64,000 nt of DNA from Balanoglossus misakiensis (GCA_040954595.2 CM082589.2:710988-774987), one strand, 5' to 3'; shown: positions 1 to 64,000, counted from the first letter of the stretch. The notes: generated by a model not told the origin, from the sequence alone. Numbers and translations are program-made.

Positions 1-2593
1 CCATCAAGTTTTGATCTACACTGCAATGTTGTCAGTCTATTAAAATGCCCACCCACAAATACCACAGTAACCAAGGCATTCCTTGAAGAGATAGACGCGC
101 TTAATAATGCAACGGATGTTCAAACAGCGATAACCAATGCTGGCCTACGTTCGATCCACTCATGTCTAATGCATGTCATGTCAGAGAAGGGTTTTAATAT
201 ACTCCTCTGACTTATTTAGGTTGCTACGTCATTTTATTTGTATTCAAGTAGCTGGCAATCAAAGACTGCAGGGTCAAGCCTTGTATATCAGCTCGATTCA
301 AGCAACATAAATTAGTCGGCGTGGCCTTTGGGACTAAAGATCGACAATTGCGGTCAAAATAATCATTTATCACAAAAGGTATACTGAGTCGGTTGTTGTA
401 TACGCACCTGTTGTGTGCTTTGTTTGATCCTACGTTTCAAGAAATACACCAACAATCATTCTAATTCGATTTGTGTCTCGTTAAGTTTCCCTCCGAGAAA
501 AATGTGAAAACTCTGCATCAAAGAAATATGATATATTTGAACGATACTCGACCTCCTAAAGAGTTGAATAGTGCAATGAAAATATTTTTCATCAATATTA
601 GTTGGATCAGTTTGCAAGTGAAAGTTGAGGCTCTTTCACACAGACAGTGGACTGACTGATTGCGATATCTACTTACAAGTTTTCGCATCAACTTTATCTT
701 GGGTCCGTTTTAGCCAGTAGACTTAGTATGCACTGCAGGTAACTTCCGAGTCCTTCACTTGAAATTTGCAATAATAATCCAGCACTTACGAACTGTCCTC
801 GTTGCCCTTGGAAGAATATTGTCAAATTAAATTTATGGAATACAAATTTTCCAGTAGTGTTTCTGCTCCAAGGTGTATGAACTTATTGTCTAATAGTTTC
901 ATCAGTTTTGCAGTTGAGCAAATAGCCAATTAACGAACCATCGGTATTCCCGACGCCTAGTTTAATGACTTCATTATGGTGTAAAGATCCTGATCATTCT
1001 ATTGAGATGCAGATTATCTATTACAAGTTCGGTGATGCGTCCCTCCAGGCCTTGTACATGACAAAAGGATCTTGTGTTCTTATTCTGTCAGCTCTGTTCA
1101 AGCGTAAGGGCTCCTTAGCAACCATTGTCATGAGATGAATTTAGTGCCACGTGAACATTAACCCCATCCAATCATATCCTCTGGCCCAACAACATTACTT
1201 TTTATGTTACAAGGCCCTTATTATCTTGTATGTTTATCACCATATAATACAAGTAGACGGCGTACTTTTTCATATACGCTCAATGCACTAGGGGCTGCTC
1301 TCCCCGCCCAGTCACCATGCGCCAGGCGCCAGGGAACTATTTACAGAAAGCGGGCTTGTCAAAGTGTTTGTAACAAACTAATTTGATAAATCAGTAAACA
1401 GAGGCATTGTAATAGCATATAACACAAGCATGCATCGATCGTCACACTTTCTGTCAATTTGTAAATTGTTCGCAAACGATGATTGCTTACCCGTACTCAG
1501 AGAGTCGAGGGATCTATTCTTTCAGTCGTATAGACGCTGGAACGAGTGAAAACGCACGTACAGAGAGACTGCTGTACGATTCATGAAGACAGTGTGTTGA
1601 CGTTTATGGGTGCAAAGTTGAATTTCATGAGAGATTCATTGCCCTACATTGCACTATTTTAAAGGTCATACTAAACAGGGCATTATCAAACCACGTGGGA
1701 TCCTTCGTATTATGCATGTCTTCGAAGAAAATGACCAATATCAGTCTATCAAACGGGCCGAAAACCAATTCAATGCATTCAGTGGAAAGTAATTAAGTTT
1801 TGCCAACGTGTCTTCTTCGTTGGCGACGTTCGTGTTAGTTTCAAAAGTAAACTGAGAGGGCGCTGGCACAGGGAACTTAGGCTTACGTTGTAACCGAGTT
1901 CATGCGCAATCTCCGTCAGCGGAAGCAGCATTTTTGGTATCCTGTTTAGAACAACATTTGTTTTAAGACGGGATTTAGGAAAACAAAGTTACCCAAGAAG
2001 CTTGGAATATGCAGCTAGGATCATCTTCATTTTCCATAGGCAGAGAACACTAAAAATAATTGATGTGCAGTCACAAAATTCAGAATCATATTTAATTTTG
2101 ATTCAGAGCTTGTCATGATACTAATATTAAAATATGAACACTTTCCAACAACAAATGGAAAAAAGGACTTAACCAAAATATTACCACCATATTTGCCAAT
2201 ATTTACCAATATTTGCGCAATCACCAAAAACTAAATTTTACACCTGTTTATACATACAGACAGCCTGGGTGGTTAAATATTGTCTGTCGCTGTGTATTTA
2301 CATGGAAACGGTAATTTGACTGAATTATTGATAAACATCGCATTGCACTCTTTGCGTCTTACCGGCAATGGATTTCAATAGATGGGAAAGGCAGGGCAGG
2401 CCGCTGCCAGGCCGACACTTCCTATTTATTTGACAAACACAGTCACGCTGTTCAATATGCATGATTTCTAGAACAGATCCTGCTTTTTCCGCCCAAAAAC
2501 CCACACGGATTTTGACTTCAAGAGGAGGTTTGTCATTTGTCATTTACCCTGTGTGCATGCGATGTGATTCTTTGTCGTCCGTTGAAAAGCAAG

Positions 2594-3466
2594 ATGATGG
2601 CTAATTTGCTGCGAACACGGGACGACGGGAAGAATAACCCCCAACGAGAACGGACAGCAGACAACGATATTCTGCTGACCAGGGATTTGTTGTCCGACCT
2701 GATCATAGCGCCGGAGCCACCAGAGATAGCCGAGGGGGAATTCACTGCCGGACGAACGCATTTAACTCGCGAGACGCACAGAGCACCGTCAAGCATCAAC
2801 GTTTCTGTCAACCCCTCTCCTGTGCCTGGATACTGGCCAATCTACAAAGAGAAAAAGAAAAAGAAACCATCCATGTTGCCAAGATTAAGGGCAAGCCAAT
2901 GTGATCTTTACCCACGGACTAAATCCAATCGCACCAGACTTGCCATGATGATGATGACCTTACAAAGACCCACAACAGTACCGACGGGAGCACACGCGCA
3001 CGCTCAGAAAATGAAAGACGCCACGAAGATTCCAAAAAGTGAAAAGAAGAAAAAGACGAAGAGGCAAGCGATCGATGGAGACAAAATGACAGCAGCTGAG
3101 AACAAGAAAGGGAAACAAAAAGTCAAGAGATCAAAAGGAGGGGATAAGTCGCGAGAAGTTCCTCTGAAGAACGTGCCCTTGGTTGCCAAGTTACCAGTTG
3201 CCGAGGGGCCAAGTCAGGAAGATAAAGACGCTTTCGTTGCTAAGTGGCTGGAATCAAGTTTTCCTGTCTCTGAGGTTTTCCAGTATAAGAGCAGAGAAGA
3301 TTCAATCCACAGAGAATCCCTGACGTCATCACTATCATCGACATCACGTGTTAACCATTATGCTAATGATGTGATGATTACGAAGAGAACACCTTCAGCC
3401 AATCATAATGAACTACCTAAAACACCACATATATGGCAAAGGCGTTTGACTAAATATGTTCTTTAA
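2594..3466 (+). CDS. Intronless Lys-rich, probably disordered protein of unknown function (~290 aa from ATG 2594)
   Basis: 873-bp open frame in AT-rich DNA, far longer than the surrounding random ORFs. It has basic clusters (KEKKKKKP, EKKKKTKR). No family recognised. Confidence 0.5.
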   Translation: MMANLLRTRDDGKNNPQRERTADNDILLTRDLLSDLIIAPEPPEIAEGEFTAGRTHLTRETHRAPSSINVSVNPSPVPGYWPIYKEKKKKKPSMLPRLRASQCDLYPRTKSNRTRLAMMMMTLQRPTTVPTGAHAHAQKMKDATKIPKSEKKKKTKRQAIDGDKMTAAENKKGKQKVKRSKGGDKSREVPLKNVPLVAKLPVAEGPSQEDKDAFVAKWLESSFPVSEVFQYKSREDSIHRESLTSSLSSTSRVNHYANDVMITKRTPSANHNELPKTPHIWQRRLTKYVL

Positions 3467-4200
3467 AATCATAAAATGCGCATTTGTTCTATCAGCCACA
3501 TGCTCTTGAATGTGTGAGAAAGTACGATTTCCATTATTGTTTTTTTGAAAAGTGAACCAGGCAGACATATATCCCTTTCTACTTTTCTCCTGTCTATCAT
3601 ATAAAATTTTTGTAAACGCGGAAATATTGAAATTATATGAAATTGGCAGCATACTCAACAACAATGAAATCATCTGAAGAAGTTGCCAGCATGTCAACTG
3701 CAGTTGAAGTTGCTGGGGATCATCCGATTCAAAATCGATTATTGCTACAGGAAGTCAAATTCTCGGAACCTATTCACTCCTTCCTGCTGAAATGGTATAA
3801 CATCCTTATTATCTTGAGTCCAGCCTTGACACAAGTTTGACCACGCTAACAACCGTCGAAAACAGTCTTATACAGATGGACCCTGGACTGGAAGGTCGTC
3901 GACCGTTGCAAAAAAATCTTGAATGTTCCAGCAAATCCAAGCGATGTTTAAAGTCGGTCGACGCATTGATAAAACTGTCATCAGGGTAATCATTAAGTAT
4001 GAATTATGAAAAATATATCATTCAAAACTAGGAAAGCACGTATCACCGCTGATGAAACTCCAACCAATTGGCTTTTATTGTGATGACCAGGCGTCAATGA
4101 ACTCAATGGCATTGTATGTAAATTGTTCTCTGTAAACATGTTTGTTGATGTTTATCAAAAACTAAACGTGTCACGTGGTCAAAATGTTTGTATGACTGTG

Positions 4201-4247
4201 ATTGGTGAACCTTTAAAAGGCATCGCGCGATCATCGTTGTCTCAGTT
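4201..4247 (+). promoter_or_regulatory. Core promoter of the secreted Cys-rich gene (inverted CCAAT, TATA-like, Inr)
   Basis: ATTGG at 4201, TTTAAAA at 4212-4218 and TCAGTT initiator at 4242-4247 (30 bp after the TATA-like box), ~85 bp upstream of ATG 4330. Confidence 0.5.
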
Positions 4248-4329
4248 CCGTCGAGTCGTGCTGTAGACAGAAGACACACAAGGTGACTGTTCAGACGATT
4301 GAAGCAGAATTACAAACTACCTGTACATC

Positions 4330-7187
4330 ATGAAGCTCATCACAGCTTTTGTCTTCTTAGTAACCGTGTACGGATCGGCAACAATACATGGACAGACTCA
4401 GGTAAGGGATGAGTTTAATAAAAGGCTTTTAAGTTTTTTGTCTTGTGTAGAGAATGCAATATCTTGTTCTACTTCGACATAAATGTTTAAACGCCAGGCA
4501 AAATATATTCGCTTTTACACATCCTGAATATTTCAGGCATACGTCTGCATGATGAGGAACCGTGGTTGATAAAACCACATTGTAAACATACTAAGTAGTT
4601 ATAATATTATAACATATAGTCTTGTCATATGTTTCGCCAGATCACCAATGGTTACGCCTTCTGATCCAGAAACCTAATTATCTACTTTTGACGGACAGTG
4701 AATGTATATTATTGGGGCATTGTAATCAACGAATACATCCTGTGTTTTGTTAGATTAGCTGAATGATTATAGTCAGTACAATGTATTATATAGTTAATCT
4801 TTGATCTTCAGACATCTACGCAGGGCGCGATGTTCTATAAAGATAAACTTCGAGGGGTTCAATCTCGGGTCTAGCGTCCAAAGCCCGTCTGATATGGCAA
4901 ATTATATTGCCTGCGTTTTGAGTCTAGACCACTTTTTCTTCATAACAGGATGTGTGCTTGAACTTTCTTGGAAATCACGTGGAGTAATCTTTAAAGTTGT
5001 CGCTAAGATGTTGTGGCACCCAATCAGTGTATAATGACCGGTCACCCCACAGTGACCTTGTTTGGGTCATTTTATTACACATGATTGGTAGGCTATTCTC
5101 TAAAGAGACATGTGGCAGTAATTACTCTCTTTGATTTACAGGACACCCAGGCCAATGTGTACGAGGCCTTGTTGGCTCTATCAGACAGTGTTGATGGAAT
5201 ACGAGAAGACGTTTACAATTACAAGAAAGGTTGGTCCAAATTTCAGTTGTTTAACATATTCCAGACTGATCCAAGGTCCGTGAATAGAGTTCCCTATATC
5301 GGTGACATATGAATGGTGACCATATGATTCGAAAATATAGGTGTACAGTCAGATTTGCTCACAGTTTTCTCAAATGACTTGAATGTTTATATTTCTAATA
5401 TTCTCTAGAAATACTTTATCAGCTGACCAGTGAATGCGAAGAACAGATTTCACCGAGTGCACCTGGACCTGTTTGCACCACTCGTATTGGCCCTCTCTCC
5501 GGCACCAACGACGATGATTCGTCGGAGGTCACATGCTCAACTGATGAAGTCATGACCGGCTGCAGTTCGCATCTGCCGGGGACTGCGCATGGTTCGAGGG
5601 ATGGTGAAATCATACGCTTCTCTGATGATGGCCGTCCGACATGCGTTGCTTTCAATGGTAATACAGGAACAGGTGTGTATGTCTTTATTTGTCTATAATG
5701 CGTCATAGATTTGTTTGATCATGTATGCAATCAAATCACTGAGGAAAAAAGAATATTTGTGATGTATTTGTATTTTAAATTCATAATTTGGTTTTATACG
5801 ATTTCTGTAATTATTTGCTACTTTTTTAAATACACAGTTCCATTATGCATTCTATTGCAAACACTGGTTTCCATTTTAGTGCCAGGAGGCGACTTTTCTT
5901 TAAGAATATATTTTTATATACGAACATGAATTGACAATGTGACTTTGTTCGTTCTTCTAGGAGTAAGACCATACGCTCGTTGTTGCAAGTGGTCTGATAT
6001 GATTTGCTATTATCCAAACGGTCAAATATCTTCCTCTGCTGATGATGCGGTCTCAACGACTGTTTGTGACCAGTGGTTCAATGGGAACCCTGCTCTTCCA
6101 ACAGGTGAGTTTCTGACAGTGGTTTATGACCTGGGCGGATTCTAAGTCCACTTGTGGTAGGCTATATATAGTTATAGTAGATGGCGAAACTTGTAAAGGG
6201 GTCAGAAGTTGGTAAAATCAATGTGTATCTCTGAATAAGATACGCAATAAACTTTTGCTCCCAATTTATTGGTGCTGTCAAAATTAATGTATGATATTTG
6301 TTCATGACAATATCGTTTGCTTTTATTAATAGGATGTTTGGTGTACACACCGTGGCAATGTCTTGATGGAGCTCGTCCATCCTCTGACTTTATGATAGAT
6401 ATTACATCAGAACAACGTCCTTTTACCGAAAGAGCTTGTCTGGGTCAAAATGGAGGGGGCTGTGGAGGTAGGTACAGAAACAGGCACGTGTAGGTCAGAA
6501 TGGAGTGACTTGTTTAATAAGAGAGGGTGTGTGTTGACTATAGCTGTATGTCTGATGGGTGGAGGGAGACAGGGTGCAAGTATCGACTTGCAATCGTTTT
6601 GCAAAAGAATCATTTAGAACTAAAAATATTTTCTGAAATGACATAGGCCAATAGACCAATTTCTAAACTCCTTGAGACTCTGTAAGATGTGGGACACAGG
6701 ACACCACATGACCCATCAAACGCCCACCACATGACAGTTCAATCACTTAAATCAGTAAGTTTTAAAAAATACAAATGCTTTTTTCTCTCGCTTTGTGTCT
6801 CCTACCAGGAGTGACATCGTATGCTGCCTGCTGCAGCGCCCCCAACCTACAGTGTCAGGTGAAATATTCACAGGCGAGTGGAGTAGAAGCTAATGATGAA
6901 GCAACAGTGGCTTGTGATAGTGGATGGACTCTGACAGGTTGTAACGTGTTTACATATTGGAGTAATACTGATGGCGCTTATATTGAAGGTAACGGTTGAA
7001 GCTCCATTAGCTGTAAATATTTGCTGTTATCAGTATTTTAGTTTCATGTATCTTAACTGCAGTTGATATTACTAATACATGAATGAAATCTTCTCTTTTG
7101 AATTTTTTAGATGATGTCTGCCATGCTGTTACTGGTGGAGATGGTGTCTACGTCTGGGCTGTCGCAACATGTTGCATTACAGAATAA
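4330..7187 (+). CDS. Secreted Cys-rich protein with three PCSK9 C-terminal (CHRD)/resistin-like modules, 319 aa, 7 exons
   Basis: Exons 4330-4401, 5142-5229, 5409-5672, 5961-6104, 6333-6467, 6809-6988, 7111-7187. All are GT-AG with compatible phases and total 960 nt. Signal peptide MKLITAFVFLVTVYGSATIHG. Three modules of C...C...TGC...C...CC. Module 3 (CCSAPNLQCQVK...ATVACDSGWTLTGC...GAYIEDDVC...AVATCC) closely resembles PCSK9 M3 (CCHAPGLECKVK...VTVACEEGWTLTGC...GAYAVDNTC...AVAICC). AATAAA at 7213. Confidence 0.88.
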
Positions 7188-7548
7188 ACTGAAACTTGTG
7201 ATATTGAAGCAAAATAAATTTCCTGCTCATTTTAGTCTTTTTTTCGCTGTGTTTTCTATAAGTATAACAAGCAATTTTATCACAAACCAAGTTGATATCT
7301 AACAGCTTCTTCAGAGATTATATTACAAAAATACAGTATATTTTGTTTAAAAAGAATTTTATTACTTCATAAATGGAGACAGACTTTGAATGATACACAC
7401 AATATGAAAAAAAACGAAAAAACATTTCAACAGTTCAAGTGATAACATGTTGGAAATAAACTATGAATATCATATCACTAGACAACAGTACATTACAGAT
7501 CCCTCTAGCTATGAAGTAAGGTCTAAGGTCACACACACCCATGATTGG

Positions 7549-10500
7549 CTAAATTGATGAGGCCTGTACTATAGTGATGGGGTAAGTTTTGTCAACGAGT
7601 TTCTGTGGGGGATATTTGAGTTTTGTTACGATGAAAAACTGGAATCTTTCAACTCTGGATTGGATGAATCCATCCTTGCTGTATTCTGGTCCATCACTGT
7701 CCCTGAGTAGAACTAAGTATCTGTGTGAGAGAGAGAGAGAGAAAATGATAATAATCTAGTCAGAATGGAGTAACGGGAATACAGAGCTGATCCAAAGAGT
7801 GTGTGCAGTAGTCTGAAGTTGTTCTTTCATAGTCATTAAAAATTCCAGGCTTTTCCAGGAATTTTTGGATTTTTAAAAGCATCTCAAATAAATGTCATGT
7901 GTATAAATTGTACTGACAACTTACTTTTCATTCTTCATAATGTCTTTATTCATTATCAAGTCCATCAACCCTTTATGAATGTCATCCATTCTCATAGCTA
8001 CTGTGTCAAACATATCTACCTGCATCATGTCTAGCACCAGAGGTTTTCCATATCTAGTGAATGAGAAAGAAATTGAAGCAGATCAGAGTCTGATGATGAC
8101 TTGATGGCTGCTTTCCATATCTACTTACTGGAGAGGAAAGTCTGTCAAATTCTCCGGTAGATTACTGCGCCCTTTGTTGCACATGTTCCATAGCTGTGTC
8201 TATACCAGTTTGATTCTCTCTGTTCTGTCTGTCTGTCTATCTGACTGACTGACTGACTGTCTGTCTGTCTGTCTGTCTGCCATGCCTGTCAATTTCCTTC
8301 ACATTCAAGTAATTCAATTGTTCTTACCTAAGAGCACCAAGAATTGATTTCCTCATAACTTCCACCTCGACTTGTTTAACATTCAATGCATTTATGTAGT
8401 TGGTATCTCTGTATTGTAAGAATGTTGCTACGCGCCCTGATGGGTCGATGAGCAGAGGCCATCTGTAGGTGAGAAAATAAAAATTTAGTAAACCACCAAG
8501 ATCACGCAAGCTTAAATACATTAAGCATCTTAAAGGGTGGGTGTCGTCCGATATGTGGCTATCGGTATAGGTCCCATACTGCACAGTTGCTAGAAAGTTT
8601 TTAAAAAAGAATGAGTCAATATCCTACCTTCCATCAGCAGCTATTTTGTCACCAACATCTCTCATCAAAACTTCATCTAGTTCCTTGATGTTACATTTAA
8701 CACCAATGACATCGGGACTGCTTTCTATATAAGAGAAATTAATGCCTTGAAATTAGAGATAGTAACTGTAGCCAACACCAAATGCTTGGTACAAGGTACA
8801 TGTGCATGTCCTGTTATAGATGTTCTTTTAACATGTGGTTCTATGTGGAAGGGACTGGTAAAGGTGTTTAGTATAGATATGTTTCTAGATTAGAGAGGGT
8901 TCAGTTTAGGTCTAGACAGGTTTTAATGTAGTGTAGATGGACTGAAAGTCTCCAACCTCCTTCATGTTCTTGTTCACGCATCTGTACTCTGATTTGTTCC
9001 AGTTTCTGTTGGGCTTCCTCTGCATAGAGTTTTGCGATCTCCAGATCTTTCTCTGCATCATGAACCACCTGCAAAGATAGAGGATTTTATGGAAGAGAGA
9101 GAAATGGAAGCATAAATCAGTCCGGAATCTAGCTCATCATGAAGAGAGATTTCAGACTCTGTTGAAACCGAAATAGCAAATTAATATCAAAACTTGTCCT
9201 GCCACGACTACTTCTTAAGACAACAACAGAGTGTAATACCTGTAGAGTAATTTCAGCTTTAAAATTGCCACCTGCAACCACCTGGTCATGTTCTGTAATT
9301 CTTTTCTCCAATTCGTGATAAGCTTTTCTTAGTTCTTTTTGTCGAATCTCATGCTCTCTTACAGCTTCCTTTAGTTTATTTTCAAGTCTGTGGAGATTTA
9401 AAAATAGAGTGATTTGTTAAAAGCTGTCTGTACCTATCTGTAAATATGATGTGTTTACGCACAGAAACATGTGCAGTTCAGATGAATGCTTCCCTTTCAT
9501 GTCTACTACACCACAAGATAGTTTTGCCAAAATATGGAAGAGTTTTCCATTCAAATGACTAACTTCTCCATTTCCTCCTCTCTCCTCTTCCTTTCATCTT
9601 CTTTCCGCTTTTCTTTGACTTTCTCAATCTTTTCCAGAAGTGCATCTGTATTTTCAATATTCCACTCAGCAAGCACAGATATCACAGCATCTATAGTTGC
9701 AATCTAAGACGCAAAAACACATTGATAACAATTATTTCCAATACAGATAAATCATCATGTAAATGTATGTACTTGAGTTTCAAAAGCTCACATTACAGCC
9801 AGAAAGAAAGAACAGTGTTCAGCCTGTTCGCAGTCTTTTCATGGTTTAGTTTCAATTTAAAATTTACAAAGGCAAAGTCACCTACTTTGGGCAATTAACA
9901 TTTGAAACGGGCCATACATGACCAAGATTTTAATAACTTGTATGCATTATGTACTGTGTGAAATAGGGTCACCTTTACTGCAGATTTCATATAATCCATC
10001 AAACTTCGAATTCACAAAGTGTTTATACCAGACAAGGTGTTGTTTTAAATACCCGTTGATTGATGGCATATGATCCCACATACACTGTGTGTAAAGAACA
10101 TGTATTGTGGCAACTTGGCAACAACTGTTGCGATTGATGTCTTTAATCTTACTAAACAAAGGCTGGTGAAATGGATAGCGATATAATATTTGTACAAATG
10201 CATTTTGTTCTATCTGTTTCACCCGTAGTTCCCTGTTTTATTCGCAATCCTTTCACAGTGTTGTTACTTTTATCACCTCCCACTTTTCTTGAATAGTGGA
10301 GCAAAAAAGCCATTACAGGTTCTTGAGAAGTGCTAAATGTTTCCAAAAAGTGACAAAAGGTGGAGAAAATGAGCAGATGTTTTTAGCAGCCATGCTACAA
10401 GAGCCTCATCACGGCTAGCTAATGGGTCAAATAGTTAGTCATTATGATCACAGATTACTGGTGCTATATTGTTGTAATGCAACAGCGTGTGACAAAAAAT

Positions 10501-12026
10501 CCCCATACACTCAACAAGAAATGTGCTTCATAAATAACAGGGCAATTCAGTCTTTTGGATTTGTAAATATATGATTTTTATACTTTAGTGGACACTGACC
10601 GAGATTATGTATGGCAGGTGTATTGGCCAGGTAATGTCGTTTATTTCTTTACCTGTTCTGGATTTTGACCGTCATTTGCATAAAGTCTTGGATCAGCACC
10701 GTGCTGTAACAATGTCTCCACTGCCTCTAAGTGGCCACTGAACGCAGCTCTGTACAACGGTGTTCTTTCAAACTGTCCACGACTGTTTGGATCAGCTCCT
10801 TTCTCCAAGAGCATCTTGATGGTATCTGCATGTCCTCCACTGGATGCTTCTGAGAGCGGTGTGTTGTTATTAGCATCTGCACAGTCCACCATCTCAAGTT
10901 GGTGTCTGGCTCGGATTGTTCTACCCACTGAATCATTTGCTATGCCCATTTTCGTGTCCTGTTGATCAACCTAATAATATTAAAAATCATTAATGCTATT
11001 ACTTTTAGTTACAATATGTACTGCCCCAGAACCATCACCTAAGTTTATAGTAGGCATGAAGATTAACCTATGGAACGTTTACTGTTCAACTGTTTGAAGT
11101 GAAAAGTGTACAAGCACACCTCTTTCAACACCTGAGTGATTTCATCATTGTCTCCATCAAATGCTGCTTCTAACATTCTCTTTCTTCTTTTGATAGCTTC
11201 TTTCTTTCTCCTTCTTTCTTCTTCTTCCTTCTCTCGTTCTCTGGCTGCTTGTTCTTGTTCTCGCTTGACCATTGCCAGAAATGCCTTGTCAAAAAAAAAC
11301 TCCCTTGTAATATTGATTTCTTATGATCCATGCATCATTTATGTAATTGAAATGAACTAATTGTAACATACAATGCATAAATCATAACTGTTATGCAATA
11401 ATGATATTTCAAGCAGAGCTGCAACTTTTCCATTCATTCCATACCTCTTTTTCCAGTCTTTCCATTTCTTCCTCATAGTTTTCCTTCTGCTTTTTCATCT
11501 TCCTCAGCTGAGCCTTTGCCAATAATCTGCGAATCCATTTCTGGATGACTACTGCAGCTAAATCTTGTTTGGTTGGTTCTTTTTTCACTGATTTGGCTGG
11601 TTGATTTGTCTTGCCTTTAGCAGGAGCTGCTTTGCCTTTTGATGGAGTTACGCCAGGTTTTTTCGCTGCACCTATAAAATATTTCCACTTCATGTATTCG
11701 TTTTGAAATGATGATGTGGGGCTATGGTAGGGGGCGTGGTGGGCACACACTCATTGACAACATGACGATCGTAAGTTTCTCTCCTTTTTATTTAAATAGT
11801 TGATCGTCTCGTGGATACCCAAATACCCCCGTAGTGCTGCAGCAGTTAAATCTACCTTGTAGATCAGCGTTGATTAAACGAACGGGAAAGTTAAAGCTTG
11901 TTGCTATCCAGGGTGCTGCTAGGGACGCTTACCTTTCACAGCTGCAGCGGGGGTTTTCTTTGCTGGCGCGGTTTTCGCCGCAGGTTTAGCCGCCGTCTTG
12001 GCAGCAACTGGTCTTTTCGGGGGCAT
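7549..12026 (-). CDS. IQANK1: IQ motif and ankyrin repeat domain-containing protein (IQANK1-like), 578 aa, 11 exons
   Basis: Exons 12026-11933, 11671-11445, 11284-11120, 10970-10653, 9703-9564, 9387-9240, 9068-8957, 8724-8628, 8462-8328, 8053-7925, 7720-7549 (1737 nt, in frame). MPPK-type K/A/P-rich N-tail, IQ motif AAVVIQKWIRRLLAK, ankyrin repeats (NNTPLSEASSGGHADTIKMLLEKGADPN; RTPLYRAAFSGHLEAVETLLQHGADP), coiled coil, and C-terminal RWPLLIDPSG...GALRYGKPLVLDM domain. Confidence 0.9.
8224..8279. repeat. Compound (TCTG)n/(ACTG)n microsatellite in IQANK1 intron
   Basis: Directly visible tetranucleotide runs. Confidence 0.85.
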
Positions 12027-12117
12027 CTTGATCTCCTGTCAACCCAGATTAACAGTGTCACTGTCGGTTTTGCTCGAAATCGACAGAACATGAAATTGGA
12101 CAGTGGAGCAATGTTGT

Positions 12118-12171
12118 TGTTGTCATGTCACTGAGCGGCCATTTTGACGCTAACATTGCATTATGGGTAGT
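12118..12171 (-). promoter_or_regulatory. IQANK1 proximal promoter: ZNF143/Staf-type site, YY1-type site, degenerate X-box
   Basis: Minus strand ACTACCCATAATGCA (12157-12171), CAAAATGGCCGC (12135-12146) and GTTGTCATG half X-box at about 12119, all 90-145 bp upstream of the ATG. Confidence 0.5.
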
Positions 12172-14376
12172 ACACAACAAGATGTAGAGGTCCGCTGGTG
12201 TTTATCTTGATGTTTGTCGTATACGACTTTTACCTATGTCCGTTCAGTACATTAAATTCATTTGACATGTTTTTAAAGACATTTTGCGTATCAAATCACT
12301 TCTTGTAGCACTCACGGGCATTGTAACTGTGGATTGTGCACGGGCATACACATTTTGCGGGCGTTTCTGGGACCGCTTTATTTTCTGACCCTTTTTTCGA
12401 TGTTTTTTCTCTCGATAAAAATTACCAAAAGCTATGTATGTTAACTCCAATATATAAGGTGTTAGGCAACTATATCGAAAATGAATTTTCTATTATACTT
12501 GTGTGCAGAAATCGGTCATTTGCATCGATGTTTGCTTTTACACTGACACAAATGGTGGCCTAAATGTAAATGCCTATACGCCACGACTCTACATCTCTTA
12601 TCTGATGATTTATGATAGATGGATGGTTTTGCAGACAAACCGACGCTGTCATGAGTTTATCTTTGTACACGTACCATGCACTTAATTGATTGCCTGAAGG
12701 TAAATTACTAGTACATATTACGCCTATCAGAAATTAAAATGGCTTATTTGCACCAACCCTGAAATGAGTCTTGATCGTTTCTCGCAATTTGACAACAAGA
12801 CCAGAAAGATCATGATGTGCGTCACATACTTGTAAATATTGAGACAATGCTTTTGAAACTAACTAACTATCTAACTAGCTGTTAACCAGGCCTAACTAGC
12901 TGTCTGTCTCTCTGTCTACATCTGCCTGCCAGTACGTAGTGTCTGTACGTCTTTCTGTCAATATCAGTCACACCTAACTTGTAATTTTTATCTTTGAGTG
13001 CACATCAATTCATCCATTGCAAATCGCACAAATCATTTTAAACAGCGTGACAGTTATTATTCTGCAAAATGACATGTCTGACAAAATGATGAATTTAACC
13101 CAACTTTGAAAGTCAGGTGAGATGTAACTTGTAACGTAATGGGGTTATATTTAAGGAGTTTTAGCGCATGTGCGCAGGATAAATTGATATTTATCACGTA
13201 GGATTTGTCAATTTCACATCCCATACGACAGGTTCCCTTAACCAGTGTCGTGTCCCTTGCGTGGTTTGTTTATGAATATGTATAACGACCTTTGACGTCA
13301 GTATGAGTAGATGCACTCATCCGACAATGGAACCTGGTATGCATATTTTACATTTCATATTTTAAATTTATGAACACATACGTGAATAAAATTGCAGGTT
13401 AAAGGTTAGTGACAAGACAAATAAAAATGTAGAAGGGATATGTATTTTTCGTTGCAGTAAGTAACATTAATAATTTGTCATGGGAATATTTCCAGTGGTA
13501 CTTCAAATCGTGTTGACTGTACGCCAAAACGGCCTTGTCTGATAAATGATATCATTAATTCTACAGGTAGGCCCCTATATATAGCATGTCTATAGCCATC
13601 GCGGATGAAACGCTGTAATAAACACCTTGGTTGTCAGTTCGCTTTTGGTGCCGTTGCGTCTGACTGCTCCCCAAAGAAACCAGGCCATAAATATAGTAGC
13701 GCGTATTTTTTTTATTTAATTAGTTATGCTAGAAAGGCTAAATTATAACTGCCACCAGCCGAGGAAAATCTCAAAGATTGGTCTCAGCGTTTTCATCAAT
13801 TTTCATGCAGATGTTGTAAGTGAACCGGAGACCGAGAGATATTCTATTCCGAACGCGCTCGACGCCCTCTGGGCTAGATGTTATCCCTCGTGTGAACCAC
13901 CTGCTCCGGTTCGTACACATCCAACGTATCTGTACCGAAAACCGGAAAGGGTAATGCAGAATGAATGTACTGCATAGCCATCACATTTGTGAACTATTAA
14001 TGATGCCTGTCAACCACGGAACACAGTGTATACACAGACGAATGACTAAAATATAACAGTCACAAGCCCAGCATATGAAGCAGGGCACAGTCTAATTTTA
14101 GTATGCTTAGAATTCCTCGTGAAAAACAAACATAAAAGTCTTTGAAATATTAAAGGTTCTTTGCTTTAATAATTGATACTCTATGTAAATAATATAATTG
14201 ATATACTTGAATTATGCAAATAATTCCGATGACGATTACTTTCCGAATGCACGAGGCGACAGCCGAGCGGGCGTTGATTTTTAATGACTTTTATTATCAC
14301 TCTCGATTTATTCATTTATATTCAAATTTTGTAAGCAAAACAGGCAGGTCAGTCGCGTCTGTGTTTTGGGGCTAAC

Positions 14377-17300
14377 ATGATGGAGGCGGCGAACGCGAAA
14401 GATCCGTACCCACGTTCGCTGGCTTCGCCTCATATCGACCCGTGTACCATCAAACGGAGTCGCGGCAGAAGCAATCGCGTTATCATCAATGTTGGAGGGG
14501 TTCGACATGAAGTGATGTGGAAAACACTGGCCCGTCTGCCCCGCACGCGACTGGGACGCCTCCGAGAATGCACCACACATGAAATGATAATGGCCGTCTG
14601 TGATGACTACAGTATTTTGGAAAAGGAAAAATTGGAATACTTCTTCGACAGACACCCCGAATCTTTCCGGGCCATTTTGAATTTCTACCGCATGGGTAAA
14701 CTGCACATGATCGAGGAAATGTGCCCGGTATCTTTTGGCGATGAACTTGCCTACTGGGGCATCGATGATTTGTATCTGGAAAATTGTTGTCAACACAAAT
14801 ACCATCAAGTGAAGGAACAAGTGAAAGAAGAACAAAACCGGATCCACCTCACCCTCAAAGAACAAGAAGAGGAATATTTTGGGGTCGGATGTTTTGCCGA
14901 CAAGCGCAAGAAAGTTTGGGCGCTCATGGAAAAGCCCGAGTCATCAACACCCGCCAGGGTAAGTGGGTTACAAAAAGTGCATCTGTTGACACGTCCCGTC
15001 TGGTTGGCACTGTTTCACACGTTTCATCACTTCCCATTGTCCCCCATATCTGTAAGTAAACGACAATCAATCCACAGCAAACCTGTTAATATCACCAGCA
15101 AAATTTATAGTTAGAAAGGACAATAATTTCATGCAGTGTTAATTGCTAAACAAACAAAACAAAACAAGGTAGAGATGCCATATGTAACCCAGAGGCTCAC
15201 ACAGCACTATCTCTGTACAACAACCCGCTATTATATTTTTGGTTTAAAACATCCACTGTCGGCATATCGGCTTCGTTGTGTTGCAGTGTTTTTGCTGGTC
15301 GACCAAGACACACGCTTAAAGTCAGCGTCGACAATAACGACAGTACGTCGAATATTGACGCCGACAGCAAAACGGCGGGTAGGGTTTCCAATGACCTAGG
15401 AATTAATTACTGAATTTTAAATATAATGTGATCAGTAGCAGAATTACATGCTTCTGTTAATAACACACTGAAGGATAAAACGTTTGGAAATGTCTGAATA
15501 AAACAATTAATTGAAATATTATGCTTTCCACATTTTCAGTGGTAATTATACTGCACGTAGGCCCATAGTCAAAAGGTTTGCGATGAATATTCACAAGCCG
15601 TTATCTCTATTGCATAGCAGATGGGAGGACTAATATTATTCCATCCACGTATGGTTTTAACGACACTATTTATAAATACATCCGCTATGTGCGCTGTGTG
15701 TCAGTGTGTATGTATGTATATGTGGATTTTGGCATGGTGTTAAGTTGGAGTATGCATTTGGTTTTATGTATGATATTGTTTTATGGTAGGCAAGGCAGGT
15801 GATCAGACCTACTATTTTTTCAAGTAATAAAACTGGCAAATTATTCGGTTAGATAAAATAGAATCTCTACCATAGCTTAGAAAAGTTTTATCCCACAAAC
15901 TCATCTATCATTCATATCCGCGTGCATTCGTTCCTTTCTTGGAATTCCGATTTTTCCTTTAAAATTCGAGTAGGTAGTTTACGATTGGCAAATTTACTTT
16001 TCCACAATAAACGTAGATTTGCCATCAATTTAATAACCCGTAGCAGCTGTCATTCATATCAAGCGTATGAATGGAATGAACTGCTAATGATTGAATGACA
16101 AACGTGATAAGTTATATCGTCCTGAAATTAACGTTTTTTTTTCCATTAGGCCGATGTGTAGATTCTACAAAAGAAATCCTTTACCATGTAGGTTTCAAAG
16201 CATGTTACAATCACACCTTGTTCGTTTCCAGCACTCTGATTGGTGGCTTCATTGCCAGCGTCATGCACGCAGAGGGCGCATTATCGGTCAACAGTTTTCG
16301 AACTGTTACCCGACAATTGTGTAATGTTGCAGGAAAACAAAAAACGGTCAACAAGACACTGCAACAGACAGTTTCAGACTCATTATCAATGCAATTGGGT
16401 AATGAAAATGAAATTTTCATGACCCTTAATGGTTATTAATAGTCCTAATAGTTCGCAACAAAAATCATTAAAATCGATCGACGATGAAGTAATGACGACA
16501 TAGGCAAGAGGTTCTGTGAGGAGACAATATATTTTCAAACGTGTGTTGGTTGTTTGGGGACATCTGTTGCCGTATTTAGGACAGCATATGTACATGAGCC
16601 TTGATAGCTGTAGATAACAATATTTATCATTTTATATGGACAATAAAACGCCATTAGTGAGACAGTTGAAACAGAATCCAGAAAGGCGATCATTTATGTC
16701 AACTATTCTGCAATGGTTAGATGCGCTAGATGTGGCCCATAACTGTACCTGCAATATTCACTACGAAGTGCATTGGTTTTTAGGCTCGTTCGAGTATCAA
16801 AGTCTAAAATTATCAGAGTTATATTTACACCAACAGCGCTAGCGATTACTTACTGGTATTGTAATATGACGGTCATTTATTATGTTGCAAATGGAATGAG
16901 AATTGAGAATGAATAATGAGCTTTAAAAAGACCAGTGTCACAGTGTTTAACAGTGTTTTTGCATAATCCTGGCTGTGTTTGGTATTAATGAGCTTTTATG
17001 TATTTTTGAAATTGTTACAAGGTGAACTTGTGGTTGGTAGAGCTGTACTCTTGCACTGTCATAATATGCACAGCATCTAAAGGTGATATTAAAATTATAT
17101 AATTTCTTGTATGTACCAGCCATTTCTACGGACTTATTCAAACATGAGTTGTAACAACTGATAATTATATTAATCGCAGTAAGCATATTACATGAATAAG
17201 TTTGTATCATAAAACAACAGAAAACAAAATTGGACCTTTTCCTTCTGATCAACTGCCTGGACAAATTACAAGTCACATTGACGTGTCCTACTGCCATGGT

Positions 17301-20204
17301 CACGATGTTCTCTTAGGGCTGGATAATTAACATGAGAAGTTTATTTATAGCTTGTGCTGAGTGCTTTATTCAGATGGCATAAGATAGGTCTTACGTCTCT
17401 AGCATATCTAATTGTATATCTATTAACAACATCTTTCTAATTATCTCAATATCTCCACCACATCGAGCCTGACGATTTGCAAACTACAGCCCCTATAGCT
17501 GTCACTTTTGGAACTAGTACAAGTAACTTTATGACAATGTGACTGTTATGTTTCCAGACTGCTGGGCCAAGTCTAAACGTATTACTGCGATAAGGCATCA
17601 TGCCACGCTGACGATCTCCACACTTTCACTATACCAATCAGCAATCCTTCACATTTTAGCTTATATCAGAGACCAATTTCATTTAAAAATTCAATCAATC
17701 AAGCGACTCTTGTATGAAAAACTAATTCCCGTAAACTACACACCCTTTACACCCCGTGAACTAAAACACGACAGGCCATGAAATGTAAAGCCATGTTAAT
17801 TTGCAAATAACTTCGTCAATTTATGTAATTACACGGATTTTTTCCGTGGCAATATCATTTAAATTACAAAATTGGTAGTCGTCGTGTCCTTGGGGGAGAA
17901 ACTTAAAGGCTGCTTATAGATGCTTGACATGTCACTACACGTTGGGCTCAGCTGGTCGCTTCATCTAAAGAATTTATAAAATATTGCGCTGAAGTAGATT
18001 TGCCACAGAAAGGTGGCATTTGCACGTTCTCCGTGGAGATTACAAGACAAGGAATTTGCATATTTTTCTGCAAATGCTACAGATGGGTGGGAATAACCGT
18101 CCGAATACCTATACAGACGAGAACGTCCATTAGAATGCTAATTCTAGAAGGATTAAGTTGAAATTGCCTGTAATAGAGGGACTGTGGCCTGGGTTAGAAA
18201 AGAATAGGATAAAATTGTCGAGAGAACATAAGCTTGCAGCAATTATAGCATGTGACAACACGTTATCCGGAAATCAATTAACATGTATTAAGGGCCATTA
18301 TCCCATCGGTAAAAATACAGTGACTGTAGTGTTAATTAAAGCTTCAGGCAGTGTTGGCGGGCGGGGCATAAAAGGGCAAATGTGCAAGAAGACAATTGTG
18401 TTCCATATGGTACCCCTATTTCACCAAATATAAATTTAGACTATATTTACTATTTTCTTTGACATTTTAAATACTCGTACAACCTTTTGATCATGTAATT
18501 AATGCAAAGTGAAACTTTATCAGATTAAAAAGGAGCGTCTTTTCTATTTTCCAGATCGTTGCGATTTTGTCCATCCTCTTCATCGTATTGTCCACCATTG
18601 CTCTGTCACTGAACACGATTCCCAGCCTTCAAGACAAAGACAAATATGGCCAGCCAGGAGACAATCACGAACTAGCAATGGTTGAAATGGTTTGTATTGC
18701 CTGGTTTACAATGGAATATGTTCTCAGATTATTGTCAGCACCGTATAAGTGGCAATTCTTCAAAGCCCCGTTGAACGTCATAGATCTCATCGCCATATTG
18801 CCGTTTTACATCACGTTGTTTCTCACTGAGTCAAACGACAGCTATCTGCAGGTTAACAACGTCCGTCGCGTGGTGCAAATCTTCAGGATCATGCGAATTC
18901 TGCGAATCTTGAAACTAGCCAGGCACTCCACCGGACTCAAAGCGCTTGGACACACCCTGACGACGAGTTACACAGAACTGGGTCTTCTCACTCTCTTCAT
19001 AGGGATAGTCGTCATGTTGTTTTCAAGTTTAGCCTATTTCGCCGAGAAGGATGACCCCAACACGCTCTTTGAGAGCATCCCCATCGCTTGTTGGTGGGCG
19101 GCAATCACTATGACAACGGTTGGATATGGGGATCTGTATCCAAAGACGCTACTAGGGAAACTTGTTGGTGCCGTGTGTTGCATCTGCGGCGTGCTGGTCA
19201 TCGCTTTACCCATTCCCATTATTGTCAATAATTTTTCGGATTACTATCAGGAGCAGAAGAGACACGAGAAAACCATGAAACGAAGGGAAGCTCTGGAAAA
19301 GGCCAAAAAAGACGGGACCTTGGTTAGTGTCAATGTAAGATACGCGTGGATGGATATGGTGGACATTTTAGTGGATAACAAGAAAGGGTCGCCGCGACTT
19401 GAAGGTCGAAGTGTTTCCAATCTGTCGTTGGAGTACCCGGTCGAAAATGATCAACAACGCAATAATAAGACGCACAATTTACAAGTAGGTACTGGAACTA
19501 TCTATCATTCTTCGGGGCGTCTGTCTCCTCGTGGATCGGGACGAAGACGCTTACAGAGTTCTTCCAGTATGGCTTCGGACACCTGTCGGGAACCGGTGGG
19601 GAGAACGCATGGCGTCATAGGAGGGATGGGTGTCATGGCAACTGGTCCGGGGATCTGCATTGGCGGGAAAGACTGCGAAGGAGAAGAGGGAAAGAGCGAC
19701 GGCGAGACTTCGCCCTGCCTCGGAATAAATCAAGATTTCCGAAACAAAAACGAGAGAGACAGAATGGAATTGCCCAACATCCGGGTCACCACAGCTTCAT
19801 CAAAGGGTTCGGGAAGCCGTCTGGACACCGATGATGACGACAAGCGAAGTTTTTCTTCGGTGGATTCTGACGACAGAAAGACGCCACCGACGGCCGTGAA
19901 GAGGCCATTCTTAAAAGGGAGATTTAAAAAGCCAAGTAATAGCCTTGCAGCCATAAGACGTTTTGCTAATCTAAGAGGGAGGGGTCGTGCAACCGATCGA
20001 TCTGCCACGCAATCAAGTGACAGTGCATCCGAATCTTACAGTCCAAACAACGCAAGAAATGCTGACTTAAACAACAAAATGGGCGCTGCCGACGTTGATG
20101 TCGAGAAAGGTCAGTTGGACCGCACACCAAGGAACGAGATCTCGCCCGATGATCCTCCGGAAGCGAGAAACTCCTTGGAAGAAATTGAACTTAATAACAT
20201 GTAA
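14377..20204 (+). CDS. Shab: Voltage-gated potassium channel Kv2 (Shab/KCNB), 743 aa, 2 coding exons
   Basis: Exon 14377-14958 encodes the T1 domain ([13 protein letters not shown]..., [16 protein letters not shown]). Exon 18555-20204 encodes S1-S6, with S4 [21 protein letters not shown], pore TMTTVGYGD, Kv2-type PIP hinge and proximal C-terminus [25 protein letters not shown]. The phase-0 intron lies just before S1, as in vertebrate KCNB genes. Confidence 0.96.
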
Positions 20205-20913
20205 ACTCCAACTTCCATCTCAATTAGTTATGTAGTTATAATGAAGGACAACCGTCATAGTAAGCTATTAAAGGCATTTCGTGGTATTTGGGTACACCAA
20301 GACGAACCAATGCACAATGAAAATAAAATGTCTTTCAGTTTTATTAATCATTGCAAAACAATAATACTATGCAAAACCGACGCAGTATTCGGTTCAAGTG
20401 TTTTCCAAGCAAATCGCAAAGCTTATTGTAGTAACAAAATATGTAGATCATTCGCTTGAAATTCAAATTAAGTCTTCTCCATCTGATATTGGTAAATTTT
20501 ATCCTGGTAGCTAAATGTTTAAACTTAGTTTTTAAGAATTGAACAAATCATATTCGAAATATAAAGAAGTGATCATATGAGACTCACGTTAAGAAATTTC
20601 AGTATACAGATAACTTCCTGGTGCAGTGGTAATTTCCTCTGCAAGATAAACCACGTCTTCCTCATCAAGTGCGCCCGTCAATTCAAGATTAAAACCGAAT
20701 TCAATTTTACTGATAATTCAATTCTCTTTTGACATGGTTGATGTAATTAGCAGTGATAGGGTTTAATACTTCTTGTAAATAAAGCATTTAAATTGGAAGT
20801 ATGAAATATAACTTACCTTACTGAATTTTAAAATGTGGGAAGTAACTCCTTCAATACTATTGTAAACTTCAATAATAATAATAAAACATTTACATCATAG
20901 TAGTATTCGATCA

Positions 20914-21139
20914 CTAAAGGGGAGGGTCGCCTGAACTGCACATGCGTGAGGTTTCTGTGTATAAACACACCGTCAGCACTGTTCAGGGAGACCCTGTTAA
21001 CCAATACAGTTAATACAAAGTAACAATCACATTGTTTGCAATTATGTACATTGTAGCAATTACACGTTGCGCCTACTTTGACGTATTGTCGTATTGGACC
21101 AATATACGCAGCCGCAGAGGAGACGACCCCACCCTTTAA
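20914..21139. mobile_element. Degenerate MITE with TTAA-type ends (Kolobok/piggyBac-like termini)
   Basis: The left end TAAAGGGGAGGGTCGCCTGAACTGCACATGCGT and the reverse complement of the right end, TAAAGGGTGGGGTCGTCTCCTCTGCGGCTGCGT, match at 24/33 positions. Flanks are CTAA and TTAA. Confidence 0.45.
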
Positions 21140-21230
21140 TATGGCAATTGTTTGACTTTCTATTCAATGCGGTATTCATGCAAAAAAAAAAGAAATTTTA
21201 CAAGATTTACTTGAGGATGTGACTTATTTA

Positions 21231-21543
21231 AGCAATAAAACACCCCCAGCCATGGTATATCACGAGATTTTGACCAGTTCACGACATATACGCACGAGCG
21301 ATAGCGAGTGCGTATATGGAGTTGAACTGGTCAAAATCGAGTGGTATACCATGGCTGGGGGTGTTTTATTGCTATTATATTATGCCAGTATATTGAAACT
21401 TTGCATAAAAAATTTTAAAAAGGCATTTTCTTTAACTATGATATATGACTGTGGTATATGGCTAATATATCACGGTCACGTGTCGTGTCTCGACCAATCA
21501 AATAGCGTGATTTACACCATCAATATACTGGTATAATATAATA
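21231..21543. mobile_element. Palindromic non-autonomous DNA element with two adjacent inverted-repeat units
   Basis: Near-perfect hairpin 21231-21373 (AGCAATAAAACACCCCCAGCCATGGTATA ... TATACCATGGCTGGGGGTGTTTTATTGCT), immediately followed by a second inverted pair at 21373-21396 / 21520-21543 (23/24 match). Confidence 0.7.
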
Positions 21544-23270
21544 CGGTAATATTACTAATACGGTACATACCATTTGGGAGTTCTTCCTAAGATAATACTA
21601 AATTTACGATTTTAAATCCTGTGGAATGTTTCATTTCCTCACAAGGGGGAAGCACTATTGTACATGTACATAAATCAATTCTACTCTTTTCCAGTTTTTG
21701 TATCTCATATAATACATTATGCAAATCATGCAGGGTTCAACTCAGCTATAGATAAGAGACGCCAATGCTTCAAACCCAATTTCTCATTACTGAGGCTAAT
21801 TCTAATCTTTAATCTTGTCACGTATGAAGACACGTCAAGATTTCCTATTCACAAGTATTTTGCATTATAATTAACACTACTAAACGTACAAACTTTGCTT
21901 TGTCTTATACATTCTGGTCATATAAATTGACGATTTACAGACATCCTTATGTATGTTACTCTATTCAGAGGGTATTTTACATGTAAATATTTCAAAGATA
22001 TAATATTAATTAATAATGATTCTCTTTTTATTGATATGACTCGCATTTATCATGTTTATGTTAACTTTTCTATTTTTCTATGCGGATGTCTTCCCGCCAA
22101 TTCGATTTATACAAATGAGAGAGGTGAAAGTTCAGTCGCTAAAGGACGTCATGGTAGCTATCCAGACAGTTTAGAAAGATACGGCAGTTTAATTTAATCC
22201 GTCGATTCAGTAATGAACACCTCATCTACTCATCCTAGCAAGTATATAGTCAAACAGTTCACAGCATTGTTTAATAAGGAGTCAATGTTACAGATAATTG
22301 TGTATTGTTTGCATTGCTAGCCATACTGTACCTACCATGCTAATTATAACACACGTAGCTTGATATTTCAAGATAGATAAACAAGATTTTGTTGACAAGA
22401 AACGTAAGCTTTATAGATTATTAATTTTCACCGCTCATTATCATTCAGTTTTGGAAATATTTTAATATCTATTTCAATACCATCTCTTTATACACTTTTT
22501 ATACGATCTATTCAAAGTTACCGCATGTATCTTATGAACATATTACACATTTCTTATAAAGATGCTTTGTTTTGTGGTAATGGTTACCATAAAACTCGAT
22601 ATCTGAAGGCGGGTTATTGAAAATTGATTTAATATTTAAATTGTTCATCGTTATATTTATATTATTCCATTTGATAAATGATTTTTTCGCATTTCTTACA
22701 TATTATAGATGTTATAGTATAACTGTTAACAGAAACTAAATTCTCGATTCATGAATGCAGAAAATAGCAATATCTACTGACTTGTACATATTCTTGATTA
22801 TCCTATTTCCAATCTTCTCTACACTTAGTGTGACATAGGTAGAAATTATCTTCAGCAATCAAGGTTCTATAACTCTACCATATTTCCTATAACGACTTCA
22901 AATCTTACTGACTTCTTCAGTCTTTGAATTCTTCTTTCATCTCTGCCAACTCACACCAAGCTTTTCAGTATAGACTTTATAACTCTCTAAATTACGATCT
23001 CGTTGTCATGGAAATCAAAGCCTGCCAGTTCAGGGATTCGCTCCAGCGCTGAGACGTAATGTTTTGCCAAACTCTATTCTCTAATCAATTAATTAATTGA
23101 ATAAACCAACAAATATGCAATAAAGATATCCAAATAACGTATGTGCAGTAGTCTTATTTATTCTCGATATGAGATCAGTACCCGCGTACATATACAATGT
23201 ACTAGCAGATGTGGTGTCCGAACGCGATTGAGTTCACTGGAATGCGAACGCAGGAGGGCGTTCTCTTCCA

Positions 23271-23284
23271 GTTCCCATGACAAC
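23271..23284 (+). promoter_or_regulatory. RFX X-box upstream of mini-IQANK1
   Basis: GTTCCCATGACAAC fits the GTHNYY-AT-RRNAAC consensus, 140 bp upstream of ATG 23424. A second near-match, GTTGTCATGGAAAT, lies at 23002-23015. Confidence 0.6.
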
Positions 23285-23423
23285 GGCGTCGTTCTAAACA
23301 AGTCTTTCACGTGTACGTGCGTTCTATCAATCCCACATTACGTAATCAGCTTTGTGGATGCAGTTCAGTTGACCTGTAAGACTCGTTATCCTTGGGTCGT
23401 TGAATTCCGCCCCTGCAGCCGAA

Positions 23424-25191
<1,768 letters not shown>

Positions 25192-26246
25192 GCAGACGAC
25201 ACTGCGTGAAGCGTGATACGACTCTACGGAAGTGGAACTTTTGCGGGGAAATGGCGGCACAAGAGGACTGATGATAGAGAACAACCGTCTCCCTGACAAC
25301 GCCCCGGTAGATAGATCTCTGTGTGCTTTCTTTAATTTTTCACTTTTTAAGCAGACTTCACAAATTACAGTTGCAGGTTTTGCCAGGAATGGTGTCACAT
25401 TATCACTCAAATACTAGACTTTTTAAAGTAGTCACTCCAAATCATCTCCATCTCCTGTTCAGATATTATCGATATAACCATACTCTCATATCACAACCGA
25501 CACGTGCAATATGTATGCCTAATTATGATTACCTGGGGTGCATTAGTAAAGCTGATACAAAGTGAAAATACCATTGTCTTCTATAAATAGATCATATTTG
25601 CATTTCGTGGATGAATGATTGCATCCTGGTCGTAGAAACTAGTTAAGTGACAAGAGCTTAGCAATAAATAATATTTGACAGGAGAAAGTGCACGTTTGAT
25701 ACTAAAATATCAATCTTTTACATATCAGTATATTAAAAATGTACATGTTTTATTCGATATAAGTATCGAATTGAATAAAATATACAAATGAATACATATG
25801 ATAAATCGTTAATTAAAGTTATAAAAGGGTTGTGAATGCAACACTAAAGGCAAGAATATCATCTCTGGGAAGTTGACGCACATGTGCATCTAAGCCTCTT
25901 TGTCATTCTTACAAAAGTAAACAATTAAAACATACAATAATAACAAAACAAAGAAAAATATATCGATGCGTATAAATGAAATGTCACAAGAAAATCTTGC
26001 TACGCGATATATTTCTTCGGCAAAAAAATATTAAATTACTTGTTAGAGACTTTCTCTATTCAAAGTCTGTATTATAAATATAGGTGTCCTTTATTCGAAA
26101 CATAATTAAATTCTTTTGATATTGATCTCAAGGGCAAATTTAAGTGAAGGAAGACGAGTTATAATTATCTTGACATAAAGCCCTTAGGCGATGTTCCTTT
26201 AATATTTAAATACTTAGGGTCTATGCTCTGGTCTGCCTCGGTGACG

Positions 26247-29200
26247 TCACTGATCACTTCCGAACAACCAATCAAATAAACGGAAATATGACCTTTTGAC
26301 CACTGAGTCTGCAGCTCTTTGATTGCGACTATGTCGTCTCTCGTTTGCAGCTAAGTTAGCGTACAGGTCTGAGACTTTCCCCCAGACGCCCAGGACATAC
26401 GACTCGATATTGCATTCGTTCTGGCCGCGTATGATCTTGAAGTAACCGTCCTCACCCCATTTCTGACCCCACGAATTGGCACAAAGCTGAAAAGTGGAAA
26501 GCTGAATGTCAGATCATCTGAATACTCCGAGTCCTCAACATACATGAATTCGAAAAAAAAATCTATTATGGTTGACTATCACCCTGTTCTCTCAAAGATA
26601 GATAGAAAGTCGATACATACCCAATATTTCGTTGGACGACCATATGAATTGTATTCTGTTCCCCATCCAATGATTTTGACTGAATGCCAACCACTTTGAC
26701 GATATTGTGGGTCTGCAGCAGCTGTTTCTCTGGTGTAGCTGTATACTCCCTTTTTGTACGTAAAGAAGTCTTCTTTTACCTCGAATGATGCTTTAATAAG
26801 AACAATAATAGTCATTTCACATGTCACTGTGACAACGTCTTTACTTCCTTATTGTGCCATTCATTCATTCATTCATTCATTCATTCATTCATTCATTCAT
26901 TCATTCATTCATTCATTCATTCATTCATTCATTCGTTCATTCATTCATTCAGTCAGTCCCTGTGACACGCCCCACCTACGCAGGGAGAAGGAAAACTGAT
27001 CCAATTACCTTGTAAAGGTCCGTTCCTCATCAGTTCAAATTGTATATCCGTTTCCTGTTAAAGGGAGAAAGTGTTATTTGTTACAGTATGTTCATCACAC
27101 TATTATAGAATCTGCAGATCGATAATTTTCCTCACTGAACTTGTTGATTATAAACCGTTATTTACCGAGCAACTTGACAATTTATAAATCATTTATTGAC
27201 CGACCTTGTCTGATATTTTATAGGGTGGTGTACAGCGATACACACTGTTGTCGAGATGTTTTCCCGCAGGGCAAGAATAGGCATATTTTCCCGGCATCAT
27301 ACACGGTCCTTTCCTGCTACTTTCGCCCTCACCGCTGGTGTACGGGTAACAATTGTCCGAAACGACACTAAAAGTAAACAAAACACGAAAATAAACAGTC
27401 AATTGCAAAAGTATGAAGAAGCAAACGTTTGACTTGCCACAATTTGAGAATAAAGTATTATTCTTTGAGGTAGTTTTTCACAGGGACATTATAGATAATC
27501 ACTTCAAGTTGAGTGTCTTGAGAGCTCACCCTCGTTTTCGCATATACCACCAAGCACGGTCAAGATGGCCACCTTCACAACCACGTTGTCGTCTCGTGTT
27601 GCACGAGATGAGATGTTGGGGCGATAGCATCATTTGCATATTGCCATTTGATTGGATGGACAGTCGGTCTGAAGCAACTCCTGAATGAAGAAAAACAGCG
27701 GAAGAGAAGTAACATTTTAGGTAAAATCTTTTTTTTTACAATTTTTTCTTCTTCATATCTAATCTCTGAATAAAGCTGTGTGGCATAAATTTATGTGTAG
27801 CATATAAAACGAGAAAAGAAACTCCATCTTTACCAACAGTGGAAAACGCCCAGGAACACCCACAATCCCCCTGGTCCATGACGTCATGCACAAGTCCAGG
27901 CCACTTTTCTCTGGCGTCGAAATACTCAGGAATTATTGCCTTGTCATAGTCCATGTCAATGTCCGTCATCCGGGACACTGTTCGGTCAGCTTCTAACGTC
28001 CCGAGACGATGTTTGATTCCGTCGCCGAGTGTCATCCCCCATAGGAAAGAGTAGTTGGATGCCCGCCACCTACGGGCAAAATATGAACGTTACATGCTAT
28101 GAAAAGAGCTCGTTTTCCAGAGTCCTCTCACGAGATTTTACTGACAGGTCAGAAAAGACTTCAGCTAAAGGGTATTGTGCACTGACGAGCGATTTTAGTG
28201 ACAGGAGTACGCTAATTTATGTTTGTGAATTTGTTTGGATGAGAAAACTCGTCACACACAGCAGCATACTTAATACCACCAATGGAGACCCTGCAGCCTG
28301 CTAACTCAAAACGTGCCAGACTAAAATATCCTCTGGATCAGACGGCATGACGTCATAACAAGGAGCGATGTACTTTGCCATAAACGCCAGTCCTGATGTG
28401 GAAGATACAAAGATATAGGTGCAAGGACATTCTTCAGCACCGAAAATAGTTCTTGTCCAAAGTTACCAGTTTGAGAAGAACTTTTTTGCGCTGGATCGTT
28501 AATACCGATTCAGTATATGGCGTCAGTTACACTTACCCATAGTCAGCCTTGTTGACAGCATTAATGAGTTCTGGTCTGACAACGCATGCGTTATTTTCAC
28601 AAGAGAAGGCAAACTTTCCGTCGATCGTCTTCCTGCACGTACTGAAAAATAGAACACGAAAGCCAAAGAATTTGTGGTCATTGAATATTTATTAATTTTT
28701 TTGTATAAATCAACTTGTTTGGTTGAAAACTCTGCAATCCCAAGCATATTCATTGAATTATGTACTGAATGGTCACAGTGAAGCGAATATTCTTTCCTGT
28801 CGTGCCTTACCATTTGTTACAGTTGACATTGATGTCAGCGCCCTCTCTGTAACCAACGCCATCGTGAAAACAGTTGTCTGCAAGGCAAGTAAATAAGAGA
28901 GATCATTTATTATTAAAATGCAAATTGCTATTGTTACGTAAATTTCTATTATGATAATGACCAAACTCGTTCATTATCCATGACACAAAACACCAGGTGC
29001 TACGTACGTTTGTAGTAAAATATAAGTGTCTGATGACCTGAGTGTACATCATTACTATTCAGACACATTTGTAAGAGATGGACTTCCTCCATTTCTCTGA
29101 TCCTTGTTACGCATGTGCGTCAATCCGGTTTAGTATTCCCACGCCAAAATGGCGTCTACGTAATAGTGTATTTATGACGCATGGAAAACCCAGAAGAATA

Positions 29201-32200
29201 TCATTTATCCGGTTGGATCGATGTTTTGTGATTTGGACATGGTTATGTAACAGAGTGATCTGAGCACCGCTGATTTACCAACACCAGTTACTCATACTAG
29301 AAATCATTCAACAAGAGGAACATCTGTATGAAATGCAAGGTAGGTTTTCTATCTTTCAACTTTGACCAAAACTACAGGCATTCTAAACTAACATCCGCAA
29401 ACACACCACAGCAGCTATTTGAGATTCACTGCCTAACTGCGCGCCCTCAAGCGGCTGAAGGAGGCTGTGACGCTGACGATCGGGAACTGTGCCGGCTACT
29501 TGAATGTCTGTCATTGCTTTTATAATCCCCTTCTTTTATCGCATATTTTGATAAAACTCTCAAAGCCAAGAAAGTGGAAGAGGAGACACACATTCCGCGA
29601 GCGGTGTATACACGTGCACGCAATGCGAATCTCGCGAACGCGCAAGGTTTCATGGGAAAGCGGAAGTGCGGAAAACGACCAGACGACGCTGTGCTTTAAC
29701 ACGGAAGAGGTCGATTTTTGCGTCAAAATACGAAGGGCATGTGGTTTTTAAATAAAATGACACCAAGTACTCGTTGATACTCTCACTGGTGAGTACCCCC
29801 ATGTATGTTTTTAGACTGAAATCGGATAGATATCGTAGTTTTTCGTCTGCTATAGCGGCGAGCGATCAGTTGCGCAATGTTTACACGTGTCTAATCCCCT
29901 TGCGGGAACGCTGAAAATCCGTTTGTTTCGTGTTTACGGAAATATTTCGGTGAAATATACTTCAACATATTTTTTGCTGAAGCGTCTATGTTCCTCTGGT
30001 AGAGACAGAATCGGAAAAATACGACGTCCACGAAAATGTAAAGCCGACGTCGCACAGCGGGACTACGCGGACAGCCGGCGGGCGCTGCTCTCTTGGCAGC
30101 CGGGGACATGTACGTTCGCGTCCCGTTGTCTCGTAGCGTCGCCTGGTCATTACAATTTCCCATGAAACCTTGCGCGTTCGCGAGATTCGCATTGGGTGTA
30201 TGGGGGGGGGGGGTGTCTTCTTAAGTGTGATTTTCTTGTGTTGTTTACAATGAATTCCATCCAAAATAATTACAACACATGTCATCCGTAATAATTAAGC
30301 ACGGTAAATCAAATTAACTGCAAAACGTTACTTTCAATATGAAAATTCTGGCAAACAATTTGTTGTTGACCCACCATCTCTTGATCGTCACTTGATACGT
30401 GTTTTTCAATTTGTTGCAGTACCCTCTCCCGCAACGTTTTAGTACAATGCCGACAGACGGCGCCCTTTTAATCCCCCCGCTGATTGACAGATGTATAAAT
30501 GTTCCGCTTTGATTGTGACATCATGCTGTCTGCAAAGGCATCTTGTCTGTAACTGTATTATTCATGACTAGAAAAGCAAAGCGTCGTACGAGCCCTCCTA
30601 TATTGACCCTGTCTGAACACCCTTTCATTGACCTGGGATGACCTCGCACACATCAATCAGTCTGCCGCCGAGACGTACACTATTTACACAATCTGCCGAC
30701 AGTGGTGTCAGAGCGATGACACAATGCAAGTCATAGAGTTAGACAAGTTTTGGTTACGCCGATGTTTAAGTGTTTCATTTTGAACGGACAAAGTTGTGAT
30801 CACTTTTCATTTCTTTTAAACTTTTTACCAAAAACTTAGTTGGTGTCAAAAGTTACTGGACTTATACTCCCATTACAATAAACCGAGCTATGTTAACTGA
30901 TTATAAGATCCAGGGCATTTTCAAAGCCTATAGGAAAAGGTGTGCGTTCGCTTACAGCTGTCCATTCAATTCTATCTTTATTTAATACAACCTAGACAAG
31001 ATACCACGATTCTGGGTCACTACCGAAGTTCGAACACAACAAAACCTTCAATAGCTTCATAGCCTTAATCTCCCTGACTCGACCGTTGATGTGCGACAGC
31101 GTAATTGTTTGCGGGATAAAGACCTGGCGAGATTTTGAGTCGGTCTGACTTAGAATGCAAAAGCGCGTGTAAGAATGCAAAGATTGTTCCTGTGGTTGGT
31201 ATTTTTGGCCGCAGATAAAGGTAGCTAGGTCGAAAGCTGGCTGTGGAATTCAATTCATAACTACGTGTTCTTTTTCAGGGAGACGCTTCTGAAATGCTGA
31301 CGTGGGACTTCAGATGTCTGACCGGGCAACCTGCAAGTCAAAACGGTAGGCCGCTGCGTTGTTGTTTTATTTTAAAACCCATTTAATCAGTTGCTTCGCC
31401 CCAGTTCGCATTTCTTGCGCGTTTCTTATGAGTGGAAACTTCTGCCAATTGCTCAGTCGGTTTAAAGTACGCCAGACATCTATTTGTCTAGTTGTGTAAA
31501 TGGTCTACCACAACATGTAATCACTTATTTCTCGTCCAAATTAGACCACAATACAAAGACCCTAATTGAAGACATTCATCCAAAATCATTATTGTATAAA
31601 TTTTCTCAACGATATGGGCAAACATTTGTTAGTTTTCTCCTGCCTGCGTAATAATATCTTACATTGATTTAAAGTTTCGCTCTGTCGAAATACCATGCGG
31701 GCAAAGAAATCAATCATTTCCACCAAATTGCATAACACATATATCAGCGTCCACTTACACTAATTATGGAAGGGAATTCACTACTAAGTACGTTCAGAAG
31801 CCATACCCACGGTTACCCAAACCATCAGCCGCTACTTTCATCAATTCATTGTCTTCGACTCGTAAATATCACGGTTGCATAAAATAACAGCAAAAAGGGA
31901 CATCGCGGTAACCCAGCTTTTCAGAATATTTTTCCTGGTCGACAAAAGATTGTTCTGTAGTTTAGCATCAAAAAACACCCATCATTGAAGTCATTAGTAG
32001 TAACGCGCAGTTAATGACGCAGATGAAAAAGAAACTGAAATTGATACATGGGACAGAATTCTGAAAGATATCGAGTTGCAGTCAAATTGCAGGACGTAAT
32101 TACTAATAATTCTTGAAATGAAACCGATCATACCACAGATAATGTCTTTTGAACGATATTGAGCAAGACGTATTTTCGTAGATTTGTCGGTCATCTTGAC

Positions 32201-33045
32201 GTCATAGCACTGGATAAGTTTTGGGCCTGAGTTGATAACAATAAGTAAAGTTTTCTGTATGCCAATCTCGAATGCGCGCGAAACAGCTTTTGAGAGCAGA
32301 GCCAAGTGAAAAATATAGACATCGACAATTTCGTTTATACGGAATGCAACTTGAAGTATGATTTCAACTTCCGACTAGTCGTCAAGGCGACGGAAGAAAA
32401 CATACTTACTCTGTAGATTCGGGGGTTCCACTCCTAGACAGAAATCCCAAAAATCTGGGCAACAGTCAACGGCAGTGTGATTACAGAACAAATCACAGTA
32501 GCACAGAACACCCTTGTACGGCACAGTACACCGATCGTCTCGTCCCTCACAACACTGCTGTGGTTTGCGACTTCTGCAATACTGCTCTGTTGTCATGGAG
32601 ACACATAGGACGTAAAGCAATTTCTGTTTGTTCTATGAGTTATTTATATTAATTTGGTCACAGAAGCGTTTTGAAATTATCAGTAGTAAGGCTCCAATTT
32701 CAACTTATATGTAGGGACAACATGGCATTCTGTCATAATTTCTGGTACGTACCATTAATTATGCTTAATTAGTGAAGTCGAATGAAGGAAAATGTACTTA
32801 CGCTCTTGATGCGGGGGCTCCACCCCTAGACAGACACCCCAGAAATCAGGACAGCAGTCAACGGCAGTGTGATTACAGAACAAATCACAGTAGCACAGAA
32901 CATCCTTGTACGGCACAGTACAGCGATCGTCTCTCCCCTGACAACATTTCTCTGGTTGACGATGACTGCAATACTGCGCTGTTGCTATAGAGACACATAG
33001 AACACAAAGCAACGCAGCAACCGCTACGAGATCTGGCCTCTTCAT
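26247..33045 (-). CDS. TINAGL1: Tubulointerstitial nephritis antigen-like protein (SMB domain + papain/cathepsin-B-fold C1A pseudoprotease), 473 aa without the duplicated exon
   Basis: Exons 33045-32802, 28877-28811, 28641-28537, 28069-27834, 27680-27530, 27367-27205, 27054-27009, 26790-26621, 26486-26247 (1422 nt, in frame). Signal peptide, SMB (CCQGRDDRC...CYCDLFCN...DCCPDFW), [36 protein letters not shown] (catalytic Cys replaced by Ser), [15 protein letters not shown]. Confidence 0.92.
26858..26950. repeat. (CATT)n microsatellite in TINAGL1 intron
   Basis: About 23 near-perfect CATT units with one CGTT variant. Confidence 0.95.
29617..30198. mobile_element. MITE (~580 bp) with perfect 39-bp terminal inverted repeats in TINAGL1 intron
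   Basis: CAATGCGAATCTCGCGAACGCGCAAGGTTTCATGGGAAA at 29621-29659 and its exact reverse complement at 30156-30194. The match extends by CACG/CACC. The right flank is TA and the left flank is TG. No transposase ORF. Confidence 0.85.
32410..32620 (-). CDS. Tandem duplicate of the TINAGL1 somatomedin-B exon (alternative/cassette exon or pseudo-exon)
   Basis: 41/45 aa identical to the first copy over the SMB core, all Cys kept, intact GTAAGT donor at 32409. It lacks the original ATG and the first half of the signal peptide. Confidence 0.7.
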
Positions 33046-35416
33046 GTTTTCCCAGTTTTAACCTGAAAATTAAAAAAATACCAAGAAAAAATCAGACACT
33101 GTTTGGTGCATTAGCCTGAGACATTCCATGTCACGTGACTGACAACTCTTGTCTGCTCAAAGACATTCAGCCGACGTATTGACTTCAACATGCAATAGTC
33201 GGCAAGAACACATGTTGATGCCGCGAAGAACGTGCAACAATCTGCACCCCAGTTATTCCGACACCTCAGGTCCTATACACCGACTGATTTTTACAACGGC
33301 GCCCATTTTCTTTGAGGGCACGACAGTCTGGATGTCAAGGCTCTTTAAAGATGGCTTTCCTTTCTTGAAAACATAAAGAAGAACATAAAACTTTTGTCAA
33401 AAGATTGTGCATTAACAACCCCGAGGGCAAAACATGGGTTACTCTCGGCTACATAAGCAACTACAGTTTCTATTAAAGGTGTACTACACTCATTTGACCG
33501 AAGTTTGAAAATCCCAGGGAAAAAGTATAATCCCGGTCAACGAGACACACAAACCTGTTACTGCGGTTAGCCGATCATGCCGTATTAGTTTAAAAGTTTA
33601 CAAGCAAAAGACGCTGAAATTCGTGTACTCGAACGACGTGGAGGAATCTATGATATTGTTGTGGTACTTTAGCCAGCCAACGGGGTATTAAGTAGCCTTA
33701 ACTGTTTTTCCATTCCACAAATGAAAGGGGATTTACTTTACAAACTCTCCCCATTTGATTTACATTATATTACTGAATAAACAGCTCTCGCGGGTATCGC
33801 TGACCCGAAAGCTAAAGCGGTTTTTGTCGGACCCGTGTCAAATGAAATGAATTTGAAACATTTTAAAGTTCTCCAGGCAGCGCGTGAACAGTAGGAGCAC
33901 GAGGTCATTGCATATCGGATAAAACTTTCGCGTGTCACTTTAATAGCTGGTGACACCTTTTCGTGACTGAATATCGATTTCTGATTTACACCCCTCCGCC
34001 ATTTGCAGAATTCAAATCAGATGGTACCCTTTGAATACCTTTGCGTCTAGCACATGTTGAAACCAGACTTTCAGTCCCAAACTGCCAATGAGGCACACGT
34101 ATACGTACATCTGGGGCTCGAATAGGCGTAGAATATGAAAACGTGATGGTATTCTTTTGGTCTAGACACCTTAGGTTGAGGTCACCCGCATTTATATTTT
34201 CTTTTCTTGGTAGGCGTGAACGAGAAACTCCTGTTTACGTAAATCATTGTGATCCAAGGCCACTTTGCGCGGATGCTAAATTCCTGGGTGTTTTTAAAAG
34301 AAAACTTCTAACTTCTGTCAAGGCAAATGAATGAAGTAGTATGATATCCGCGTGGGACGAGGGTATCTTTCTAGTAATCCGGTGATCAAGCTCTGTCCGA
34401 CTCAAGAGAGTTTCATGCGAGGCTAATATGATTTCGAGATTAAGTGAAGTGATTTCTCAGCAATGAAAACAAATTCTGACAACAGCGTGAAATCAATGTT
34501 ACACCGTTTGCGGTGGGTTCTTTGCAGCAGAGACTCTGTGAAAGCGAGTAAAAATGAACATAAAATAAAAGTCCCATGTTGACTGCTTCCCTTGAGAAAT
34601 TTAAGTTATGTGATGTGACATAGTATTAACCTCATCTGACCTGCGAATATCACGTGATTTCTCGCGGGATTTCTCACGCTATTTCTCTCGGGACGAGTGA
34701 GAATCATGTGGAATGTTTTGTCTCGTTATGCTATTAAACTATCAACATAACACTCTCAATCAAAGCTAGCTGCCGTGTCCTTTGCATCATAATTAGATCA
34801 AATTACGTATATAGATGAAGGGATACCAGTGGGTGGATACCGAACCTCACTCATCCGTACTCAAAACATTATATCAAACCGAAAGATTTTGTTTTCATTA
34901 AAGGGACATTAGCTGTAAATTTTAGCTTTATTTCCAGTATTTATGTTGTAAATGCCCTTTCACTCATCGAGATGTAGTACTGTATCCATGGATACGGGTG
35001 GGTGACGGTTTTGTTCAAGTGATAGAGTTAAATCTATCAACAAACTACTTGTTTATAACACCTTCCAGCGCATAAAACTCTCAACAACACATACCGATGT
35101 TGCATTCTTGTCGAGTTTGTTCTAATACCGGCAAAACGCACCAGGGGGAAGTTTCTCGGTAGTTATTTTTGGATTTGCCGTCTTGGATAGGAGCCAAGTG
35201 AGAAGATATTAGACCGGTCCAGGTTTCAGAAGTTGTCTATATGTAGCACGTAGAATGTATTTAGCAAAATGTTGTGTCAACGCACTTGTTGATAGCACGA
35301 CTCGGCAACAATCGCTGTGCAGAGTAAAGTTCAGACCGCGGTCGGAGCTCTCCCGATCCCTGTAGAAGACGCAGCTAAGTTTAGTGTCACTAAGGACAAG
35401 CGGGGAAAAACTTCTT

Positions 35417-35800
35417 TCACATTAGACACGGTCTCAGAGCAGCCATGCATCCTGACACGGCTTTCAAATTATAGATTACTCGGTATACGATGCGACCTTG
35501 AGTGAACAATATCAACAATAAAAGCATAATTCCCACCGTGACCACCACAAAAGTACCCAATAATATCATTGGAGTGTATCGCCATGACGACGTTACATTG
35601 TCCACTATCTTATAACGCGTTAAACTATCGAAACGTTTCGGACGGATATTCATAGTGTGCTGTTGTGCATTTTTATCTTCGACTCCTTTGAAGGAGCTTC
35701 TTTCATCAGCGTTGTTGATGTCTAAATCGAAAACAATAGACAATGTCCTTATTGCTGTATGGCCGGAGGACCCGAGTACCGTAAAAGGGTGTGAGTCGTT
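35417..35800 (-). CDS. Possible terminal exon of a small single-pass membrane protein (or decayed gene)
   Basis: Open frame of ~127 codons with one strong hydrophobic segment, MILLGTFVVVTVGIMLLLLILF, near the C-terminus. The 5' structure is unresolved. Confidence 0.3.
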   Translation of the reverse strand, partial: NDSHPFTVLGSSGHTAIRTLSIVFDLDINNADERSSFKGVEDKNAQQHTMNIRPKRFDSLTRYKIVDNVTSSWRYTPMILLGTFVVVTVGIMLLLLILFTQGRIVYRVIYNLKAVSGCMAALRPCLM

Positions 35801-38800
35801 TTACGGCGTCGTTTTTAGGTGACGTGATATTATCATTGTCATCGAATGGAGAGTCGAAGTTGCTCAGGGACCTTGAAACTCAAAGGAAAGTGGGCCCTTA
35901 ACAATTAAAACCACTTGCAGCTAGACAAAAAGTAGAACGTTGGAACTTTAAACTTTTGTGTCTTGTAATTAGGCTACGATGATTACGATTGTGAACTGGA
36001 ACGACTGGAAGTATTCCCAATTTTGTAAAATCGCCTCACTATTGAAGATAAAAAAAACGCATTTCTAGAGTAAGTACGCAAGCAAAACCCACCTTGAATA
36101 ACAAGGTATGTCCTCTACAGACGAAAATATGCACAGGTAGTTATTTCTTGATGGACGCTCCTTCTTTGACGCGACACGGTTGAATACTAAACCCACAACC
36201 AGATGTCCGGGATCGAATTCCCCGCGATATGGGTGTTCTCCTGGCGATATATACGCGCTATTTGTTGACTCCGATCTGGTCCGGTCCGAGGCAGCACCAA
36301 GCTATCTTACCAGCTGGCCAATGTGCTCCACCAATCCGTGACGTCACTGTCGTCTCGCTTAGGGAATGCCTTGTCAAAGTTGCACACATGGACAAACCGA
36401 ATTTTAGTTTCGTTTCACGTAGTGGGTGTGATGGCAGGAGGCTTGACACGGTCTGTTGTAACAAAAACGGGTGCGTGTGCTATGTAGACCATACATTATT
36501 TTTCCCTTAATGTAAACCACTCCGGATGAATCTTACAAAGTTGTGAAACAAAGTCTAGTTAGTGCTTTAGAGTTTTAAAGTACAGTAAACTCACGTCCCT
36601 TCCATTCTCCGAGTGTCTGAAAGGGCATTTAAGTTTAACATAAAATGAAATGTGTTTGGCCCACGAAATCCCATTTGATGACAGTAGCTATTTAGGTGGG
36701 CGAAGAAGTTCCATTATGGTGTCGGTCGCAGGTGAACTCGTCACATTTAGTAATTCAGTACAAGAATACTTGTGTATATCAACTTGCAATAACCTTCAAA
36801 TTTACACCACTGTGACTAGATTTTTAAACTCGTTTACACTTTACTGAAAATGTCTACCTTTATTTCCAATTGCTTTTGACTATTACACGCATTTCTTCGA
36901 GAAAACATGGAAAAGCGCGTTGTTATTGTTCGTGCCCGGTCATTTTTGGTGTATCGTGATTTTTAGTGTTCACACGGACTTCGGTCATACATTTTTCTCG
37001 CTATACTAAGGATCTAAAAATAAGTTAAGGTGTCACCGATATAATAACACGAATCACGTATCAAATGATTTCGTTTCTATGAACACTTCCTGTCGGTGAG
37101 CAACCTGTATCTTCTCACGCACACCTAATCACGTGACTTTGTAGTAGAGAATAGTACATGCGCAATAGCAAATGAAATGTATTTTGTCAATTATCTTCGA
37201 AATCACTGTAATCCATATTAAGGACAATTATACTAAATGCATATTGACTTCTACTTAACTATTAATGTTGAAGTGGCATTTAAGATTCCATTTCAAGAGA
37301 AACCTTTCTGTGAAGGTCAAACTTTCTTCCGCCCACTCCCATTGCTTTCAAGAAAATTACACCGTCTTGTCATTTAATTGCAAATTGATCGTTGAGGTTA
37401 AGAGTACTCCTCCCAAGGATTTCAGGACTCGCGGCGCCTGAGTAGTTGTGTGGGGCGTTCTGTATGTGAACAATGTAACAAAAACATATTTTGGTCTTGG
37501 AGTTGACCTCTTTGCTATCCCGAGAATTCTACAAAACAAGTATCATACGTGGACACTGCCAATGCTTTGAACGCGTAGATCATCTTTAAAACACGGTCAA
37601 TGGACCGCTGTCATCGCGAACAAGAATCAAATACTTTACTCGACCGTGGCGTTTCGATATTCGCAATGAAGTATAGTTGACATTCTGTTGATGACGCGGG
37701 TCGGTGGTACTATGTCTAAGCACGGTCATTGTCTCTTCTGAAAACTTATGCGTGATATGCGATTCATCCATACCACGAAAAACTCTTTCTGGTTCAATAA
37801 CTTATCAAATTTTAACAGTCGTTGTCAGAAAGACCAAACGGTCAGCGCATGTGGAGTGGGAGAGCGCCCCCTACCATCCACACTTCTGAGACATTCTGAT
37901 CTATGACGCTCACAATCTCGAAAACATACGTATACTTACCTGTTGCTAAACCACTGATGTTAAATCATCATTATTGTTCAGTATACTTCTATTTATTGTC
38001 GCCGCTTTGTGTCCACTTCAGCAATAAAACAAATATATGCTTTCGGTATTCGAGTTTAATGAGATTTCTTTCAAGTGGCCTTACATGCATGAACGCTCTC
38101 ATTCTACCGGCAGCGTTACGAGACCGAACGAGATTATGACTGCTCATATTAAATCAGGAATTTTCTCCCATTATGTGTAAGTTGGACAGTTTTTAGGAAT
38201 ATATTTCAGGTGGTAGTGTGCTATACACTTCGATGAAAAGAAGCATTTTTGATAAAAGGCATTTCAGCACATCCGATATCAAATATCAAATAAAAGCAGT
38301 CCCTGTATACTAGTGTAATTGTAATTTTTTTATTAAGCTAAAGGGCCCATATGTCGAGATTAGCTGTTACAAACCAAAAAAATAATAAATTCACAAGTGT
38401 GTCAAGTGGTGATATGACGTCATCAGGACTGAAGTAGTGCACAAACACCAGCGAGTTGTGAAATCTAATTCGAAGAGCAAATAGTCATCTTATTTCTGAT
38501 ATATTAACTATCCAATCGAATGTTCGTCAAATTTGAAATAATTCACTTCACTGTCATTGTGATACCTCTTGACGACAGTGACGGTCACGTGGTCTTCATC
38601 AGCAATACATACTCACAGCATGAAATATCCGAGTACAATTCACCCATTCTTCTGGTAACATATGTGTGATGTTTCTTAGTCCAGTGTTTTCAAATTAGAA
38701 TTTATAAAATTGGCCTGGAAACGAGACAACCTGGTGCCAAGAGATTTTTGTTGGTTTTGGCACGAAAGTTCAAGTGGTACTTGACGACATGAGGTTGTCA

Positions 38801-41343
38801 TTTTTTCTGGAATATTCAAAGATTGATAGCGTTCCCATTTTTAGCAATTTAAGATAAGTATGTCAGGCCGTAAAAGTCACAAAAATCCAGACAACCTTCA
38901 CAGAGATAGCACATATGCAAAAACTATGTCTACATTAATGTGAAATATTTTCAGATTTAGGGAATCAGCAGAAATATTTTTCCAACTCAAAGGCACTCCA
39001 CTGCCAACGTGTACAAGATTTGATAATCAGTAACCAAAAGTCACCGCTGTGTAGTTGGCGCAATTCGTTCACACATGGGCAGACACAAATTTATCTTGTC
39101 CATGAAACATCATTGCTATTTTAAAATCCGAACGGAAGTCAACAATTTTGTTTGTTGTACCTGCACCTGATTTATCGAAATGCATTCTGGGTATTATGGG
39201 ATATTGGCTGCAGACTTGATATAACTACCTTTCAAGGCAAGCTCAAATATTCTCTCAAAGCGACCGCCAACAGCTGTCATTGAAACCATCACACTAATTC
39301 AGCCAAGTAAGTCTTATTTGCTCTCCAACAAGTAGAAGAAGAGCGCTTTTAGAGTGAATCCGTCTGTCACGAGAACCACTTGAATAACGCGGTTCATCAA
39401 CCTTGACTACGCTCCAATGAAGTGACTGAGTGGGTGTAAACAGTGAATTTATTTCGAGTGGCCAGAAAACCTCGTCTGACTTGGCAGAAAAAAGCGTGTT
39501 TGTAGCTGCGTTGTTCGGCCACCGATCGCGTGTTTATGAGTGCATTTCCTAAAAATCGTCAAAAGCCACCGCGCTGTCCCTCCTAAAATTTAATGGCAGA
39601 ACCTTTATGTTTGATTTGCAGAGATGTCAGATGGATTTGTTAATCCGAACACCTAAGAAGTACAATGCGTGACATCGATGACGTGGTGCCGGTTTACATA
39701 GGTAAGTTTGAAATTTCTCGCTATGTTACAGGTAGCTTAATTACTCTAATCTGATAATACGAATTATGCACATATTCTATCACTACCCCGTAAAACGTAA
39801 ATCACGCTATACTGAGCTTCATGCTTGTTCACAGTTATCACTTTTATCTGAGCATCGTTTAAATGTGCAGGTAGATTTGCTCAATTAAATCGGGATTATG
39901 GTCTGAAGGACGCTGTTTTCCCTCTGCAAAACTGAGCACCAGAGAAAATATTGGGAAAGTACATAACATTTGGTCTCAGAATTTGTCGATGTACTAACAC
40001 CACGAGTATATAAATATTTGAACCAAAGGCTTTGTAAGGAGGCAAGTTTAATTTTGTGGGGGTTACTAATAAAAGAGAATATTACCATCCAAGGATTTAG
40101 CGGCGAGTACTGTACTTACAGACTAAGTAATGTACATGTAATTTCAATTACGTTGGCTCCAAGGCAAAAAGAATGGCTGATATAATGTTTGTATACACTA
40201 AGGTGTACAAGTTCGTACAGGAAAAGAGGCACCCTAGGTAGCTATGTTTTAACGCAGCACGTGTAAAATGTCGTGAAAATGACAATAGTAGAAGTGAGTT
40301 TTCTAGCAATATGTAAATCATATGGGAAAAGACAAATGCGCTCACATTTGCGCTGTTGATATTTTTACGTTCTGCGCGTACATCCTTAATAAGAAAGCAA
40401 ACATCGAAAGACCAAGTCCGGAAATCAACCTCGATGTTTTTCCCATTTGCAATAAAGAATCTGCTTACTAATCATACAATGTGGAGAAACTGAAACGTAC
40501 TTTTAGATATCGCTTTGATACAACTCCAAGTAGTGGCTAGCACGAACGATATGTCGCGACAGGAGATTTTTCAATGGCGTCTTCTCAGCTTACTTCGGAA
40601 CGGAAATTTCTGGATTTCCGTGATTAAACTTTTCAAGATTCGCTTTTGATCAAGTAAATGCAATGTTCATATTAGACCCATATATCTATAACACATTAGC
40701 ATGTTTTATAGGAAACACCCTGCGGTGATAATTATCAATATATTTTTGTAGTTCAGTTTTTCTTTAAAAAATAATCCAGTTTTATTTTGGATAAGGATAT
40801 AAACTTACCATCCACGCACACAAATAATCGTATTCCAAAACGAATGATAAAACGGGATACTTTTATGACAAAACATCGAATCAGAAACCTCGGCACCGGA
40901 GGTTTTCATGTAGATACATTTACTGAGTCGTTCAGAAAATAGGATAATGTTGTCCACCCTTTGGGGAATTTCTGTCTGCATACGTGGTAACTTGTTTTTT
41001 TGTGTGTTGAGCTAATATAACATACCCGACATGGTTTCCCCGGCAACCACACGTGATTTACAGCAGGTAGGAGAAACAGTCATCTGCAGTGACTGCTATA
41101 TGTGAATACGTTACCTAGGTAACGGTAAATTGTAAACGCGGGATTGAATTACTGTGTGTATACAGCCCAGCTGTAACGCGGAGATTTTCTCTTTGACTTT
41201 TCATGGCGATGGAGGATGGATTACCGCGCGTGTCATGTCGCACGAAGCGCGTTGAAAGTTCGCGTCATGTGACACGTACCCGGATGTCACACAATTGGCT
41301 GATTGATCAAACAGTCAATCCTCATGCCAAGCTTACCACGATG

Positions 41344-41440
41344 ACACAGACGCACATATGTACACATAGACACAGACAGACACACACACAGACAGACAGA
41401 CACACAGACAGACACAAAGACAGACATACTGACACACAGA
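41344..41440. repeat. Degenerate (CA)n/(CAGA)n microsatellite
   Basis: Visible ACACAGAC/AGAC runs. Confidence 0.8.
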
Positions 41441-44400
41441 TCCGGTACGACGTCAGCCCACGTCTTTACCACGCATAGTTCTGAAACAATCAGCGTCACG
41501 CGTTTGATAGCTACCATATCCTCGATTTGGCCTGAGTGAATTAAAAGCATTCTTTCTGAATATCAGAGTCATTTAATCTAACTGATTGCAACTATTATGA
41601 TTAATACATGCTATTTGCAAGAAGAGGAGTAATTTACGGTTATTTGCGGAGAAGTAGTTTCAGCGTTTCGTTGAAATAGTTTGGTAGTTGTAGGTTAAGA
41701 GCTTCGAGAGGATTAATATTTCAGGCACCGCCGAGTGACCCCGCAACCCCTTTCTACGTAATTTCCACATTGCCTGCGTGTTCCTACAGAGCAAGAGACT
41801 TGGCAACATGCTAGGCAGAATGAATCATTTTAGTTTTATAGTTCTCCGAAACACTACAACAGTGTGGGTTGGAGATGTGGGTTGGAGATTCGAGTGGAGG
41901 GACATACCGGGTTCAATGGTTGTGAAGTTGAATTGTTCGAGGTCAGAAGCTTTGACTTTTATGTGTAATATTGGTTGCTTTTGTCGTTTGTCAACTCTGA
42001 ACATTTGCATCAGTTTATTCCAACTTCTGTCACATCCACCGTCATTTCTTCACCGTCATATTGGTATTAGGATAGCGTTGGCAGAAATAGCTGTTTTAAT
42101 GAATTGAACAAACATGACCCGAGGTCGTATAAAACACGGATGAACTGCAAGCGGCTATTTATAAAGACCTGTTCAGTATTTAGTTAACACGTCGATGACA
42201 AAAATAACATTCTCATTGACTGAGTGTACACACAGACATTGCTAACATTTCGATATTTGAACGTTGCTTCTCGTCTGTTAACTCAAGAATGTCAATCCAT
42301 GACGCATTTTCTGGTGGCTGAATTATTATTGGCTGACGTAATTGATTGAAAAGGGTCTGGTATGATGCAGTTAACTATTTCGTGTATCGAGGCAACCAAT
42401 AAATCATCCGCCTGCCAGTGCACATTTTAACTAAAGTCTATCCAATGAACTTTGAACATTCTGAATTTAAAAGTTTGCTTAAAGATATCTTTGTGTTCCC
42501 GATTGCTAATGTGTTCTGGTGATAAAACTTGCACAAGAACTATTTTGTGGTAATTCGTCTGCATATAAGAGTAAATAGCGCCCTCAAATCTTTGGAGAAT
42601 ACGTTCTTCTCCAAATTGGAGAATGATGAAATCGGAGATAGTCGAAGCATCGTTTGATTGGATTTCACGCGCGATGTCACCACTATCGACGGTTCATCTG
42701 AACGGAATGTTACCTTCAAGCGAAATGAACGAATTATACCCGACAACGTTTGAAAATCCAATTTGAGCCACCTTATTTTATTTATGTGTAACGGATCAGT
42801 AGGTGTGTACGCACTTTGGTGTTGATTATCGCGTGCGGCGGATGACATTCCCCGGTAGACAGAGTCAGTACAAGACGACCAAATTCAGTTCAAAATCGTA
42901 ACGTCACACTTTGCATCAGAAACATATTTGGATTGTTGATGTGCGGAATACGGTAGCACCGAATTAATTTTTGCTGTTGCTAGCTGAATAAAACCACTGA
43001 AGCCCGCCAGCCTTCAGCATCGATGAGGGGGCCCTATATCAACAAAACAACCAATCACACAGAAACTGGTAATTTCACATTCAAATCGTACAAGTGTTTC
43101 TTCGCCAGGCAAAATTAGGTTTATGACGTCACGAAGCTGACTAAATGCAAATCAAAATGTTTCTTGTATGCCTACAATCACCTTTCATGTACATACCCGT
43201 GGGGGATGCGCTGAAATAGTTGTCTTACCAAACGTTTCCATGGAAATAGACAATTTGCATGATAGTTGGCAACTGTTAACATTTACCTCCATGTCTGTGT
43301 AACCTACGAATTATTTTAGTCTGCGCTGTGATGTGATATACTGTAGGTGATTGTTACAATTACAGTGTGGTGTTATAAATCTAGGCTTTATTAATCGTCG
43401 ATGTAATAGAGTTTTCCGTAATGTCTTCTAACTTTATGAAAATGTGAGCAGACAACAAGCAAAAAAGGTGTGATAATTGATCTCTACTTCAAATTGATAT
43501 GTTTAACATGAATATCGACATCATAAAACTTAAAACTTTAGACTTGCCAACTTTCTTCTTGAAACTTTGACATTTCTTCGTCCAAATATCGTTAGTGGTC
43601 GAAAAACACTCTTCTCCTTAAAATGATCGGACCAATTAAACGAGAAATGTAAGAAGCCACCAATGTAAAACTAGCAGTGAAATTAGTTTGTACGATATCC
43701 CGTTGCATCTAGGTACCTGGAAATATCGGGTTTGCGTGTTTTTGATTACTCGAGCCTGAGGATTTCTTACAAACCACGGACCATCGAACGCATCGTATGC
43801 AACTTCTTCCTCATTAAATTGTCAGAACTAATAATCTATCTATGATGTTATCAAGATGCTTGGGCAAAATGATATGATTGGGCAAGGCATTTAGGGTCAG
43901 GTGACTCTCTCAAGGCTTGCATTTTATCGCTGGAGGGCGCACCGAGTCTAACTGTCGCAGCCAGAACGCAATATATAATGTGTATTAATTAACTGATACC
44001 CCATAATTTAACAAGCCATGCTCTTTTGTATTTCAAAAAGTTTTTTAGACAAATATTATAGCTGACTGAATATTTCTGTAAAAGATATGGACAGGAATCC
44101 AGGGCAGTTGCGCACACTCGCCAACGTATCGACAGTGGAACAGAAATGTAGAATACCTATTCGAAATTTCTTGTTACGCAACACAAAATTACCGCCCATA
44201 CCTCATGATCATGCCCCGTATTAAAATTCAAGGAGAAATCCCAGAACACGAGCGATAAAGTGAATACTCACTCACTTGACCGTACTTGACCTTGTGCAAC
44301 GAGGCATACGCTAGAGGCAACAGAACACGGAGGAAAAATTGGCAAAGTTTGATATTTGAGAGGACATTCCCAATGGATATCGGTCAGCTTTCAGCCGGTG

Positions 44401-47400
44401 TTATTTTTAGGTTGATTGAGGCATTCCGTATAGTGTGACTTGTAGCCCGAACGATTGGCAAGGAAGATTGATACATTGTGGAAAGTTTAATTGAAGTCCC
44501 CGGGTATCTAGTTAAAATTGGAGGAATACGTCTACTTGTCAGTCTTCAGACAAACATATAATCTGTATATATGCGTACACATCGAAGTACGGTTGAAATG
44601 AGAACGGGGAATTGCTAGAAGTTGTGTTGTTTTATTACCTATGTAGTAATGGCTTCTCGGCTCAGAATCTGGGGAATTCGTAGTGTTGGGTGATCACACC
44701 GTGGCAGCGCCGGTGTCAGACTGGCCGTTAATTCAGTAATTCGTATGGGTGTATATCTGGTGTGGGACTGGACACAGTCATGACTGACGATATGGTTAAT
44801 GCACCATGATGTACAAATTCCACTCTCCCCACGACATTATCTCAACCAAGTTGTAAATCGCTATATTCAAACTGAGAAACCCTTAGTTGAAAAATGCTAG
44901 TTGATTATAAGTACTATGTATCTATAATTGATGATGCATTTTCGCATGTTGATTTATTAAATAGGAGCGAATCATTTTTCCAGGGGACGTATCAATTATA
45001 AGCATACACCGCCATCATCTTTTGAGCTGCCGAGTTAAACTTGATATGTCTACAAAAAATCTGAGAAGATAAAAGACAATCAACGGTACGTCCTCAAATA
45101 TATGGCACGCGAACGTTTTTTGGCAAAGATAGTAAAATGTAACATCTTTTTGTTCTACAGCCAACAGTCTCTGATTCTATACCCAGCCTCTTTTTGTAAA
45201 ATCTTCTCACATAATTTATTATAAATTGAAGTCGATTTATAATGGATGAAATAGGTTTCAAGAAAATTATTCCTCATTTGGGAAAAATACTGAACTCTTA
45301 TTTTCGTGAATTCGTCGCCTAGAGATATGTGCGCATTCAGCTTCATAAATGACAATTTTCTTCCGTCGCTGAATATGATATAACCTATGATTGGGAGCGA
45401 CTGTTAGCATCCTGCCAGCGAGACAGGTACAATTCATCTCGGTGGAACGATATCACGACCCCCTAGGTGACCTCATCTGAGCACCCATGCGGGCCGTAAA
45501 TTACCTGAGTTGAAAACGCCGCGATATTTGCGGAGACTCAAGATTCTTGTTCCGAGACTGTCTCCTCTCACGGAAGGTCTGCAATCGGGGAAAATGACCT
45601 TTGCGAGATTGATCAGTGTGTGATATTTATGGAGGAAAAGAGCATTTTATTCTTGGTGGATAGTAACATTTTTGACTCCCAAGAGTATATTCGATGCATG
45701 GCAGAGCGATTACTTAAAAGGATGAACGCAGCACGTGATTGAAACCAATTATAATTATGCTTACATGGCAGCACGAACTATTAGTTTTGATCCAGAAGTC
45801 ATATTTATGAAAATATACATGAATAACACTTTGAGATTAAAATTAACCGCCCACAAAGAAAAACACGACATGCGGGTGCGTTTCAGACGGATTGTGGTTT
45901 TTTTTCTCCTGTGCGAAAATGCATTTATAGGGGAAGTAGAATAGATTTCAATTTAAACATTTAGCATCTGTAGTAGGCAGAAGACGTACTTGTCTTGCGC
46001 AAATGGCGTCCAGGTTTCGTTCCCTTTCTATCCCAGCATGCAGCAAACCGGAAACTGCGCCATCATTGATCCTACTGATCATGCGCTATGAACCCCGCAT
46101 GTGATGGCCAGGTAGGAAGGATTTTCGGATATTTTATACCGGTTTTATTTGTTTAACGTATAAACATGTGTCATTGTAAGAACGCCCAACCGATCATCAC
46201 CCAAAGCTGCATCCGTCGAAGTTGTCAATAATTCATGTTGTCAGTTTAACCATAGCAATCGAAGCTCTTCCGGTGTCTATGGGTTCGCGTCACACTAACG
46301 TATCCACTGATTTGAATGTAACTCCATGTTGTATGTGGGATGTCTAAAAACTAGGGAAAATGTGCTCACTCTGCACTGAATGACTGGAGACAGTACATGT
46401 ATGCATCAATGACACCATAATTGATGAAAGTGAAATTTTAATGTACATTAATATTAATGTTAACTAAGTCGTTGTGTTCAGACTTTTCTAGTTTAGGTAT
46501 AAGTGGCTTGTGTTTCTCTTGAGGCATTGTTGACGTATCCGGTACTGCAAAAAAACTTTCTCTCTTAAAGCCTCTTTTGTATTTTTGTACTGGCAAGATT
46601 TGCTTTGGATCGGGAAGGAATTAGTTTCCACAAATGGGCAAGGAATTACGGGATAAGCCGTATATAATGGTTTCTTGTACTCAATATCTACAGTATTACC
46701 CTTGCCAAAAGAGATTGCTTTTCCAGTTGATGTTGCTTTCATAAAACCTTGCCCTGATTTCAGTAATACATAAACAACTTTTATCATTTCAAGTCAAATC
46801 AGAAAACAACAAAAGTGACGTCATCAGATCATATTTTTACTCGTAGTCCCTTCATGACCTAACTGTTAAGGTGTAATAGATGTTTACGCTGTCGTGTATA
46901 TTGTCATCTTTTACATATTATGCGTTGAACAGGTGTTGTGCTTTGGGGAAGTCACTTTGGTCTTTGTCCTCTTTGAATGGACGTCAGTATGCACGCATTG
47001 AAGACAGTTGTGTTCTGGTGCCACCGAGCAGGCATAACCCCCTAGTGACTGTTCAAAACGTCAATATAGGTGTTCGAAAATAGCTTGGCGTTGTTAAACG
47101 TGTGGGAACGCACGATGTTCAGAAAAAAAACAGGATTATTAGCCGTTCAAGTGTTTCAGTTTGGGCGTTCAATTGCTGTTTACGTTTACAGCGTATACTT
47201 TTTTGCCACGATTGTCTAAAAACGTGGGCGCATCAGTGACGTCATCCCCCATCTTTGACGTCATCAGGTTGCAGTATATGGGGATTTATACTTTCATTAG
47301 GGGATTAACCCTGTACTTCCTTCCCATCGGTTTGCTTCACGGTTGAAATGTCGTCTCTAGATCTCGTTTTAATAAAATGTGGTTTTATACATACTTATAT

Positions 47401-49580
47401 TTGGACATACACAATCAAAGTAACAAAACCATCGAGGTAAATTCCCAAGTTTTGCTTTGATGGTGTCATCTCTTCGTGTTTACCTCGCATGGATTTTGCA
47501 GAAATCTTATCAGATTAGCAGTGCGTGTACTGTTGACAAAGAGTTCCATAAATTGAATTTTCGGCCCAGGGTCTCCGCTGTGACTGTTTTATGAGTGTCT
47601 GCTTGGAGCAGATGCTTGTCTGTTGAAATGATAATGGCACGTTGTTAACAACGCGCATTTTCTTGGTTTATATGCCTTGAAGTGTTGAAGAGCCAAAATC
47701 CGTGCGCCTTTTGCCATGTATCTTTGCTTCTCGTGTCGTGTAATTTGAAACACGGTAAAATATAGATAACACATAGCCTATAGAAATAGTCCTACTCAGT
47801 TCAAGATGCTCACTTATCGGTGGAGGTCGAAATTGTAACTTGAAGCAGGTGAGAGACGAACATATATTACTTCCCTGTAGGTAGCTATGATTTTCCCGAG
47901 AGATTTCCGCTCCAGAAGTCTCTCTCTACTAAATCATCTTAGGAATAGAGCGCTCCTCTTTCTTTGTACAGAAAACTTGTATTGATGAATAAGGAAGTAA
48001 GTGTCAAATTCACCCCATTGGTTTTGAAATATAACCGTTACGTTTGATAAATAGACAACCGCCATTTTATAGAGTTGTATAGTTGTTTTTATTCAATTTG
48101 ACTTTTGTCCAAATTTTACTGCAAAGGTCTGGCTGAAGACGAAAACGAATCACCGAGTTTGCTTATATCGTTCGGTAGCCATATTGTACAGTACATACCT
48201 AATCATCATGGACAAGCAGTGTAGATACCTACAGGTGATTGAACTTGACAGACAACAAATATTTCTTCATAGAAAAGAAATCTGGAGGTGTCACCAACTC
48301 TACGCGTAATTATAGCAATGCCTTTATTGCAAGTGAACGGGCAATCAGCGTCGCAGGCGGGAATCAAAAAAGACCATTAACTTCTCTTGATAAACAGTGG
48401 GAGGGATGATATTATTGTCGCAGTAATATCCAAGTCTGTCCGTCCGACCATCGTGTTGGTGTGAAATGCGTTTGTCATTTAATTTTAACGCTTCACCCTC
48501 CTTTGAAGGTTCGAAAATATTGCGAGATGAACTGCGATTGCAGAAATTTTGCTGGACAAGATGGCGGTTGATCATAAAGTCTGTTTTCCCGCGCAAACGT
48601 CGGCCCCGAAGCAATAACCTCGCATGTCGTGAATAAAGGCGCAAACTTTTCTTCCTTCATTGCTACTGTGAATACACATCGAGGGAACAAGTCTTTTCCA
48701 TTTTCGCTCTTCTGGCCATGTATGCATTAATGAGAATTTTCAAAAACTTTTCAGTCACTGTGATATCAGGTTTTAAATTTGAAATGTGAATGTAACAAAA
48801 AGAGGCTTGTTCAGACCGTCTAGTTGCTAGTAATATTCTTTGAAATCAGACCCCACAGGCCTTCCTGTTTCATTTGCGAATTTTCAAGATTTTTGTTCAG
48901 TTTTCTTTCTCTACTCAAGGCCCGTGATTTGAAAAACGATAGCCTCAGTTGATCAAGGCTCAATTGGTCTGCTCCATCGAAAGCCATACAGTCGATAGAA
49001 AAAAAAAATCTTATTGAAGATGTAACCATAGATGAGTCAGCGATATGAATACTTGGGGAAACTTGAAAATAGGTTGCCATGATATTCTGCCGGGTCTAAA
49101 CGTTCCATTTTAATAAGCCTCGACCAATTTAAACTTTCTGCCGTATTTTCGAGTACGTTTATCTAGCTGGCTTTTGTGAATTTTCAGACAAGTACACAAG
49201 ACTGCTTTATAAGGGACCTGTCACCCTTCACCACCTGTCGGGGCGGCGGGAAATACAGCTGAACACGGGAGCTGTTCTGTCTGCCTCCCCGGCACGGTGC
49301 TTTTCAAGTTCACCTCAGTTTCCGTTGGGAGACATGTTCACATTTTAGGCATAAGTGATCAAATGTGGCAAACCCATCAGCCAAGGTCCGGCCATGTGAC
49401 TGATTTCCCGTTGTTTATCGAATGGATGACACAGTTTATTCGATTACCATGAGAGCGATCATAATGAGATTATGCAGACGACATTACCAAGTGCACTGAC
49501 ATGAAATAATTTAAGTAGACTCACCGGAAAGAGGAGAGAGTTCAGTGGAGTAAACAATGTTAACACGCTCAATCCCGTCC

Positions 49581-49612
49581 CTTGACGCTGACGTCACAAA
49601 CCAACCGGAAGT
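49581..49612. promoter_or_regulatory. Promoter-like cluster (half CRE + full CRE + ETS)
   Basis: TGACG at 49583, TGACGTCA at 49589 and CCGGAAGT at 49605, with X-box GTTGTCATAGTAAC at 49834-49847. Confidence 0.45.
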
Positions 49613-52600
49613 TCAGTACCACAGACCCGCTTTGTTGTTGTCGTTTTTCAAATTCCCAAAATCAGCCGTTTATGCGCCGAAAATTAAGTTTCCTCTGCGG
49701 TAATAGTGTCGGCCTAATCGCTCTGAGTTCAACATTGTTTTCTGTGTATTTAATATGATTTTCCCTTCAGAGGAATGAAGAAAAACAACACATATCGCTC
49801 GAAGTGTTTTCTCATCGTGAACGCCTGTATTGAGTTGTCATAGTAACACTTCAAAAGTAAATCACAGAGTTCTCTTTTATTTCAGGTTGTTTATACATAA
49901 TGATATTTTGGGTCCAATTATATAGGGTCACAGATCAGCCTTATGCTACAGGTTTCACAATCATATTTGTTTTTGGTGCCTGAAGGGGTACAAAGGGAGG
50001 TCGCTTATAGTTTAGGTCGCATGTTCTCAATCTCTGCGTGTGGTGTTCTTTCAGTTAGTCATGCCTTTCGGCTCAGCTTCGATGGATTAACCATGTCCCA
50101 ATCCTGCGACGAGTTCACGCAGGCATTGTCTTTGTAACGCTAGTTGTTTTCTTAGAATTGCACATGACGAGTAAAATATCTTTTGAATCATTTATATGTT
50201 TCAGATGACGTGAAAGTTGGCCTTAAATTGTCGGTCATAATTGGTACTGTGGCCTCGACGCATCGTTGATCTTCAAACCCCCCTGCACATAATTCGGGAC
50301 CACGTGTTTTGTACTACAGCAGAATCGTGGGAGGCCAAGGCTGTTGATGAGCTCTCTTGAAAGCGCCACCGAAATTATGGATATCCACATCATATACCTG
50401 TCATATCTAGCGGCGGGAACAATATATGGAAGTCTGACATCACACTAACACTTGCAGTTCCGGATCACTATTCGTCGTCAGACAGACATAATCCCATCAC
50501 CGAGAGAGCTCATTCTGTGCAGTCTTCTCACCGCGGTCGGTGTTTGCACTCTATTTTGAGAGAATATAGACGATAAGCTTGCCTATTTGGACTGGGGAAC
50601 TGACGTCGTGTGCTTGTTGATGTTTTATTTTTCGCGCCTCTTCAATTTGTCATCTGGAATAACTTGGACAGAAGAATCTGATAGTCATCAACGAAATAAC
50701 GAGGTAAGGCGATAACATTAGTTGTTAACTTCGAGATATTCCATTCAACCTCGCCTTTTGTGTGCCACATCAAAGTTCTAACATTTGTAAGGTATACATC
50801 CATCAGCAAATGCCACGTCGCACATATTAACGGGTTTCATAAACAAATGTTTCCATTTTAAATATTGAATGGCACTCCCGAAATGGCATGGCGCAGATGA
50901 TTAAACTAAAACGATCTCGTGCCACGAAAACATACTTGATGCAGCAACGTGAATATACCTGTTGAACAAAAATGCGTCTCATGACACACAGAAAACCTGC
51001 ATATGAATACAGTGTATTTGCAATCTCGCGATATTCGTTGTCATCCTTATAAGTGATGATGTTCGTTGTCAACCTCATTTTTGCGAATGCGTCCTTCAAG
51101 TCGACGTCTTGGCAGCTAACGCTTTTGTGTATATCAATGCAAACCGTATATATAATACAATTTCGTTTCCCATGCCATTTTATATGTGTCATGGACATTT
51201 GTGTGAGTCAACGTCGTGTTTAAGATCTGTCAAACGTTACATCGTGAATGATGTCAACATTCTGTGAATATTCGCGATCGGTACAATCCTTGCCATGTCT
51301 GGCTTGGCGGTACACGAAGACAGGTGTTGAGTAAACTACGTTGAAATCTTCAGGGATGACATGAAATAAAACGAATCGTACAGCCATCTACCAATCACAT
51401 TGAAGGTTAATTATCGCAATGTTATCCGTCAAGATGATCATGTGATGTGATAATTGCAAAATACAATTCAAAATATTCCCATCGGCCACACTTAGGGTAA
51501 ATATAGCAAAAATACTATAGTGATATCATAAGTCATGTCATTTTGTATTGATGTGGAAAAGATTGATCAACCTGACCGCATGTATGGCGAATATATTTTA
51601 CAAGATCATCCGCTTTATGGAAATCTTATGTGTAGATTAGCTTTCGCCATACAATTTTCACTGTAGATCTTTGCTAGTGCTGTCGGCATGTAAACGGCAG
51701 GGATTATATTATTTCGGTCGAGTTGTCTGTCTTTCCAGTATGTTTGACGTCGCGTGCATTTTGGCTGATATATTTACTCCGGTGGATCTTTGGAATCTTA
51801 GAATCGAAGGACAATCAAATTGAAACATTGGATATGGCTGCGGATTGAGGCAAAGTCTTAAAATTTTGTCATATTTTGCACATGGCGACTTTCGATTATT
51901 TGTTTCCTCAAAACTGGTGTTTCCCTGAGATAATCAAAGACAGATAGTAATTCAAAAGAAAAATCTGTTTCGCTGTCCGAGGATGACTTGTTTGGCTTTA
52001 ATAGAAACAGCTCAATGGCGCCTCCTACAAGTGGCGCCCTGAGCACGTGTCCTATCAGCCATATTTGAATCTTATTCCACGGTTTAGTCTACTCTTTGCA
52101 TTTGGTGGCAGCTGTAGTGAGCGACCGCTTCCTCAAAAACCTGACACATCTGTGACTTGCCCACTGTGTCTGATCTGCCTGTAACATAATTCACCTAATT
52201 CTTCGACCCATTATGAAGAATCAGAATTTAATCCTATCACTGTATTAAGACGAAGACGGATTTCCACGGGTATCTAAGCGAGAAGAATAAGGGTAATGCA
52301 ATGGGGGCGCCCTGATGAGCGGTTGTTTGGCGGGAGCCATCAATTTTCATGCGGCTTGCTTCTTGATTTATAAGGTGCTCTCTCGCAAAGCGAACCTAAT
52401 GATGAAGCCACTGCAAGGTGAACAGTCGGCGTCCTATTTCAGCTATTTTAAGAAACACCCCAATCAGTTAGCTTTCACCTGTCTCTTCTGACACTAATAT
52501 TGCTGGTCTGGTTTAGACTCCGCTAGACTGTTACTGTCTCAGTATTGACATTAGGAGAGTGTCAGCCTAAACTATCAAGCGCACAAATTACTAAACGGAT

Positions 52601-55600
52601 TTATCGATTCCTGAAATTCTTTATGCAGTGTGAAAATCCTGTGCGCATTGTCACATGCGTTCACAAAGGAAAAACAAAACAATTACGCAACTGCTGGATT
52701 CTTCATGTCTTCGTTTGTTTTTATCAAATTGCGTATGACCGAAAGTACGGAATTGATGAAATTATACAAAATCAACTGGTGATGGCTGTCATTTTTTCTT
52801 CAAAGATCGTCATTAATTAGATGACCCGAAGCCAGATTTAACGGGACGGTTCTGAATTACACTGAAGTATGTCGGACAAAAGATGATAGATGGCTTTGGT
52901 CTCCAAAGGGCGCCCCCACTTAGACCGAACAATAGTGTCCACGTACAGCTCGACAAGATGTCGATGTATACACAGACCTGTAAGACATTTATCTTACTTG
53001 ATCGCTAGCAACCTGACAACCCAGCAGCCCATTGCAGGTCATAAAAGCACGGAGAAAACTGAAAACGTGTTTGTTTCACGGCAGACCCCCGCGTCATTGA
53101 TGTTCACATCTTCATTTATCACGTCCACATTTTCCTTCCCCTTTATCGGTACTTAATGCACATTTGTGTGCGCTGCAAAAGACACGGACATGTACGTGTC
53201 TCAGAGATTTGTTTTACATAACCTGTGACACTCCTATCCATAATAGAATTCCCGCAAATCATTAAGTTCTATGATTGCAGTTTTAAACAATGTTTTTGAA
53301 AAGTCTACTTCTTGTGAAGCTGTTGCAGTGAGATGTCGACTTTTTTTACCCATAATGCAGTTAAAATACCCCCTAGCATGAAGTAGAATTGGCACCGTGC
53401 ATGCTCCCGATACCGTACGACCGATATATGAAAAATCCATGCATCTCGGATTTTAAAAATATCCTTATTTCAAGTTACCCTACCTGTTTTAAGCAATTAA
53501 ATGCCCGAAACCTTAAATTATGCATTCGGAGATCAGGTTTTATGCATCAGTTTCCATGACAACTCTGAAACATGACAACGGGATGTAGTTTCACTTAGTC
53601 GCAAGTATCTATGTCTGTCGATCGTTTATTTGCCTCGATGCAATCGACCCGTTTACATCAGAAACTTTGAAGTGTGTGTCTGTGTGGGAGGGGGGGGGGG
53701 TACTCTCAAGCTTGTTTGATGTTAGACACCGACATTGACACAGGTTTTCCTCGGAAGTTAGGGCCTTTTAGGTAACTCGAAATAAAACACATTCACTATG
53801 GCTATTCTGTTGACGTTAAACCCACATAATTTCAAGATAAAATTATATGTTAGCTCAATGCATGTAGTCAAAAAGGCATATAATAATTTGATCAATTTTA
53901 CCCACTGTCTATCCAGTTTTAGCTTACAAGTGTGTGTGTCCTATATATTCAGTATCGAAGCAAACAGAGACTTGTTGAGGAAGTTCCCTCAGCTGAGCCA
54001 AACAACTGACTGTGGCCAAACCTACAGAGAAATCTCGCATAATGATAAGACGGAAAATAGGACAATAGTGCATGATATTTCCACAATGCACCATTGGGCA
54101 TTACATAGAAATGCGATCCTTATTATTAAAACTGAATATTACATGATGATGAAGAAAATGTTGCATTTATCGGTAATTGCTCTATCAACCCTACGAGCTC
54201 CCATCACTCTCCGGCGCCTTGCCTGCTTATCCAAATCCACATCTGTCCTTTTTAATCAAAAATTCTGCAACAAAGAAGGTTTATTATAAATAATTATTAT
54301 ACCGGGAATATCCGGTGAATTCACCGCTCGTGCCTTTGGAGGGAAACACTTGATTTTTGCGGGAACATCAATCTGAATATGTGCGTATTAAATTTCTCCT
54401 CACATCCCTCTCTGGAAATGAAAGTTCTTACGATGTAGCAAGAGTCTAATGACATAGTAGTAAGAGATTATGTCTTCATAATACGGCATTTTCTTTTTAC
54501 TAGATTACCTTGTATAGGTCTTATAGAAACCAATTAAATTGCTATTTGAAATCAATGCCACGGATATCTTGGCCTTAACGACAATCGTAAAATACTCTAT
54601 AACCCCAGGTGAGTTTTATGCATATAAAATCCTCAAACAACTACAATAACGACGTTACTGATTCGAAAGTGAAGAGTTACATGGTTAAATATATGCATTG
54701 ACCTTTACCCTTTGACCGGTTTCCCAGAATTCATCTTCTGCAGGTCACGAGGTTATGTTTATTTCCGGTGGCAGACGACACGTCTGTCTTCTTGTCGTTA
54801 AGGAGTAAGCTGTTATGGTACAAATATTTAAAATAGTAAGACCATTCAAGATTGAACAAATTAAGTGGGACAAGTAGGACACATCCGCGCCGTTTATAAT
54901 ATAACGGAAGAATTAATTTTTCGTTTGTGCGAACACGTGGGACGCGTGGAGAAACCCGGTAGCCTAGCTACTCACGCTCGTTCTCGCGATTTCACACACT
55001 GTGTATCAGGTGTTTCAGACATTCATGTTAGTCGCGGTTGCTCCGTAGAAGCGTTAAGGAAGGAATAACACATCCCTCCATCTGTGTGACATTTTCAACG
55101 ACTAAGAGATATATAACCTCGCTCATGCTCAATGTTGTTAGCGGCAGTTGACACGAGACACTCTGGAGGAGAGGACGATCAGGCGCACAAGACACCGAAC
55201 TGGTAAGAGAAATGTTTGCCATGAAAACCGTTCTATAATCTTACAGGTTGTAAGCCATAGTGAAACCAAGCAATGTATATTTCTATGCTTTTCGATCTGG
55301 CAAATGCAAAAGTCAACCACATTCCTATTCATCATCTACATTCACGTCCTTGACCGTGTCCACCAACTACCCATATGTGTGGTTGCACAGAAACAGACCG
55401 TATACTCTAGTACTAAATATAACGAAACATGCGTGCGAGATTTTTATTTTAGGTGCCAGCAAGCTACAATCAGATATCCCACCAGTTTCATTTTGTGAAC
55501 TCTTTTTGACTTCAGGATTAGACCCTCGTCTCATAATTGTTAATATTTAATAGAAGCTGGATTAATTTTGTGTACTTTCCCTTGCATTAGGGCTATATTA

Positions 55601-58600
55601 TCTAAGGTTTTCCATTATGTGAACGCAACAGGTAATAAGGATGACGGTGACGTCATCACATCAACCATATCAGAAATTTATGCTTCTCACGACAGACAGG
55701 CAGTGTTAAACATACATTCACATTTATGACTGTATCCGTTATGCAAAATTATACATTAATATCGACCAGAGGATTATGCAGTCGTGAGTTCTACTATCCA
55801 TTCTGCCTCTAGGGTATTCATCGTAACACTTGACGGCAATTTAAAGGAGCTTCAAATACGACACGGATGTAATAGACAGTGAGTTAATCGATGCACATCA
55901 TCTGAATATAAGCACCAACTGAAAACACTAATACATCGGAATGATTGATTTTAGAATGCTATTTGAAGACATTAAAGTCATAATGTTAACGTTTCCTGAA
56001 TAGCAACCCTGACTTACATCTGAAGGAATCAATTTGTGAGGTCGCCTGAACGAGAATGTAACTGGCTGTCGTTATTATTATTTCTTTAGTACCAAGAAAA
56101 AATCAACCACGAAAGCTATTTTGAGATCATCAGCAGAAATAGCCCTCCTCCACGCCCCCTCAAAACGATCACGTGACTAAATTTGATTCTCTGTCTTCCT
56201 TCATTGACTACCAGAGGACGTTGGCAATCACGCAAGTGGTCGTCCTTGCAGACTTCCCTTTGAATTCTCATCCCACGTTCGTTCAGTCGCGAGGTTTGTT
56301 CCTCTCACGTCACAAGGCAGATTTCACTTTCTCAGAAGAATGAAGCACCCCGTGTCTCACGGCACTAACTGTGATTTTCCGTATCGTCCTTGAATTCCCA
56401 TGATATAACACCCACAACTTTTCTGTAGTCACCAGTCAACGTGATCAAATCTAGACCAGAAAGATCCAGCCTCTACCGGCCATGACCACGGATTGAGCGA
56501 TTGCGGACATATGTTCACACGTAATTACCTGTTTACAGCTAAAATGGATTTTACTCAAGGGATTTTTATGATATCATGTCGTTTACGGAATAGTCCGACG
56601 TAATCGTGACGTAAGACTTTCAACAGAGGGTGATTACATCATCAGTTATCGTCATCACAAACTGCTTACGATCACATGTGACGTTTGTCCGGATGTGCTG
56701 ATCAGTTTTCTTATTCTGTGTGATATCTACATCGAAATCGACGGTCTCATTATTGCTTGTTTCACTGCAGTGATTCATATCGGCACACTTTCAAGCTTTA
56801 TCGCCCCTTTTCGATCAGACGGTAGCCACGATAGGGATCTCATAAACACAGCTTTAACGAAATACATCCGCACAAGGAAACAGTGCCATTTGAGCGTACT
56901 AATACAAGGCGTCACGCGGAATTAAAATAGTACGCGCATCGGGGACAGATTTTCAGTAAAATTATGGTCCCCTTAACCTTTCAGTTCTTTTGTCCTTTTG
57001 AAAACAATGAAGAAAATACGGTGTTTGCCGTCTTATTTTTAAAATTTTAAAATATCACCAATTTAACGGCTGTCGAATATGTGTCAGGTGGGCATGATGG
57101 CACCTGAACGAGCAAGACCTGTCAGAATGATCACATTTTTCTGATATATGATATCAGGTTGTCATTACAATTCTGCAGCGCCAGATCGAATTTCTGATTT
57201 TAAATCTCACTAATGCAGGTTTCACAAAACCCCTTTTCAGCCATAATTATTTTCAGCCAAGAGAAAGTGAAATCAGCTGACTTAGCCTCAGAGACAGCAT
57301 TGGTTGTCACTACCGTTGTTATATGGGTGACTGCATTAATCTTTGCTGTTTCCCCTGTCATAATGACCCCTATTTTGTTGCCCACAGATATTTAAGACTT
57401 TAGGTACCGGTGGTCGTATATTTCCAAGAAACGATCCTCACGTAGCAGTGAGTAATAGTTTAGCAGGAATAAAATGACGTTAATGTACTCTTAGGGATTT
57501 GTAATGGACTCTGAACCGGGCAGTTATACCATGTAATCGGTTCAAAGCTATGCCAACACCCGTTATGTTGTCATAAACTGTCCCCCTGGGTACTTAATTG
57601 CATGGCATGCCGGGTATATCATCGTATAAATGCCCGGATGTCACATGTGTGCCCAACACGCTACATTTGTCTTACCGAGGCTCTTTTAACACATTGGCCG
57701 CCCATTTCCCAATAATCATCAGCAGTGAGGTGAACCAGCGTCAGATCCACACAGTCGGCTAAATTCCTGTGGCTGAATCTGTTATTTATCGTTAGATACT
57801 ATAGTTTGTATTTTTGTCATTTTAATTTCTTGGAAAATTGAAGTTATTAGCTTGTCAAGACCATAACATGGTGAATGCATGAGCATTCTATAAACAGAAC
57901 GGAAGAATCTGCAGTGAGATAGTTCGTGGGAACGAGAGTCATAAATATGATACCCTGCTGTCGACAGGAAGCCATTTTGCTTCTTTGAACTGAGTTGAAA
58001 TAATGTGAACACCCGGTTACGGACTCTGATCAAGGAGACATTATTTTGCGAAGCTTGAAGTAATGTTGATTTTTGCTTTTCCGAGGAAAACCAATTTTAC
58101 TATGATTCATTCCTCTCGCATTACTATGTCTTCCAGGAAACTAATCTTGAAATGTCGATATCGTGGACACTCATGTAAAAGAGTACATTCGTTGCAAACA
58201 TAAGGTTACTTTTGGGCAGTAGCTGATTCTGAGAGCGCCCTCTGCTGTGCCGTGTGCTATAAATAAGATTGACATAGCCTCGACTTTCTTGTTATCACCA
58301 ATATTGCTTGATTTGTTGTTTTCGAGAAATTATGGCTCATATAATCAGGAATGGGCGATCATTTTGAGTTCATGTCATATAATTCCGATTAAAGGTTATA
58401 AATGAGTCGACAAATACTTTGTTTGTAATGTACTTTCATTTCTGCCTTTGTCTACACTATCATTATTCTTTTTTATTCATCGACACAGTTTACAGAGGTA
58501 ATATAAGAGCTCCTTACCAAGATTGTCCATGAGAAGTGACGGGACAGAAGTACGCATGTGCAAGTGTGGATATCTCCGTCTATCGGTGAAATGTCATTCT

Positions 58601-61225
58601 TCTGGAAGGTAAGATGTGCTATGGTTTAAGTGATTTCTGGAACACGATGCCCGCGACAACGCTTTTCATTTGATACCTTAACGTAGATGGCGCTTGTCAG
58701 CAAAGCAAGTGTACACAGGCGAGAACCACAGCTGTAATTGATGCGGTAAAAAGTACACTTTAATTTGTCACGCTAGAATGACGCTGAAATCGACCATGCA
58801 ATCGTTCGTGAAATGCACATACAATTACAAGTCCCACAAACATATCGTTCGCTCAATTGCCCAAAGTATACATTAGGAAATCGCAGAGAAGCTTTCATCT
58901 GTACACGAATCTTATCGTTGTTCGAAGTGTCTTCAAGGAATTAACTTGACGTGCCAGATAACAAGAATCCACTTCAAAAATTGCATCGCGATTACAAACA
59001 AGCTTGAGATCATTCGATGTTCTCTTTACTTGATGAAACATGAACATGAGACTCTTCTGAGTCAATTAAAGTTGAGAATGATGCGCATTAACTCTTAAAT
59101 AACAGAATTCCCTTCAATTTCTTACTTGTGCTCTTTTCCTAATTTTTGAGATGAATTTAACCGATCAAAAATCAGCCATTCCTTGCCGTAGGCATTACAT
59201 TATTTCAAATTAAAAAGTGTGCATATTCGTAAAAATGGAATAAAACACAGTAATTGTCGTTGCGAGCTTTTTATTCAATTACTTAATAGAACATGATGTA
59301 TTAATTACTTCCTAAACTTATGACTTTGTGAATTGCTGAACTCTCATTTTCTGAATTCTGTAATATTTGCCTCGGCGGTTTATTTTAAAGACGAAACCGA
59401 AACGTGATCAATTCAGTTGATTCTGTCTACCGTGTTTCATGGCCAACTGCTTCAGGACAATTCTTCTGCGCAATCGGCGCTTTTACTGTGATTACAGGAT
59501 TATGATGATATCTCAGTGATTATCAAACAAGAACTGTGGAAAGAATGAAAAATAAAAACATGTAGAGACACTTTTCCCTGCGTATCTGCATTAGTTATCA
59601 AATGTTTCAATCAGTGTTGCATTTCAGCAGGGACATTAGAGTTGTGTTACACGACCTTGTTTTCTTGTCACTGAATCCATAGGAATCACGAGCTCAGTAA
59701 ATAGACTTCTACGAATCTTTTGATAAGCCTGGGTAATTTGCAGTTATATGACGCAAGTAGTGTGTTTGATAACATCCCTCTATAGGTAACCACATACTGT
59801 AGCAGACCATTTAGATTTCTTCTTTATTGGTGTCATTAGTGACGTCACTAGTCAGGTGTAATACTGTTCGTTTCATGTTTACTTAAAGATATTTTAAATA
59901 CGTCATTTTATGTTGAAAAATGTTATCTTGTCTATTTCCAATTTAGGTCATCAATATGTGTAATATTGAAGTCAAGGTCGATTTAAAATTTTACCTTGAT
60001 AATTATGTGAATTTTGGGCAGACATGTAGTTTCTCTTAACCTTGACAAACGTGACATATTCTAAAAGACGTTAGCTTAGCTCAGACTGGGATACTTTTGT
60101 AAAATTGCCTGTCTGTATGTAATATTCTATCTCCGGTAAAATATGGCACCAGTAATGGTTTTGATGGCGTTTTATTACTGAGATGCAAGTGCCAGGATCT
60201 GTACTCAGCGCAGGATTGATTATTGCTGAACATTAAATGTGTTGAGGTTCAAAGGTTCACTGCACGAATCACGACAAACAAGAAAGGCCCGGCAGACGAT
60301 ACGTATCGCTTTGAAAGCAACGCTTTATAGCACACGGTGCCACAATCCGATTCAAAATAGAAACATTTAGAATCCAGGTATACCATCGAACACGCATGCG
60401 TCAATTCTCCAGTTTCGATTTCGTGTGCAAACTCAACGCAAAGCGCTGTCGAATCAGCCAATAAGGTCTTAGTAGCCGATTGCCAGAAATACCCTGCAAG
60501 CTACTTGTAGGCTGTGTCAGCATTGTCGCGACAGGCTTCCATGGCACAGCGAATGATTTCATCGCACGAGGTTTAGCACGGACCAAAAAACCGCGATGTT
60601 TGTCGTACAGCTGGGTTCCGGACGCAGGCGAAGTTCACCGAACACGCGCTTTTTGACTGTTGAGTGTAGTCAGGTAAAAAGTCGATTTTTGTGTTTTTAC
60701 TCTCCTGTAACTCTACATGTAGGAATAACAGTTAAAGTGTGTGGCAGTTTTTATCAAGAATGTGATTCACGCGTGATCTGGTAACAGGACACGTTCCCTT
60801 TCATTATGAATGCGTCACACATCACTGAAGCGATGAAAGTTGTTGAGGTGTGTTCTGTTGTGAAAGCAATAATTGCCTTCTTCATCTCATAATTTGCTCC
60901 AAGAACTATCATCCTGTAGAACTATACTTATTGGATTTGGTACGAGAAGCCTTATGCTGCTTAATATCGACTTTTATTATTTTTATTTGACGTGCTGTTT
61001 GTTAGTCAATAATTTTCCTCGCAATACGAGTCGTCTGTTGTAAATTGGCATTTCCTGCTTTGTATTCAAATTAATAAGAGCTTGCGTTGCATCGGTGTCG
61101 CATTGATTGAGTCACGGATTGAAACTGGGGACGATGGTATGATATGAAAATAGAAAGTAGTGTGGGTAATTTGTCGGATAACACCGAGATATTGACTGAC
61201 GCGCTATGTTCTGGTTCGTCTCCAG

Positions 61226-61407
61226 ATTGTAAAATCCTCGTCTTCTCACGAGGTAGGCAGCCGCTCATCAACGGGACCCGAAGCCGCGCGGAATCCATCA
61301 ATGCCCGATCTCAAACTCGATCATTTAACCCAGGAAGAAATGGCAATTCTCCAGAGAGTTTTTGATAAACAAGAAGCGTTCGAGACTGCAGAAGAAGAAA
61401 GAATCAG
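61226..61407 (+). CDS. Exon encoding the N-terminal Rab-binding helix (Slp-homology/RabBD) of a Rab3/Rab27 effector (synaptotagmin-like/MyRIP/RIM class); gene continues beyond window
   Basis: Acceptor TTCGTCTCCAG at 61225. ATG 61301 gives MPDLKLDHLTQEEMAILQRVFDKQEAFETAEEERI(R), matching the pattern DLSHLTEEE..I..V.......EEER of RabBD helix 1. Phase-2 donor CAG/GTGGGT at 61408. It is missed by the ORF track. Confidence 0.7.
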
Positions 61408-63409
61408 GTGGGTGTCACTGCATCCACGCAGGCAATATTTATTCCGGCGTTAGAGAGCGAAAACTTCCCTCTTCAAACTTTATCGCATTTTCATGTTTTC
61501 TGTGATCTTTTGTATGGCTGTGTTCTTGAACTTGTAAGACATGCGCACGCGAAATTTACCCCTAAAACCCCATAATTCAATTTAGGTCAAACTTGGCATT
61601 TGCAACATTTATGCGTTGACTTGCAAGGTAGTTGACATGCAGGAACTCGTTCCCTATATAATGGACATATTTTCTTCCATATCGGGAACCGTGTTGCGTT
61701 TCATGATATCGTGATGTACCCATCCCTACAGGTCATTGCTAAAAGACAAAATCGAATACTCGAATTTCTAGATTATGATCTTCTGACGTCAAAACTCAGT
61801 TGGGATGTAGGGTTACACTAACTAGTAAATGTACACTGTTAATTTAAGTGCAGACATCATTATATAGCTAATGGAGGTTTAAAATAACGTTAAACATTTT
61901 GGTTGCATTTTCATTGGGTATATGAGTTTCTCATTCTCTTAGACGCCATTCATGACCATGAACTAACCAGGGGGTGTCTGAGTGAGATTAATACTCTGCA
62001 CGATTATCATGTGAACTCAAAGGGTACCTCATCAAATTGGTCTATATTATCTCCACATGAGCACCTGTTTAGCAGGTTAAGGGGTCATCCATGAGAGGTT
62101 TCCTATAATCATATGAACACAGGGGAAGCTCATTGAGTTGCCACCGCCACTAAATGAGAGACGTTCTTCTAGTTACGTTATCCGCTAATCACAAAATGTC
62201 CGCACCATTTTCTGCCAATCCAGGAAGCTGTTTCAGTTGGCCGTCATTCGGTTTCAACCAATCAGCAAATGCGTATCTTACAGATCGGAAATCATTCACT
62301 GTAAGGCAAGAAACAAATGTGTATCTCTCAGTTCTTCAACACCCGATGAGCAAATGTTAATCTCATTGAGTTGCCCACTGTATGTTATCGTGTAATTGCC
62401 TGTGTATTGTTCTAGGGTAACAATCATTATAGGGAATGCGTATTCCATGAAAGTGCCAGGAAAAGCACGCACAAGGAGACAGTAGAATGAAATAATGAAA
62501 AGAGAGAGAAGGGGAAATGAAAGCGACGTGATTATGCAGTCCTATTAAATCAATCTCACGTATAATAACACCCCTTGACAGGCAACTTCACCTCGTCTTT
62601 GCAAACAGTCGATTCTATTTTAAAACGTGTTAACGGCACAGTACAACGCAGCGTACTTGTTTCCTTCTACGTCATTAGATGGTTACGTAATATGAACGTT
62701 AATTAGAGTGTTCCTTATTCAGTCAAGAATCATCAGCTGGCAATGCGAGTCGTATTATGTTTCGCAACGTGAAATAAAATAACCACGCAAATTTTGCTTA
62801 AGACGGTTCATGAAATTAAAGGAAAATATCGGATTGGTACAATACTTTATCTGAGACTTGTATATATTGGGGAAATTGTTTCCTTTCATTTTTTAAAAAT
62901 GGCATTAACCCCTCATTTAAATCAGCAACATCCTGAACGTTATGTGAAAATCGTGTAGACGAGAGAAGTGAACGTATTCGTTGCCAGGGAAACTGATGTA
63001 TAATTGTCGCCTATTTTGTCCGCTCGCATTGTCAGCAGAGTTGATTCTAAGATTAAAGTTTTATGTTTGGCGAAATCGTTTTGATATGCCGGGAAGTACA
63101 TGTATATCCCTTAGGCGCGCTTTGTATATGACACAAAATCCAGGCTTTATGAGCTGAATATTATACAAGCACACATATGTGCCACTAGGATTTGCAGACA
63201 TCATAATGAATGGTAAATCTACTTCCCGACTCTAAACGCAAAGTTAACTAAGCCAATGATTGCACTCTAATTAGCTTAATAAAATATGAGTTGCATCGAT
63301 ATTTCTGTACTAATCGCTCTAAACGATTGTGTAAACATCGAATCTGCGATGTTTGTGGAACATTTGTGTCGATGATCATATATTAGCGGTAGTCTGAAGG
63401 GAATATTTG

Positions 63410-63585
63410 CAAATGGGAGGCCATTTTGAAATTCAAATTTGAGGTAATTTTTGCTCTTTCATTCGAATTATTTCTCTGTGACCTCAATGTTTTATTCTCA
63501 GTTGTAAGAAAGGATTACTAAAGTTACCGGGAGCAAAATCTGAGAAAATGTTTGAGGCTGATTTTCAAAGTGCGATCTACTTTAA
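63410..63585. repeat. Degenerate fragment of a dispersed TTAA-ended repeat
   Basis: Ends in ...GTGCGATCTACTTTAA, whose reverse complement (TTAAAGTAGATCGCAC) resembles TTAAAATAGTACGCGC at 56922. The family assignment rests on pattern recognition only. Confidence 0.35.
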
Positions 63586-64000
63586 GAATACCACCTAGAG
63601 AAGTAATATCGTGCGCCGTCTGAAGCAATAACTATTACAGGCACGCAGTAAAGAGCAGAGTATAGAGGAATGTAAAACAATAAGTTTCCCATAAAACATC
63701 AAAGAAGGAAGCGACTTGTATCAATACGCCAGTGATATGCACAATAAAGGGCCTCATTACTCACAAATGTATATCTACGCCGCAGAGAGAAGACGTTTGT
63801 TCTCATCTCGTATTATACCTGGGATTCATTTATTCAACAATTCATTTCTTTGGTCGATTAGTGGTAGATCAATTTGCAGTCTAGAACGATAAATCGATGG
63901 AAAATGACATGTGTGTAGTTCAAACGGAGTTTGAGGTACAAGTGTTACAGATATGGGACAGAAGAGTATCTGATAATGTTCTTGACATTTCTGTTATATG

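What the first reader, a model, noticed from the sequence alone, without database searches (positions are those of the whole stretch)
4330..7187. Stand-alone secreted PCSK9 C-terminal-domain protein with no protease: a resistin/PCSK9 'missing link' architecture
Seen: a clean 7-exon, 319-aa ORF with a signal peptide, a ~40-aa amphipathic helix (NVYEALLALSDSVDGIREDVYNYKKEILYQLTSEC) and exactly three 6-Cys modules ending in CC. Known: the PCSK9 Cys/His-rich C-terminal domain has three such modules and resembles the resistin homotrimer head, and resistin has an N-terminal coiled-coil helix. Here there is no I9 prodomain and no S8 subtilisin domain, and the introns are too short and ORF-free to hide them. 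Inference: a single-chain triple-module, resistin-like secreted ligand or lectin-like protein in an invertebrate. It is acidic rather than His-rich, so it probably lacks PCSK9's pH-switch behaviour. The ORF track shows it only as fragments.
Basis: partly seen in the sequence, partly recalled or inferred. Interest (0 to 1): 0.8.

Follow-up and report, generated by a model that had tools for sequence, protein, structure and literature searches.

The report
Acorn-worm PCSK9 head without protease
This seven-exon gene, likely from an acorn worm, encodes a predicted secreted protein made only of the cysteine-rich tail domain of the human cholesterol regulator PCSK9 on a predicted coiled stalk; it belongs to an auto-annotated acorn-worm gene family and likely works as a multivalent surface- or sugar-recognition protein, not as a link between PCSK9 and resistin.

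Summary
The gene model holds: seven GT-AG exons give a 319-aa ORF with a signal peptide, a heptad helix and three PCSK9 C-terminal (CHRD) modules. No subtilisin or I9 sequence is in the window. One correction: module 2 has 8 Cys and there are 21 in all. No RNA run was listed. The gene belongs to a protease-less family with 14 named hemichordate proteins, which RefSeq labels 'PCSK9-like'. A model of a 64%-identical relative matches the CHRD (Z 28.7) but RELM-beta only weakly (Z 3.5). 'Missing link' is not supported: protease-fused CHRDs, including a Ptychodera one, form their own clade, and the domain is mobile (11 of 145 relatives on S8, 15 on GH10 glycosidases, 17 on Pro/Thr stalks). A marine-microbe collagen protein with one module is closer to resistin's layout. 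Best reading (0.5): a secreted, helix-oligomerised recognition protein binding glycans or surfaces through a conserved Asp/Asn motif; no ligand was tested. This scan earlier noted a protease-less CHRD in a foraminifer (e1-9819854).

The parts
4212..4247 (+). TATA-like box (4212-4218) and initiator-like element (4242-4247), 30 nt apart; possible promoter, which would make exon 1 a first exon
   Evidence: pattern scan; in-frame stop at 4300 upstream of the ATG; consensus patterns recalled, function inferred
4330..4401 (+). Exon 1, aa 1-24: ATG and predicted signal peptide; phase-0 intron follows
5142..5229 (+). Exon 2, aa 25-53: first part of the heptad helix (predicted coiled-coil stalk)
   Evidence: helix 32-67 in the model of relative P0001; interface in the three-copy model
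5409..5672 (+). Exon 3, aa 54-141: end of helix, unpaired C63, module 1 strands 1-5 with motif residues S84, D88-D90, D118-G119, N136-G137
   Evidence: (PCSK9_C1 E 6e-10)
5961..6104 (+). Exon 4, aa 142-189: last strand of module 1 (C149-C150) and start of module 2 (S165, D169-D170)
6333..6467 (+). Exon 5, aa 190-234: core of module 2 with the extra cysteines C199 and C233, and W197, D201-G202, N229-G230
6809..6988 (+). Exon 6, aa 235-294: end of module 2 (C242-C243) and most of module 3 (S258, D264, W285, D289-G290)
   Evidence: (PCSK9_C3 E 2.5e-12)
7111..7187 (+). Exon 7, aa 295-319 and TAA stop: end of module 3 (C315-C316); T302 stands where most modules have Asn
7183..7218 (+). Two AATAAA polyadenylation-like signals (7183, 7213)
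   Evidence: use not tested

Best explanation
The gene encodes a predicted secreted protein in which a PCSK9-type three-module beta-prism head sits on a predicted coiled-coil stalk, and it likely works as a soluble, multivalent recognition protein that binds glycans or other repeating surface features, in the manner of a collectin. Shown: exon structure, domain identity, absence of a protease in the window, family membership. Predicted: the stalk joins chains (three in the model), so several heads are displayed together; the odd C63 could link chains by a disulfide. Inferred: the motif S-x-x-x-D-D ... D-G ... N-G, with a nearby Trp or His, forms one binding site per module at the pole away from the stalk, possibly with Ca2+; modules 1 and 2 carry the full motif and module 3 a partial one. 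Inferred role: trapping, agglutinating or tagging microbes or particles in mucus or body fluid.
For: Fold: model of relative P0001 (pLDDT 86) matches PCSK9 452-682 at Z 28.7, rmsd 1.9 over 213 residues. Stalk: heptad score reached by 0 of 500 shuffles. Three copies of P0001 30-320 scored 0.39 against a best control of 0.00, with contacts only in residues 30-68 in register (runs agree in at least 76% of contacts, pLDDT at least 83; the mark was reached by 21 of 30 solved pairs and 0 of 23 single chains in microbes, and by 17 of 29 eukaryotic pairs, 7 of 16 animal, 1 of 7 without an older solved relative, and 0 of 30 single chains). Company the domain keeps: of 145 non-seed representatives scanned, 15 carry it at the C-terminus of a GH10 glycosidase, often with CBM_4_9 (named ones from abalone, chiton, limpet and Lingula); others combine it with C-type lectin, F5/8 or WSC domains (P0013, P0092, P0104, P0111, P0149), and 17 with Pro/Thr stalk repeats. 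14 of the 15 GH10 keep the acid/base motif. One Logan protein has it at the N-terminus of a MACPF protein (P0069), and the nearest other fold, the apicomplexan APC-beta prism (Z 6.5), is a membrane-binding domain (PMC6294395, passages). Motif: all four marks in 32 of 45 stand-alone modules and 121 of 246 other modules, against 2 of 17 invertebrate S8-fused modules; by strand order in the model the three motif loops fall at one pole (inference). One member ends in a short six-Cys tail that looks beta-defensin-like by eye (P0006; no Pfam hit).
Against: No ligand, metal, expression or tissue data; no solved member of this fold binds sugar in anything I read. The only characterised CHRD binds proteins: CAP1, HLA-C, annexin A2 (PMC9816786, passages). 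GH10-fused modules keep the full motif in only 13 of 42 cases, which weakens the link between motif and sugar. The motif count is partly circular because the profile was built from the stand-alone modules, and 87 of 440 aligned modules were dropped for gaps. The oligomer job used P0001, not the window protein, tested only three copies, lies outside the tool's two-copy calibration, and a coiled coil may pass from memory. 7 of 15 members lack the stalk. No lectin fold scored Z 5 or more apart from PCSK9 and APC-beta.
Confidence: 0.5

Rival explanations
1. It is a resistin-like secreted signalling ligand (cytokine or hormone) that binds a specific protein receptor, with the stalk setting avidity.
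For: Signal peptide, predicted three-stranded stalk and the same module fold as resistin (RELM-beta layout in PMC13647132, passages). The PCSK9 CHRD binds proteins (PMC9816786, passages).
Against: No Pfam Resistin hit in the window or 12 relatives; RELM-beta only Z 3.5, rmsd 6.0. Fusion to glycosidases and lectin domains does not suggest a hormone. Resistin genes were found only in lobe-finned vertebrates (PMC4467842, abstract and passages).
Confidence: 0.18
2. The head binds lipids or membranes and the protein is a direct antimicrobial or membrane-tagging effector, as reported for RELM-beta and the APC-beta domain.
For: APC-beta is the next fold hit (Z 6.5) and binds lipids (PMC6294395, passages); RELM-beta binds acidic lipids and permeabilises bacteria (PMC13647132, passages); a MACPF fusion and a defensin-like tail occur among relatives; W197 and W285 lie in motif loops.
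Against: The head is strongly acidic (28 D+E against 11 K+R), a poor match for anionic membranes unless Ca2+ bridges; APC-beta identity is only 5-12%.
Confidence: 0.14
3. It is a structural or adhesive component of mucus or extracellular matrix that cross-links polymers through several heads and an inter-chain disulfide, with no immune role.
For: Disulfide-rich, acidic, odd Cys63; protist relatives show the head on Pro/Thr stalks or collagen; acorn worms secrete much mucus (my own knowledge).
Against: No repetitive or low-complexity segment in this protein. This overlaps the best explanation at the binding step and differs only in role.
Confidence: 0.13
4. It is a truncated copy of the animal's PCSK9-like protease gene (a decoy or remnant), or an evolutionary intermediate between resistin and PCSK9.
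For: The CHRD is the only close solved fold; 36.8% identity to the CHRD of the P. flava S8 protein P0022; all animal domains group together against the protist and unnamed rows (100/98), so a very old split from a protease-fused ancestor is not excluded.
Against: S8-fused CHRDs form a separate clade that already holds a P. flava member (99/96); AU test p 0.006 against window subclade plus vertebrate PCSK9; intact family in three named hemichordate species; single-module, resistin-like layout is found elsewhere (P0126).
Confidence: 0.05

Closest known systems
PCSK9 C-terminal Cys/His-rich domain (CHRD, V domain; Pfam PF18459, PF18464, PF18463; PDB 7anq, 2qtw)
   Same: Three tandem six-Cys beta modules; profile E 1e-30; model of relative Z 28.7, rmsd 1.9 over 213 residues, 29% identity.
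   Different: No I9 prodomain or S8 domain; N-terminal heptad helix instead; His-poor and acidic; extra Cys pair in module 2; Asp/Asn motif kept; separate clade from protease-fused CHRDs.
[quoted passage not shown] XP_070557088.1 Ptychodera flava, XP_077995499.1 Glandiceps talaboti)
   Same: Same protease-less layout and length; 63.6% identity to two P. flava paralogues; window groups with them at 100/99.
   Different: The window's own protein was not returned by the searches; these records carry an automatic name only and I found no paper on them.
Resistin / RELM family (Pfam PF06954; PDB 1rh7, 1rgx, 1rfx)
   Same: Secreted; N-terminal helix forming a three-stranded coiled coil (solved there, predicted here); related module fold.
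   Different: Resistin has one ten-Cys head module per chain and three chains make one head; here one chain makes the whole head, with 6-8 Cys per module. No profile hit; Z 3.5 only.
Apicomplexan perforin APC-beta domain (PDB 5ouo, 6d7a, 7pln)
   Same: [quoted passage not shown]
   Different: 5-12% identity, rmsd 4.5-5.1; part of a MACPF protein; no MACPF here.
Collectins and ficolins (functional analogy, recalled)
   Same: Stalk plus clustered recognition heads, secreted.
   Different: No collagen, C-type lectin or fibrinogen domain; the analogy is to layout only.

Membership tests
PCSK9 proprotein convertase | Inhibitor I9 prodomain and S8 subtilisin domain in the same chain | tested here: not met
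   tblastn and HMM of S8/I9 parts of six relatives give no hit in the window; CHRD control hits; relatives of the same length lack them too
PCSK9 proprotein convertase | CHRD groups with protease-fused CHRDs | tested here: not met
   S8-fused clade 99/96 excludes the window; AU p 0.006
PCSK9 proprotein convertase | His-rich C-terminal domain | tested here: not met
   3 His in the 243-aa head against 7-10 in three vertebrate sequences
PCSK9 CHRD domain family | Pfam PCSK9_C1 and C3 above curated cut-off | tested here: met
   39.6 bits against 31.3, and 47.2 against 26.7
PCSK9 CHRD domain family | Three tandem modules, each with six core Cys ending in CC | tested here: met
   18 core Cys present, plus 3 extra
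PCSK9 CHRD domain family | Double-layered beta-prism fold | tested here: met
   On the model of relative P0001 (75% identical in the head): Z 28.7, rmsd 1.9 over 213; the window's own spliced product was not folded
Resistin / RELM | One head module per chain with ten Cys | tested here: not met
   Three modules of 6, 8 and 6 Cys; definition from PMC13647132 passages
Resistin / RELM | Pfam Resistin (PF06954) match | tested here: not met
   No hit at E<=1 for 9 window frames or 12 relatives; distant family members hit weakly, E 0.02-0.4, 4 of 15
Resistin / RELM | N-terminal three-stranded coiled coil | tested here: inconclusive
   Heptads significant; three-copy model of P0001 passes, 0.39 against 0.00, but two or four copies were not tried
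Resistin / RELM | Structural match of the head | tested here: inconclusive
   1rh7 Z 3.5, rmsd 6.0, 80 aligned, whole three-module model
Collectin / ficolin | Collagen stalk plus C-type lectin or fibrinogen head | tested here: not met
   No such Pfam hit or G-X-Y repeat
Lectin (functional class) | Specific, non-catalytic carbohydrate binding | not testable with these tools
   Only indirect: domain partners and motif
Apicomplexan perforin-like proteins | MACPF domain with APC-beta | tested here: not met
   No MACPF in the 319-aa product; fold likeness only, Z 6.5

The most novel reading that the evidence does not exclude
The PCSK9 C-terminal prism is an ancient, mobile, probably Ca2+-dependent glycan- or surface-binding domain that also gave rise to the resistin head, and this gene defines a hemichordate family of collectin-like proteins showing up to nine sites on a three-chain stalk. 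Vertebrate PCSK9 would have lost the sugar site and reused the prism for protein partners, so these small soluble proteins would reveal the domain's ancestral ligand.
Probability: 0.3. Interest if true: 0.75.

Novelty: new variant of a known kind. Interest (0 to 1): 0.5.

Why it matters
The CHRD is described in the papers I read as a PCSK9-specific domain with resistin and APC-beta as its only fold relatives, and its partners are still debated. A family of small, soluble, protease-free versions, and fusions to glycosidases and lectin domains, show that it is a free-standing module and give simple proteins in which to find its ligand. If it binds glycans, it is a new lectin fold class and a candidate innate-recognition family in a deuterostome close to chordates. 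It also shows that the RefSeq label 'PCSK9-like' misleads for these genes. The gene itself is one more member of an already annotated family and its function is untested, which limits the score.

Tried and rejected
Own-genome search: no genome held, so copy number and synteny were not tested; only one copy lies in the window, with 4.3 kb visible upstream. RNA: no RNA holder listed, which is no evidence either way. Upstream splicing to a protease: rejected within the window; the + strand ORF at 2579-3466 is an intronless Lys-rich frame with no Pfam hit at E<=0.01. Resistin by sequence: not listed against PDB at E<=10 with either family profile, nor among the 60 of 87 rows shown for P0126. ESM Atlas: nothing for the whole relative; for its head, one PCSK9_C cluster at 0.91 and two unnamed bacterial clusters under 0.9, leads only. 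Bacterial origin of the CxC-type members (P0052 has a lipobox-like N-terminus by eye): not confirmed, no relative in genome contigs. More collagen-plus-one-module proteins: only P0126 itself among 62 candidates. A shared intron: I recall a phase-1 intron in human PCSK9 at the Gly before the third Cys of module 2, which would match window intron 4 (codon 190), but the paper search found nothing, so it is unverified and not used. The grouping of the stand-alone family with GH10-fused domains is weak (85/69) and I draw no order of events from it. Trees left rows out: one search used 77 domains (quick tree only); one search used 41, after dropping 9 named near-duplicates or long branches and most unnamed rows. 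VIA-align on the P0126 model could not be run; only Foldseek was obtained. Literature: ten searches, including PCSK9 with hemichordate, the Pfam accessions, 'kexin type 9-like', and PCSK9 with glycoside hydrolase and mollusc, found no paper on this family; subscription journals are mostly outside the library and no supplements were read.

Full report
Observation. Reading the window and assembling exons by coordinate gave seven exons, 4330-4401, 5142-5229, 5409-5672, 5961-6104, 6333-6467, 6809-6988 and 7111-7187, all with GT-AG boundaries, 960 nt, 319 aa and a TAA stop (a first try with the exon 3 donor 4 nt early was out of frame). Coding GC is 0.48 against 0.29-0.40 in introns. An in-frame stop lies at 4300, a TATA-like and an initiator-like element at 4212 and 4242, and AATAAA at 7183 and 7213 (consensus patterns recalled). 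The product has a hydrophobic N-terminus, a helix whose heptad score 0 of 500 shuffles reach, pI 4.2, 4 His and no N-glycosylation sequon. It has 21 Cys, not 18: C63, then 6, 8 and 6 per module. The extra module-2 pair C199/C233 occurs together in 5 of 16 stand-alone proteins (window, P0001, P0003, P0004, P0005) and neither occurs in the other 11, which suggests a tenth disulfide (inference). Pfam PCSK9_C1 and C3 pass their cut-offs on exon frames. S8 and I9 parts of six protease-fused relatives find nothing in the window by tblastn or HMM, while the CHRD of one of them finds the gene. No RNA run was listed, so splicing rests on signals and on full-length homology.

Family. The exon-3 peptide found 2 proteins among 33 candidates, both hemichordate. 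P0001 then found 12 among 1070: four P. flava, five S. kowalevskii, one G. talaboti, one unnamed Logan protein and one distant ENA protein. Look-ups added P. flava P0016/P0159 (one 90% cluster), G. talaboti P0017 and S. kowalevskii P0019, 14 named proteins in all, 222-321 aa, each labelled 'PCSK9-like'. The six P. flava proteins share one contig length, and P0004 and P0005 share another, which points to local duplication. The window protein is 63.6% identical to P0001 and to P0003 and groups with them at 100/99, and with P0004 and P0005 at 99/97. The organism is therefore likely a hemichordate (inference; unreviewed notes on the same genome say the same). The helix is optional: 7 of 15 members tested have too short a linker, 4 have a clear heptad signal (0-4 of 500 shuffles) and 4 a weak or no signal (22-273 of 500).

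Fold. The spliced product could not be sent for folding, so P0001 was used (75% identical in the head). AlphaFold2 gave pLDDT 86, a helix at 32-67 and three beta modules. Foldseek's top 30 rows are PCSK9, then the apicomplexan perforin APC-beta domains. VIA-align gives PCSK9 452-682 Z 28.7, rmsd 1.9 over 213; APC-beta Z 6.5, rmsd 4.6 over 197; RELM-beta Z 3.5, rmsd 6.0 over 80; only 5 of 48161 chains reached Z 5. PMC6294395 (abstract and passages) already groups APC-beta and the PCSK9 V domain as a double-layered beta-prism subgroup and shows that APC-beta binds membranes. The PCSK9-resistin likeness is stated in PMC9113161 (passages) and in the title of PDB 2qtw; I did not read the original paper. 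Three copies of P0001 30-320 scored 0.39 against a best control of 0.00, with confident contacts only along residues 30-68 in register (at least 76% agreement, pLDDT at least 83; calibration 21 of 30 pairs and 0 of 23 single chains in microbes; 17 of 29 eukaryotic pairs, 7 of 16 animal, 1 of 7 without a solved relative, 0 of 30 single chains; three copies is outside the calibration). This supports a coiled-coil stalk but does not fix the copy number. That beta-branched residues at both core positions favour trimers is recalled, not tested.

The domain is mobile. A profile search of 1.84 billion representatives found 330 proteins at E<=0.001 and listed 150. All 145 that were not already in hand were scanned with Pfam: 11 have Peptidase_S8, 15 have GH10 (often CBM_4_9, then GH10, then the triple module), 17 have Pro/Thr repeats, and others have C-type lectin, F5/8, kringle, CUB, WSC, sushi, PAN, somatomedin B, MACPF or collagen; many are fragments or have no other domain. 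Named sources (20 of the 145 were looked up or so): S8 fusions in Branchiostoma and P. flava; GH10 fusions in Haliotis, Liolophura, Patella and Lingula; a multidomain lectin-like protein in Glandiceps; a sushi and membrane-span protein in the crinoid Anneissia; a foraminifer (Bolivina).

The missing-link claim. In a careful tree of 41 domains, the S8-fused CHRDs of vertebrates, Branchiostoma and P. flava form one clade (99/96) that excludes the stand-alone family (the quick 77-row tree gave 98). Forcing the window's five-member subclade together with vertebrate PCSK9 is rejected (p-AU 0.006; group named after the tree was seen). Whether the family lies nearer the GH10-fused domains is unresolved (85/69). 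So the gene is a paralogous lineage that coexists with a true protease-fused gene in hemichordates. Resistin genes were reported only from mammals, reptiles, amphibians and coelacanth (PMC4467842, abstract and passages). Resistin has one ten-Cys module per chain on a three-stranded coiled coil (PMC13647132, passages); here a chain holds the whole prism, so a trimer would show three prisms. Pfam Resistin hits neither the window frames nor 12 relatives, but it hits 4 of 15 distant members weakly. One of them, P0126 from a marine microbial eukaryote transcriptome, has helix, collagen and a single module. Its modelled module (pLDDT 90-97 over residues 211-279) matches PCSK9 at E 2.7e-4, RELM-beta at 1.1e-3 (30% identity, 72 columns) and resistin at 2.9e-3. 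That supports one module family that includes resistin, and makes P0126, not this gene, the resistin-like layout.

Mechanism. Beyond the cysteines, modules keep S-x-x-x-D-D after strand 1, D-G at the start of strand 4 and N-G at the end of strand 5. All four marks occur in 32 of 45 stand-alone modules, 121 of 246 other modules, 13 of 42 GH10-fused, 2 of 17 invertebrate S8-fused and 0 of 3 vertebrate modules (353 of 440 aligned modules counted; profile built from the stand-alone set). In the window protein modules 1 and 2 have the full motif and module 3 lacks the Asn. By strand order in the model the three loops lie at one pole, away from the stalk (inferred, coordinates not available). An Asp/Asn/aromatic cluster repeated three times on a secreted, non-catalytic, expanded family whose domain also ends glycosidases is best read as a multivalent binding face for glycans or surfaces, perhaps through Ca2+ (0.5). 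Against this: no ligand data, weaker motif retention in the GH10 fusions, and the fact that the one studied CHRD binds proteins (PMC9816786, passages). Rivals: receptor ligand (0.18), membrane-binding effector (0.14), mucus or matrix cross-linker (0.13), truncated PCSK9 or true intermediate (0.05).

Novelty. The domain is known and the family is in RefSeq under an automatic name. Ten paper searches found no description of the stand-alone family or of the GH10 fusions; the library lacks most subscription papers and I read no supplements. Verdict: a real gene, a new variant of a known kind, interest 0.5.

Noticed in passing
P0126 (MMETSP transcript; not in the window): 279-aa protein with hydrophobic N-terminus, long helix, collagen repeats and one C-terminal PCSK9-type module; the module matches RELM-beta and resistin nearly as well as PCSK9 by Foldseek. 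A C1q- or resistin-like one-module-per-chain layout in a marine microbial eukaryote transcriptome.
   Followed up: partly
P0023-P0027, P0037 and others (molluscs, Lingula): CBM_4_9 + GH10 glycosidases ending in the PCSK9-type triple module, 15 of 145 representatives; the module sits where a carbohydrate-binding module is usual.
   Followed up: partly
P0014 / P0158 (Glandiceps talaboti): Coiled-coil protein in which three kringle domains are inserted inside module 1 of the triple module.
   Followed up: no
P0006 (Logan): Family member with a C-terminal six-Cys tail that looks beta-defensin-like by eye; no Pfam hit.
   Followed up: no
P0069 (Logan): Triple module at the N-terminus of a MACPF-domain protein, echoing the beta-prism plus MACPF pairing of apicomplexan perforin-like proteins.
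   Followed up: no
P0052, P0080, P0128, P0070, P0076 (unnamed): A separate class of triple modules with a C-x-C motif, some with somatomedin B; one has a lipobox-like N-terminus, so they may be bacterial, but no genome match was found.
   Followed up: partly
window 32375-32632 and 32755-33057 (- strand): Two tandem somatomedin-B-like exons, 202 of 240 nt identical, upstream of papain-family exons at 26.2-28.1 kb (a TINAG-like gene by my recall of that layout); possible duplicated or alternative first exons.
   Followed up: partly
window 2579-3466 (+): Intronless 295-codon Lys-rich ORF directly upstream of the gene; no Pfam hit at E<=0.01.
   Followed up: partly
window about 7600-12040 (- strand): Multi-exon gene converging on the finding, with ankyrin repeats, an IQ-like helix and an AAA_9-like exon; a similar Lys/Ala-rich N-terminal frame occurs at 23373-23627 (+).
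   Followed up: no
window 14335-20204 (+): Two-exon voltage-gated potassium channel gene (BTB_2 and Ion_trans; Kv2/Shab-like by recall).
   Followed up: no
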